NCBI GenBank assembly: GCA_030390025.1
Contig: CM059448.1
Coordinates: 12,586,001 to 12,650,000 of the forward strand
Length of the DNA stretch: 64,000 nt
Direction: 5' to 3'
Source of the DNA: Squalus acanthias
Lineage: Eukaryota
Shown here: in pieces, positions 1 to 64,000 of the stretch
Layout: the number at the start of each line of letters is the position of its first letter
Position numbering within the stretch: the first letter of the stretch is position 1
Position numbers and translations under genes: made by a program
Notes under the pieces: generated by a model
Database searches by the model: none
The model's input: the letters and a program-made list of their open reading frames with translations, nothing else
Told to the model about the DNA's origin: nothing

Positions 1-131
1 TGTCTCCAATTTCACGTTTGGGATCTCTCCGTGCCCTGTGCTCAGTCCAAATAAAATGAGATTGAAGGAACAACTGCTGCAAATTCCTTTCCACCAAGTG
101 AGATCCTTCCGGATCTGTTTCTGGAGGGAGC

Positions 132-416
132 AAAGAAAGACTTTCATTTATATGGGGCCTTTCGTGATCTGGGGATGTCCCAAAGCGCTTTACAACCAAT
201 TAAGTACTTTTCTTTTTGAAGTGTAGTCACTGTTGTAATGTAGGAAACGCGGCAGCCAATTTGTGCACAGCAAGGTCCCACAAACTGCAATGTGATAATG
301 ACCAGATAATCTGTTTGTGTCGTTGATTGAAGGATAAATATCGGCCAGGGCATTGGGGAGAACTCCCCAGCTCTGCTCCGAAATAGTGCAGCGGGATCTT
401 TTACGTCCACCTGAGA
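132..416 (-). mobile_element. DeuSINE (SacSINE1/AmnSINE1-like), 3' half
   Basis: Matches the 3' half of the full-length copies at 13071, 22857 and 30559. Confidence 0.85.
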
Positions 417-630
417 AATGCTGATGCGTTCATATTTTTTTTAATATAATGGATCAACTAGTTAGCTAAATGACAGACGGTATGTACTCTGATACAACCA
501 GGTGTGTGAGGAAATACACTGGTGATGTGTTTTTAGCTTTGTAATTATGGGGGTTCTGTATTCATTGTTAGGACAACATGTGCAGGAATAATAACTTCTG
601 GTAGCTTAATTGTGCTGCTAGATAAGTTTA

Positions 631-767
631 AAGAAAAACTTGCATTTATATAGCGCCTCTCATGACGTAAAGGACGTCCCAAAGCGCTTTACAGCCAATG
701 AAGTACTTTTTGAAGTGTGGTCACTGTTGTAATGTAGGGAGCACCTCATCCAAAAGACGGCACCTCC
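631..767 (-). mobile_element. DeuSINE fragment with internal deletion
   Basis: 3' tail (cttgcatttatatagcgcc...gaagtgtggtcactgttgtaatgtagg) joined directly to the upstream consensus segment ctcatccaaaagacggcacctcc. Confidence 0.8.
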
Positions 768-3700
768 AGTAGATGAAACTTCAGTAAATATTTGGCTCCT
801 GTATTTAAAATCCCGATGATAGTGAATACATTCATAATCCTGTGATTGTGGATAGGGGCCTGGGGCTATCTGACACAATAATCTACCATCCACGCAATTG
901 ATGTATTTTGTCAAGTCCGGGCCGTGCTAGTAGATGAGGGGCCTCACTGTAGTCGAGTATCCCTTGCTCCCCCGCCCTCAGGACTGCCCTGCCCTCAGGA
1001 CTGCCACACCTGGTGACGTTGCCAGCTTCTTTGTGGGATGGATAAATCCAGCGCTCACTTGCTGTGCAGTGTTTATTTCCACTTGTATACGTGTTTACCA
1101 GAGGACACATTGGAGACTAACACAAATTTGGAGAATGGCTGTTTCTCCTCATAATTAATTACGGACAAACAAAATTAGCATTTTTCAAATCCTTGCATTC
1201 CTGTTGTATCCATGTCTTGACCATCAATTATGGAGAAATATGAATGTTTCTCTTTTAAAAAAAATAAATAAATCATTAATTGCAGGTCATTTAACTTCTT
1301 TAGGACCCCAGCTTGACATCACGGCTGTCATCTCTGACTGCGATAGCAGTATAATGAACAATTTGTTTATGGGGAGCATGGAGAGTCCCTTGTTCCATAG
1401 TATTTGAGGCATATAATGCCTGGGCAGCAATGGATGAAGAACTCATTATGTACTATAAAGATATGACTTTTATGAGGACCTCTCGCATAGACATCATGAC
1501 TGGGAGCACAGTGTGCTTTTTACTGCGCAAGATTCCTTGCTGATATTTTCAGTATCACTTTATTTACACCAGTTTTATATATACAAGATGGAAGCTGGCA
1601 GATCAGAATGTGGATTTTTTTTTTGTCTAAAGAAGGCATTGTTCCTTCATAGGTGTCATGACCATCAACATCATTGTCCTAGATGTATACTATACTCACT
1701 TCAGAATTATTTTTTCTGAAGATACCTGAAAGAGGTCAGTTATTCTTAGTTCAGTGACAATCCATTACCACTGCTCCAACCCCAAGGGTATTGAGAGCAC
1801 AGTAATACCTCAGAAGATAAATGTGGCCCAGCACCACCCTCTTTGTTGCATAAATTCATGTGCAGGTTCCAGTGTGATACTTGTAGAGGGGCGAGCAGCT
1901 TTGAACCCATGTGTAGAGCTGCAGTAAGCAATTTTATTTATGATTTGGAAGAGTTTTCCAGATTTAACTTTTTTTAGCTCTCCAATTTAAAAAAAAACAT
2001 TGTTTCTCCTTCACGGTCCCCTCCCAATTACAGCATTCAACTATATCTTTTAAATGACTCAAGTTGTTTCCTCCATTCCCTCACTTGATATTCTGTTCCT
2101 GTTAATCACTCATGCGTTAAGAACTTTTTTGAGATCGGTCTTAAATTTACCTTTCACCAGCTTGAATCTGTGCCCTTTCCTACATGCATGACTGACCTTG
2201 AAGCATTGCTATGGATTTACCTCTTTCATTGTACGATTAAATATCTAATATAATCGCCGACAAACACAAGCCACAGTAACTCTTAAAGCAGAGATAACTG
2301 GAAGAGGCACAAAATGCTTCTGATACAATATATAGAGCCATGGACTCATTAGAAGATAAAATATTATCATTCAGTATTTCAAAAAAAAAAGAAGATGGCA
2401 AAGGGAAAAAGTTGATACATTCAGATTAAGACTCTCACTGGTGAGTTTTAATGGTGTTGAGACTTTCAGCATTATCTTTTGAACTTTACAATGTTGAAAT
2501 CCTGGTTGTAAATCTTGTTTAATCGCTATTGATTGAACGTGGGTTTTTCCAGATCAATAGCAAAGTCACTTACTGTCAGTTCTGTTGTCCAGTTTAGCCA
2601 GGCTGCCTGCGTTTATGGGAGCAAATATTTGCGCAGTAGGAGGTCAAACTCTCGTCCTCTGATCAAATAATAGCTGGGCACATTCTTAAACTTTCAAACC
2701 ACTGATCGACCCTTAGCCTGCATGGACCGTCAAACCGTGATCTGAATCGTAAAAGCATGTAGAGCAATTTTGCTCCACATGAACTCATTAGGCTATGTAA
2801 ATTTGGCGGCGTGGCGGAAATAGTATAGGACAGTATCCCAGTGCCTTCAAGGCATATTTATCCAATGTCTACTTGTTAGGACTAAACAATAGGCTAGCTA
2901 ATATAGTGATTTGTTAAATAGGCCCTATCGCTTTTAATGACGGTTTATCTTTTTAGAAATAAGATAAATGCATTTGAAATGAGAGTCCTGACCTCCCAAT
3001 AAGATGAATACGATTTTGACCAATGCATGTTCATATAAAGTTGATTAAAGCTTTCTAATTGTACTACAGTCTATAGTCAGAATAAGGGCACTATCCAAAG
3101 ATTTCGCCATTTTATTTATTTTTATGAACTTGGTTGCTTAGGTGCGGCCTCAGCCCAGGGTACAAAGTGTGTAATATGAGGCTGAGTCAAGATCTTCCAA
3201 AACTTGCCTGTTGAGGGTCTGCATTGAAATATTGGCTTTTGAATGAGAGTCCAGTGCTTCACCCCAAAGTTCCGTGTTTTTTTTTAATTTTAAAGCCGAC
3301 AACTGGAAGTTTCCATCACTTCACACTGAGCTTGCTTGATTTTTAATGAGACCCTTGTCTAAGGTACAAATTGGAATAGAGGAATTAGGGCAAGATCGAA
3401 GCCTGCAGTAGGCCCCATGAGCTTTCAAAGTTCACACACTGACCTCTGCTGCCAGGGCAACCATTAATCCAATAGGTGCAAGTTAACCCAGGTGACATTG
3501 GGACTCCTTTCTCCCTGTGGCTTAATAGCTGAATGCCTGAATCACACAGTGGTACTTACAGTACTAGGCTGTAGTTTAACAGAGCCATCAGTCTCCCTTA
3601 TACATGTGGATTTAATCATGTGTAACATTGGATTAGGTCTTTATTTAAACTGGGGCTTCTCATTCATTTGATATTCAAGGCTTGCTGGTAGTCTCTCATT

Positions 3701-4416
3701 TTGTGTGAACAAGTGAATTGAATTCAGATCCAAATTGAGTTTTGTCACCCTTGACATGGCCTATAGCTATTGTTTGTGCAAATCCTGTTTACACAGAGAG
3801 GTCAAGTCAGGTCAGTTATCCAAAGAGATACTTCAGATAGATACTTAAGCTATGTAAAGGGCCTAAAGAATGCCATTTTCTTGAGGCCTCTCACAATATG
3901 AGGACAAGCTTTAATTTTCCTCGAAACTGAGAACTTTTGACTGCTAACACTAAAAGAACTTTTGTATTCTTCCCTCCTCCCCAGTACAACTAGCTTTAAA
4001 GTCTTCTATTTGCATTGATCAGCCTTGCCTATTTAATGACATGGTCCCGTAAAGCTGAATTCTTACTCAGTTGTGATGATGTATATCTAAATGAACAAAG
4101 GTTTTTGCACTTTTATATACTTTTAAAAAAAAAAATGGGAATAGGCAGCGTGGATTTGGTTGAGATTCTTGCAGGAATAGGCCTCTTGTGTTCTGATTGG
4201 CCTGTTCCATTTGGCTGCCCTGATGGTTCAGTGGCAAAGTGCATGGAGTTGAGCGATATGGAGTCCTACACTGCAGGTAAGGGCCCATCCCTGCTCTCTG
4301 CTCCTGGTGACATTGCTTTACTGTTATGGGAGACCCTGCACTAGCACCGACAGTTGACGGCACATGGATCTTGCATGGCCGGCTGCAACACAAAGACGAG
4401 CCTGTCTGGACTCATT

Positions 4417-4580
4417 GGGGGTGATTTTAACCTAACATACAGGGCGGGGAACCCCACCGGATCGGGTGGGACGCTGATTGTTGCACCCCGCCCAATATTA
4501 CTCTCCGTTGCAGGGGTGAAAACTAGCGTTCCATCCGATCTCGTCGGCTTCCCAACTGGCGTGTTAAGTTAAAATTGCCA
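4417..4580. mobile_element. Small palindromic MITE-like element (possibly PIF/Harbinger-type)
   Basis: Ends ggtgattttaac...gttaaaattgcc are inverted repeats, and internal ggatcgggtggga...ttccatccgatc is also self-complementary. No clear TSD. Confidence 0.5.
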
Positions 4581-5021
4581 GTGACTGGGAGAACCTGTTT
4601 ATTTTGTTTAAACTAAATAAATCTGGTCATCTTGGCAGTGGGCCTTTTGAACATCCAGCAGCTTTCACTGCAGGTTGTAGCTGGCTGCAGGAGAGCGGTG
4701 TGTCGGGAACCGCCGGCGCTAGCACGAGTCTCGCTCGGTGTAAGAGCAGCTTTAGCTGATCTTGGCCAGAATGGCAATGGCGTGGTGGAAGTTGAGAATT
4801 GCTACACTGGGCCTCAGTGCCCCTTGGCAAGGGAGGGAACAGGTCAGCCAATTATTCCAGGCTTTTTTGTGTGTGTATATTGGGAGTGGGAAGAAGGCGA
4901 ACCGGGTGAGGGGAGAATCTGGCTCCATTTGGACTGTACAGAAAGCTCACTTGCACTTATTGCTCTGACTCACTTATGAAGTAAAGACAATTGGCATGGG
5001 TACTTTGAGGGCTGTGGAACT

Positions 5022-5138
5022 GTACTGTAGAATAAGCAAGGTCCTTTTGTGGAAGGTGGGAATAAGCATTCATTCTGTTTAAGATGGGCAGTATTCCATG
5101 TATGAGGTACTGTAGAATAAGCAAGCTCCTTTTGTGGA
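5022..5138 (+). repeat. ~32-bp direct repeat (gtactgtagaataagcaagStccttttgtgga) x2
   Basis: Copies at about 5022-5053 and 5107-5138, one mismatch. Confidence 0.8.
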
Positions 5139-5146
5139 GCTTGCTT

Positions 5147-6068
5147 TCGTTAACACCTTCACCGAAGCGTACGAGAGCATGGGCCTTACACTAAACATCC
5201 GTAAGACAAAGGTCCTCTACCAACCTGCCCCCGCCACACAGTACTGCCCCCCGATTATCAAAATCCACGACAAGGCCTTGGACAACGTGGACCACTTTCC
5301 ATACCTCGGGAGCCTACTGTCAATAAGGGCAGATGTCGATGACGAAGTCCAGCACCGCCTTCAGTGTGCCAGTGCAGCCTTCGGTCACCTGAGGAAGAGA
5401 GTGTTTGAAGACCAGGACCTCAAACCTGGCACCAAGCTCATGGTCTACAGAGCAGTAGTAATACTCGCCCTCCTGTATGCCTCAGAGACATGGACCATGT
5501 ACAGCAGGCACCTCAAAGCACTGGAGAGGTATCGCCAACGCTGCCTCCGCAAGATCCTGCAAATCCATTGGCAGGATAGGTGCACCAACGTCCATGTTCT
5601 TGCTCAGGCCAGCATCGAAGCTTTGACCACGCTCGATCAGCTCCGATGGACGGGTCACATCGTCCGCATGCCCGATACGAGACTTCCAAAACAAGCGCTC
5701 TACTCGGAGCTCCGACACGGCAAGAGAGCCCCAGGTGGGCAGAGGAAACGCTTCAAGGACACCCTCAAAGCCTCCTTGAAAAAGTGCAACATCCCCACTA
5801 AGACCTGGGAATCCCTGGCCCAAGACTGCACAAAGTGGAGGAGAAGCATCCGGGAAGGCGCCGAACACTTCGAGTCTCTTCGCCAGGAGCAAGCGGAAGG
5901 AGCGCATGTCAACCCAAGCACCCCACCAACCCGACCCTTCAACCACCGTCTGCCCCACCTGTGACAGAGACTGTAGGTCCCGCATTGGACTCAGCAGTCA
6001 CCTGAGAACTCATTTTTAGTGTGGAAGCGAGTCATCCTCGGTTCCGAGGGACTGCCTAAGAGAAGAGA
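5147..6068 (+). mobile_element. RTE-clade LINE, 5'-truncated (RT C-terminal region, terminal zinc finger, 3' UTR)
   Basis: ORF 5134..5964 has RTE motifs GLTLNIRKTKVL, FPYLGS, LLYASETWT, QLRWTGHIVRMPDTRLPK, GGQRKRFKDTLK. After a frameshift, 5942-6019 reads TTVCPTCDRDCRSRIGLSSHLRTHF*. Short-repeat tail (aagagaagaga). Confidence 0.92.
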
Positions 6069-7489
6069 CCGTGCTCTTGTTACATTGAGACAGCAAAGCA
6101 TAAATATGCCTTCAGTTGAAGGCCTTGTATAAAACAACAGCCGGCAACATGAAGCTGGTGAATGTCTCCCCACCATTTCTAGCTCCTGGTATTTGTGATT
6201 TGTGTGCTGGAATAATTATGCTGACCATTTTGCTCACTGTATTCTACCACTTAAAGCATCCTGTCAGTAAAACCCCAGAGCATTCAAAATATAATTTGTC
6301 TGACATTTCTCCAAAGCAATGCAACGTAGCCTGGTGGGACTGTGTCAGTCATATCCAATTCCCTTCCGACGTCTATTGAGATTACACCACTAATGCCCTG
6401 TAGATTGCTGAAATCGTCCGATAAAGCCACCAGCCTTGGGCTGAATAACCGGGAGACAATTTAGACTTGAGAGGAATAGACTTCTGCCCCCTTGGCGAAA
6501 GCAATTTATTGTACATTTGATACATTCTAGCAAAACAAAAGCCCAGATATCTGTTTTCTATATTTTTTTTTTAGTTTTTTGAGTGAAAGCAGAATAGTGG
6601 TTTCACATGATCTTTTTCCTCTATCGGGAGAGTTTGGAATGTCTTTGAGGCTTATGCCAACCTGTAGACGTTCTCTTGTGTGGCCCAATCTCTGCAGCAA
6701 CCACATTTTTTTTTTCAATGAGTCAACCAAATTTATTGGGCTGAAAAGGTATTTAGTCCCGTTTGCATGGTGGAAAAATCAAACCTGTAGCTATGAACTT
6801 GGAGCAATTACGGAACTAAAAAGAAATTCACGTGTGTGTGCTCTGACATTGAGGATAGAAGGAAGAATGCTTTTAGTTGAAATAGCAGGTCCATATGCAG
6901 TCAGTACTCGGCAATACCTTATTACCACAGAGTTTCGGGTTTGGAAAAAAGAGAACTTGCTGGAAAATTAGCACAATTGAACAGTATAGTATTACTTGGC
7001 ATGTAGCTTTAGATTTATACACACACACACACACTAAATGTGAAAAGGATTTGGTGCTTAGCATTGAAAACGGGAGGTACTTAACAGCAGTAATTGCATT
7101 TTCGTTAAATACTGGGAGACCATTTTGCACAAGTTTTTTGGAAGCTAAACTCTTTGCTACAGTTCCAGCTTCCCCTGAAGCATTCCTGCCTTGGCCTGCA
7201 CACCAGAGACTAAGCAGGCAGCAAAAAAAGAAACATGACTCCGGCCCTGAAAATGTTTCCCGGCATTATTGGGATCATTTTACTTCTAGCTCTAATTATA
7301 TTTACAGCAAGCGAAAGATTTCCATGTGTGGAAGATCTGGAAGCGCAAGAGACATTTTTGGTCATTTTTTCCGTTAGGAGCTGTGGGCAAACACACCTCA
7401 TTTGACAACTTAGCTGCAGCAACACACCAGTAAAGATTCGCCATTCAAATGCTCTCACTTTGAACGCCTGTGGGGATTTTTTTTAAACT

Positions 7490-7585
7490 GATGGGCGGGG
7501 GAGTGGGACTAGCTGAAGTGCTCTTGCAGAGAGCCGGCACGGGCCGAATGGCCTCCTTCTGTGCTGTAACCATTCTATGATTCGA
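7490..7585 (+). mobile_element. CR1 LINE 3' tail fragment
   Basis: gggccgaatggcctccttctgtgctgtaaccattctatgattc is the CR1 terminal hairpin plus repeat. Confidence 0.7.
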
Positions 7586-8649
7586 TGAAATATTCTCTTT
7601 TTGGCTGAGCGGGTGAACCGAGTTTGGAAAGTCTCAATTCAATGAACCTGGGCCCACCGCACCAAACGGGCCCTCCATCTGGGTACTAATGCCAGACTGG
7701 TATTGGAGTTGTCCCACAACAGGTCCCAGGTTCAATGTAGCACCACTGCTCACCTGATCAGCAGAAGGTTTACAATCCCACATTGTTTCCAGTAGACTTT
7801 GATAATAGAGTGGATTGAACCAAATCACGTATACTTCGACACCGGTTACAGACCAAGTTAATGTACTATTTTGTCTTAGACACAGAATCTTTTTGGCTTT
7901 CTCCCTCAGCCGACACTGGATGGCTGGTGTGGGAAATGGAAAATATCATGCTGATGCAGCAGTTGGTGCTCAGGGTTGAAGTACTTAGCATAGACTAGAA
8001 GGAGCTTTACTTTGCATCTAACTATGCTCGACTGACCTGGGGGTGCTTGATGCCAACCATTGGGCCTACTTTGATGGACCACTGAGGGTGCCATGGCCAC
8101 CATTGTCACCTAACACAAATCAGCACAAAGTGCCCCTTTTGAGGGCACTACTAATATAACAATGATATGGTCCAATCAAACTTTAAAAAAAAAATGAAGC
8201 TCAACATAAGCAAAATAGTCCCCACAAAAACAAAGGGAACTTTCACAGCTAAATCAGAATGTTGTTTCCAGTGTCTATAAGACACTCTCGACCCTGTGGT
8301 GCCCACCAGTCGCGGAAGGCCTCAAGTGTACCGGTGGGCAATGGATGTTCCCTCTCCAAGGTCACCCGGGCATGGAGAATAGGTTGCCTGAGCTTTATTG
8401 TGCATCTAACCTCTCTTTGAGCATAAAATTCTCAAAAAAAAGCTTAACTTATTGCATGACATTTCTTGCCAAATCCAGTTACTCTTGACAGTCTTTATGA
8501 AGTTGTACAGGTGGGGGTCTGAACGTAGGCACGTCTGATGGGGACTATAACACACCAGGTTACTGTTCTCATTCGTTCCCAGTCTATTAAAGTCCGAAAT
8601 CCAAGCAGAACATATCCTGTCAGATTGCTGTATTTTCACAGAAATTATC

Positions 8650-8832
8650 CCAGGTTGTGAATCTTTGGAACTCTCTACCCCAGAGGGCTGTGGATGCTCA
8701 GTCGTTCTAGATTTTTGGGCACGAAAGGAATCAAGGGATATGGGGATAGGGCGCGGTAAGCCATGATTTTATTGAATGGCGGAGCAGGCTCGAGGGGCTG
8801 TATGGCGTACTCCTGCTCCTATTTCTTATGAT
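8650..8832 (+). mobile_element. CR1 (HER1-like) LINE 3' fragment
   Basis: gtgaatctttggaactctctacc...gaatggcggagcaggctcgagggg...cctgctcctatttcttatg, similar to the copies at 47941 and 54552. Confidence 0.8.
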
Positions 8833-9487
8833 CTCTTTGTTCTTGTGTTAAAAGCACCTCTTGTAAAGGTGAGCGACAGGGTGTAGGTCAGTCCGTCGGT
8901 GATGTAAATGGTGGGAGGGCTGTGCGGTTCAGCCAAGGGGACACTAAGCTGCGAGATGCTGTTGTCTGCAGTTTAAAGAAATTAATTTACCAGAAATGGA
9001 AACGAGGCTTTATTCTGTGAAATAGCCGTATGTTTATCGGGGTTAGACTTCATTTATTGCTTCTCCTTTAATCTTTCATATTCTCTTTCTATAACTATAT
9101 GTAGGACATTGGTATATTGTCGTGGGACTTTCCTTTCTGCTCTCGTATTGATGTTGGCAGTTGCTGGGGTGTAGTTCCATGAGTGCTGACTACCTATCGC
9201 TACCACACCAAAGTATCTGTCCAAGTGTAAGCCTAGGCAATGAGAGTTAGTCGGCTATTTGACCATGGGAGACTCTGCAACAGAGTCTGATTCTGTTCTC
9301 TCCCAACATCCCCACACCCTTCTTCACAGGGGTCACTGCATAGCAATCAGGGGTCAGATTTTTTGACTGCTCCTTCCACCCGCCGCCCCCCACACTCCCC
9401 AAACCAGAGATACTGAGGCTAACTATAGAAACGCAACTACCACAGTTGAGCTCAGCAAGCTCGATGCAGACTGGGAATTTTGTTTTT

Positions 9488-9600
9488 AATTCACTATCGG
9501 GATGTGGGCGTCGCTGGCAGGCCTGGTATTTATTGACCATCCCTAGTTGCCCTTGAGGTGGTAGTGGTGAGCCACCACCTCGAACCGCAGCAGTCCTGCA
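9488..9600 (-). mobile_element. LINE 3' end fragment (probably RTE-X type)
   Basis: Reverse complement of the 3' end at 15590-15700 (gggatgtgggcgtcgctggc...atttattg..catccctag ttgcccttgag). Confidence 0.7.
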
Positions 9601-10692
9601 GTGCTGTTATATAACTGCTTCAGAGCAGAACATACTCCTCGTATCTAATAATGGGGATTACATCGCTGTCCCCACGTACAACTATTAAGAGCCAAGCTTA
9701 CTTCTAGCGGACAGTGCGATTCAGTAAAACAAATAATCGTTATATTAGCATGGATTAAACCAGCTGATCTGTACCCAAATACTGGTAGTTAAACTGCCCC
9801 GTGCATAAGCTTCAAGGGTCACCTTGCTTTCAGAGTTACCAACAGTGTTTGCAAGACTTGTTTGTGGATAGGTCAGTGCTGGCTTTTATGTATTTGTGGT
9901 GTTAATCAATAACTAATGAGTGACTGCACACACTGGCGATGCCTCTTTTTTCTTTTCCACCCCCAACTGTTGTGTACTTGGGGGGGCAGAGAGCAAAGTC
10001 CCTGTTGCTTTGGTACCTGCGGTGAGTGCACTAGGAAGCTGGACGCTTGCTTCAGTCTTTGATCCGAAGGCATGCTTTTGTTACAGGTACATATGCCCCG
10101 GCCAGGTTTATCTAGGCAAAACAGAGGCTGTGAAAAGCAGCACTGAAGCTGTGCGCCTTTGTTGAACAGTCCGGCTTTTCAAGGGTACGCTGTTGAAACA
10201 GTTGGTCGTTCACCCCAGGTCAGCAGAACAAAGAGGGCAGCTGGGGTTTTTTTTTGGAAAAGAAACCTGCGGCCAACTTTGATGAATAAGTTCAAAGGCA
10301 AAATTGGACTGCAGTGGAACCTGTGATAAAGATCGTGGGCCTGAATGGATCACCTGAGACCGTTCCCACTTGTAGATTGATTGACACCCGCATGTCTGTT
10401 GGGGGATGGCAAGTCTGTGAAAACCCAAGTTAATCCGAAAGGTTGCGATTCGCTGCCCAGTTTAAAGAATACTTTTGTTTTCTTTCCCAGTGACTGGGAG
10501 TATTATTTTCTGAACACGTGCTCCTTGTAAAACCTTAAAGTACCTCTTAAAATGTGTCCTGGAAATCCGTACGTGCTGGTTCCTGTCATTGAAGTGTTTT
10601 TACACTCGTGAACCATTGCTTCCAGTTTACATGTGTCCTGCAGGCTCCAAAAATAGCCAAGAAAAAGATTGGGGGCAAACTAGGATATCCTA

Positions 10693-11151
10693 AGCTCAGC
10701 GGAAGCTCGAGGAACAGCACCTCATCTTTCGTTTAGGCACTTTACAGCCTTCCAGACTCAATATCGAGTTCAACAATTTCAGATCATAACCCCGGCCCCT
10801 ACCACATATATATACATTTTATCCACCCCTTTTGGTCCGTGCCTTTTTCCTTTTTTTACTCTCTCTCCCCCTACGGCAGCTGTCTCTCATTCTGCCAGCA
10901 TTTCACACTTCACCTTTTGTTTCTTAACCTGTCCCATTACCATCTCGTCTTGCCTTGAGCATCTCTTAATGTCTCTACTTACCATAGACCACCCCTTTTG
11001 TTCTTTTATTCCTCCCCCTTGCATTGTTATCTGTTTAATTTCCTGCTCTTCTCAGTTCCGACGAAGGGTTTCGACCTGAAACGTTAACTCTGTTTCTCTC
11101 TCCACGGATGTTGCCTGGCCTGCTGAGTTTTTCCAGCGTTTTTCTGTTATT
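10693..11151 (+). mobile_element. Penelope-like element 3' part: GIY-YIG endonuclease C-terminus, 3' UTR and degenerate hammerhead, with 12-bp TSD
   Basis: 10694-10789 encodes AQRKLEEQHLIFRLGTLQPSRLNIEFNNFRS*, the E..LI..LGTL.P..LN end of PLE GIY-YIG domains. Flanked by TAGGATATCCTA at 10681-10692 and 11152-11163. Hammerhead-like motif at 11054-11089. Confidence 0.85.
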
Positions 11152-13070
11152 TAGGATATCCTATGTAGTCTCAGTGTACCCTTGTGTAATGTAATGACCC
11201 TTGCTGTTGAGGCTGTCTTTCTCCCCCCTCCCCCCCCCCCCCTCAGAAGACTGTTTTCACTGGTAGGGTACCTTGTGTCAGTGGTCATGATTCATGTGTA
11301 AACCTGGCTGGTGGCTGTCAAGCTTTCACTAAGAGGGAAGGATATCATGGTCTAGTTTGATCCTGTCCACACCCATCCAGACATTGTCCAATAGATGTAA
11401 TGGGATAGCGATCCAGGAGCTCGCACTCCTTTCTCCCTTCCCCCTCCTCCCCCTTGAGCTCAAATCTAATGGTCCCCCTGGGTGAGAGCAGCTAACTTTA
11501 AGACCAGCAATCAGACCTATGATCTTCCTGGCCAGTGTGCCTCGGGTCCCTCGTTGGATGGTTCATTTTACTCCCATCAAAGAGCTTGTTTGTTCTGCCC
11601 TTTTCTAAACGAGATTTCCTTCCGTTTCCAATGCGGTCGGGTGCAAATGACGTGAACTGCATCTGCCGAGTGCAAGAAAATGCCCCAGACCTGAAACCTT
11701 TTGGTAATCTGCAGAATCCGACTTTTGGGAAGTGGGTTGATCCCGGTCTAAAATGGACAATGGTTCTGCACCAAGAGGCCTGAGGAGCACTCCGTTATTG
11801 GAGAGATGAACAGATGTGCGGGAACTCAAATCTGCGTAATCGTCTGGCTTGTAACTTGGAATGCTGGATGTGTCACGAGAAGTAGAACTCGAGAGTAATT
11901 GGAGCTTTAGTCAGTATAAATTTGTAAAATATACATAATTGCTTTAACTTCTGAAAAGCGCTGGAAGGTTCTCGGAGCTGGATACAACACCTTGTTACAG
12001 CAGATAATGTACTGGGTTTGACACCCACTGTCTTAATTATTAAAGTGTTGATGAGTAATGGGAGCCACACAGACTGAAATAGCTCCCGACGCTCCCTGGC
12101 ACACACACTCCTTCACTTGCTGAAGGATCTCCCACTTGCTGTTCTTGAAGCTTCACCGGTATCTGCTTGGGCTTTATGTCTGAACCAGATCATAGTTATT
12201 GGCAAAATACACGCATCCACTCATCATCACGACCTTGTTCCTGCTCCTTGGTGGTGTCTCCCGCACTACACAGCTTCCCCCGGCTGTGAGGACCAGCTGG
12301 AGAGTTGCTTTAGGGCCTTTGCTAATGGCCAACCACTAGTAGGTGGGAGAGAGAATGGCCTGGGGTGACTTGGCCTCAGTATCAGACATACAAACATCTG
12401 GGGCGAAGATTCGCCGTGGTTCTTTCCCCCCCCCCATCAGATCTTTCAAGGGCAAATTTTGAGGGTGAAGACCCGAGCGATTGTTGCTGTAGCAAATTCT
12501 CTGGGGTGGTGGGGGAATTCAGGGACTGCTTGAGGCCTCGTCAAACTGTTGTTGCAACTCCTTCACTTATTCTGTTCGACACAAAATCTATCGGCAAACT
12601 GAAGGGGTGGGAAGTGTATGTCTGTCTTTTTTTGAAAATGCAGTCGATCGTTCGGAGAAGAGTGAGTTGAAAGGTGTTGCTTTTCCAACTGCTTAGAACA
12701 AACTTGCTCAGACACTGAATGCATTTTACAATGTTTGCTTAATAGCAATAATTGGATAAATGGAACACTTTCCTCATTATGTGGGCGTTGCCATTAAGAT
12801 GGATTTACTGTCTGAAAGCTTTACAGTGCATTAACATTGCTGCTGCTGCTGATGGCAGCTCGCAAGTCTGTAATGCAAATAAGGTGACCCTTCTGCCACT
12901 GGAGGCAATCTGTGACACCAAAAGCAGTGACCTGGTCCTGCACCTCTGACCAGCACCGCAGCCTCTGGCTACACAGATCTAAAGCGGCTTGCCACGAGAG
13001 GGAAGCCATGTTTTGTTGGCTGCCAGTGAGGGGAATTGGGCCCGCTTGCAACCTCAACTGCTGCGAAGAA

Positions 13071-13537
13071 GAAAAAGACTTGCATTTATTTAGCGCCTTT
13101 TACGACCACTGGACGTCTCAAAGCGCTTTACAGCCAATGAAGTACTTTTGAAGTGTAGTCACTGTTGTAATGTGGGAAATGCGGCAGCCAATCTACGCAC
13201 AGCAAGCTCCCACAAACAGCAATGTGATAATGACCAGATAAACTGTTTCTATGTTCTGTTGATTGAGGGATAAATATTGGCCAGGACACCGGAGAGAACT
13301 CCCTGCTCTTCTTCGAAATAGTGCCATAGGATCTTTTACATCCACCTGAGAGGGCAGACGGGGCCTCGGTTTAATGTCTCATCCGAAAGACGGCACCTCC
13401 GACCAATGCAGCACTCCCTCAGCACTGCATTGGAGTGTCAGCCTAGATTTATTGTGCTCAAGTCCCTGGAGTGGGACTTGAACCCACAACCTTCTGACTC
13501 GGAGGCGAGGGTGCTACCCACTGAGCCACAGCTGACA
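13071..13537 (-). mobile_element. Full-length tRNA-derived DeuSINE (SacSINE1/AmnSINE1-like)
   Basis: Minus strand: tRNA-like head with A box (TGGCTCAGTGGG) and B box (GGTTCAAGTCC), central Deu-domain, L2-like 3' tail ggcgctaaataaatgcaagtc. Confidence 0.9.
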
Positions 13538-15264
13538 CAATTGCAATGACAAAGGCACAATTTCCCCCCACCGCCCCCACCCCTCGTAGCATAAACGTGG
13601 CGCAAAACTGTTACGAGCACGTTGCTGCTGCTGCTGCTTCAGCCCACTCCCCAGCCCATAAAGGTGAAACGTAACTTTGTCATGCTAGTGTTCATAAAGC
13701 ATCAACAATTCCCACCGGACACTTATTTGCAGGGTCTCATTTGCAGGGGATGCGGAGACTGTCTGGCACACCACCTCGTGACATCGGCAGAGCCTCTGGA
13801 GCAGGTTGCCCTCTCGGCTGGAGATGAAACACAACAGGAGGAGAGCCCAAGAAACGGGAAGGGGAGAAAATACATTTTTGGAGGTGGGGAGGGGAGGAGG
13901 AGGAGCAGGAGAGCGAGTTGGGGGAGTCTTGCCCTGTAAGAGGAACAGAAGTTATGGGGAGCGCACAATTTTATTTTGGGTTAAACTATACCATTTATAC
14001 AAATAAGAATCTTGGAGTGAAAGAATATAAAATGTTGTACATTGACAGCCAATTACTGTGTTGCCAGAAGCTGAGGAGCAGCAGCCTCACCCCCTACAAA
14101 CCCTTCCTCTGGGCCATTCAGTACAGCGTCATTCCAGCCCAGTTGGAAGCTTTCATTGATGTCTTTCATCTCTGAGCTGTTGGCACTCTCAGAGCTGTTG
14201 GGCGTCCTGTGTTCCTCCTTGTTTTCTCTGCAGCAAACTGCTGGCGTGAAACCCCCCTCCCTTCCTCGAGTGCACAGCGCCCCTCCCCACCCCGCCTCGG
14301 GGAGGCTGTTGCTTCATAGTACAGTAGTTGAAATTAAAAAAGAGCATGTCCCATCGTGGCTGTCGTTTGAGGGTGAGCTCAGGGCAATTTGCTGCAGCCT
14401 GTGCGGTCACACTGGGAAATGCTGTCTTGTTCCCAGCAGCAGCTGGAGAGCATCAAAAATTAAACCTCCCCTTTTCGGTCGCGTGTTAAATGAATACAAA
14501 AAATATATATAAATTGGCGCTGCAAGATTTGTAATGGGATTATTCTGAGTTACATTCTCGCTGTCAAACCTGTGTTCCCCTTCCTCCCCCAATCCACTGC
14601 AGACTCTTGAGATGAGAATTAAATGGGACTGTTCATGAATAACTTACCACTATCATATTTTCCTCTGCTTTGTGCATGTACTTTGTCTAACTTTAATTGT
14701 TAATGAAATGAGATTGAGAATCTTGGTTAGGAGGCATTATCTATGCTGCAGCATATATATTGCATCTTGCGTAATTGTACTTGCATACGAACATTAATTT
14801 TATGGAGATAGTTTCTGACTGAATAGTACAATTATACAAAAGCTTTCAAATCCCAGAGTGATCTTTCAATTCATGTAACTTGAATTATTTATCTTTTTTA
14901 TTTTCCATTTTGTTGGACAACCTCTTCATTTCTGCTTCATTTTGAAGCCATTTCAAGGCCTCCTCCATGTTGTACAGTGGTAGCTGAGGCCAGGCCAATG
15001 ATTGAGCCATCCCCCTCAGCCACCTGACTCCTGTCAGATTGCGCCAACTGAGTCTGACTTTCCGCAGACGCTGATTCACTGGTGATTTTAGCGTTGAATG
15101 CCGATTTAAAAAAAGAAACAAACCCTGTGAGAGACCCATCAATATACTTGCGAATTTTTGAGTGCCAAGGCTGGATCCTTAAAACATTTTTTAAACTAGT
15201 TGCTCTAATTCTGCTGGTGAATTAGCTTGGGTTCCAAGAACCACCTCCAAGTCACACACCATCC

Positions 15265-15477
15265 TGAGAAGTCGTACAACACCAGGTTATAGTCCAACAG
15301 TTTTATTTGAAATCACGAGCTTTCGGAGCGCTGCTCCTTCGTCAGGTAAAGTGGACGAAGTCACCTGACGAAGGAGCAGCTCGTGATTTCAAATAAAGCT
15401 GTTGGACTATAACCTGGTGTTGTGCGACTTCTCATTTTTGTCCACCCCAGTCCAACACCGGCATCTCCGCATCACAT
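15265..15477. mobile_element. Penelope-derived inverted pLTR pair (family A) with 14-bp TSD
   Basis: gagaagtcg...cgtcaggt is mirrored by acctgacg...cgacttctc, followed by a ~35-nt tail gtccaccccagtccaacaccggcatctccgcatca. TSD ACACACCATCCTGA (15254-15267) / ACACACCATTCTGA (15478-15491). Confidence 0.85.
15313..15349 (-). ncRNA. Minimal type-I hammerhead ribozyme motif (PLE family A)
   Basis: Minus strand reads UUAC-CUGACGA-A-GGAGC agc GCUCC-GAA-AGCU-C-GUGA: core boxes, stem II, palindromic AGCU stem III and closing stem I. Confidence 0.65.
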
Positions 15478-17035
15478 ACACACCATTCTGACTTAGAAAT
15501 ATATCGCCGATCCTTCATCGCCGCTGGGTCAAAATCCTGGAACTCCCTCCCTAACAGCACTGTGGGAGTACCTTCACCACACGGACTGCAGCGGTTCAAG
15601 AAGGTGGCTCACCACCACCTTCTCGAGGGCAATTAGGGATGGGCAATAAATGCTGGCCTTGCCAGCGACGCCCACATCCCATAAAACAAATTAAAAAAAA
15701 AAAAAATTCAACATCTTGTCCACTGGCTTCTGCATTGATGCTGCTTATCCAGGAAGCATCTGCTCGCTGGCTCCTGTACTTGCGCTGTTTATCCTGGCAG
15801 CAGACTCGCACCAGTTTTTTTTTTTTGCGTGTCTGAGTCTGCCAACAGAATAAGGAAGCTGGAATTAGTAAGGTAAATGCTGGGAGCCGTGGACACGGGC
15901 GCTGCAATCCACAGTAAAAGCCGCTTTCTTCTACTTAACCAGATGACCAAATAGTAACCTCATCAAGCTCTTCTGTCGGCCATGTGCCGCCTTGCAAGAG
16001 TGTTGAGCCCTTTTTAATGCTGCGTCGGTGTTTGCTGATCACTGCCGGATCAACACTGGGTCGCTGGGCTTTTCACGCCCTGCTCTCACAAATGACTGTG
16101 TGAAGCAGACACTTAGACTGACACTTGCTGACCAAATGCTCTGCAAGTAACGGCTGGGAATAACACTGGGTCTGCAAACTTGATGGCTTCGTTCACCCGT
16201 CATAGGGTGCAAATCTGCCAGTTTTCCCACCTTCAGCGGTGCCGTTAACCCTTTTGTTTTAAACTCCCTTTTGCGAAAGACACAAGTAGTAAATTAGTAG
16301 TGACTTTTTTTTAGATGGTAGTTGGTGATTTTCACTTTGACCAAGCGCCACAAATGTTCTGCCTGATGATTGAAGTTTTTTTTTTACTGTTGTGTCCGCT
16401 CTGTACAATGCAGTAATAATAACACCATTTGGTCTCTTCCTGACACTAAAGATCTGCAATGGTAATTATGGCAAATGGGTCTTTAGTAGAGGGGGATCGG
16501 GTTGCTCATTAGGTTCAGCACTGGACTTTGGGCAACGCTCATTGGGTTTGAATCCCGGTAGGATGCATTAATCCTTTCATCTTGAGGTGGTGGGTAAAAT
16601 AAGTCTGAAAACACGGGGAGGAAACTGGGTCTGAACAATGCTTACTACACTGGTGGCTTCTCCTGGCTGCTCAACAACGGAAGAAGGACACCAGCATTGC
16701 CCCCAATAACATGTCATGGAAATTGACCTCTAGGTGTCTCTTCTCTCCCTCATCTCTTTCTCGTCTCTCCCAATCAAGTAGCCCATGAACTTGTGAAGTA
16801 GAGGGCATAATAATTCCTGAACTTCAAACTGTAGACATACCCCTCCTCTCTCAAATACATTTCAGTTTTGGCCTCTTATCTGTGTGTTCCCACTGGAAAA
16901 GACATGAACAGAAATTTTAACGGTGTGGAAATGTTCTACCTGTTCACCCTGACAAATAGTCTCATCTCCCCCCCCCCCCCCCCCCCCCACCCTCTTCCCT
17001 TTGCGGGGGGGTAATCAGTCCAGTACAAGCCACAT

Positions 17036-17460
17036 AGAACTTGCATTTGTATAGCATCTTTCATACCCCAAAACGATTTATAGCTATTGAATTACTTTTC
17101 AGGTTTAGTCACTTATTTTTAGACAAACGCAGCAGCCAATTTGCCCGTCTGAAGGTCCCGCAAACGTAAATGAGACGAACGGCCGGTTAATTTTGGTGGT
17201 AGTCGGAGGTATAAATGTTGGCCAGCACTCTGGGAAAACTCCTGATCTTTGAATTGTACTCTGGGATCTTTTACGCCCATTGGGGAGGTTAGATGGGGCC
17301 TCGGTTCAACACCTCGTCCGAAAGAAGGCACCTTCAAAAATGTAGCATCCCCCCCCCCTCCCCCCAGTACTGAATGAAGTGCCAGCCTAGATTATGTCTT
17401 CAAGTCCTGGAGTGGAACTCGAAATCATGACCTTCTGACGAGAGTGCTATCACTGAGCCA
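17036..17460 (-). mobile_element. Diverged DeuSINE copy
   Basis: Colinear with the 13071-13537 copy but with many substitutions. Confidence 0.8.
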
Positions 17461-17853
17461 AACCCATAGACTTGCAAACTCGGGCTGCTCGTTTTATGGT
17501 CAATGCTGTACATTATTGACCAGTATCGAGATTTATGGCTGGGTGGTTGTGGCACTTTATTCCTTTGCTGTGATCGATCTCGACAGAGAGTGCATGTAGC
17601 ACAGTGGGCGTGCCAGTGCATAGGGCAAAATAAAATAAGGATGATCCTGGGGGGGTTTTTTTTTCCACGCTCCTCCCTCTTACCTCGTGCTATTCACAAG
17701 GGACCTTGCCAGTGTAACACTCAAAGCTAACTGCAGAGTTGACTGAGCAAGTTGGTGACGCAGCCCCTGACTCTTAGCTCCCAGTGCACGCTGACCTTCA
17801 CTGAAATTTCATGCAGATTTAGCATTTTCAAAGCTGTTCTGATTTGTACATAT

Positions 17854-17861
17854 TCTCTCTC

Positions 17862-17893
<32 letters not shown>
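17854..17893 (+). repeat. (CT)n microsatellite
   Basis: Read directly, one interruption. Confidence 0.95.
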
Positions 17894-17894
<1 letters not shown>

Positions 17895-19016
17895 TGCGTT
17901 AACATGAATGCTGCCAACATCAGACATCTGATCCTTCTCGAGCTGGCTGCACTCCATGTAAGAAACTGACTGGCACTGCGGACCCAACGATCTGCTGTTA
18001 AGCCCACCCATTCCTGCAAAGTAAATGCAGGAAGACCATCACTCTCTTCCACCCACCCTGCCCCAGACATGTGCTGTCTGTTGAGCAACTGGATCTGAAC
18101 ACCATGCAGTGGAGCCCAACAGCACTGTAGAGATAGACACTCCGTGTCAAGTCATGGGTGATGGTTGCGGGGAGAGGGGGGGGGGACAGAGAGTGATGCA
18201 AAGATGATGTTCCCTGGGGACCATTTCAGCCGGTAAGCGTAGAAGTGCTTTCTAATTCCGCAGTTTTAAAATAAGAAATTTGGCGCAGGGCCCAGTGAAA
18301 CTCCTGGCAATCCCGATATTCCAGAATCTGGGAGTAACCATAGTCTCTTTATTTTCTCTTTACCAATTTCAGCTGGTACACTGAGCACTCCTTAGAATAG
18401 AATTGGTCCTTGCTTTTAAGGTGTAGATGACTTCACTAAAGAGCTGTAACTAGGCTAATTACCAAGGCTGTTCTTCTGGAGACTTAATATTCAATTAAAA
18501 TCAACTAATTTGCCCTGATCTTTTTTGGGAATGTGATCCAATTAGGAGAATTGGTGCCGTTCTTTTTTTTTAATGATGTGCCTGAGCTAAGTTTGGATCA
18601 GACTGTGGTAAGTTCGTGCTGGCGGCTTTCCCAACACTTCTTGGCCCAGCATTGCAACCTGGTGCCTAATCTTGTTGCTCCTTTCCTGCTCGTGCACAGC
18701 CTGACTTTTTATAAAGTTTCCTGCTTGCGCCAGCTTCGGAGCTGGATTTAAAAAGTTGAAAGAACTTGCATTCGTATAGCGCCTTTCACAACCTCGGGAC
18801 GTCCCAAAGCGCTTTCCAGCCAATGCAGTACTTTTTGTGAAGCGCAGTCGCTCTTCCTGCAGTGTTGGAATCAGGGTGGGGGTTAAGAATAGGTATTGGC
18901 TTGATGTTCCAACATTCGCTTTGCTGCTAATGAAAATTTATTAAAACCCTGTTAATAACTCAATTTTCCACACAAGACACCAATAAATGGCGAGGGAGTG
19001 GATTTATAGATTTTTA

Positions 19017-19236
19017 AACAAAAAGAAAATACTGCGGATGCTGGAAATCTATAATAAAAACAGCAAATGCTGGAGATACTCAGCAGGTCAGGCAGCATCT
19101 GTGAAGAGAGAAACAGAGTTAACGTTTCAGGTCTGACGAAAGGTCATCGACCTGAAACGTTAACTCTCTTTCTCTCTCCACAGATGCTGCCTGACCTGCT
19201 GAGTATCTTCCAGCATTTTCTGTTTTTATTATAGAT
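19017..19236. mobile_element. Penelope-derived inverted repeat pair (family B) with hammerhead core at the centre
   Basis: ~90-bp arms (aaatctataataaaaacagc...gttaacgtttcaggtc / gacctgaaacgttaac...gtttttattatagattt). Flanked by ttatagatttttaaa / ttatagattttaaa. Same family as the 3' end at 11054-11151. Confidence 0.85.
19133..19165 (+). ncRNA. Minimal hammerhead core (PLE family B)
   Basis: CUGACGA-A-AGGUC auc GACCU-GAA-ACGU-U-AACU. The 5' strand of stem I is replaced by the inversion junction. Confidence 0.55.
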
Positions 19237-19639
19237 TTTAAAAACCGGGCTAAAATGGGCAGTTTGCAGCCCCGGTCTGACTTTCGCACGGATTGTGCGG
19301 AGGGTTTAGCTCTAATTATCTTCCCACATTTCTCTCATCCCCTTCGTTTGTGTTCCGTTGCATGTACATAGCGCCCCTGTGAAGCGCCTTGGGATGTTTT
19401 ACTACGGTAAAGGTGCTATTTAAATGCAAGTTGTTGGGATGGATTCCACCGCACTGGAAGCAATCGAAGAACGGAGGTGCCAGATTTTTCTTGCCCGGAA
19501 TCGGGATTTTTTTTTTCTCCTCAAATTGTGGCGTTCTCTTGGTTTTTCTTTGCTCAAGCGCACAAATGCATCCAAGACGTTCCAGTTGAGTTCTGTTCGG
19601 TTACAAGAGATCCTGAAGCACCTCTTGCCCCAGCCTCAT

Positions 19640-20006
19640 TAGTGTTTAAAATGTTAGAAGGATTCGATAGGGTAGATACAGAGAAACTGTTTCCATTGAT
19701 GGGGCAAGGAAGAACGAGGGAACATAATGCTAAAATTAGAGCTAGGCCGTTTAGCAGGGAAATCAGGAAGTGCTTTTTTCTTTTACACGCAGGGTTAGCA
19801 GAAATCTGGAATGCTCTCCCAAAAGGCCCTGGATGCTGGGTCAATTGGAGCTTTCAAGACTGAGATTGACAGATTTTTATTGGGTAAGGGTATCGAGAGA
19901 CCTGGAGCCAAGGTGGGTAAATGGAGTTGAGGTACAGATCAGCCATGATCTAATTGAATGATTAGAGGCAAGCATGAGGGGCTGAATGGCCTACTCTTGT
20001 TCCTAG
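19640..20006 (+). mobile_element. CR1 LINE 3' fragment
   Basis: Encodes VFKMLEGFDRVDTEKLFP...RTREHNAKI...IWNALP (CR1 RT C-terminus), followed by the 3' UTR gatcagccatgatctaattgaatg...gaatggcctact. Confidence 0.85.
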
Positions 20007-21199
20007 GTCACTCTCGTGTTCCTTTTCGCACAAACTGAAACCTCCGCGCTCACACACCTGTGAAGATCTCCTGTTGCCTGTCCCACGACTGATGTGGTGT
20101 CAATTTGTGCTTGTTAAAATAACAGTTCTGGCTTTTAGAAAAACAGAGGTAACTTTGTGCGTTGCAGAGCCTGTCACGACCAGCACCTGACTGAAAAGTA
20201 AAAGGGATGAGTAAGCCCATTAGTTACTAAGTACAGTAGTTTAGGATTTGGTCTGTTGTCACTTAACCCGTGAAGTGGGGTTAGGTTGCAGGAGGACATG
20301 TAAATGAAACAGATTCCAAGGTTCTGGCACTCTGCCTAATACAGGCAGCTACCACTGAGCTACTTCTGCAAATGTGCGTGAGGATTACACACTGGAGGGA
20401 ATGTACAGAAACGCGCTCTTTTGCAGACATTACAATAGGCAGTAAACGACGAAGAAGAGAACCTTTGTATTCGATTTAGCAGTCAAGATCTAAGCCTCTC
20501 TTACATTGGCGCTATTTTAATCCGGTTTCCAGGAGACCAGTCCCTGTGAGCCAGCTCCCGCAGGTTGCACTGCTAAATCCCGTTCTCTTATCCCAGCTGG
20601 TCACCCAAAGTAGATCTGTCTCAATTTCTTGTGTGTCTAAGATCCGGCTGCCGTAATAAAGGATTTAAGTCGTGAAAGTGCAGGGAGCTGGTGCATCGAT
20701 ACCAGTCTCTCAGAATCCATAATAGAAGAGCTCTGATTTACTCTGTGAAGAGTTTAACAACTCCTCATTTTGTTGCATTTAATTCGGTCATTGCTGCGAC
20801 CCAACATTTACTAACTGGGGAATATTCCCTCTGTACCTGAGTCTTTAAAGAATCTCCTCCCAACAATTACAATCACATTGCTTATGTTCTGTGTATCTGC
20901 TGCTGTGTGTTTTGTGTGCGCGTTTGTACGCACATGCAGTGCTGATAACTAGGTCAAGTGAGTTGGCGTGTTGTGACATCCATAACTAATGCTACACTTG
21001 ATTTGAACACTCGTGGTATGATTTTACTAGCCCAGTTCTGCAATTTTCCACAAAGCGGTAGAAGTACTCTTAACAGCCAAACACTTCCTGGAGTTGCTGA
21101 GGCAGCTCGTGTGATGGGCTGTTTGACTGCAGGAGGTACCGCAGCCTGATCTCTCCCCCAACACTGGCACTTTTCAGCAAAGGTCGCCGGAGAGCAAAA

Positions 21200-21580
21200 A
21201 AGCTGCAACATACCGCAGAAGCAGGAACTCCTGAAACTGAAAAGCTGGAAACACTCAGCAGGTCAGGCAACATCTGTGTAAAGAGAAACAGATAAGATAT
21301 TTTGGATGTGGGCCCTTCATCAAAACTCAAATGTTCCACAGGTGAACAGCATTTTAAAAAGGAACAGTTCAAGGGGAAGTGGTGGGGGGTGGGTGGAAGA
21401 GAATAAAAACCATACACAGGGAAATAAAAAAATATAATGACATGTAATGTGCTTAATGGTGAACGGGGGATGGTTAAATGGCAGAGTTTGATGGTAACGA
21501 TCCAAGAAATAAAAGACATTTACGAGACAAGAATGTGACTGGCTGAAGGGGTGGGGGACAGGCAGGTAGAACGGGAAGCA
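21200..21580 (-). mobile_element. Diverged Penelope-like 3' UTR (family B related)
   Basis: gctggaaacactcagcaggtcaggcaacatctgtg...cccttcatcaaaact matches the family B end, followed by purine-rich UTR sequence. The right boundary is approximate. Confidence 0.6.
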
Positions 21581-22856
21581 TGGGAAAAACCAGAAAAGTG
21601 GCGCAAACTCCAGTGGCCCGGGAGCCTGGTAGAAAACCGGTCGATGCCAAGGATGCAGAGCACTCCGCCAGCACGGGTGTTTCCAGGGTGGCGGTGAAGG
21701 AGCGGCTCAGCGCTTGGGGTGGGCACCTCACCCACCAGTCGGAACACTGGTGCCGAGGGCCCGCAGGTGCCTAGCCCACGCTTGTCCATTCATCGTAATG
21801 GCGGTGGCAATTCCTGCCTGCCTGTGGTTTCCTGGATGCTTCACCTGGGAGTGTGAGTCACCCGTTGCATAACTGTGTCTGGAAACGGCCCAAAAAACTC
21901 CTGCTGGTAATGAAAGCAGCTGTGTAGCTTAATGAGGTGGAGCACAAAGTCAGCTTCTGGGTCAGACACCAAGAATGGTTTCTGTGACCGGGCCTGCTGT
22001 CACTCAAAAGCTGCCATATATAACCTTGATTGACAGCAATTATCCCTTCACAGAATTGCATTTCAGTGCTTGACCTGCAAGTTAACTTCTTGCTCTAGAA
22101 GCTAACCATGGGTACAGCTGAACAACGAAAAGGGGAGCGAATCCACTCGACGGAAAGATAGGACTGTCCGCAGCAGATCCGCACCGACTGTTTTGTAGCC
22201 ATCATCTTTAATATCACGGTTAGAAGCCTGGTCTGTGTAGGTCAGTACAAGGACACCATTCTACAGCTTGGGTCTCCCTGCTTGCTCCTTTTTAGATGTA
22301 ATTCAAAGACAATTTAGACTGGGTGGGGGGGGGCGGTGGGTGGGGAGGGAACACCTTGGTTTTTATTCTGGGCATATTCATCGTGTTTCATCCTGACTTG
22401 CTGTACTGCGTGGTACACATTAGACGGTTTCTATGTTCGCCCTTAATTGGATTGCAACACCTTCAGCTACTTAACCGCAATTCCTCAATGCTCTGATTTG
22501 GTCTGGTGAGCCGGTCGGGATAATGGCCTCCTCCTGGGCCCCCCCCCCCCTCCCATTCACCTTTCCACATTGCTGCATTAACCCCCCTGTCCGTTGTGAC
22601 ATGTTTATACGCAGGCCTCCACCATCGCGCCTTTTGTAATTGTGCTGTTGGGCCACGGCCTGCTCTTGCCATTAATCTTGTGGTTCTTTCTCCTAATGCA
22701 CTATTGCCATCAATCATTTCCTGAAGTTAGCTGTGCGCAGATCCTAGTAGAGGTGGGGGTGGGGGGGGGGTGATACAGCAGACACGAGTGTAGGTTCCGT
22801 ACGGAGGCAGACACTGCTGTCCTGATTCTGTGATCAGGATTGCACCTTGAGTAACA

Positions 22857-23318
22857 AAGAAAGACTTGCATTTATATAGCGCCGTTCACGACCACCGGAC
22901 GTCTCAAAGCACTTTACAGCCAATGAAGTACTTTTGGGAGTGTAGTCACTGTTGTAATGTGGGAAACACGGCAGCCAATTTGCGCACAGTAAGCTCCCAC
23001 AAACAGCAATGTGATAATGGACCAGATAATCTGTTTTTGTTATGTGGATTGAGGGATAAATATTGGCCCAGGACACCGGGGGTAACTCCCCTGCTCTTCG
23101 AAATAGTGCCGTGGGATCTTTTAGATCCACCTGAGAGAAGACTGGGCCTCTGTTTAACGTCTCATCCAAAAGACGGCACCTCCGACAGTGCAGCACTCCC
23201 TCAGCACTGCACAGGAGTGTCAGCCTAGATTTTTGTGCTCAAGTCCCTGGAGTGGGACTTGAACCCACAACCTTCTGACTCAGAGGCGCGTGTGCTACCC
23301 ACTGAGCCACAGCTGACA
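22857..23318 (-). mobile_element. Full-length DeuSINE (SacSINE1-like)
   Basis: Highly similar to 13071-13537. Tail aaagaaagacttgcatttatatagcgcc, head ...cccactgagccacagctgaca. Confidence 0.9.
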
Positions 23319-23485
23319 ACCTAATAGGGCATCAATACCTCAGCAATTCTTGCTGTCAGTTATTCTGATGCTATGTTTTTTTTGATTTAGTAGCAGTTGC
23401 CGAACGGTTTATCAAACTTTAGCTGGTTCCCAGGTACATATTTCCCAACGCAGATTTGGAACAGCGTAAGACCAGTACGAGCCCA

Positions 23486-23780
23486 TGTCAGTTTAGCTCA
23501 GTTGGTAGCACTCTCGCCTTTTGAGTTAGGTGGTTACGGGCTCAAATCCCACTGTGGAATTGAGCACACGATCTATGATGATGCTTCAGTGTAGTACTGA
23601 GGGAGTGCTGCATTGCTGGAGGGGTCCAACATCAAAGTGAGTCTCTCGCTCTTTAATTGCTTTATCTGTGTTTTAATAAGAACGAAGGGGGCCCTGTCTG
23701 CTGCTTCTGGAGGCTCATGTGGATGTGAAAGACCCACGGCACTGCTCGATGAGGAGCAGGGAGTTCTCTTGCTGTCTTGG
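23486..23780 (+). mobile_element. Diverged DeuSINE 5' half containing a templated 47-bp insertion
   Basis: tgtcagtttagctcagttggtagcactctcgcc head, interrupted at 23618-23664 by an inverted copy of 23826-23872. Confidence 0.75.
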
Positions 23781-26700
23781 CTCGTGAGCCTTTGGGACTA
23801 AATCAGAATGTAGTATGTGTGTGTGTAAAGCAATTAAAGAGCAAGAGACTCACTTTGATGTTGTACCCCTCCGACATCATTTGTTTGCATGCAGAAAATG
23901 CATTTGGCAAATTGGTGTGCTAGTCGTACAGCAAAAACTATTCCTTCAGTTCCTTCATGTGATGCCCAAGGCCACTGACCTGACTTGAACCGTGTTAATC
24001 TGGTTTTAATTGTACGATAATTCTGCTATTTTTAATCAGTGTTTCAGGAATGGAGGGAGTTCTGTCATTTGCTTCCACCTTTTTCATGTAAACCCTCCCA
24101 TTTAGTGTACACAAGCCTGCACTGATTTCTGGGTTCAAGTAGGTTTGCATGCGTCAGGTGACATTTTTCTCACCCCAAATGTTAATTCCTTTTAAAACGG
24201 CTTGTCCAGTGTGAGATATTGCGATGATCTCCATCACTGATTATCAGGCCTGCATCACCAAGTACAAAATACCGTTCAGTGTCTCTTCTTTTGAAATTGG
24301 AATCCAGCACCCAAATCAATAGTCATCCCGCAGGCCAACGTATCTATGTTGGCTAAAGTTGCCGCCATTGAGGCAACAGGTAGACCTCTAACGGATCAGG
24401 TGGTAAAACATATTGACACATCTACAGCCTCTGCATTGCCTTTGGTGTAGCTTGCTTCAGAGAGCGAGAGAGAGAGAGTGTGACATCCGCAAGAAGATTT
24501 GCATAGTACAGCGAACAATGCGATGCTGAGAGTAAATGTTGAATGATGCGTGTTAAACTTCTAGCTCATTCCACAAAAGCAAAGCCAATTGACTTCATTT
24601 TTAAACTCTAAAAGTGTTGACATTTGTCGGCGTGTGTTTTGGCATTTCTCTAACCTACCCTCCGTGCTCTGCTACACAGTTTAATTTATGTTTCCTGGTG
24701 TCTCAAATGTCAAAACAGTGGGAGAAAATGTACTTCGAAACTTTACAGATGGAGCATTCATCCAAGAAACAAGGCGCAATATGCTTCCTCTTGCAAGCCT
24801 CAACTCCAGTGAGGAAGAAATGTTCCATCGGTTGTTAATGAGAGCGTGACAAATGTAAGGATGTAGGTGACCCTCTGACCTAATTAACCCTTTAAAGCAC
24901 TGTCAGCAAGTGATTTAACTTTCTTGCCTAGTATTTTCATAAGAAATAGGTGGTCACGGCACAAGGTGAATTGCAAATGTTTGCATTGTTCTTGGTTCTG
25001 GCGATGGGTGTGGTGGAAAGTGGGGAGGGGAGGGGTTGGTCAGCAGTGATTCAGAGGCCTAAAAGTGGACAAGAGACTCTGCCCAGGTCTGTGATTGATT
25101 CTCTGACCCACCATGTTGGTATACATAAAATCAGAAGAGCGACCTCCACTGGTTTAAATAGGTTATGCAAAGGATGCTAAATGGGGCTGCCGCACGATAG
25201 GAGGTGTAAAATTTATAGATAAATAATCTTTGGACTTTTTCCCCAATTCTTACTCTCCTGGAGATGTTGACTCCTTGCTAAGGGTACGGTTGTATCGGTT
25301 TGGGTAACCCTTCGATGCCCTCCCCCAAATGAGAATAGACAGTGAGGGCCCACAGCTATTTGAATGTGAAGGGCATTGGAAATTTGCAATATTTGGACAT
25401 TAATCGTTTGAATCCGGCAGAATTTCAGGCTGTGGGATTAGACTCCAACAAGGAGTAAATAGTAATTCTTGCATGCAGTTGTAATTTCCTGGACTGTTTC
25501 AACAGTTTCAAGAGCAAAAACAAAAATGTTATTTACTGTGTTGAAGAGGCTCTAAAGTGAGGGACTAGATTACAGCTAACTTTTCCCCCCAGATACTTCA
25601 TACACTGAGCCCTCTCTTTCAGTCTATCTTGACGGTCATAGAATAAGCATGTCATGATAAACATGTGTTTTGTGTAGTTTCTCCATTCTAGGGACTCCTA
25701 AGCAATGGGCATTTGTTGTATTGGACAGCATTTCAAAGTGAGGGATCAGCAGTGGGTCTTGTTGCAAAAGTCACCATTGCATATCCGTGAATCGGGTTCA
25801 GTGAGCTAGTTCTTCTAAAGTTCCTACTGTAAATAATGTCCACTGTGTGTAGTGGTGATAAGCAAGCGTCAACAGTATCTCTACTCTAGGAATTGTCTCT
25901 GGTTGGACTTTGCAGAGGAGTAGTTTTTACAGACTGGTGACATGGTCCTCCCTCTCCCTATGGGCTTTATGAAGAGATCCTCCTTTGCCATATGGGTTTT
26001 ATAAAAAATACATACTTTGTAAGACGCTTTTAAAATTGGAATAAAACTTAGAAAATAAATAAGCTCTCTTGTGGCTTTGGAAAATTGTAGTGTATGTGCA
26101 GAGAGATTCTTCTGTTCATTGCTGTGCCCTAAATTGCTGATCAAATGAATTTCCACAGAGCCTTCTAATCAGTCACATTTTAGATACATGTTGTGGACCT
26201 TCCAGTAGCACTGCATCCATGTACAAGTAAGCTCTATACTGTAATGTTACCAATTTAGTGCTTGAATGTAAATCTGGCAGCCGATTAGCCGTATAATACG
26301 AGGGTGTGGAGAAGCCTCTGGAATCTATGGCCCCATTGAGCGGTAGAGACCCAAGTCAAACGGTGGTCTTTGCGTGAATCAGTGTTGTATTGGCTCCAAT
26401 ATAAAAGTGAGAACTGATCCAATGTGAACTGTGCTGTTGGCACAAATTCAACTCTCCCAGGCTGTTGGAGAGAGCGTTGCACCAGTAACTGGCTTGAATT
26501 TGTGTGGCTGGGAGCAGTGAGGCCACGCGTATGGAGTGATCCCAAGTTTTCTGAAGCACTGGAAGGTGCCTGAACACGAAGAGGCCCAGACGTGTGATGT
26601 GGTGTTTCAAGATTTGGGGGGAGCCGGAATGCTAGATCAGCGTAGCGGATGCAAGTGAAGTGATTAAATGTGACTTCACTCGTGACGGTTCTTGCACTAT

Positions 26701-28364
26701 TGTATTGCTATTGCAGGAGAGCAGTTTTACTTTAATACTTTGCTGGCTACTGTTTATTAAAAAAAAATTAAAAAATTGGAAATATTCCTTACTGTGCAAG
26801 TTAGCTAAAATCATCTATTTTAAACCATCAGAATCTTGAATTCCTACTAGTTATTTGCACCAGGCTTTAATTTATTTTTAAATGAAAATAAGGATATAAT
26901 TTCTTTAACTTCAAAAAATAGAATCCAAGTGCGTCGATTTGAAGTTCATAAATGGGGCACTATGAATCATGAAGAATATCTAATTTAACAAGTGACAATC
27001 TATTATGTATTACACTGGTTATTAAACCCCATGTCTGTGCGGGCTCATCGCTGTCATTTGTCAGTGACCGTTCTCTGTCCTGAAGGTATTATTCTGTTCC
27101 AGCAGCTTTATTATTTTCCAATTGTACTGTCTGACTTCACACAGCGAGGATAGGTGATCTGTCCAAATTGATAGATTTTTGATGTAACCTTAAAGGAGAC
27201 GGCAGGCAGCGTGCTTTCTTAAAAAAAAAAAATAATGAAACCATTTGCATTGCTCCATCCTCGACCAACATACGTGTGTGTGTGTGTAGCTGCTGTTATA
27301 ATGATGCATTTATTAGTTTCTTTTTAAATGTATGCAGTAAATTAGCAATCCTAACTGAAGAAAGCTGCTGCTGGCTGGCCACTGTTAACGGGTGCCTCAG
27401 CACTCCCAGACCATGACTAGACATTACTTCATATCAAGACAGCTCTTTGCAGTGATAAGGTTATTGTGCCTGGAGATCCCATTCACTTTTCAAAGCTGTA
27501 ACAAGGCATCAGGAGAAGAGTTGCTGAGAGAATTCTGCAGCAATGCTGCCTTTTCCCCCCCTAAGCCTGATTTCACTTTCTCGATTTCTTTATTTTTTTC
27601 TTTCCCTGCCTATTTTCTTGCCTATCCTCCTCCTCCTCCTCCTCCTCATGATACTGAATCGTTGCTGAAGTACAATTCTCTGGGTGCCACTCGCCCTTTC
27701 TCCCCGCCCCCCCCCCCCAACCTTGCCCAAGTGCGCATTTTTCTTGTTGGCAACAACAACTTGCATTTATGTAGTGCCTTTAATGTAGTGAAACGTCTCG
27801 AGCGCAAATCAGACAAAAAAATGGCCGACAATTTGATCTGGCGTGGGGAGGGGCATCACAGGCAAGTCTTGTCTGCGCCTGACATTTACGCGTGCACATT
27901 TTCAGCAGGAGTCACTAGCTAGCAATCGTCAGTGGGACACGCACACACACACACAGTGCTCTTCACCCAGCACTATTCAGATGGGTAATGGATCGAAAGG
28001 GCAGGCCAGAATAATCTGTTAGCCTTTACTTCACTGTCAAAAGTGAACTCCTCCTGCATATTAAATCTTTACCTGCCAGCCACATACACAACTACTGCAG
28101 TCAGTCAAGCCCAGCTTGTGTGTATCTTTTTTTAAGGCTACTGTGTTAATTCAGTCATCACTAACATTTTGTTTTAAAGAAGAAAAACTACAGACGTGTT
28201 CTTTTGAGGCACTGTATGTCCCTAGATTTATCTCCATTTAGGGCGAATGGAAATTTAGCCTCGAGTTCCGCTGGTACCTCAGTTAATTTGCGGAGAGTTG
28301 CATGTTCTGCCAGAGGTCCAGTGAGAATTTACTACTTGTGCCATACTCCCATTCTTTGTTCTTC

Positions 28365-28560
28365 CTCAAAGATGCATTACCTTATGCTTATCCACATTAA
28401 ATTGCATCTGCCGTCTGTCTGCCCAATCCACTAGCGTGTCTGTTTTTCTGAAGTTGTTTACAATCCTCCTTGCTGTTTGCAGAATCTCCTCCTCTGGTGT
28501 CATTAGCAGCAAATTCTGAGACTGTAATCCCGATACACAGATCCAAATCATTTTTTGTAA
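28365..28560 (-). mobile_element. Old CR1 LINE RT fragment
   Basis: ORF 28366..28551(-) ends ...LVDWADRRQMQFNVDKHKVMHL, the CR1 RT W...WQM.FN..KC.VMH motif. Confidence 0.7.
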
Positions 28561-30558
28561 TTCCTGAGATACACTGTTTCCAACCCGAGCACTATTTACC
28601 CTAACTCTTACCTATCATTTGTTACGCAATGTAATGTGAAAATACCGGACACTGACCAAAGGAGTTCATTCAAAAGCCATATGGGGCTTTGACACGAGAG
28701 TAACTCCCAGGGTACATCAATAGCAGATTCCCCTCCAGATCGAGCCTTCCAGTCCATTCTCTTTAAAACCGCAAAAAAGTTTTATTAAAGGGGCACTGTC
28801 TTTATTTTAATAAAATGCCTGGCAAACTTTGCTGCTTGACATTCAATCCAATTACATAAACTGGGTCAAACCCCATGCTAATCCCAGTTACACGTGACAC
28901 TGTGACAAAAATGATGGGCAGTCCCTCGAGCTCTTTTTCTGTCAAAACATTCCCCCACCAAAAGAGAAAATGTCTCCCAAGTACTTTTCTATTGAAGGTA
29001 GCGCTCCTGTTGAGGAAAATGTGCAACATTTTCATTTCTCAAGCTTCCGTTTCCATAGCCACAAGTGCAAGGAAATGCCATGAATTGCTTGTATTTACTT
29101 CCATCGCCAGACCGTGAGCACAGAGTTTGTTTTAATAGACACCAACTGTTGTAATCTGGATGCTAGAGACTCTGGTCATGAATTTAACATAGTGAAAAGC
29201 AATTATGTGACCCCCGCCCACCCCCTTCGTGGGAATAATCCAGTAGAGGTGAAGCATAAACATACATTTTAGTCATAAATATGAACTTTGTTCCAATACA
29301 TTAAAGTGTGGTTTGCAATTTAGAACCAAATTGCTTCAGTGAAACATGTCGCTCTGTTGGGACTTTGGATGATTTTTTTGTTGGATTCTAGAATAGAGAA
29401 ATTAAAGGGAGAGTCTGAGAAATCACAAGGAGCCAACAGCACAGACTGTGACTACAGTGTTACTGTTCTGGAGAGCAAACCCACACAAGACTTCAACCAG
29501 GGAAGATGACTCGGGGCGAAGTAGGATATTGCGTTCTGCATCTAGAGCTCATTTGCCCCAAAATACCACATATATTTAAGACTTGACTAAAGGGACTATT
29601 CCAAAGAAACAGCTTGAGTTGTGTATATAAATGCGCAAAGCGCCGTTAATCCATCTTGTCCCGTCCTAATGGTCTCTGCTCTGCCTGCCCTCGGCCCCCT
29701 TCCACTACAGTCATCTATATACGCCAATAAATAACTTCTTGTGGTTTTAAATGCTTAAAACAGCTGTTCTGAAATTTGCAGTAAACCCTTTAATTCATCA
29801 TTGCAGCTAAATCTGTTCATGCCGAAAGAGAGAGAGAGACAAGTTTACAACGTGACTGTTCTGAGGGCACCAGCTGTACTGCAGTTCATTAAAGGGGCAA
29901 AACTAGTTTTATGCAGACTGCTGTTCCGCTAATGCGGCTGCTGTGCGTGGATTTGTTCAGAGATGCGGGATGTCTCTTAAGTGACTTAGTATCCGAGTGA
30001 CTTAAGATACAGCCTGTTGCACGGCTGTGGTAATCTTTCAGACATCTAGAAATATATAGAGCAGGCCCCTGAGAAACTGACCTGTAATTTTAACCTCGCC
30101 CCATCGGGTGGATTGCAGGGCTGATTGTTGCAGTTTTCGATTTCCTTTTTGCTCTGTCAAATGACTTGGAAAATAAAGCATTGATGGGCTTCAAATGCTG
30201 CAATCGGACTCTGCAGGGGGCTCCTCGGTAAATATTTTATCTAAGCATCATTTTCTCAAATAGTGGACCGCTGTACTGTCTTACAATTTGCTTTTGGCAT
30301 GTCTTGTAGTTAATTCTAAGAATCTCTAGCTCCCTCCAATGGCGCTGGGTTTTTGATCCAGTGAGCAGCCAAATTCCCAGCCAGGATTCCCGTTCCCAAT
30401 TAGCTGGTCATTCATAGTTTGCCCACATAGCAACAGCACTTTGCTTCAAAGTACATTAGTTGCGACTGAAGCGCTTTGGGATGTCGAGAGAGAGATGATA
30501 AAGATGTGATGTAAATGTGAATTTGTACATTTGTTCTTTCCTGATCACCAGACGCCTG

Positions 30559-31022
30559 TGTCAGCCAGTGGCTCAGTTGGTAGCACCCTCGCCTCTGAGT
30601 CAGAAGGTTGTGGGTTCAAGTCCCACTCCAGAGACTTGAGCACAAGAATCTAGGCTGACACTCCCAGTGCAGTGCTGAGGGAGTGCTGCACTGTCGGAGG
30701 TGCCGTCTTTCGGATGAGACGTTAAACTGAGGCCCTGTCTGCGCTCAGGTGGACGTAAAAGATCCCATGGCACTATTTTGAAGAAGAGCAGGGGAGTTAT
30801 CCCCGGTGGCCTGGCCAAAATTTCTCCCTCAATCAACATCATAAAAACAGATTATCTGGCCATTATCACATTGCTGTTTGTGGGAGCTTGCGGTGCGCAA
30901 AATTGGCTGCCGCGTTTCCCACATTACAACAGTGACTCCACTTCAAAAAGTACTTCACTGGCTGTAAAACGCTTTGAGACGTCCGGTGGTCGTGAAAGGC
31001 GCTATATAAATGCAAGTCTTTT
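30559..31022 (+). mobile_element. Full-length DeuSINE (SacSINE1-like)
   Basis: tgtcagccagtggctcagttggtagcac head ... aggcgctatataaatgcaagtcttt tail. Confidence 0.9.
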
Positions 31023-31939
31023 ACAACAGTGTCGGTGCCAAGTGAGGACTGGGTCAGGTTCAACTGTCATATCCACCCCCCGCAGTCAAATAGCCCATTT
31101 AAAGCTCATGGTCAAGACTCGGTATGGGAATAATGGCCTCGTGGGCGATGGACTAGAAAATGGCCAGCTACCCATGGGGATGCGTACCCTAGCGAGGTGA
31201 CAGCGATGTAATATGGGGAGGGGCTGAGATGTGTGTTAGTCACGCGTCCATATGGCTCCCATTTTGGCAGGCAGTAAGTCCATTCTATTGCATGCATTAT
31301 TCAGAGTATAGATGTCACAGCATCTATAGTCAGCCCCACACCCTTCACCATGACCTCTGACAGTACCGGGATAATTTAACTCCTCACCAGTGATGCTGTA
31401 TAAACACCCTTGCTGCTTCACATGTTTTAAGGCTCCCAAAGGAGGGTGTCCTAGAGAAGCTTGTTTGTGTATTTAGTTAGTACAGTAGTAGGGCCATTTA
31501 GGACGCCTCTTGACATTTTGACTGGTTTACTGTCGAGAGCTAATCAATAATGAGCATTACACTGACTCAACAGTTTTTTTTAAAAATAAGGGTAATTATG
31601 GGCCTGGGGCATCAATCTGCTGCCGGAGCGTAAAGTGCTTTTGTGGGGTGCACTTGAACAGAAAGTACCATTATTAGTATGCACTTAATAGAATGGGCAT
31701 CAATTGAAATTCATTTGGAGGGACTGTGGGGCAGAGGGGGAATTGTGACATTAAATAATAAAGCACTTAACAGCTACATAGAAAAGGCACTGATTATTTG
31801 AATTGGTGAGAGCGTGGAATTGGATTTAATTGAGAATTTGAGTCAATCCAGGCATTCGAAGCATTTGTCACCGTTTGTAGTGCCGACTGGACACAACCAT
31901 TGACATTTTAGCAGCGTTCGGCTCCTACTTTGAATTTAT

Positions 31940-31977
31940 AAACCTCCCTGAACCGCTCTGCCTCTTTACCCCCCCCC

Positions 31978-32066
<89 letters not shown>

Positions 32067-32197
32067 AGATGCTCCTTTAAAAGCTACCTCTTCGATCAAG
32101 CTTTTGGTCATCTGTCCTGATCTCTCCTGTGCCTCCGTGTCAAAAATGTTGTTTTATTGATATCGCTGCTGTTAACATTTGAGATGTTTTACTACGT
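31940..32197 (+). mobile_element. L2 LINE 3' fragment containing an expanded C-run/(CT)n microsatellite (31970-32065)
   Basis: taagatgctcctttaaaagctacctcttcgatcaagcttttggtcatctgtcc matches the reverse complement of the adjacent L2 copy. The two copies are tail-to-tail. Confidence 0.75.
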
Positions 32198-32745
32198 CAA
32201 CAACAACAACTTGTATTTATATAGCGCCATTAACAGCGTAAACGGTCCCAAAGCGCTTCATACGAGTATTATAAGATGAAAAAATTTGACACCGAGCCAC
32301 ATAAGGAGAAATTAGGGCAGGTGACCAAAAGCTTGGTCAAAGAGGTAGGTTTTAAGGAGCGTCTTAAAGGAGGAAAGAGAGGTGGGGAGGCGGAGAGGTT
32401 TATGCAGGGAATTCCAGAGCTTAGGGCCCAGGCAACAGAAGGCACGACCACCAATGGTGGAGCGACTTATAATCAGGGATGCTCAAGAGGGCAGAATTAG
32501 AGGAGCGCAGATATCGGTGGGGGGGAGGGAGGGTGTGGGGCTGAAGGAGATTACAGAGATAGGGAGGGGCGAGGGCATGGAGGGATTTGAAAACTAGGAT
32601 GAGAATTTTGAACTCGAGACGCTGCTTAACCGGGAGCCAATGTAGGTCAGCGAGCACAGGGGTGATGGGTGAACGGGACTTGGTGCGAGTTAGGACACGG
32701 GCAGCCGAGTTTTGGATGACATCAAGTTTACCTCGGGTAGAACTT
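32198..32745 (-). mobile_element. L2-clade LINE 3' part
   Basis: ORF 32421..32825(-) contains LDVIQNSAARVLTRTK...ITPVLADLHWLPVKQRLEFKI...APPYL (L2 RT C-terminus). 3' tail ggcgctatataaatacaagttgttgttg. Confidence 0.9.
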
Positions 32746-34523
32746 GGGAGCTCAGAAATGGAGTGCCATAACGCTGTTGGATTTTTAATAAAGAAACTAT
32801 ATGTAATCAAAAAAATCTCTGCCATGCATATATAGCATTTGTTTTCAAAAGTGGATTTTTTCTTTCTTCATAAATACATGCTTTTAAAGGGGAATTGGGT
32901 ATATATTTGAAAAGGAGAAATTTCCAGGGCTATGGGGAGGAAAAAGCATGCGAGTGGGATTAATTGGATAGCTCTCGACACGATGGGCCGAATGGCCGCC
33001 TTCTGTGTTGTACAGTATTATGCTATCTGGGCAGTTCTGTCATCTCGGGGTTCAGGGGACCGTTAGAAACCACTTGTATTTAAATAGAAGAGGGGCAGCC
33101 AAGACTAAATACAATGGGCCGTTGGAGCCGATTCTGTTGGCTGGCTATAAATAGCACCGTCAATGCACGTTGTGCTTTCTTGACGTGTCGTGTGTTCTGG
33201 GTGTTGACTGTGGAGCTGAGACGAGGGGAATCAACCACAAGATAGTACCTTGGATGGATTACACTGTTACCTGACAGTGATGTGCCAGAAGGCTAACACT
33301 CTTGATATTTTCCCTCCATTTTGCTCCCTCTCTCCTAAAGGCACTGACTTGCTGTGTGTGCTACAATTTGACCTGTAACTTTTCGGCCCTTCTTTCAATT
33401 TTCTCTTTCTTTTTCCCCCCCCTGAAGGCGCTAACTCGCTGTCGGGGTGCAGTCCTGTGGTCTGGCGGGCCTCTGCTACAGTTGCTGTGTTAAATGTCTA
33501 TCCTTTTTGATCAGAGCGCAATGAACTGAAAAAGCCTAGAGAGGGTGGGGAGAGAGAGAGCGTGAGAGAGACGGCTAATTTTAGAACAGACCTGAGTTGT
33601 TCTTCAATTGCTGTCACTATAATTAACTATCACAAAATGAAGCCGCGTAGGATGATGGAAGGAGGTCACTGCTTGCTGACAGCTGAAACAACACTTTTTT
33701 TTCCCCCCCCACGTGTTTCAGTCCGTGGAGCCATGAGGGCCGCCTTCTGCACAGGGGACACCAACTCTGTTAATGAGCAAGACGCCTGAATTTGCAGATT
33801 GTGCATGTCAGCAAAACATGGACTTGCCGTACAAGCCTATTCTGCCATTTGGGAAATCAAAGGTCCATAGTTTTTATTCTATTGGTTGCCTGCAAGCACA
33901 GATTACTGACAACTTTACATCCTGTTAGTGTGGCTGGCTGTGTTTAGTTAAAACAGCACTTTGCAGCGAATCTGGGGCCTAACTTGATTGGAGCCTTTCT
34001 TGTAGTTGTCAAAGAAATAATAAGCTTTGAATCGAATGTTATTTGAATGAAGGGCTCCCGTGAGAATAAAGCATATTTTGAAATGGAAGAAAAATGTAAT
34101 ATTTGAAATCTCATCGGTTATTGTAGTTCCTTCGTGGTGTAGAAATCTTAAACCAAAAGAGCAGAGGTTTGCTGTGAACAGTGGCAGAAATGAACCAATC
34201 CTATCCCAACAGAGTCAAATCCCATAGAGCAATGTGCCTTCATCCAATCGGATCGCAGAGCCATCTTTCCATCAGTCACACAAAAACAGCCAACCTATAA
34301 TAACCTTCCTAGAGAAACTGTGGTATACGGCTGTCATACAGTTCCTTACTTTCACTATATACCCCTGCTACGGGATAGTGCCACACCCAGTATTCCTGTG
34401 CTCCACCCATACTTTGCTTTACACTTTAATTTCACTCCAGCCCCTCTCCCCAGTAATGCCCAGCCTGATGCCTCATCTTATTTTCCAGTGACTCCCAAAG
34501 TCTGCTTCAAGCTTACTCTAAGC

Positions 34524-34864
34524 TTTCCCTCTTTCTCTCCCTTCCCCTCTTTCTCTCCCTTCCCCTCTTTCTCTCCCTTCCCCTCTTTCTCTCCCTTCCC
34601 CTCTTTCTCTCCCTTCCCCTCTTTCTCTCCCTTCCCCTCTTTCTCTCCCTTCCCCTCTTTCTCTCCCTTCCCCTCTTTCTCTCCCTTCCCCTCTTTCTCT
34701 CCCTTCCCCTCTTTCTCTCCCTTCCCCTCTTTCTCTCCCTTCCCCTCTTTCTCTCCCTTCCCCTCTTTCTCTCCCTTCCCCTCTTTCTCTCCCTTCCCCT
34801 CTTTCTCTCCCTTCCCCTCTTTCTCTCCCTTCCCCTCTTTCTCTCCCTTCCCCTCTTTCTCTCC
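34524..34864 (+). repeat. Perfect 18-bp polypyrimidine minisatellite (TTTCTCTCCCTTCCCCTC) x ~19
   Basis: Read directly. Produces the FPSFSP, ERKRGR and ERGEGR pseudo-ORFs. Confidence 0.95.
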
Positions 34865-34925
34865 TCAGCCCCACATTGCTGAATGATGTCAGCAAGTGAC
34901 GCCACCGTGGTGACTCCATATTAAC

Positions 34926-35103
34926 CACCTGAGGGGGTAGACGGGGCCTCGGTCTAACGTCTCATCTGACGGCCCAGCGCTCCCTCAGCACTGCCCTGGA
35001 GTGTCAGCTTGGATTATGTGCTCAAGTCTCTGGAGTAGGACTTGTACCCACAACCTTCTGACTCCGAGGCGAGAGAGCGCTACCAACTGAGCCACGGCTG
35101 CCA
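34926..35103 (-). mobile_element. DeuSINE 5' fragment
   Basis: ccacctgaggggg...caaccttctgactccgaggcgag...ccaactgagccacggctg. Confidence 0.8.
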
Positions 35104-36390
35104 CTTTCAAGACTGGTTTCTGCATTGGTCCCAGGAATAATCTAATGTGTGTACAAACACGTAAACATTAAGGAAAACTTGCATTTATTATGCGTCTCAT
35201 CACATCTCTCAAACATCCAAACACTTTGTGGTAAATTACTTTGAAGCGCAGTCACAGTTATGAAGGCAAGTGTGACGGCCCATTTTGTGCACAGCAAGAT
35301 CCTCTAATTAGCAAAGAGATGAAATTGTCCAGTAAATATTCTGGGACGGTCAGGAGACATTGCATAGCATTGCAGAATTTCAGGATGCACCTACTGTGTG
35401 CTAAGTGGGACATTCATCCACGCCTGAGCCTGCTATACAGGCAGAAGAGAGCCACCTCAATTTGTTGCTGTACAGATCCTGAACCCAATCACCCTCCCCA
35501 TTCCTAAACGACAGCGCTTGTGATCAGAGTGCACAAATGAGGGTCACTGAGAGAATCCCACTGGATTTGATGCTTTTTGCGTTGATCCGATCAGAAGCCC
35601 TCTTGGAAAATCCAGATCAATTATTCAATCATGTACAGCTCATAAATCTAAAGAAAATAATTCGGTCTGCGGCTGGAGCTGGGTTGCTTTTGTGTCTAAA
35701 CAAATCCTAATTTGATTCGTGTAAACACTCCGTTTGAAAGAATTGTCCTGTTACCCGCTTTGTGTGTCTTCCCACTTGAGAAGACTGGGACACCGAACCC
35801 TACAGGTTCCAATATCCGCACAGATACTGCTGAAAAGTCCGTGCATCGAGGGAGCGAAATTCCTCCTTTTCAAAAAGAAAATGGCACTGTGCCCATTTTC
35901 TTCTTGGTTAGTGAGCTGCTAACTGAAGTACAGAAAGCAGTGGTTTTTAAAATGTTCTGGTTGCTAAGGATATGCGGCCAGGGATTTCCCACTTCTCGGC
36001 TCACCAGTTCCTGAATTGCCCCCCTCTCTCACCCCACCCAATTCACTTTATTGGATGGAAAATTCCGGCTGTGGAATTGGGGAAAATTCCGCAATCACTT
36101 GTTGGGTTATTAACTACAGGCTGAGGGTCGGGTGTCGTTTCTGTTGTCAAGTAATGTGACACAACTAATAAAAGTAAACTAGAACTTATTTCCACCTAGT
36201 TGCTGCCAGCTCAGTATTTGGGAATCGAGCTTCTCTTGACGATCTATAATGTAGTAGCTATTTAGTGAACTGGAAGGTCCCCAGTAGAGTGAGTTGCAAC
36301 TACTGGGAGATCACCGGTTCAGTCCTCCCCCCACTTGAGTTAGCTGATCTCGGCTGGGGCCATGTTGGGGGTTTGCCTTGATTGGTTCAT

Positions 36391-36793
36391 TGCCAACCAT
36401 GGCTCAGCTGGTAGCACTCTCGCCTCCCCGAGCCGGAAGGTCGTGGGTTCAAGTCCCACGCCAGAGACTTGAGCAGATTCACTGCACTGTCGGAGGTGCC
36501 CGTCTTGCGGACGGGACCTTAACTGTGGTCCCGTCTGTCCTCTTCGGGTGGATGTAAAAGATCCATTGGCACTATTCGTGAACGAGCAGGGAAGTTCTCC
36601 CGGTGTCCTAGACAACATTATAACCCTCAACCAACACCACCAAACAGATTATCTGCTCCCTTATCTCATTGCTGCTTGTGGGAGCTTGCTGTTGCGTTTC
36701 CTACATTGCAACACTACACTTCAAAAGTAATTTGGTTTGCCAAGGGTTTTGGGTCATCCTGAGTTTGTGAAAGGTGCTGTGTAAATGCAAGTC
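36391..36793 (+). mobile_element. Diverged DeuSINE
   Basis: tggctcagctggtagcactctcgcc head through ggtgctgtgtaaatgcaagtc tail. Confidence 0.8.
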
Positions 36794-38811
36794 CTTCCCT
36801 CCTCCTACCTTCTCCCTCTCAGCCCCCTCCCTCTTCCAATCTCTCTCCTCCATCTCCTTACCCGCTTGGGGACCATCGGCCAGGGTTCCCCACTCCTGAT
36901 TGCTAGCCGGCGATCCCTTTTTGGAAGTGTGCGTGAGAGAAATCTGGATGAGGACAAGATTGGGGCTTGGCTGCCGCCCGAACTTGAATTGTCTGCCAAC
37001 AGTCGCACGGGTGTGGAGTGGGTCTCTGAAAGTGAGCAGTGGTAACGGATAACAACTGTGAAATGTTAGCAGTGATGCCAACCTCTCCTAGTAAGTACAG
37101 AGAAACATTACCAGCTGCTGTAGTCGTCCTTTCCCCCCAATGCAAATATTCAAAGAAGCACTCTGTTCTCATGCACTTTGGAATTCACACAAAAATCTAA
37201 TAAGCTGTACTTGAAATTATAAAAGAATTCTGATTTATTATCGTCTGGCCAATGAAACTAAATTGTGTACCCCTACATGGGGTCTTAAATGTGTTTGGAA
37301 TAAAATTCATGCACAATAAGTCTTTTAAGGGATAGTCTTGCCTTTTAGCAAGTTACTTTATAGTTTCTCCTCCCTCCCCCCCCTTATTCTTGGATTAAGT
37401 TGCGAGGTGCATCCCATCTGCAGAGAGCTGATGTCATGCTCCAGGCCGTTGCTTTTTAAAAAAAAATCTCTTTCACATTTAATTCGGTTTCCTCCCCCCT
37501 TGCCCCATCCCATACTGGGATAGGATTCCATGGTGCATCAGCTCCTCTCGATTCTCTACTGACCACGCATTCTTCGCATGTAAACCTAGACTTCGATATT
37601 TAAGCAGGCTATTCGACTACAGGGGCGACACAACCACACCAAAATCTCTTTGCTTGCGATTCACACACTTGCATTTTCCGTACACTTGCTCTGCCCCGGT
37701 AAGAATCAGAGCAATAGGAACCCTGGTAGGAGTTCCCCTCCCGTCTCTCACTGATCTCCCAATTGTACCCAATTGTTCAGATTTCCAGCATCCGCAGTAT
37801 TTTGCTATCGTCCCAATTGTACCTGACTGATTCCAGGCCAAGATTGGCAAACTCAGCACAGATTGAACCTGGGATCTCTAAGTTACCACCTTCAGGGGCG
37901 ATTATCTTGGTGGTGGTGGTGGTGGTGGTGGGCGGGGTTGTGGAGGGAAAAGAGATATTTCTTCCACCTTTTATTTCTCCAGGATGTATGTTTGTGGCAC
38001 AGTTTACAAAGAAGGTTTTTGAAGTTGTTAGTGCATTGAGCTGCACGAGAGATTTACTGCTTCTCATTAACCCAGTCGCACAGAACTGCTGCTTTGGAAC
38101 GGTTAAAAAGATCTCGCCGTAAATATGAAATAAATTGCTGATCAGTCTGAAGATAGCGAGGGCATAAAAATTAATGATTCTCTTAATCCTTATTTACTGA
38201 AATGGAACAAACAAAACTTGAATTTGAATGAAAATGCACTTCAGTCCGTGCCAGTGCTGCTGACATCTCTGGAGTCTGCGCGGATAAGTAATGACTGCAG
38301 TTGGAGACCGGACAATGAGCTGCCATCCTCATCTGTAAAACGCTGTCAATTGGAAAATTTAAAATATTTTCTTCCCTAAATTTTAATGGTCGATTTAAAA
38401 ATTGTAACTCATTTACCACAAGTATTTCAGCAAAAATGTTACTTTTTTTGCCGGCAAGCGCTGGCAGCCTTGGGTTGTGTGAAAATGTCCTTTGCCCACT
38501 TGCAGCTTTGTCCAACGTTGCCCACTTTTTACAGGTTGGCAGCTTGAAAAAGATTCAGGCCCGCTCATATCCATAATCTCCTCACGGGTCGAATCGGGAT
38601 GTGTGGACAGTGTGTCCTTGCGCATTCTGAGCCCTGCGATCGCGCTGTGTTTACACGCTAATGATATCATGTGACCGAACTGGTTTCCAAGGTGGTGGCT
38701 GACAGTACGAGGAGCTAATTTTACTTTTGAATCCTTGACCACCGCGCTTAGTAGGGCCTCCGACGAGCCATCGGGCCTTAAAAATGGCAGGACCAGTATC
38801 TGTGTGGAAAA

Positions 38812-39117
38812 CAGGGTTACCAACTCTGGTTCAACGTATCCCTGGAGGTTTCATCACATGACCTCGTCACCAACCGCCCCGCCCAATCAAACATCCTATT
38901 TTCTCCATCTCTTAACATTTATATAACTAGTAAATAAACATTTATATAACTAATAAATAAAAGTGTTCAAAGAAAATTGGGAGGGTGGGGGGCGCGGAGG
39001 GATCCTCTCCATTTATTTTTTTATTGCCCTTATGATTTTTCTCCCTGCGTTGCTCGCAGCAGTGACCCTGGAGATTAATCTTTGCAATCCCTGGAGACTC
39101 CAGGGCAATCCCTGGTG
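38812..39117 (-). mobile_element. hAT-type MITE, partial second copy of the 50489-51054 family
   Basis: Starts cagggttaccaactctgg. The internal sequence is the reverse complement of the 50489-51054 element but lacks its L2 insertion. Confidence 0.7.
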
Positions 39118-39594
39118 GAAAATCTCCGATTGTATTTCTTTGAGTATCGAATGCACGCACTGCAGCTTTGTCCAACTATATTGTCTACCAGTTTTCTGTA
39201 CGTATCTAATAACGTGAACGTAAAATAGAATTTGATTTTTGGTTTGAAATGGTATACTTTCCAGACAATTGAAAAGCAAACATTTTGCCCCCCCCCATGG
39301 TGGTGGTCTGGATTTTGACTTTAGCCGTTTGCCTGCCCAGCTACACTTCAAAAAAAAAAACCAGTGTAATTCATTGTGTAAAGCACATGAAGACGTGTAT
39401 AAATGCTGCGTTATATTAATACTGAGAGAGAGAGACTCTACCTCTAATGTGTCTCATTAGTGCTGTTGGTAAAATTGCCAAGGAAATGTGCGGAGGGACC
39501 ACAGATCTGCCCCTATTAGCTACATATTAAATAATTAGTGTTGTACACAGCCTGTGCATTTACCAGTTCTTCTTCTTCTTCTTCTTTGTTTCAG

Positions 39595-39646
39595 TGAGGG
39601 CGTGTTTAAATGTCCCGAGGACCAGCTTCCACTTGACTACGCAAAG
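39595..39646 (+). CDS. TRAF4: TRAF4 exon 2 (end of RING region), (S)EGVFKCPEDQLPLDYAK
   Basis: Preceded by a (TTC)n polypyrimidine tract and TTTCAG acceptor, followed by GTAAAT donor. The 52-nt exon translates to EGVFKCPEDQLPLDYAK, identical to the recalled human TRAF4 segment. Confidence 0.96.
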
Positions 39647-41873
39647 GTAAATGACCGTCGCGCGTGCAAATTGCCCTTTCCTCACAGCAACTTTTACTTT
39701 TCTTGCACTAATTAGGTAGTCTGAGTTACCAAAATGTAATTTGCTGCAATTCATCTGCCTGTTCAGCACAGCACCATAGTGCGTGAGGAGGCCCCCCCCC
39801 CCCCCCACCGTATCGGGAGATACCTTAGGGGTCCTGCTGCTGCCTTTGTCATCTTATTCGCTACAGCACTCAACCACAGCTCTGGTAATTGTTGTAATGA
39901 GCATGCCTTCAGGCTCACCACCATCTTTACCCTTTTATTGTGCAGCTTACAAAGGCCTTTTTTTATGGTTGTCTTCCTCTCTTTTGGGGGGGGGGGGCCC
40001 CCGCCACCCAATTTTCTCCGGTATTTTGCCCCAAGTGTCTGTTCTTTGTGTGCGCTCCTAGATCGCGAGTTAGGCTATTCGGCATCGCTAGCTAAGGCCA
40101 AAATTCCTGCCCTCGCCGCCCATACACATTTCCGGCAAGGAATGGTCACTGGATAGCTATTGGAGCCAGGCTATTTTTTTTTTTGTTGCTTCTTTCCCTT
40201 CCCACTACTCCCATGGCCCAGGGATGTTGCGGGAATTTTGTGAGACCCCCCAACTCTGCACAGACCATGGATTGAACCTGGGACCCTCTGGTCTGTATAA
40301 CCTGTAGCACAATTATCCATTAAACCACTCGCAGAAAGCTCACTATTACATTTCTAGAAGCGAGAGGTTTTCATTGCTATTATTGGGCGCACACTCATTC
40401 CAGTTTCTTAAATTTTTGTTTTTTATCCTCTCTCCTGGCCGCTAGTGTTTGCCTTCATTTTATTGCAAGTGGGGTGGGGAGGAGTGTGACAAGAAGAGTT
40501 TGAAATAGTGAGTGTAAGGCAGGACTGCTCTCAAACTATTGCCACTCTGCAAGCTCCTCAGTCCCTCAAGAAAACCGTCCAAAATGTGACCAAGAGCAGG
40601 CACTCCACCGTAAGTGCTCAGTCCGTTTGTTAAAATGTGACAATCAGCATTTTTAAGAATTTTTTATGACTGCAAAATAAAAGAATACTGAGGCATTTGA
40701 CCAGAAATTGTGAGGAGCTAAAGAACAAGTTATTAAAAAATATATAGTTTTTCCATAATGTAATGTGACATTTCTTGTAGTTCAAAGTTGCCCTGTCACA
40801 TTCTATTAACTAACATGCAGCAGCAACATTTCTTCAAGATTTTATGTGTTGCCCTGTAAATCCAATTTGCTCAAGAAATTTATACGGTATATCTTGGGAG
40901 TTGTGAACGAGGTTTCCAACAATGATGCTCTTGACAATGGCCCACTGTTTGTTTTGTTTTTTTTATTTAATCTCTTGAGTGCGCTAAATTGCATCTGACT
41001 TCCAGCTCGAGAGCCAGGCTCAGCTTCTCTCCCCTCTTTCGGCTGGAGAAATGGGCATTTGTCCGCGGGTTTGCAAGGATTGAAGACTGTGTGTTTATTC
41101 TAAACTCGCTGCTTCCCTGCTTTCACCCAGTGTTACCGTGCCAAAAGGAACTGCGATTGAAATCGCTTTTCATTCACTCAGTTGGTAGATTGAGAAATTA
41201 GCACAGTGAATGTGACTATTTGTCAATGGGCGCTTGAATGCACTTTGTGATATTGCTTCCCCTCTCCCGTCTGAGCTGGCAGTGAAATCCCAGTGCATGG
41301 AGAGACGGTGGGAAATGCATTTTTATTTTAGTACTGCTTCTATTGCAGATGTTCCTTTTTTTCTTTTTGTTCTCCTGTACCTCATCAATCTCTTGACGTT
41401 TAGAAGTAGTTTCATTTCCTCAAGCGTTTGTTCTAGGGAGCATTCTTTGAAGTTATTTTTAGATTGTAATCCTCTCATGTCGTTGTTCAATTTTTAAAAT
41501 TCCCCCCCCCCCCCCCCCCCACTGTCCAAACTGTAAATCTTTCTGTTCTCTCTAGCCTCTTTTTTATTAGCCTTGAAGTAAGTGAGGAGATGGACTTTTA
41601 TATTTCCTCCCTCTCTCCTTCCGTTCTCCTCTCCACGGGCTGCAGGCAACTGTATCTCTGGCCCTGAAGGGAGGAGCCTCTGGACCGTGGACTATCTGCT
41701 GGCACTCGCAGCTCTGATGTTTTCACCGGGTGTGCTGCTTACTGGATTGTGTCCATAGATTGCGCATCTGCTACAGATAATACATTTAGCTTCCATATGG
41801 AGCTTCAACTAAAGACCCAACTAAGAACTGTTGAAACTCTAAACTGAGGCAAACTTGCTTGACTATAGACACC

Positions 41874-41986
41874 AAAACAAAAGCAAAATGCTGGAGATCT
41901 GTAATTAAAACCAGAAAATGCTGGAGACGCTCGACGTCAGTGAAGAGAAACAAGAGTCACCGTTTCAGGACGATGACCTTGCATCA
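41874..41986 (-). mobile_element. Diverged Penelope family B 3' end
   Basis: aaatgctggagatctgtaattaaaaccagaaaatgctgg...cgtttcaggacgatgaccttgcatca. Confidence 0.6.
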
Positions 41987-43792
41987 TAATCATTGACCGT
42001 CGACATCCTCGGGATTCATTAAACCCGTGGTTTGATGGTCAGTCTTCAGCTGCCTGGGTGCTTTTTGAAGTTGTTGCGTCAAGAAGGGCAAATGAGCTCT
42101 TCCCCGCAGCTCGGGGCGGCAAAGGACGCAGAAAGCTGACCAATACACACCAGAAGTTTCCAGCTTTGATCCCCGGTCTATACTGAGAGAGCTGATATCA
42201 GTCAGTGGCAGTGGGGGGCATTACAAAGTTTCCTGGTCCTGATTGTGGGCCCTCCTAGAGTGTGGGGAATATCTGGTGAGGACAGGGTTGTATCCAGCTG
42301 TGCTGCCCCTGATAATTGAAAAATTCTGCTGAGAATTAATGTCCAGGCTGGTAAAAATGAAGTGACTATTGGGCACGGTTCCTGAAGGTGGTGGTTGTTC
42401 ATGGAACAGACCACCGCATGAGTTGTTGCCTTCAGAAGAAGTGGGGGTGGGAGGGGAAAGAAAAATAATCAGTAATTACATTTGCGAGCTTACCTCTCTG
42501 AGCTATTCGGTACGCACAGTTACCTTTGAAGGCCACCAGTGTCACTTTTCTCCTCTTGCCTGTGTGTGTGCTCTGTAATAATGCCGGATGAATAAGATGG
42601 TTTTGCTTTGTGTTTTTTTTTCCACATCAAACGCAACCTTTCCCCACACTTCCCTTTGCTGGCCCTGAATGGATTTGTTGTTCCTCAGTCACTGGGGACA
42701 ATGACGTTTCTGTTGGGTTCCAATGTATTTCAACAGGGAAAAACCACAGTCTGTTTCAGTAAATGCTCTCGGGTTGCTTGGTTAAAGAAAACTGCAGCAG
42801 CAGCAAATCGCTACCCAGCCACAAATTGCAAGGAAATGAGGTAAAGGCGAAGAATCTCTGAGCATGAATGATGGGACTGACCTTCCACGTCAGATCTCTT
42901 GTGAAAATGCCGGTTTCAGTCCTTGGTTTCCATCATCTTTTGGCACAAAGTCTGATTTGTGCAAAAAAAGGAAATCTGTGTCTGCTTGTTCCCCCGATGG
43001 GTATGGTTATAGATGAGAGAAAAACACTTGAATTTTTCTCTCGCTCTTGCAGGGGTGAGTGGCTCTATAATGTTCGTCGACAAATGAATCCGTGACCGTG
43101 TTGGGTCAAAATAATTGTCATGTAAGGCTTTAGATATTAAAAATCATTTCTATCCACTTCTTAGCCAGTCCTTTCCAAGCGTGCCTCCTAGTCAGCTGGG
43201 CATGGGGTGTCATTGATTGACAGCTGTCCACAGCTAAGGCTGCCTCGTGCTCTTTAATCTTTCCCAGTCGTCCCCCCGCCCTCCCCCAATTCTATCTGAA
43301 AGAAAGTGCCTTTCATAACCTCCCAAAGATTGTCGCAGCCAATGAAATATTTTCTGTGGTGTAGTCACATGTTACATAGGGAAACGGGCCCAGCAGTGAC
43401 CCGCAAACAGCAATGGGATAAATGAGCAGATAATCTCTCTTTTTTGTGATGTTGGTTGAGGGATAAATGAGAACTCCTCTTCGAATAGCACCATGGGATC
43501 TTTTCCGTCCACTTGGGAGGGCGGATGGGCCCTCCGTTTAAAGCCTCGTCTGAAAGACGGCGCCTCCAATCACGCAGTGCCCACTCAGTACGTCACTGAA
43601 GTGCCCAGGTTCTGTGGTCAATTTGACCTATCTTTTCATGCTGCTCCTCGGTCAAGTGGGTAAACCTAAGCCGAGGTATTGTTGCAGCCTGTGGTACAAG
43701 AAAGAAAAGAAAATGTTTGCATTTGTATAGTGCCTTTCATCTTCTGGGCCTGTGTCCCAAAGTGCTTCATAGTTAATGAATTACCTTTGAAA

Positions 43793-43897
43793 CAAAAGCC
43801 AGATGCTGGAAATCTGAAATAAAAACCGAAAATGCTGGAAATACTCAGCAGATCAGGCCAGCATCTGTGGAGAGAGAAACCAAGTTAACGTTAGCAT
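43793..43897 (-). mobile_element. Penelope family B 3' end inserted in a DeuSINE, 14-bp TSD
   Basis: gatgctggaaatctgaaataaaaaccgaaaatgctgg...gttaacgtt flanked by AATTACCTTTGAAA (43779-43792) / AATTACTTTTGAAA (43898-43911). Confidence 0.75.
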
Positions 43898-44627
43898 AAT
43901 TACTTTTGAAATGTTGTCAGTGTTATTTGACACACACAGCAGACAATTTGTGCACAGCACAAGATTAACGACCGTTTAATCTGGTTTTGATTGTGTTGAT
44001 TTGAGGGATGGGGAGAGCCCAACAAATGGCCACGGAATCTATTACCACCCACCTAGCCCGGCAGATGGGTCTAAAAGTTCATCCAAAAGACAGCACCTTC
44101 AACAATGCAGCACTCCTTCAGTACGCCACTCAAGTGTCGACCTAGATTTAAATGCTGAAAACCTGTAATGGGCCTTAAACCCTTCTGACTCGAGAGCAAG
44201 TGTGCGGAGCCAAAATGACAATTCAGGAGCCAAGGTGACTGAAGGGAAGAACGATGCAGGATGCCTCCTTCCTGAGACAACCTGAGCAAAACCAGGAACT
44301 CCTCTCCTAGAGAACATAGGAACAGGAGTAGGCCTTTGAGCCTGTTCTGCCATTCAATTAGATCATGGCTGATCTGTATCTTGGCTCCATTTGATCCAGC
44401 GAGGGTGCAGAGAAGATTTACGAGGATGATACCAGAAATGCCAGGGTATACATATGAACAACAGGCTGGGTCTCTCTTCTCTTGAAAAAAGAAAGCAATA
44501 GAGATCTTTAAAATTATGAAAGGTTTTGATAAAGTAGAGACAGAGAGTGCTTCCACTTGTGGGGAAGAGCCTAACTAGAGGCCATCAATATAAGATAGTC
44601 ACCAAGAAATCCAATAGGGAATTCAGA

Positions 44628-45054
44628 AGTGGTTAGCACTGGTGCCTCACAGCGCCAGAGACCCGGGTTCGAATCTGACCTCGGGTGACTGTCTGTGTGG
44701 AGTTGCACATTCTCCCCGTGTCTGCGTGGGTTTCCTCCGGGTGCTCCGGTTTCCTCCCACAGTCCAAAAATATGTGGGTTAGGTTGATTTGGCTATGATA
44801 AATTGACCCTTAGTGTTAGGGGGGATTAAATATGTGGGGTTATGGGGATAGGATGGGATATGTTAGGGGGAATTAAATACGTGGGGTTACGGGGGTAGGG
44901 TGGGATATGTGTACTGTGGGGATTAAAGCAGGGACAGGGTACTGGATTTGGATGATCAGCCATGATCGTATTGAATGGCGGAGCAGGCTCGACGGGCCGA
45001 ATGGCCTACTCCTGCTCCTAGATTCTATGTTTCTATGTTTCTATGTTTCTATGT
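44628..45054 (+). mobile_element. HE1 / V-SINE with a ~46-bp internal tandem duplication, joined to a CR1 3' tail
   Basis: gtggttagcactggtgcctcacagcgccagagacccgggttcgaatc head and V-domain ctgtgtggagttgcacattctccccgtgtctgcgtgggtttcctccgggtgctccggtttcctccc. Ends (TTTCTATG)n. Confidence 0.9.
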
Positions 45055-45098
45055 TTTTTCTTTACCCAGAGAGTGGTGAGAATGTGGAACTCACTACC

Positions 45099-45468
45099 CT
45101 GACACTCCTATGCAGTACTGAGGGAATGCTGCACTGTCGGAGGTGCCGTCTTTCGGATGAGATGTTAAACCGAGGCCCTGTCTGCGCTCTCGGGTGGATG
45201 TAAAAGATCCCAAGGCGCTGTTTTGAAGAAGAGCAGGGGAGTTATCCCCGGTGTCCTGGCCAATATTTATCCCTCAATCAACATAACAAAAACAGATTAT
45301 CTGGTCATTGTCACATTGCAGTTTGTGGGAGCTTGCTGTGTGCAAATTGGCTGCCGCGTTTCCTACATTACAACAGTGACTACACTTCAAAAGTACTTCA
45401 TTGGCTGCAAAGCACTTTGAGACGTCCGGTGGTCGCGAAAGGCGCTATATAAATGCAAGTCTTTCTTT
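45099..45468 (+). mobile_element. 5'-truncated DeuSINE inserted in CR1
   Basis: ctgacactcc...ggcgctatataaatgcaagtctttcttt. The CR1 sequence aactcactacc|..ggagtggttgaagcg resumes across it. Confidence 0.88.
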
Positions 45469-47940
45469 CACGGAGTGGTTGAAGCGAATAGTATAGATGC
45501 ATTTAAGGGGATGCTAGATGAGTATATGAGGGAGGAGGCTCGATAGTTTTAGATGAGGAAAGACGGGAGGAGGCTCGAGTGTAGCATAAATGCCGGCATG
45601 GACTGGTTGGACAGAATGGCCTGTTTCTGTGCTGTATATTCTATGTAATATCCCTTGATACCCCTACCTAATAAAAACCTGTCAACCTCTCTTTCCACGG
45701 CCTTTTGGGGGTAAGAATTCCGGATTTCCACTCCCTTTTGCTTGAAAAACCAGCGGAACCCACTGTTTCTCAGATTGGGATCTGTGCTTGTCACTCCTAG
45801 GTGAGACTCCAGCACTTTGGTGGTGTTGCTGATTCTTTCCTTGCCCACCCAGCCCCCAAACGCCCTTCTGGCTTCTCTCGCTAATTGTCCATTGTACAGT
45901 CTTGCATTCTGCCAGCGCAAATGTTGATCAGACCCACATCCTTTCAAATCATCTGAACATATCAAAAGGTGCATTGTGAACAGTTGATCTTTGGGCAACA
46001 AAATAGTCTTCCATCAGTGACCAAGTTAGGAAACACACCACCACATCGGGATCCTACCACAAACAGTATAAATAAAGCCATCACAAAACTCTTTAGAATT
46101 GAGCACAAATAACCTCACTAAACACTTTCCCACTGCCAGCAGCCCCTTTCAATTTTCTAATTTCATTCTGACGGAACTCCTCAGTGAGTGAGTGCAATCC
46201 TCTGCTTGACTCTAAATAACTGGCAGCTTTATTTAAATAAGCATCTCCAGGTTCTGAATCTATTTTGTTTTCCCAGCTTTTGCCTTTTGAGTGAGTGACA
46301 TGGTTTTTTTTTGATGCCGCTGTGAGGAGGTACTTTCACGCTGAAAGTGAATTGTACAATCGAGGGAGCAGCGGATCGGTTTCCCTCCCTTTTTCCACAT
46401 CAAGCAGATTAGTACAATTCCGTGTCTGTTCCGTGGTAGCTGCCTGGAGAGTAGGGTTCTGTAACTCTTTGTGGGGAGGACCTCCTGAGGTTGAACTGAT
46501 GCCAGTGATGGGGAGGGAGCCGAGGCATAAGAAAGCTTTTTTTATTCTCAAATGTGGGCTTAATGGCATTTTTCCATCTAAATTAAAGGCCGTACTCCTT
46601 TCACTTTTTTTCCCTTCCCTTCCCCCTCGTCTCTGTGATTGTTGATTCAAAGTTAGAAAGAGTCACATTGTATTACTTGAAGGAGTGTAGTAAATATTAT
46701 TTAAAAATGTTTTTTTTTTTAAAAAAACAGTACAGTTGTGAAGGGTGAGAGGTTGGGACAGTCATTCCATCCCCACAAAATGAGCAGCTCTTGCTCATTG
46801 GGGGGGCCCATCGTCCTATTGTCTGGGCTGGTATGACAGAATAGAGTGGATCAAATTCTTGCGCAGTATCACCCGAGCCTGCATAGGTTAATAAAGTTAA
46901 CCGTGTACCATGAGCTATTGAATATCGGGTAAGATGAAGTAGAGTGGGGGAGGAGGCTCCCGTGGAGCATAAAATCTGGCACAGACCTGTTGGGCCAAAT
47001 GGCCTATTTCTGTGCTGTCCATGACTTGATATTAAACACCTTTTTAAAGCTTTTGGGTTCGGGTGGGAGACGCAGCTGAGATAAAATGTTGGCGTTGCAA
47101 GTATTCTCCCCCTGGCCCCATCACTCGGTGTAAGATGTGCCCCCCCCCCCCCCCCCCCCCACACACACACATACCCAGATCGTCTGCGCCGTAATATATT
47201 CATTTTTTTCCTTTATTCTCTTGCCATCAGCAGAAAACTGTAGTCAAATGTATTCCACACTTTAATGAGACCCAGCAGGCGCCTTGTGGCTGCAGCCCAG
47301 AAACTGGATGAATGTAGCTCTTGGAGATGGCTCCCCCCTGACTTGTGAGCCGGTGAGGAGGTTGGCGCTTTTCGAGGTCGGGGAGCCAGAACCCACGTGA
47401 CCTGCGGCCAAACACTGAGCAGATTCATCAGCGTGAAGCTGCCAGTGATGCCTTTTTAACTGGTGCAGCTTTTAATTTCTGTTTGGCTGTTGTATTCGTT
47501 TTAATCTCCGGTTTGTTTATGCCAAATATATTTATAGTACAATTAATTATATGTCAAGAGTTCAAACTGTGTGATGAAGATGTCAGCCTTCATGCAGCGT
47601 GTACAGATTCAGAAAGGGAGCTCGGGGGGTCCCGCCAGCTTTGTGCTGTTAACAGATTCACTGTGTAGCCCTGTGGTATACAGTTGGCTTTACATATAAT
47701 GCTGGCAGAAAAACATCCCAAGTATCGTGCTGGGTAAAGCTCTCGGTGAGATGACACGGGTGTTTTATCTTGCCAGACTTTGAAGTTCTTGGAATCACTC
47801 ATCAATGATTCTGCGCACACACTTGGGCTGTGCTGCAAGGTGGTGGACTGGCTGTCCTGCAACTAGTGCTCGTAAAGTTGCCTCTGAAAAGTGAGGCATT
47901 GCTATGAGACGGAGTGCAAATGAAGTAAACTTGTATGCAG

Positions 47941-48332
47941 AGTTTAGAAGAATGAGAGGGGATCTCATTGAAACGTATAAAATTCTGACAGGGCTAGACA
48001 GGCTGGATGCAGGGAGGATGTTTCCCCTGGCTGGGGGGGTCTGGAATGAGGAGTCACAATCTCAGGATACGGGGTAGGACATTTAGGACTGAGATGAGGA
48101 GAAATCTCTTCATTCAGGGTGGTGAACCTGTGGAATTCTCGACCACAGAAGGCTGTGGAGGCCAAGTCACTGAATATATTTAAGGAGATGATATAGATTT
48201 CTAGACACAAAAGGCATCAAGGGGTATGAGGAGAGAGCGGGAATATGGTATTGAGATAGAGGATCAACCATGATCACATTGCATGGCGGAGCAGGCTCGA
48301 AGGGCTGAATCATCTCCTCCTATGTTTCTATG
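47941..48332 (+). mobile_element. CR1 (HER1-like) LINE 3' fragment
   Basis: agaagaatgagaggggatctcattgaaacgtataaaattctg (RRMRGDLIETYKIL) ... cctatgtttctatg. Confidence 0.9.
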
Positions 48333-49589
48333 CTGCACCAGGAGAACCTGGAGCTGGGTCTGTAGTGCAATTGGATTTCATTGCAGTCAGCATTCAATCG
48401 GGCTTGAACTTGTAATCTACCAACTGTTGAGGTAAAGACTGAATGATTATTTCATTCATAACCATGAGAATACACGGGACCGAAAAAAGAGCATTGCGTT
48501 CTATCTGGCCAGTCCCACTTTAAATTATCGAAGTAAATTGGGTAGCGGTTGCCCTTAGTGTTGACGTTGTACCGTTGACTAGCTAGGTGTACCTGAATGA
48601 GGTGAGAAGGCTCCTCCTTGGTGATTTTTCCATCCTTTGCAATGAACACCCAACCAAAATCAATGAAACCCTCGCTTGGCACAGGCCCCAATCCCTTGTG
48701 TCTATCAAGGCCTTGATTTGAATGCTTTATTCCCCTTCTATTTAAATCAGGCACAGAACTGGTAATTCAGACCAGCTTTGCTGGCCCTACTGCAGTAACT
48801 TTAGGGACCACGCACAGACATTACAAATTTACATTGTGCGCTAGAACAGTACAAAGCTTAATTTGCACCAGGCTCAAATCTAAACCCACTTCTGTACTGA
48901 TTCAGTTCTAGTCCTGGTTGCTACAAGGACCAAACCGCAGTGATTTAAGCAGCGGGGGCTGAGTTGCAATGATTCTGAAGTGTTTGTATTGCAAAAGTGC
49001 AGCACGGATTTGGTATTGGATTGAGAGTTCCAACAAGCACTCCCCATGGGTTTACTTGCTGAGCTTGCATCAACTGGGGAAGAAGAAAGCATCATTTACC
49101 AGGGTAGCATTTGTTCTTTGAATTATAACAGGACATTAAGACAGGTCATTTAGTCCTTTGAATTGCACCCTGTACTGCAGAATTGGATTGATTATAAAAA
49201 ATATATATATATCCAAGATATATGGTGTATTAAATAAATAAGGGCAAAGGTACATAATCCTGGGTCGGGTTGAAATATTACCTGATTTCTTGAATATAGC
49301 TGCAATCTGTGCTCTTCGTGATGCTCAAAAATGTATTTATGTATATTTTATGAAGAACAATAAATCTCTAGTCTTCGGGCTGGTCTATGCATTTTTATTG
49401 ACTGTTTAGTGGCTACCGATATACTGTAATGCCCAACAAATATCAATCATATTTCTGACATCTTTACCTACTTTTTAATTCTCTGCCTCTCTTCCTGTGT
49501 CACTGGAAGTGAGGGGACTTGTGCTGCAGTGCCATCTATCTGTGAACACAAAACTTGGTTGGCTCGCTCAAATTGAAGGCTTTATCTGG

Positions 49590-49980
49590 CTAGGCCGCGG
49601 GATGGTGGGTGAAAGCACTGCCTGGTGCAGTACTGCACCATTTAGACCAGAAGGCCCCAGGTCAGATTCTGGGCCTGTGCTGTGAGGTTAGGGTACCTCA
49701 CCCTGAACAGCAATTGAGAACACAACCAATAGCCTCGGCGCCCCTGGGTGAGGCTATGGTCCTGCCCGAGCTTTATTCGGTGACCCCTGCTTGAAACCGT
49801 GTGTGGTTGGCTATCCGGTGGGAACAGGATTAGGCTCATCAGTGATGCCCACTGTGGAGGAATAGTCTCCTCGCACTCACTGTCTCGGCTCGCGTATGAA
49901 GATTGATACTGAGGCATGCACGAATGGACTAGTACCCGAACCAAGACTCCGCACCTTCAGGAGGTTGGGGTGGGGGGGAG
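49590..49980 (+). mobile_element. Ancient, highly diverged SINE-like family (unclassified), one of >10 copies
   Basis: Shared blocks aggtccc(a)ggttc.atcc..ggtctgtgct, gtgacccctgct.gaaa, gacaggat.gggct..gtgatgccc, cactcactgtct.ggctc.c.catgaaga. These recur near 9150, 11250, 27830, 36850, 37560, 40070, 42160, 60480 and 63610. Confidence 0.6.
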
Positions 49981-50488
49981 AGATGCGCTGTTTTGCATTT
50001 TGAAAGATGCATGTCTGCAAGCAGCCATAAACATTGGCCAGCTCTCTAACTTCCCCGAGAGATTTTTGACAAATCGTTAATAATTGGTATCTGTAGTGAA
50101 CAGTTCCACCAATCAGTGGGACAGTTTATAATTGACCTACTTGCACACACACAAACCCACCAGTAATTTGAGGCCGCATTTAACAGTTCAAGTAATGAGT
50201 CAGAGTGAAGAAAAGAGATGAGACAAAGGTTCTTAAGGGGGAAAAAAACATTTCACGTTGCAATTACAGTCCCTCTTTAAACAAGTAATACTCACTGTCT
50301 GCTTATTATTCCGAGCAGTTGCTTGCTTGTGGGCCACTTTCAGGAATGCTCTAGCCAGTTGCGCTATGGAGTGGCAGTGGACAGCTCTGATCCTGAGTCC
50401 TCACCACTTTTTTCCTGCCCCCCCCCCACCCAGAGCCTCTGACTTGTAGAAAAGGGTAGTCAAGTGGGCCTCCCACTAGTCCTCTGGA

Positions 50489-51054
50489 TAGGGTTGCCAT
50501 TGCCAACCCTCCAGGATTGGCCTGGAATCTCCAGCAATCGCAGATTAATCTCCAGGACACTGCTGCGAGCAACTCTGGAGAAAAATCATTGGGGCATCAA
50601 AGAAAATTGTGTTTTCCATTTTCTTTGAACACTTCACCCGGCCTAAACCTCTCCACCTCTCTTCCTTTAAGACGCTCGTTAAAACCTACCTCTTTGACCA
50701 AGCTTTTGGTCATCTGCCCTAATTTCTCCTTGTATGACTCGGTGTCACATTTTCTGTCTTGTAATACTCCTGTGAAGTGCCTTGAGACATTTTAACTATG
50801 TTAAAGGTGCTATATAAATACAAGTTGTTCTGTTTATTAGTTATAAAAATATTGGAGATAGGGAAAGAAAGCTGCTTGACTGACCATCCAGTTGGGTAAT
50901 GGAGAGTCTTTTAGTTTTGCAATTGGTGTGGGATGACGGTGTGCCGTGAGGATGGACATGTTGGGCAACCAATGGAGGGAGCAGGGCGGTGGAGGAAGGA
51001 GGTCATGTGGTGATAACCTCCCAGGAATATGGCCACCCGGAGTTGGCAACCCTA
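50489..51054 (+). mobile_element. hAT-superfamily MITE with TAGGGTTGCCA TIRs and perfect 8-bp TSD, containing an L2 3' fragment (~50637-50830)
   Basis: TIRs TAGGGTTGCCA ... TGGCAACCCTA. TSD CCTCTGGA at 50481-50488 and 51055-51062. Confidence 0.9.
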
Positions 51055-51770
51055 CCTCTGGATGTTGAGAGAAACCCCATCTCCGAACAGAATTCTCGTT
51101 TCTGTCACTGGGGAGCCAAGGAGAGAGAACCGCACTGAATCTTGGCTTCAGCATCTTCTGACAGCCAACAAAGGCCTGGAGACGGTGAGGACCAACTCTG
51201 CCAAAGGCTAACAGTGATGGGGGTGCTGGGTGGGGCAATGGGTACGATGGGTTTTATCGCCCTATATGGGCAGTATCTAAGGAACTTGATGTAGCTTTTG
51301 GAATGCAAGATTTTAACACTATATTACATTTAACTACCTTTGTGAACAGACAATTTTTTTTCTTGCGAACTTTGCGCTGGCTTTTAATGTAGGCATCTCT
51401 GCTCATCTGATTATGTTCTAAGTGCTCTTATAAATATATAAATATATTCACCACCTCTTGATGTATGATCCTGTCGTGGGATTTTTCTTGGTGAGGAAAG
51501 GTTAGAAAAATTGATTCTTCTGCCTTGAAAGGAGGCGATTGAGAAGGGGATGTTACATGGCTGTGCAAGATACCAAGTGGAACAGAAAAGATTTAATCCT
51601 GAGCAATATTTCAAGTGAAAGGACTCCTGCAGGATAAGAGAACCTAGGTGCAAACAGGTAAAAGGAAAATTCATGCAAAGGGTGACCACTACTTGGTAGG
51701 GTCGAAAAGACAAACCCCAAATCATTCACGTTGAAAACTGATGGGGCTGAATGGAAAAGAAAAGAATAGA

Positions 51771-51870
51771 CAGACTTGCATTTATATAGCACCTTTCATG
51801 GCCACCGGACGTCTCAAAGCGCTTTACAGCCAATGAAGTACTTTTTGAAGTGTAGTCACTGTTGAAATGT
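51771..51870 (-). mobile_element. DeuSINE 3' fragment
   Basis: cagacttgcatttatatagcacctttcatggccaccggacgtctcaaagcgctttacagccaatgaagtac. Confidence 0.85.
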
Positions 51871-53695
51871 TGCAATGGCCCCTCTCCTCTGTACTGATCT
51901 TTCATTTCTACTTTTCCAGTTATTTTTAGACTTGTATATTTCGAGTCCGAGTTAAGTTGGAATTGGATTAGTCTTGACAGACTTTTGAAGTTCTAAATTG
52001 AGCCAGTAGAATATTCAAGTCTTACAGGAAAGGGGGCGGTCATTTGGCCCATTGTGCCTTTGCCAGCTCTGAGCTGTCCACTTAGCCCCCCCATTCACCT
52101 AACCTTTGCTAAGGCCCTTCCTATTTTTTTTCTTCAATTATTTGTCCACTCTTAATATCTTGAGTCTGCTTGCAACACTGTATCTGGATATTCAATGTCC
52201 CAACAACCCGCTGCCTGTTTAAAAATATATTTTTGTAAACACTCTTTGTTCTTTTGGCAATCTTAACTTGTGTGTTCCATTTGCCCCAAAGGTGAACCCA
52301 CAAATCTTACCCTAGTATCACGCAGTGGTCTTGCGTTTAAACACTAAATTTAAGCCAACCTGTGTTTGCTATTTTGATTTTTAATTCACCAGAGGTTTTC
52401 CAAAAAGGCCATCTGGTCCAATAAACCTTCCTACTTTATGATGGATTTTAACCCCACCTAATTGTGTATTTGAACTCATTGATACTGTTTGCTTCAACGA
52501 CTTTTGCCTGTAAATGATTTCACAAGCCTTACTACCTTTTTTTTGTGTTTAAAAATGTTACCGCGCCTTCCCTTCTTGCTCCCAACATCCTCATTGGTTG
52601 CCCTGGCATTTAATACTCGCGTTGCTTGGAGTTTGTAACTCCAAAATAGCAGTTCAGGCACTATAAAGGAGTACGGTTTGTTATATAATGACGGCAGATT
52701 TTGATGCAGCTTGTTCAAGGTGGTTGTGGTGATTTTTAATGATCTGCGCCTTTTTCAAGGTACTAATCTATAACTAAGGGAGCAACAAGAGAGATTTCAA
52801 GTTGAAGGAAATTCAATTTATCAGCAGCGTTTGGAGCCGATGCACAAAAGTGCCGCAGGGTGCCTCGTTCCATAGTTGGGACAATGTGTTGAAAGACAAT
52901 GTTTCGGACATGTGATACTGGGCATCCAAATAGATTTCACAGTCCAGGCAGTTGGGGTTCCCTGCACGGTTATTACAGCAGCTCTTGGTCGAAGGGAAAC
53001 CAGCCACCTCTTTCCAAAGGGGGCGGGGTGTCAGCTGCAGAGAATACACAGATCATAGTGGGATATGACTCACCAGACCAAAAGGCGAGCCCAACTTTCA
53101 TGTAGCAGATGGTTTGCACATTTACTACACGTGGCAGAGGGTTTAAAAGCACTGGCACCGCAACACAACACCACTGTTTCATTCAGTCTGTGTGTGGAGA
53201 AACAATTACCCACTGGCCAGGCAGGCAGCAAGCAGTGAGGCGGCCCTGTTATTTACATGACATCTGAGGCACTGTTGCTGGCTTTCAGCTCTGGATAAAC
53301 TTATTCTAGTGCTCAAATCTTTCAGGTCAAAACACTTCATTTTAAAATAAGAAGGGTCTGCAAATAAAAATAGATTAAACATGCCATAACTGTTCCACTC
53401 TGAAGACCTCTTTTTTTTTTCCCTGTTGGAATGTAACAACAACTTGCATTTCTCTAGCGCCTTTTAATGTAGTAAATCACCCCCAAGGCGTTTCACAGGA
53501 ACGTTATCAAACCCAATTTGACACCGGGCTACGTAAGGAGATATTCGGACTGGTGACCAAAAACTTAATCAAAGAGACGAGTTTTAAGGAACATCTTAAA
53601 GGAGATATGATGTGGCGATGCCGGTGTTGGACTGGGGTGGACAAATGTGAGAAGTCGCACAACACCAGGTTATAGTCCAACAGCTTTATTTGAAA

Positions 53696-53732
53696 TCACA
53701 AGCTTTCGGAGCGCTGCTCCTTCGTCAGGTGA
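53696..53732 (-). ncRNA. Minimal type-I hammerhead ribozyme motif (PLE family A), antisense to TRAF4
   Basis: Exact reverse complement of 54317-54353. Confidence 0.65.
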
Positions 53733-53761
53733 AGTGAAGAGATGCATATAGTCACAGCATA

Positions 53762-54186
53762 CAGGAAACTTTCGTTTATCCGGCATCGACGGGACCGGCG
53801 TGGTGCCGGTTTATTGAAAGTACCGGATAACAGAGAGTTATATCTACCGAGGCTATTTTTAACAAAGAGACTCCAAGCAGCACGGGAGAATCTACTCATG
53901 CGACTGCAATGTTTCGGACTTGCGACAGCGCCAGGAGGCCGAGTAGTGGCAATTTTGAAAAGTACCCCTACTGACTAAATCGGCGTTCGCGGACTCGGAC
54001 TCGGACTCGGGATCGGCAACATTGCCGGTTATTTGAGAGGATTTTTCGGAGCACTCGGCGTTCGCGGAGACTCGACTGCGACTCGGCAACATTGCCGGTT
54101 ATTTGAGAGGAGTTTTCGGAGGATGATTTTTGCCGGTTAAGCGAGAATTCCGGATATTTGGGTGCCGGATAAACAAAAGTTTCCTG
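53762..54186. mobile_element. Tc1/mariner-superfamily (pogo/Tigger-like) MITE, 425 bp, TA TSD
   Basis: 24-bp TIRs CAGGAAACTTTCGTTTATCCGGCA / TGCCGGATAAACAAAAGTTTCCTG (1 mismatch). TA at 53760-61 and 54187-88. Internal ~70-75-bp tandem duplication at 53980-54123. CpG-rich. Confidence 0.9.
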
Positions 54187-54316
54187 TATATAGTCAGAGA
54201 ACACTGCCAGATGATTACACCTCCAGGTGTGATAAAGGGCAGTTGGAAAGATTAACTGTAATCATCTGGCAGTGTTCTCTGACTATATATGCTGTGCCTA
54301 TATGCATCTCTTCACT

Positions 54317-54353
54317 TCACCTGACGAAGGAGCAGCGCTCCGAAAGCTTGTGA
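54317..54353 (+). ncRNA. Minimal type-I hammerhead ribozyme motif (PLE family A), sense to TRAF4 intron 2
   Basis: UCAC-CUGACGA-A-GGAGC agc GCUCC-GAA-AGCU-U-GUGA. Predicted cleavage after 54349. Confidence 0.65.
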
Positions 54354-54551
54354 TTTCAAATAAAACTGTTGGACTATAACCTGGTGTTGTGCGACTTCTC
54401 ACATTTAAAGGAGATAGAGAGAGGGGTTTGAGGAATTCCAGAACTTGGGGGCCTAGACAGGTGAAAGAAATCTGGCAAAGCTTTAATACATTTTTTTCAC
54501 AAAGAAGTGCAATCCAGCTTCCTAATGACGGTCTCTGTTAAGATTCAATTA

Positions 54552-54928
54552 TCATTGAAACTTATAAAATTCTAACAGGACTAGACAGACTAGATGCAGG
54601 AAGGATGTTCCTGATGGCGGGGGAGTCCAGAACCAGAGGTCACGGTCTAAGGATAAGGGGTAAGCCATTTAGGACTGAGATGAGGAGGAATTTCTTCACC
54701 CAGAGAGTGGTGAACCTGTGGAATTCTCTACCACAGAAGGCAGTTGAGGCCAATTCATTAAATATATTCAAGAAGGAGTTGGATATATTTCTTAAGGCTA
54801 AAGGGATATGGGGAGAAAGCAGGGACAGGGTACTGAATTTGGATGATCAGCCATGATCTCATTGAATGGCGGAGCAGGCTCGAGGGGCCGAATGGCCTAC
54901 TCCTGCTCCTATCTTCTATGTTTCTATG
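54552..54928 (+). mobile_element. CR1 (HER1-like) LINE 3' fragment
   Basis: ORF 54605..54856 SRTRGHGLRIRGKPFRTEMRRNFFTQRVVNLWNSLP plus 3' UTR and (TTCTATGT) tail. Confidence 0.92.
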
Positions 54929-55392
54929 AAAGCTCAGGCCTGCGCACTGGGTTATTCTAGCAATAGGTTGCACCATCTGTCTGCTCCCCCAGTGCCTCGC
55001 CAAGTTTGTCCAGCCAGCCACTGATCAGGAAGGTGTCGAGTTCAATAGCTGGCCTGTGCCGAGTTGGATGATCTCCGTTGCGGAGCCCCTTAAAGTTGCT
55101 AAAATTGGCTTCAGTGCCTTCAGGTGAGCGAGGGGCACCACTCGGGTGGAGATTGTGCTGCTGTCCACTCTCCAGTGACCCCACCTGACAGTGTTGCCTG
55201 TTGGCTTGACTGTGGTGACCCTGTGGTCAGATAACCTGCTGAAACTCTCCGCTCCTCGTAGGTGAACAGTGGTTGCTTGGTTGGGGTGTTGGTGCCTGTG
55301 GATGTGTTTCCCCAGCAAGGAGTCACTGTCCACATTTCATTTTTTAAAAGGTTATTTTCTGTAGTATAAAGAAGAAACTTATAACCGCCAAT

Positions 55393-55547
55393 CCATGTTC
55401 CCTGTAATTTTTTTTTGGGTGCGCAGCCCCTTTAAGTGGCTGTGCGGCCCATTCAGATCTTCGCAGGCGCGGTTATTCCAATTGAAAAGCCGGCGGGCAG
55501 CCTGCACGGGAGCTCCAGACTGCTGCGCAGCTTAAAGGGGAACATTG
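55393..55547. mobile_element. hAT (Tip100/MER91-like) MITE, 155 bp, inserted in a DeuSINE
   Basis: TIRs CCATGTTCCCTGTAA ... TTAAAGGGGAACATTG. 8-bp TSD CCGCCAAT / CAGCCAAT. Confidence 0.7.
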
Positions 55548-55866
55548 CAGCCAATTTGTGCACAGCAAGGTCCCACGAACAGCAAAGGAGATAAATGGCC
55601 AGTTAATCTATTTAGCTGTTGGTTGAGGGATGTATTTTGTCCAGGACATGGTCCTTGATTTTTCAAAAACCACCTTGGAATCTTTTAAATCCAACTGAAC
55701 AGGCAGACAGGGTTGGTTAACGTCTCATCTACAAGACAGTGCCTCTGACAACGCAGCACTCCCTTCGTGCTGCACTGAAGTGTCTGACTAGATTATGTGC
55801 TCCCGTCCTGGAGTGGGGCTTGAAGCCTTTTTAATTCGGAGGCGAGAGTGATACCAACTGAGCCAA
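55548..55866 (-). mobile_element. Diverged DeuSINE
   Basis: cagccaatttgtgcacagcaagg...ggaggcgagagtgataccaactgagcca. Confidence 0.75.
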
Positions 55867-56269
55867 AGTGATAAGTGTTGTTTAGGATGTTTTCTGATCA
55901 TTAAGAGGGCTGAAATGAGGAAAACAAAGATGTTTTTAAATGGATGTTATCCCCCCCCCCCCACTGGTGTGGTAATGAACATCACAGAGCAGAAAAGCCC
56001 CAGGTTCAATCCCTGTTTTTTGGTGAATTAGTTTATCTTAGTCTGGGGAGTGATGGACCACGTCAATGGATCTGTGTCCCTGAGCTAGGTTTTGCCACGG
56101 GGGGGAAAAAAAATGTTTTAATAGGGCTTTGCTCGCTTGCTTGTAATTTCCCCCCCCCCCGAAACTAGTTTTGTTTGCTGGTTGAATTTATTATTAATAA
56201 TCCGCCCTTTTGTTGTCACAAGAAGCTATTTTATGCATTGAGGTTAAGCTTAATCTTCTTGCTTTCCAG

Positions 56270-56374
56270 ATCTATCCTGATCCAGAACTGGAAGCCCAGG
56301 TCCTAGCTCTGGTCATTCGCTGCATTCACAGTGAGGAAGGCTGCAGATGGACAGGACAGATTAAACAGCTGCAG
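56270..56374 (+). CDS. TRAF4: TRAF4 exon 3, IYPDPELEAQVLALVIRCIHSEEGCRWTGQIKQLQ
   Basis: TTTCCAG acceptor, GTAAGT donor, 105 nt, phase 0/0. Matches human IYPDPELEVQVLGLPIRCIHSEEGCRWSG. Part of ORF 56210..56458. Confidence 0.97.
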
Positions 56375-57118
56375 GTAAGTCCTTCAACAGTACGACACCT
56401 TGCTGTCGAACGGACAGCGATGCCACACTGGACCCCAATCTCTAAGATACGTTATTGAACTTTTCTTTAATTGAAGAAACTCTCTGGGTGAATCATGTAT
56501 TGTCAATGCTGGGCAATTGAACACTTGCCTCATTTGGACAATCGGCATCCATTGCTTCTGGGTAACAAAGGCACAGGTTGGCTCCTGAGGAACACTCCTG
56601 GCCCCTCTGCCTCAGCAACGCACCGTAACTTTTTAACTCCAGTTCATCGCCCCCCACCACACTGTCCGTTTTCTACACCAGCGGTCCTTGTGAACTGTTA
56701 TTTGATTTGATATATTGGGAATTTGTGCCTAAACAACATACCACTAGGGGCTGGAGTGAGACTGTCCAAGACCGTTTTACCTGGGAGACTTTCATCTGTT
56801 GGAGGTTTTATCCCATCAGTCTGGGAACTATTTATTCCTTTTATAATGAGCATTGGGAGTTTTATTTGGTATTCGGAAAGCTGTTCTCCCGTCCTTGCCT
56901 GTATCGCAACAATTGAGAAGATTCTTTTGAAGACCCATAGCATCAACATTTTCTCTCCCTCTCCCTCTCCCTCGCCTCCTCCCCTCTCTGGCTAGAGCTT
57001 TCCTGAAAGTGGCCCACAATCCATACTTTTTTTTTGTTGAGGGACCGTTTCCCGAATTTATTTATTTATTTATTTTTTTGTTTGTTTTTGTTTTCTGACT
57101 TGCGCTTGCATTTTACAG

Positions 57119-57280
57119 CCCCATCTTTCGACATGCCCGTTCAATGTGATACCTTGCCCAAACCGCTGCACAATCAAGCTGAGCAGAAGGGACCTGGCTG
57201 AACACCTGCAGCACGATTGCCCGAAGCGTCGCGTCAAGTGTGAATACTGCGGCAACGACTTCACTGGAGAAGGTTATGAG
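57119..57280 (+). CDS. TRAF4: TRAF4 exon 4 (TRAF-type zinc fingers), PHLSTCPFNVIPCPNRCTIKLSRRDLAEHLQHDCPKRRVKCEYCGNDFTGEGYE
   Basis: TTTTACAG acceptor, GTGAGG donor, 162 nt. Cys/His spacing and sequence match TRAF4 zinc fingers. Confidence 0.97.
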
Positions 57281-57295
57281 GTGAGGACACTAGAG

Positions 57296-57711
57296 CAGCG
57301 TTGTCCAATAGGATGTGCTGACCAGCTGCAGCTGTGGTTACAGCGACGCCGCTTTCGCCACATGCACTAACTCCAACAGAAATACACTCTGGGGAATCCC
57401 AAGTAAATGTACTTCACGTGTATATGTATATTTACTTTAACAGACATCTGCCACCATTCGTTAACCAAGGAAGTAAAGCGCTCCCAATGATCAAAAAACA
57501 CTCGTACATTTGCTGGTAAAATGGTCCAAGACAAAAAGCAGAATGTGCAAGAAGGTTAAAGCACACATGCGTACTCCGTGTGAACGAGTATAGAGATCAT
57601 GTGCCATGTGCCGGTGTCTGTCTATTTCCTAATCAGAAATGCAATTAGCCACATCTGGATTGCCAATTAGCCACATGTGGCTAGCGCCCGCTAACGTTTT
57701 GGAGAGCACTG
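57296..57711. mobile_element. hAT-Charlie-like (MER3/MER33-type) MITE immediately after TRAF4 exon 4
   Basis: TIRs CAGCGTTGTCCAA ... TTGGAGAGCACTG, subterminal TAGCCACATGTGGCTA motif, degenerate TSD CACTAGAG / CCCTCGAC. Confidence 0.6.
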
Positions 57712-58933
57712 CCCTCGACCATACTGAGACGGAAGGAATGTGTGTGAATCGCGATGCTTTTTTCTGTACATTATAGCTGTTGGCTCAGATAGATAGGATC
57801 TAGATTGATGCTCCATTCAGATGAAAGAAGCCGCATAGATCTAGTGGAAAGCACATCATTCCCAGCGCTGGAATGATTAATCAACAGTAGACCCTGTGGG
57901 GCTTTAGTCTCGGCTAGACAATTGAAGACCAAATGTTTCAGTAACTCTCAAGGCACCTGCAAAAGCACAAGCCATTTTTCCAATGTCCATGGCTGCTATT
58001 CAAAGACAGTATAATTTTTTTTTTAACGCCATCGCTCCTTCCCACACTTTAATTTATTGAGGTATCTGTAATGGAGCTGGGCTGTCCTCAGTTGACTGAA
58101 AACTATCCGTAACTGCTTTCTCCGCTTGAATGCAGTGCAACTTTATGGATTAAGCTTTAGTAAACACTTGATCCAGATGTGTTCCTGCGGTGCCCATGCA
58201 TAATCGTGTGTTCTTAACCTATGTTAAAGATGCACTCGGTGCAGCTGTGGGCCAGATGTTTCCAGACTTTAAATCAGTGAGAGTAGAGAAGCCGGTCATT
58301 GACCTAGGTCTTGCCCTCTTCGGTACAACTATGAACGCAGTAAAGCTGTTTTCTGCTTTCTGAATCATTTAAACCCTCCTCCTATGGAATGATTTTCTTT
58401 CTAAAAGGGGACTTTCCACTTCAGGAGTTGCATGTAAAATCAGTAGCTGCTCCTATTAGTGTTTCCACTGGTCGTAACCCTGCCGTACGTGGCAAAGTGG
58501 TAAAATAAATGAGGTAGCATTAGTGTGCGGCCAGGCATGGCGTTAATCTGCTTGGCTTTGACCAGCAGAGATGGTTATTTAATTTGCTGACCTCAACCAG
58601 ACCTTTTTCTGCCGAAGGCTCCTGAGCAATGACTTTAAAACAACTGAACGTGTCTGCGCCCAGTTGTTCAAATGCTGCAGAAGCTGCCTCGCCAGTTGTG
58701 TGCTTTCTGGGGCTCCGCTATCTGACCCTGCACATCTCATTTCAGCCAGCAGATAGAGAAGGCTTTCATCGTATTAGTTGGGGCTGGATTCTAAACCAAG
58801 GCCTAAAGGTGAATGGCCAGCATCTAACCCACTGGAGCATGGCGTCCTTTCTGATTTTTATCTCTCGCACACGCCCTCCCATTCCTTTTTTTTTTCTTTT
58901 AATCGCTTGAAATGCAATACCGCTGATTTTGAC

Positions 58934-59708
58934 TGTCAGCTGTGGCTCAGTGGGTAGCACACTCGCCTCTGAGTCAAAAGGATGCGGGTTCAAGTCCCAC
59001 TCCAGAGACTCGCGCACAAGAATCTAGGCTGACACTCCAGTGTAGCGCTGAGGGAACGCTGCACTGTCTGAGGTGCTGTCTTTCAGATGAGACGTTAAAC
59101 CGAGGCCCCGTCTGTCCTCTCGGGTGGACGTAAAAGATCCCGTGGCACTATTTTGAAGAAGAGCAGGGGAGTTCTCCCCGGTGGCTTGGCCAATATTTAT
59201 CCCTCAATCAACATCACTAAAACAGATTCACACAGAATCCCCACAGTGCAGATAGAGGCCATTTCGGCCCATCGAGCCTGCACCGACAAATATCCCACCC
59301 TATCCCCGTAACCCCACGTATTTAATCCCCCCTAACACTAAGGGTCAATTTATCATAGCCAAATCAACCTAATCCGCACATCTTTGGACTGTGGGAGGAA
59401 ACCGGAGCACCCAGAGGAAACCCACGCAGACACGGGGAGAATGTGCAAACTCCACACAGACAGTCACCCGAGGCCGGATTCGAACCCGGGTCCCTGGCGC
59501 TGTGAGGCAACAGTGCTAACCACTATGCCACCGTGTTGCCCTAGTCATTATCACATTGCTGTTTGTGGGAGCTTGCTGTGCGCAAATTGGCTGCCACGTT
59601 TCCTACATTACAAGTGTGACTACATTTCAAAAGGGACTTCATGGGCTGCAAAGCACTTTGGGACGTCTGGTGGTCGTGAAAGGCGCTATAGAAATGCAAG
59701 TGTTTCTT
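58934..59708 (+). mobile_element. Full-length DeuSINE interrupted by an HE1 SINE
   Basis: Head at 58934. The consensus aaacagatt|..gtcattatcacattgc is split at 59228/59542. Confidence 0.9.
59229..59541 (-). mobile_element. Full-length HE1 / V-SINE
   Basis: Minus strand GGGCAACACGGTGGCATAGTGGTTAGCAC...GGGTTCGAATCC (A/B boxes), V-domain, CR1-like tail gggccgaaatggcctc...gattctgtg. Confidence 0.92.
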
Positions 59709-60037
59709 ATTTACAGTTTGAACTTTTGTTGGGCAGTTGGGGGTGGCTAGCAACGTGTCCGGCTGGGGATTATGGCAGTCTCCCCATGTCACGGCCCTTG
59801 AGCTGACCGGACGGAAAAACATATGTTCTATTCCCATAGTTCAATTGTTCTCCACCTTTTTTTAATAGTTGAAAAGCAAAAAGAGGTGGTGGAGTTTGAA
59901 GTGGGCATTAGCCCCGTTAATGTTCGAATGGAAGCACTTCTTTCTTTGGCTGCATTCTGCTCTGAAAGAGTTAGGCTCTTGGCTCTCTCTTTTTTGCAGT
60001 AATGAGATTGCACTCATGTGGTTACTTTCTCCCACAG

Positions 60038-60199
60038 AATCACCAGGGAATTTGCCCTCAGGAGAGCGTGTACTGTGAAAACAAATGCGGGGCCAGAATG
60101 ATGCGGCGCCTGCTATCACAACATTGCCTTACGGACTGTCCCAAACGCACACAGCCCTGCAAGTTCTGCGGCAAGGAGTTTGTGTTTGACACGATTCAG
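60038..60199 (+). CDS. TRAF4: TRAF4 exon 5 (TRAF-type zinc fingers), NHQGICPQESVYCENKCGARMMRRLLSQHCLTDCPKRTQPCKFCGKEFVFDTIQ
   Basis: CCCACAG acceptor, GTTGGT donor, 162 nt. CPQESVYCENKCGARMMRRLL is characteristic of TRAF4. Confidence 0.97.
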
Positions 60200-61084
60200 G
60201 TTGGTCCCCTTCATTTGTTAGCCCAAAAGAACGGCGCTCAGATTCTTGGGGTGAATGATGCTGACGCTAACACCGTCCAAATGATTTTCAGTTATTTGAT
60301 GCCTTCTCTTCAGATACATGGAATCATTTCATGGTTGCCGGAATGAACCAGATGGCGCTCTTCAGAAAAGGCTCGAGTTCAACTTGGCCTTGAGTGAAAT
60401 ATAGATTGCAAGAGAAATGTCATTTAGAAAACAAAATGCTCGCTCTGGTAGAAGTCGGTGTTCTATAGCTCCTCAGATGGTGCAGATCAGTCAGACCCAG
60501 GATCAATCCTTGGCCTGTGTTGTTACCTAATTAGAGGACGTCAATTGACATTGGAGCGTCTGGGCTGAAGTGGGGGGGAGGTGAAGTATCCGGGGTTCCC
60601 TCTCCTGATTGGCTCCTACTGAGAGATGAGTTTGTGGACGTCGGGTCAAGGCAGGCTGTGATGCCCTTCATGGTCGACTAGGCTGTCAACACTCCTTGTC
60701 CAGATTCACACATGAAACGGCCACTTGGGTGAGGTACTGAGGAGCTGCCTGGAGAGGAAGAGAGAGAATAGAAGAGTAGATAGTTCTCGGGGGCCATAAT
60801 GACGCACTCGTGCTGTGTGTGATGGACTGAGGGGGGACAGGGAATCATGACATTGGCCATACTGAGTCCCCAGTCTCAAGACGGACCAGCAGGACATGCT
60901 GTAGAGGCAGGACACTGCCCCTGCCTGTACCCAGGGAATAAGCAGCAGAAGTAGGAGTGCACGTCACTTGCTCTGGTAGTGGTACAGGTTAGTATGTAGA
61001 TCAATAGCTGTATAGAGGGGTGGGGGGGGGGATAATAATTTATAATTGATTTAGCCTGATTTTTGTGTTTAATCTTTTGAACAG

Positions 61085-61240
61085 AACCACCAGTATCAGT
61101 GCCCACGGTACCCGGTAGCCTGCCCCAACCAATGCGGAGTGTCAAACATTGCCAGGGAAGATCTTGCCAAGCACCTGAAAGACAACTGCAACACAGCCAT
61201 GGTACTTTGCCCCTTCAAAGATGCAGGCTGCAAACACAGG
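61085..61240 (+). CDS. TRAF4: TRAF4 exon 6 (last zinc finger), NHQYQCPRYPVACPNQCGVSNIAREDLAKHLKDNCNTAMVLCPFKDAGCKHR
   Basis: GAACAG acceptor, GTAAGA donor, 156 nt. Matches human SHQYQCPRLPVACPNQCG...VLCPFKDSGCKHR. Confidence 0.97.
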
Positions 61241-62959
61241 GTAAGAACTAAAGTGAACCTTGGATTTCAGGGCCTACAAACATTTTGGACGTTACCAACC
61301 ATGGCAGAAGCTTTTCTCTCTCAAGAATGTATATACAATTTGCCATTGCTGGAGACACTTTCTTACTCATATCTGTCACCAGACACATTTCAGCTTTTGC
61401 TCCCACTTATCTGCGTGAGCAGAAGCTATTTTGTGACTGGTAGTTTTTTTTTTTTAACATGGCCTTTGCTATAATTAAATGGAGATGAACAATTTCTGTT
61501 TGAAACCAGATAACTCCAACCTTCAATTCCCCAAAATACATCAGTGATCCAATTACAGCTTTTTTAATAAAAAGTTAATTCTTTTTGTGCTCATTAAGTT
61601 AGACTCTATTAATGCTGCGGAATTGAACGGTCTCCATGTTGGATACCCTAACCCCGAGTTGTTCCTCTGTCTCCCCCACCCACAATCCCTCAGCCCAGCG
61701 CAAGTATGCTTTCCGTGGGCACCTGACTAGATCTCCAATATCCCCAGCTATATGTCTGGGTTTGGTTTGTGCAGGGGGAGAGGGGGATAGGGCGTTGTGG
61801 TGGGGGGCGGGGGGGAGATGGGTGCTACTGCTGGTCTTAAGGCTTGTGGCAACGCTGTTTCCTTGGGTCCTTTTGACCAGCGGACAGCTGGCTCCACCCC
61901 CTACATAGACTTACGGCCAGGGAAGTCCATTTATTTCAGTTGCTGGCTGCCCCCGTACAGATCGTCCAATCTAGAAAGGCTGCCATGTAGCCGCTGAAGC
62001 CCAGTTTTTGGGTTTTCCTCCGGCCGGGGGGTGGGGGGATGTGCTCAGTGGATTCTCGGCAAAGTGACGCGTGACTTCTGATGTCACTCCCGTGCCTATT
62101 CGCGTTGTAGTAAAATGCTGTTTTTTGGATGGGAGCTTCCTGCCCGCGCCAGGGACGCCCAAGTGTCAAGTACAAAATGGGCAGAGACTCTGCTGTCGTT
62201 AACGGTCTCTGCCCCTTTTCATTCTCCTAGCGCTTCAAACTGGGGGGTGGGGGAGCTGTTGGGCAGAGGAAAAATTTGATTTGCCTCGACCCCCAAGTAT
62301 CTGCATCGAGCAGATAGCGTTGCAATCAGTTACCTTTTTATGTAAAGAAAATCACCACTTTTTTTTTGCAAGTGCTTTGTCATAAGAATTCTTGTGTTTT
62401 CAATATGTTCACGAGCTGAAATTCTGTTCAACTCCGGGCTGCAACATCGTCAAGGTTACGCAGTCTGAAACTGTTAATTTATGTGGTGGACATTTTTTAT
62501 AAGTGCTGCTCAAGTGAACACGACCTGCACTCAGTCATGTGTGTAATGGGGTTGTCAAAGTTCACAGCTGACTGCACGAGAGGAAAAGCTTCTGATAACT
62601 TGTCTTGATAAACTAAGGATGGTGGGGTGGCGGGGGGGCTGCTCATTGATGTTATAAAATCCAGTGCCTCCTGACCAGAGGGGCATGGACAAGTGACACT
62701 GAGAGTCATGAGTCTCCAATCACAGATCAGTGTTCCAATTAACAGAATAAAGGAAGACATGGATTCTGTGTCAGTGGCTCAGTGTTAACGTTTCTCTGCG
62801 TTAGTGTTGAAAATGGAATATTGATTTCTCAGTCCTAGATGTTAGTACAAGTATTGGACTTGAGCTGTATGCATGGTGTTGCAACCAAAAGAAGAATTGC
62901 ATTAAAGATTTTCTTTATATTTTTTTAAATGACAGCAGGAAAGTGATACTTAAAAGTAT

Positions 62960-63488
62960 TCATAGAATCTTAGAAAGTTACAGCACGGAAGGAGGCCATT
63001 TCAGCCCAAAGAGCTATCCAGCCTAATCCCACTTCCCAGCTCTTGGTCCGTAGCCCTGCAGGTTAGAGCATCCCAAGTGCACATCCAAGTACTTTTTAAA
63101 TGTGGTTAGGGTTCCTGCCTCTACCACCCTTTCAGGCAGTGAGTTCCAGACCCCCACAACCCTCTGGGTGAAGAAATTTCCCCTCAAATCCCCTCTAAAC
63201 ATTCCCCCAATTACTTTAAATCTGTGCCCCCTGCTTTTTGACCCCTCTGCTAAGAGAAATAGGTCCTTTCTTTTTACTTTATCTAGGCCCCTCATAATTT
63301 TATACACCTCAATAAGGTCTCCCCTCAGCCTCCTCTGTTCCAAGGAAAACAGACCCAGCCTATCCAGTCTTTCCTCATAGCTAAGATTCTCTACTCCTGG
63401 CAACATCCTTGTAAATCTCCTCTGTACCCTCTCTAGTGCAATCACATCTTTCCTGTAATGTGGTGACCAGAACTGCACGCAGTATTCT
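62960..63488 (-). mobile_element. CR1 LINE 3' part with open RT C-terminal frame
   Basis: ORF 63023..63478(-) QFWSPHYRKDVIALERVQRRFTRMLPG...RRLRGDLIEVYKIM...FFTQRVVGVWNSLP, followed by the 3' tail ttctaagattctatga. Confidence 0.93.
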
Positions 63489-64000
63489 GCATTTCCAGTT
63501 GCTGAATAGGGAGGGGTGCTTCACTTAAAATTATTCAACATTTATAAATGAGCTTTAAGTAAGAGATTCCCCTATGATTTGGTTGGTAAGTGTCCTACCC
63601 AGTGTGGAACCGAACCAGACAGACCAGGTTTGATCCCTGAGCTACATTACGTTAGCTGATCTCAGCCAAGGCTACAACTGGCCCAGCTCTCCTGATCAGG
63701 CTTTGATTATCATCCAGGAACCCCTCCTGTTACTGTTAGCTGGACCTATGGGGAGAGAGTGCACTCTCTGTTGAGAAAATGGACTCTGCATGTCTAGAAT
63801 CTCAATGGCTTGTTATGAAAACTCTTCCACATGGTGATTAGTTTCTACAGGTGTCAGATATCCTACTGCGCTCCCCCTCCCCAAACCCTCCCAAAGAAAA
63901 TTGCTGGAAAATGCTTGCTGGATCAGAAGAACTATATCCTAGCAACAAGCAATAACCTCCTGGAAATGAGGGGAGAAAGCTGGAGGGAATAATGGTTGTC

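Follow-up and report, generated by a model that had tools for sequence, protein, structure and literature searches.

Penelope-like elements (PLEs) are as a rule accompanied by an inverted, 5′-truncated copy of themselves and a tail of 30–40 bp, an arrangement whose origin was called unresolved by Craig et al. (2021, PMC8557442). For rotifer Penelopes an inverted pseudo-LTR (pLTR), a 31-bp tail, target site duplications (TSDs) of 8–10 bp and palindromes at the junctions have been described, together with a pogo insertion in a pLTR, and the TATA box of rotifer Pen2a is located 20 bp before a TCACT motif (PMC3846280). The Poseidon protein of the anole was shown in vitro to cleave both DNA strands and to extend them, and its two reverse transcription start sites bracket the tail (Frangieh et al. 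2024, PMC11167929). The minimal hammerhead has a 4-bp helix I, an extra base before helix II, a G–C closing pair and a palindromic AGCT (PMC4209133). Most pogo families generate a TA TSD and have short TIRs of ≤40 bp (Gao et al. 2020, PMC7386202).

Elements of these types were found inside one another within a TRAF4 intron of the window, i.e. the whole 64-kb stretch of DNA that was analysed. Very probably three elements were inserted one after the other, namely an L2-type LINE fragment, a Penelope-like end and a Tigger-type MITE, the latter in the TATA box of one Penelope arm. The nesting, both target duplications, the anatomy of arms, tail and loop, and the TA site left empty in the opposite arm can all be read directly from the DNA. 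Each layer is a known kind of element and none of them is a new kind.

The Penelope-like insert comprises 797 bp in the order tail, left arm, loop, right arm and is flanked by a perfect 12-bp TSD (TTAAAGGAGATA, 12/12) with copies at 53596–53607 and 54405–54416 on the plus strand, the first 2 nt of the right copy also matching the arm end. This 12-mer occurs only twice in the window, and the pair is expected by chance at about 7e-5 when 10 nt of slop are allowed at each end. The tail (53608–53642, minus strand) is present in one arm only, has a length of 35 nt and is identical in 33 of 35 positions to a tail at 15440–15474. Both arms consist of pLTR sequence. The tailed arm (minus strand) is split by the MITE into an outer part at 53643–53761 and an inner part at 54189–54219, and is followed by a loop of 37 nt (54220–54256) and by the tail-less, MITE-free arm on the plus strand (54257–54406), the last 2 nt of which also belong to the right TSD. 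Over 150 positions the arms are identical in 148, with mismatches at 53684/54365 and 53752/54297. An imperfect 20-bp palindrome (54214–54233) spans the junction between arm and loop (z −2.15; equally good folds in 6 of 200 shuffles). A TATA box at 54284 is followed by an initiator-like TCACT at 54312, separated from the TATA 8-mer by 20 nt, and by AATAAA at 54359. TATA box and initiator-like motif are present in the pLTR sequence of each arm, the TATA box of the tailed arm being interrupted by the MITE.

Several features of EN+ Penelope-like elements are thus found together, i.e. an inverted 5′-truncated pLTR, a one-sided tail of 30–40 nt, a short TSD and a hammerhead motif. With Pen2a and Pen3a of Adineta vaga (PMC3846280) and with Poseidon PAc of Anolis (PMC11167929) the insert has in common the head-to-head orientation of inverted 5′-truncated copies, the 30–40-nt tail on one arm, the short TSD, the TATA box 20 bp before TCACT, the junction palindrome and a hammerhead in the pLTR, as far as these systems are described in the two reports. 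In contrast to A. vaga, where TSDs of 8–10 bp are reported (PMC3846280), the TSDs in the window have 12–14 bp, and the ATG located inside helix II of PAc (PMC11167929) is missing here. Unlike EN+ Penelope-like elements the focal insert has no ORF and is represented by a non-coding end fragment. By all testable non-coding features it is likely a Penelope-like pLTR insertion. Neither an RT/GIY-YIG nor a transposase coding sequence was detected within the nest, and therefore all family names used here rest on non-coding features. Three frames of 91–97 aa that overlap the nest had no Pfam match and were rejected as coding sequences.

Each arm carries a complete minimal type I hammerhead motif, and ribozyme activity is predicted for both. 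The motif is located at 54317–54353 in the right arm (plus strand, predicted cut after 54349) and at 53696–53732 in the left arm (minus strand, descriptor match). It consists of a 4-bp helix I, the core CTGACGA and one extra base, followed by a 5-bp helix II, which is closed by G–C, then GAAA and the palindromic AGCT. The descriptor was built in this analysis from Cervera and de la Pena (2014, PMC4209133) and had three matches in 64 kb, all of them in this family, whereas 200 dinucleotide shuffles gave 0.005 on average. The minimal type I hammerheads of metazoan PLEs in that publication likewise show the conserved core, the 4-bp helix I, an extra base between positions 9 and 10.1, the pair G10.1–C11.1 and a palindromic helix III suited to dimers. 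Helix II has 5 bp in the shark sequence versus 7–8 bp in the Schistosoma families (PMC4209133), and position 17 is U at the focal locus and C in a second copy at 15.3 kb. The predicted fold of the monomer is no more stable than that of shuffled sequences (z −0.94), as expected for a motif that is reported to be active only as a dimer or together with protein. Rfam gave no match at gathering threshold in the window. At E ≤ 10 the region 53400–54500 yielded nine Rfam matches, none to a hammerhead; most of them were miRNA models placed on the inner hairpin, and all scored far below gathering and were set aside as generic stem-loops.

The MITE (53762–54186) has a length of 425 bp, is flanked by TA at 53760–53761 and 54187–54188, and has 24-bp TIRs identical in 23 of 24 positions. 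It contains an internal tandem duplication of about 70 bp and is present once in the 64-kb window. Its ends resemble the TIRs of Tig1-like Tigger elements, which belong to pogo and likewise have a TA TSD and 24-bp TIRs starting with CAG and ending with TTATCCGGCA (PMC7386202, Table S1). Compared by eye and among the rows matched in that table, the TIR has 18 of 24 bases in common with the alligator and softshell-turtle Tig1-like entries, and a subterminal block 22 of 30 with the end of the painted-turtle Tig1-like element. A motif search of Table S1 revealed no exact match to the TIR. The MITE differs from Tig1-like elements in being non-autonomous, with 425 bp and without a transposase, and in having G as the fourth TIR base. 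Mobilisation would likely have been achieved in trans by a transposase of the pogo family.

The LINE that hosts these insertions is represented by a 3′ part at 53435–53607 (minus strand), which includes the end of ORF2, a 3′ UTR ending in (GTT)n and the left TSD, and by a 5′-truncated remainder at 54417–54460 (minus strand), delimited by alignment to other copies in the window. The fragment is 74–77% identical to copies at 32202–32372 and 50657–50829; between these two copies the identity is 88%. One paralogue (32202–32870) runs into an ORF2-like C-terminus, followed by a UTR of about 90 nt and a (GTT)n tract; its ORF2 end had no Pfam match and fell into no named Atlas cluster. From the motifs of this C-terminus the fragment is tentatively assigned to the L2 clade, the 3′ ends of which likewise combine an ORF2 end, a 3′ UTR of about 90 nt and a short simple-repeat tail. 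The host LINE has several copies of 74–88% identity in the window. When the insert and one TSD copy were removed in silico, the LINE aligned across the site to three other copies in the window, and these three copies have no duplication at the insertion site. The TSD shows that the LINE preceded the Penelope insertion.

An earlier note on this DNA had proposed a hairpin with the anatomy given above, carrying hammerheads, inserted into an L2 LINE and interrupted by a pogo-like MITE. TSD (12/12), arms (148/150), 35-nt tail, 37-nt loop and the 425-bp TA-flanked MITE were all present. The three layers keep the identities proposed for them, on the basis of the Penelope-like anatomy, the LINE 3′ end and, for the pogo-like MITE, the TA TSD, the TIR pair and the Tig1-like Tigger ends. 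The hammerheads were recovered in each arm by the descriptor, Rfam giving no match. A failure of the TSD or TIR pairs on alignment had been named as an observation that would speak against the nest; both pairs hold (12/12 and 23/24).

Tailed hairpins are routine in this genome, with at least three of them in 64 kb, and the MITE is not needed for their formation. The focal Penelope-like family forms another hairpin at 15254–15491, which has a 14-bp TSD (13/14), a tail-less arm on the minus strand and a tailed arm on the plus strand. Its arms of about 85 bp are joined by a 7-nt filler, itself a repeat of sequence nearby, and its tail ends within 3 nt of the focal tail end. It has no MITE, but does not extend far enough to include the MITE site. 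Its tail-less arm extends 4–5 nt further 5′ than its tailed arm, an asymmetry which could also be due to a later deletion, because this copy lost 11 nt as well. The third tailed hairpin (about 19005–19242) belongs to another hammerhead-like family and has a 30-nt tail; both of its arms carry a variant that is absent from four other copies of that family. The tail-less ends show 2–3 nt of microhomology with the target, at 19 kb as much as about 10 nt.

At both loci of the focal family a G in the tailed arm is opposed by an A in the tail-less arm (53684/54365 and 15398/15301). Of the 74 columns shared by the two loci, one differs between the focal arms and three between the 15.3-kb arms, with one site in common and of the same polarity. 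The probability of such a coincidence is 3/74 = 0.04, or 0.02 if polarity is taken into account, as calculated post hoc from n = 2 and for a site next to an A-run. This shared polarity fits two cDNAs made from two cut strands better than a single cDNA that folds back. The reading we favour, at about even chances, is that the second arm would be a separate cDNA primed from the 3′ end of the bottom strand. The individual steps were modelled on the published biochemistry of anole Poseidon (PMC11167929). The endonuclease would likely make a staggered cut of 10–12 nt. The 3′ end of the top strand would prime the tailed cDNA at the end of the tail, while the 3′ end of the bottom strand would prime a second, tail-less cDNA at the upstream start site, helped by 2 nt of pairing with the RNA. 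The two 5′-truncated cDNAs would then be joined head to head.

Alternatively, a single cDNA started at the tail end could have snapped back at the junction and primed its own second strand, in which case the arms would have been identical at birth. We take this fold-back seriously, while giving it less than an even chance. The imperfect palindrome lies at the junction where it would be needed, and Arkhipova et al. read palindromes of this type as a sign of self-priming (PMC3846280). At position 17 of the hammerhead the two focal arms share T and the two 15.3-kb arms share C; this agreement within each locus is expected of a single template and argues against two templates. The variant shared by both arms at 19 kb points in the same direction. 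Nevertheless, the G/A polarity and the overreach at 15.3 kb are awkward for fold-back, since the same G-to-A change would be needed twice, in the same type of arm at two loci, and since at 15.3 kb the copied arm would outreach its own template. In addition, the palindrome is not at the tip of the hairpin, so that 37 nt stay unpaired.

The polarity would be explained directly if a ready-made hairpin, i.e. a non-autonomous Penelope derivative, had been retrotransposed as a whole, with one master carrying G and A in its two arms and with the loop differences due to later deletions. The microhomology of the tail-less ends with the target, as seen at 5′ junctions of LINEs, would also be in line with this explanation. 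We nevertheless judge it improbable, as the inner junctions are wholly different (150-bp arms with a 37-nt loop versus arms of about 85 bp with a 7-nt filler) and position 17 would have to change in both arms together.

All four combinations of the G/A site and position 17 occur, so that no model can do without either one change that recurred or a recombination. Between the two sites lies the predicted ribozyme cut (after 54349). We put forward only tentatively, and as a rather unlikely extension of separate priming, that the two cDNAs from one staggered cut were read from different pLTR templates. If this holds true, ribozyme cleavage and re-ligation could shuffle the two marker sites, and the fixed base (G on the tailed side, A on the tail-less side) would be a natural strand label across hundreds of genomic hairpins. 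The origin of inverted repeats with a one-sided tail, to which the statement in PMC8557442 refers, would then become testable from one assembly. Should the G/A polarity prove systematic, counting it across the genome would tell twin priming and self-priming apart. The published Penelope accounts compared here contain no description of an arm-specific G/A difference. Within the openly accessible literature covered, neither a twin-priming model stated explicitly for the inverted repeats of Penelope nor a paper on the shark-type family was found.

Other loci of the focal family were sought with a 46-aa non-coding frame that covers tail and arm. One search yielded none among three candidates. A second search gave 20 matches, 18 of which were long, mostly multi-stretch proteins of 33–52% identity that were not used. 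The two others (P0133 and P0135) showed 73% and 67% identity and have other residues at the codon with the G/A site. They indicate, at the level of sequence similarity, that relatives exist elsewhere and that the G/A site varies; the polarity between arms is not readable from them. No locus in bacterial and archaeal genomes matched an exact 25-nt pattern.

The mode of arm formation also bears on the order of insertion. When the MITE and one TA are removed, the junction reproduces exactly the reverse complement of the right arm. According to the earlier note, the locus in this way records its own order of insertion. For the LINE, which is older than the Penelope insert as judged from the TSD, this was confirmed. 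For the MITE the empty arm would be a strict record of the nesting order under fold-back. However, the argument assumes arms made from one template, and the shared G/A difference questions the assumption that both arms copied one sequence. If the arms had separate templates, the empty arm is no strict proof that the MITE came last. We still consider it highly likely that the MITE was inserted last. It keeps 38 CpGs, with an observed/expected ratio of 1.43 versus 0.47 for the window, and this high content fits the youngest layer.

With separate templates, as the G/A pattern allows, the MITE might already have been part of the RNA template of the tailed arm and thus predate this insertion, the MITE-free arm stemming from another template. 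This is very unlikely in our opinion, because such a template would have had a pLTR with a broken TATA box and the retained CpGs are those expected of the youngest layer. Furthermore, a TATA box, being rich in TA, is a natural target, and among the rotifer elements there is a precedent for pogo inserting into a pLTR (PMC3846280). It is hardly credible that the MITE was once present in both arms and was excised from the right one, or that an assembly artefact accounts for the entire hairpin. The right arm has one TA fewer than the left arm without the MITE; it thus shows no extra TA and no excision footprint. An artefact is at odds with the intact 12-bp TSD, the two arm mismatches and the second locus of the same anatomy.

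The divergence of the arms (2/150 = 1.3%, 95% interval 0.16–4.8%; 0.7% if the G/A difference was inherited) was converted into an age by use of the mutation rate of 7e-10 per generation given for the epaulette shark (PMC10587355). This hand arithmetic results in about 9.5 million generations (1–34 million) under the assumption of a similar rate and no conversion. Conversion from arm to arm can hide age. The recent activity of both elements claimed before is therefore to be understood in relation to the LINE, which is only 74–77% identical to its paralogues and compared to which the hairpin is supported as much younger; an interval of 1–34 million generations gives no support to recent activity in absolute terms.

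The TRAF4 intron that holds the nest extends from 39647 to 56269 on the plus strand (16.6 kb). The translation of a 55-aa exon matched TRAF4 in PDB with an E value of 9e-28, showed a Pfam zf-TRAF match and was 75–85% identical to named tetrapod TRAF4 proteins. Alignment of a named bird TRAF4 to the window placed exons at about 39595–39646, 56270–56374, 57119–57283, 60035–60199 and 61082–61240, while exon 1 was not found within the 64 kb. The location in TRAF4 intron 2, as proposed earlier, was thus confirmed for the gene, and the number 2 only reflects the exon order of the bird reference protein. ARAGORN found no tRNA. Among named near-full-length matches of a CR1-like fragment the best was to Chiloscyllium punctatum (60%), compared to 48–56% for entries from birds, turtles and bony fish; this is in line with a shark as the source, though no proof of it. 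Taken by itself the locus matters little, as a case of nested known transposons in a long vertebrate intron, and there is no sign of a host function in the nest. It is nevertheless a clean teaching example, in which the empty site of one arm is preserved in the other.

For the TRAF4 pre-mRNA a fold of −453.6 kcal/mol was predicted, with the arms paired and the MITE looped out. According to this model the duplex of the arms, about 150 bp long, would mask the hammerhead on the sense strand, and the locus is predicted to be inert. The AATAAA at 54359 lies on the sense strand of TRAF4.

Besides the hairpin of the nest, in which a MITE interrupts a Penelope-like tailed hairpin lying in a LINE fragment, its Penelope-like family forms another tailed hairpin in the window (15254-15491). 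The junction of this copy falls at the initiator-like motif, and the hammerhead of its tailed arm was destroyed by an 11-nt deletion. This hairpin lies within a LINE-like 3′ end, which we take to be CR1-like. A different family, which has a hammerhead-like core, forms a hairpin at ~19005-19242, with arms of ~95 bp, a tail of 30 nt and a probable target site duplication of 14-15 bp, including ~10 nt of overlap with the end of the tail-less arm. Four further copies of this second family (11052-11151, 21234-21292, 41875-41925, 43790-43892) are all solo fragments.

The interior of the nest's MITE contains a tandem duplication of ~70 bp (53980-54051 and 54055-54121, 86%) as well as nine CCGG sites, several of them in a TIR-like context. 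These repeated sites possibly represent transposase-binding repeats.

The host LINE, whose fragment is split by the hairpin of the nest, is further represented by two 3′ ends arranged tail to tail (32048-32195, +; 32202-32870, −), the longer of which retains ~200 ORF2 codons with a frameshift. An abundant repeat of ~470 bp (13073-13539, 22860-23318, 30557-31022, 45099-45468, 58934-59228 and others) with ~90% identity between copies, ends in a match to the 3′ tail of the host LINE. This repeat appears to be a SINE-like partner of the LINE; ARAGORN found no tRNA. Within another SINE-like copy, a 47-bp inverted repeat (23618-23872, 96%) flanks 161 bp of SINE-like sequence.

A 235-bp repeat pair in opposite orientation (44628-44912 and 59286-59524, 94% identity) is younger than most repeats of the window. 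Three retrotransposon ORF2 fragments were detected: an open frame of 282 aa (5116-5964, +), presumably RTE-like and with no Pfam match, and two 3′ ends of CR1-like type, the first immediately following the nest (54540-54928, +) and the other at 63023-63520 (−). Finally, an 18-bp unit with purine/pyrimidine skew is repeated over a long stretch (~34478-34886), and this array accounts for the strong local GC skew.

What the first reader, a model, noticed from the sequence alone, without database searches (positions are those of the whole stretch)
53696..54353. Back-to-back minimal hammerhead ribozyme motifs on both strands in TRAF4 intron 2
Seen: each arm contains UCAC-CUGACGA-A-[GGAGC/GCUCC]-GAA-AGCU-U-GUGA. 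This gives the hammerhead core boxes, a 5-bp stem II, a 4-bp stem I and a loop-less palindromic stem III (AGCU), with an extra A after A9. Known: PLE terminal repeats encode minimal type-I hammerheads that are thought to cleave as dimers through palindromic stem III. Inference: these ORF-less hairpin units could be a non-autonomous, ribozyme-processed retroelement class in sharks. In the TRAF4 pre-mRNA the sense ribozyme would probably be locked in a long dsRNA stem with the other arm, which could explain why it is tolerated.
Basis: partly seen in the sequence, partly recalled or inferred. Interest (0 to 1): 0.75.

Follow-up and report, generated by a model that had tools for sequence, protein, structure and literature searches.

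The report
Penelope retroelement foldback with twin hammerheads
The two mirror-image ribozyme motifs are real, but they are one end-piece of a very abundant jumping gene, likely a Penelope-like retrotransposon, pasted in twice head-to-head in a single insertion; that layout is already described in other animals, and the motifs are predicted to be inactive in this intron.

Summary
Observation confirmed: identical minimal hammerhead motifs at 54317-54353 (+) and 53696-53732 (-), in a TRAF4 intron. They sit in the two arms of one insertion (53608-54404) bounded by a 12-bp target duplication, with a 37-nt tail on one arm only, a palindromic head-to-head junction, and a later 425-bp MITE. That is the published signature of 5'-truncated Penelope-like elements (PLEs) with an inverted pLTR; the extra A, the palindromic stem III and opposite-strand pairs are all in Cervera & De la Pena 2014. 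The family has thousands of contigs in three species, but the hairpin apex is near single-copy and differs between copies, so the hairpin is not the unit that spreads: the 'new hairpin class' is not supported. Duplex locking in pre-mRNA is supported by folding only. Within the family the core shows no excess conservation (6/37 vs 22/143 variable sites). Cleavage and the link to an RT/GIY-YIG ORF were not testable. Best extra: neither arm contains the other and they differ at common family alleles, suggesting two RNA templates per insertion. This scan reported the same kind before, in this and other genomes.

The parts
53596..53607 (+). Left target-site duplication, 12 bp (TTAAAGGAGATA)
   Evidence: Exact direct repeat with 54405-54416; a paralogous copy of the host repeat at 32190-32480 runs through this site with one copy
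53608..53644 (-). 37-nt AC-rich 3' tail, present on this arm only; predicted to pair back with the sequence just downstream of the hammerhead
   Evidence: same tail on one arm of the copy at 15265-15477; tailed and tail-less ends both recur as loose ends at 54401-54407 in all four runs
53608..53761 (-). Tail-bearing arm, outer part (pLTR-like 3' end of the element)
   Evidence: 98% complementary over 119 nt to 54288-54406
53696..53732 (-). Minimal type-I hammerhead motif, copy on the minus strand; predicted cut 53700/53699
53762..54186 (.). 425-bp MITE, 24-bp terminal inverted repeats starting CAG, TA duplication (53760-61, 54187-88); later insertion into the TATA-like run of the left arm; Tc1/mariner-pogo type by recalled criteria
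   Evidence: removing it makes the left arm continuous with 54187-54219
54187..54219 (-). Tail-bearing arm, inner part; 5'-truncated at the position equivalent to 54257
   Evidence: 33 of 33 complementary to 54257-54289
54217..54230 (.). Head-to-head junction: 6-bp palindrome around a 2-nt centre, with a 3-nt microhomology (54217-54219) and a 3-nt fold-back filler (54220-54222)
   Evidence: Read from the sequence; near single-copy depth at 54220 (table 4)
54223..54404 (+). Tail-less arm; 5'-truncated at 54223-54225, family sequence continues upstream in other copies; 3' end 54404-54406
   Evidence: depth 1e5-7e6 from 54226 to 54407, loose ends before 54223-54225 in all four runs
54284..54318 (+). 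Putative pLTR promoter: TATA-like run at 54284-54290 and initiator-like TCACTTC with A at 54314, 30 nt apart
   Evidence: Sequence; T54290A, which improves the TATA match, is 38% and 45% in runs X11, X17; same TATA plus TCACT pair described for a rotifer pLTR (PMC3846280). Activity untested
54317..54353 (+). Minimal type-I hammerhead motif, sense to TRAF4: stem I 54317-20/54350-53, core 54321-27, extra A 54328, stem II 54329-33/54337-41, GAA 54342-44, palindrome AGCU 54345-48, U17 54349
54405..54416 (+). Right target-site duplication
   Evidence: in runs X11 and X17 a single-copy 471-nt contig aligns from 54550 back to exactly 54405 and no further (table 8)
53435..53607 (+). Older host repeat (left part; continues after 54416) that the element interrupts
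   Evidence: About 71-75% identical paralogues at 32202-32372 and 50663-50829
15265..15477 (.). Second, independent foldback insertion of the same family: hammerhead 15313-15349 (-), second motif at 15361 (+) with an 11-nt deletion, tail on the right arm, different apex, 12-bp duplication with one mismatch (15254, 15478)

Best explanation
The locus is one retrotransposon insertion, likely a dead 5'-truncated Penelope-like element (PLE), in which the hammerhead-bearing end was copied twice and joined head-to-head between 12-bp target duplications, and a MITE later landed in one arm. Shown: arms, duplication, one-sided tail, junction palindrome, MITE, large multi-species family, two recurrent 3' ends, non-shared apex. 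Inferred mechanism: a PLE RT/GIY-YIG complex cut both target strands 12 bp apart; the top-strand nick primed cDNA from the tail end of an element RNA, the bottom-strand nick primed cDNA from the internal start 37 nt upstream, probably on a second RNA molecule (about 0.55 for this step); both stopped early and were joined through a short fold-back and a 3-nt microhomology. The hammerhead works, if at all, in the source element's tandem RNA as a dimer or with protein help (from the literature; untested here). At this locus it is a passenger, predicted to be locked in a 152-bp duplex and possibly edited by ADAR.
For: Target duplication with an empty paralogue. Tail on one arm only in all 3 foldbacks examined in the window, from two unrelated families. 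Tailed and tail-less ends recur in four runs (table 7). These match the PLE descriptions in PMC8557442 (inverted 5'-truncated copy, 30-40-bp tail at one end) and PMC3846280 (inverted pLTRs, 8-10-bp duplication, 31-bp tail, junction palindromes, TATA plus TCACT). PMC11167929 shows a PLE protein cutting and extending both strands and starting RT at two sites that delimit the tail. Motif traits match PMC4209133 (extra nucleotide 9/10.1, G10.1-C11.1, palindromic 15.2-16.2, pairs 100-700 bp apart on opposite strands). Apex near single-copy; four other joints inside the inner arm region, each one contig, read as other apices (tables 4, 5). Two templates: neither arm contains the other (37-nt tail versus 32-34 extra 5' bases); the arms differ at 2 of 152 sites and both alleles are common in the family (54297 A 11%, 54365 G 33% in X1); the arms of the second copy differ at the 54365 site too. 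Folding.
Against: No RT/GIY-YIG ORF could be tied to this family: none in the window, no genome held, five collection scans empty, peptide search empty. The 12-bp duplication is longer than the 8-10 bp in the rotifer paper. Within the family the hammerhead is not more conserved than the rest (6/37 vs 22/143 variable sites, Fisher p=1.0), no compensatory pair reaches 4%, and the catalytic G12 is A in 6-11% of depth in three genomic runs. Rfam does not score the motif. The two-template step rests on 5 substitutions in two loci, and the window's species may not be organism A (62% of words shared). All runs were contigs, so no RNA end at 54349/54350 could be sought.
Confidence: 0.87

Rival explanations
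1. One reading: the ORF-less hairpin is itself the mobile unit, a non-autonomous ribozyme-processed class.
For: No ORF at the locus; two foldbacks of the family in 64 kb; thousands of contigs per run.
Against: Apex differs between copies (54219/54225 versus 15353/15361); depth at 54220 is 235, 0, 0 in X1, X11, X17 against 6e5-1.4e6 nearby; family sequence runs on upstream of the apex; both motifs are predicted unfolded in a hairpin RNA on either strand, so such an RNA could not process itself.
Confidence: 0.04
2. The source RNA is a non-autonomous PLE derivative (retrozyme-monomer or SINE-like unit) moved in trans by a PLE protein; the foldback is still made at insertion.
For: No ORF link found; retrozymes of 363 bp mean consensus length and their derivation from pLTRs are reported, including one chondrichthyan (bioRxiv 10.64898/2026.07.22.740005, parts 1-3 read); both arms of the second copy stop at the initiator-like site (54313, 54317 equivalents).
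Against: No head-to-tail tandem here; the failure to find an ORF reflects missing data, not absence; family sequence extends at least 90 nt upstream of the initiator and further.
Confidence: 0.22
3. Same insertion, but made from one template by self-priming (fold-back) of a single strand, as proposed for rotifer Penelopes, with later trimming.
For: Palindromes at both junctions are what PMC3846280 reads as self-priming; both arms of each copy share the subfamily letter at position 17 (U in one, C in the other).
Against: A single strand copied onto itself cannot give each arm sequence that the other lacks without extra steps; arm differences fall on common family alleles (3 of 5 substitutions; about 4e-4 under uniform mutation, an assumption that overstates significance).
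Confidence: 0.3
4. A domesticated intronic ribozyme or RNA element regulating TRAF4, like the conserved amniote intronic hammerheads.
For: Sense motif is intact in the pre-mRNA.
Against: Orthologous site appears empty in two related species (records 16 and 24); arms 98.7% identical, hence young; inserted in another repeat; no partner for a dimer nearby (the other sense copy at 15361 is deleted); predicted duplex.
Confidence: 0.02
5. A foldback DNA transposon or long-TIR MITE that happens to contain the motif.
For: Long inverted repeats and a target duplication.
Against: Ends are not symmetric (tail on one side), inner ends vary, most family contigs are not tied to one apex.
Confidence: 0.02

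Closest known systems
Minimal hammerheads (min-HHR) of metazoan PLE pLTRs (Cervera & De la Pena 2014, PMC4209133; parts 1-2 of 4 read, supplement passages)
   Same: Type-I topology, 4-bp stem I, extra nucleotide between 9 and 10.1, G10.1-C11.1, no stem III loop with palindromic 15.2-16.2, thousands of dispersed ORF-less copies, opposite-strand pairs 100-700 bp apart; supplement legend S4A has a 5'-truncated PLE with a second motif on the opposite strand; the lamprey row has the same UCAC/GUGA stem I.
   Different: Stem II is 5 bp (7-8 in Schistosoma). No shark or Callorhinchus in the supplement text searched (file 1 not searchable). U at position 17 in this copy.
EN+ Penelope-like elements with inverted pLTR and tail (Penelope/Poseidon, Neptune; PMC3846280 passages and Discussion, PMC8557442 passages, PMC8969392 passages)
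   Same: Head-to-head inverted 5'-truncated copies, 30-40-bp tail at one end, target duplication, junction palindrome, TATA plus initiator motif.
   Different: No ORF left; 12-bp duplication; clade cannot be assigned without the RT.
PAc, Poseidon element of Anolis (Frangieh et al. 2024, PMC11167929; parts 1-2 of 4 read)
   Same: Hammerhead followed by an AC-rich stem-loop with two ends that delimit a tail; AT-rich target.
   Different: In PAc the ORF starts inside the hammerhead; here all three frames from the core close before the tail (read from the sequence).
Non-LTR retrozymes (bioRxiv 10.64898/2026.07.22.740005, parts 1-3 of 5 read; PMC7229834 seen as listing only)
   Same: ORF-less, type-I hammerhead, pLTR-related, present in a chondrichthyan.
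   Different: Defined by head-to-tail tandem units; this locus is head-to-head with no same-strand pair.

Membership tests
PLE min-HHR | Core boxes CUGANGA and GAAA..UH with stems I and II | tested here: met
PLE min-HHR | Extra nucleotide at 9/10.1, G10.1-C11.1 pair, palindromic minimal stem III | tested here: met
   A54328, G54329-C54341, AGCU 54345-48; criteria from PMC4209133
PLE min-HHR | Stem covariation between families | tested here: met
   8 of 11 pairs change on both sides over 4 distinct rows from only two families; one row's stem I is cut by its own junction
PLE min-HHR | Excess conservation or compensatory changes within the family | tested here: not met
   6/37 vs 22/143 variable sites at >=4% in any of four runs, p=1.0; G12A 6-11%; no compensatory pair. 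3 of the 6 sites are tolerant positions (N7, loop II, H17)
PLE min-HHR | Self-cleavage as dimer or with protein | not testable with these tools
   Needs bench assay; only contigs were offered. Double-hammerhead and two monomers are near equal in computed energy (-19.1 vs -20.0 kcal/mol)
EN+ Penelope-like element | 5'-truncated copies in inverted (head-to-head) arrangement | tested here: met
EN+ Penelope-like element | 30-40-bp tail at one end only | tested here: met
   37 nt, 53608-53644; two end classes
EN+ Penelope-like element | Short target-site duplication | tested here: met
   12 bp with empty paralogue and apparent empty orthologues
EN+ Penelope-like element | pLTR linked to an ORF with telomerase-like RT and GIY-YIG endonuclease | tested here: inconclusive
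   None in the window; no genome; scans and peptide search empty
Non-LTR retrozyme | Head-to-tail tandem units each with a hammerhead | tested here: not met
   Motifs are on opposite strands; no same-strand tandem in the window
Non-LTR retrozyme | Circular RNA intermediate | not testable with these tools
   No raw RNA reads offered
Proposed hairpin-unit class | Shared apex and inner structure among copies | tested here: not met
   (tables 4, 5)

The most novel reading that the evidence does not exclude
Each foldback is a fossil of a two-template insertion: a PLE protein dimer primes both target strands on two different RNA molecules, one at each RT start site, and joins the two cDNAs by fold-back and microhomology. 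With two families and probably thousands of young foldbacks per genome, these genomes would let the open question of how inverted pLTRs and tails form be tested from sequence alone, and the intronic duplexes would be a large ADAR substrate class akin to inverted Alus.
Probability: 0.45. Interest if true: 0.5.

Novelty: new member of a known kind. Interest (0 to 1): 0.22.

Why it matters
As a ribozyme or a class of element it is ordinary: a further family of PLE minimal hammerheads, in a lineage for which my searches found no explicit description, though the library lacks most subscription journals and Repbase/Dfam were not searchable. Its value is as material: PMC8557442 calls the origin of PLE inverted structures and tails undefined, and these short young foldbacks record both priming events. 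If arm pairs sample two family alleles, that favours two-template priming over single-strand self-priming.

Tried and rejected
Rfam scan of the window: no hammerhead family among 14 matches; the miRNA-family hits are generic hairpins far below gathering score. Whole-genome search: no genome held. Family patterns in metagenome contigs (2 scans), viral contigs (2) and prokaryote genomes (1): all empty. Pfam scan of 150 open frames (the 146 longest of 209 frames of 75 aa or more, plus 4 chosen at the element): only TRAF zinc fingers passed cut-off. Peptide search from the arm against longer proteins: nothing, weak evidence. Earlier-findings look-ups by sequence and by nearby place: nothing. Local folding z-scores of the motif are not significant (-0.5, -0.8), as expected for an open core. 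The ratio of RNA-guess to DNA depth rises near 54304-54317 and shows no step at the cut site, but contigs cannot show starts or ends, so it is not used. Run X1 has no cover at 54473-54550 (55% read), so presence or absence of this insertion in organism A is undecided. Lunse et al. 2016 (dimer cleavage) is not held; seen only as cited in PMC6765202 passages. Searches for Penelope with twin priming (2 listings, not opened) and with ADAR editing (1 listing, not opened) showed no paper on the point by title or abstract start. bioRxiv supplements were closed and may list the chondrichthyan families.

Full report
OBSERVATION. Both motifs are present as described, identical, at 54317-54353 (+) and 53696-53732 (-). 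A relaxed descriptor finds 4 motifs in the window against a mean of 0.02 in 200 shuffles. Rfam has no hammerhead among its 14 matches at E<=10.

ANATOMY. The motifs lie in inverted arms, 53643-53761 and 54288-54406 (119 nt, 98%), continued by 54187-54219 and 54257-54289 (33 of 33). Between the two left pieces is a 425-bp MITE with 24-bp terminal repeats and a TA duplication, a later insertion. The whole unit, 53608-54404, is flanked by a 12-bp direct repeat, and a paralogue of the surrounding older repeat runs through the site with one copy, so this is one insertion with a target duplication. The left arm has 37 extra bases at its outer end (tail); the right arm has 32-34 extra bases at its inner end. 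The junction 54217-54230 is a 6-bp palindrome with a 3-nt microhomology. A TATA-like run and an initiator-like word lie 30 nt apart just before the hammerhead. A second copy of the family at 15265-15477 is also a foldback with a duplication and a one-sided tail, but a different apex. An unrelated hammerhead family at about 19016-19228 has the same build with an 11-bp duplication.

THE FAMILY. Laying four public runs, all contigs, on 54187-54550 at 80% likeness gave 10632, 2389, 4208 and 4155 contigs (X1 and X6 organism A, X11 organism D, X17 organism G; X1 55% read; X6 only guessed to be RNA). Summed depth is no copy number. Cover is collinear on plus from 54225 to about 54407, so the hairpin 'loop' is ordinary family sequence and the family goes on upstream. 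Two kinds of 3' end recur: with the tail, and ending at 54402-54407 into unrelated DNA. Depth at the apex base 54220 is 235, 62, 0 and 0, against 6e5-1.4e6 at 54255 in the three genomic runs; four other joints from the inner left arm to the right arm, one contig each, read as other apices (inference). In X11 and X17 a single-copy 471-nt contig aligns from 54550 to exactly 54405 and leaves 70 letters unaligned, which I read as an empty orthologous site; those letters were not shown. So the hairpin is made anew at each insertion and this one is young.

CONSERVATION. Sites with a variant of 4% or more in any run: 6 of 37 in the motif, 22 of 143 in the rest (p=1.0). The motif is less variable than the 27 bases just upstream (13 sites, p=0.012) and no less than the 51 downstream (3 sites). 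Three of the six are tolerant positions (N7, loop II, position 17); at two CpG sites the tolerated change is common (10-18%, 12-15%) and the damaging partner is under 4%; but G12A, also a CpG change, is 6-11%, and a stem I change (10% in X1) has no compensating partner. Between the two families in the window, 8 of 11 pairs change on both sides with the core kept, which is two lineages, not many events. Selection on the fold is thus visible between families and not demonstrated within this one.

MECHANISM. Published PLE insertions are 5'-truncated, often with an inverted copy joined head-to-head and a 30-40-bp tail at one end (PMC8557442, passages), with 8-10-bp duplications, junction palindromes and a TATA plus TCACT pair (PMC3846280, passages and Discussion). 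The Anolis PLE protein cuts and extends both target strands and starts reverse transcription at two sites that delimit the tail; its hammerhead cleaves only with protein and is not needed for insertion in vitro (PMC11167929, parts 1-2). I infer that here one nick primed cDNA from the tail end and the other from the internal site, and that the truncated products were joined by a short fold-back and microhomology. Neither arm contains the other, which a single self-copied strand cannot give without more steps. The arms differ at 2 of 152 sites, both common family alleles (11% and 33% in X1), and the arms of the second copy differ at one of the same sites; this suggests two RNA molecules, on small numbers. 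The junction palindromes also fit the self-priming view of PMC3846280, which I keep as a rival.

AT THIS LOCUS. The 831-nt transcript folds at -458 kcal/mol (z -22); the hammerhead fold has probability about 1e-48 on either strand, against 0.025 for the arm alone. This is an equilibrium model, and the antisense arm is transcribed first. Run X6 shows A>G at 54300 (14.8% vs 0 in X1), 54302 (11.2 vs 0.01), 54379 (9.0 vs 0.2) and T>C at 54322 (7.7 vs 1.1), a pattern that fits ADAR editing of family RNA; X6 is a different sample and only guessed to be RNA, and A>G at 54300 exists in the DNA of the two other species, so this is a lead.

COMPARISON AND VERDICT. It works like, and by four structural criteria files under, a truncated EN+ PLE insertion with a min-HHR; the defining ORF link is inconclusive here. 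It fails the tandem criterion of non-LTR retrozymes. The extra A, palindrome and opposite-strand pairing are all in PMC4209133. Searches found no paper describing shark PLE hammerheads explicitly; a whale shark preprint notes expanded intronic PLEs (10.1101/443036, passages) and a 2026 preprint covers one chondrichthyan. Earlier notes of this scan reached the same kind of verdict on other pieces of this genome and other genomes; they are unchecked and I formed my reading before seeing them. New member of a known kind; interest 0.22. The two-template reading is the part worth a genome-wide test.

Noticed in passing
window 15265-15477: Second foldback of the same family, inserted in another repeat; its 7-nt junction filler (15354-15360) is the complement of nearby arm sequence; both arms stop at the initiator-like site; in both window copies the tailed arm has G and the tail-less arm A at the 54365 site.
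   Followed up: yes
window 19016-19228; partial copies at 11052-11151, 21234-21292, 41875-41969, 43802-43892: A second, unrelated minimal-hammerhead family (palindrome ACGU) with the same foldback, one-sided tail and 11-bp duplication; the 11053 copy has a core change.
   Followed up: partly
window 53762-54186: CpG-rich (38 CpG) 425-bp MITE with an internal 70-bp duplication, single in this window, inserted in the TATA-like run of the left arm; family not identified.
   Followed up: partly
window 54300, 54302, 54322, 54379 (run X6): A>G and T>C excess in the presumed RNA run, and far fewer CpG-decay variants than in DNA (G12A 0.3% vs 6.1%); may reflect editing and transcription of young copies.
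   Followed up: partly
window 54363-54367: The G allele at 54365 makes a second AGCU word 19 nt after stem III that is predicted to pair with it; it could compete with dimer formation.
   Followed up: no
window 13073-13539, 22860-23318, 30559-31021, 45099-45468, 58934-59708 and others: An abundant repeat of about 460 bp, about 90% identical between copies; its start resembles the start of the host repeat at 53435.
   Followed up: no
window 32048-32390: Inverted pair of the host repeat family forming another long hairpin (source of the top Rfam miRNA-like hits).
   Followed up: no
window 54552-54928, 47965-48321, 63023-63520: Fragments of one repeat family whose open frames look like a CR1-type LINE 3' end (recalled resemblance; no Pfam hit).
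   Followed up: no
window 1-39595: No TRAF4 first coding exon found by motif search, so the first intron may exceed 39 kb or the exon is diverged.
   Followed up: partly
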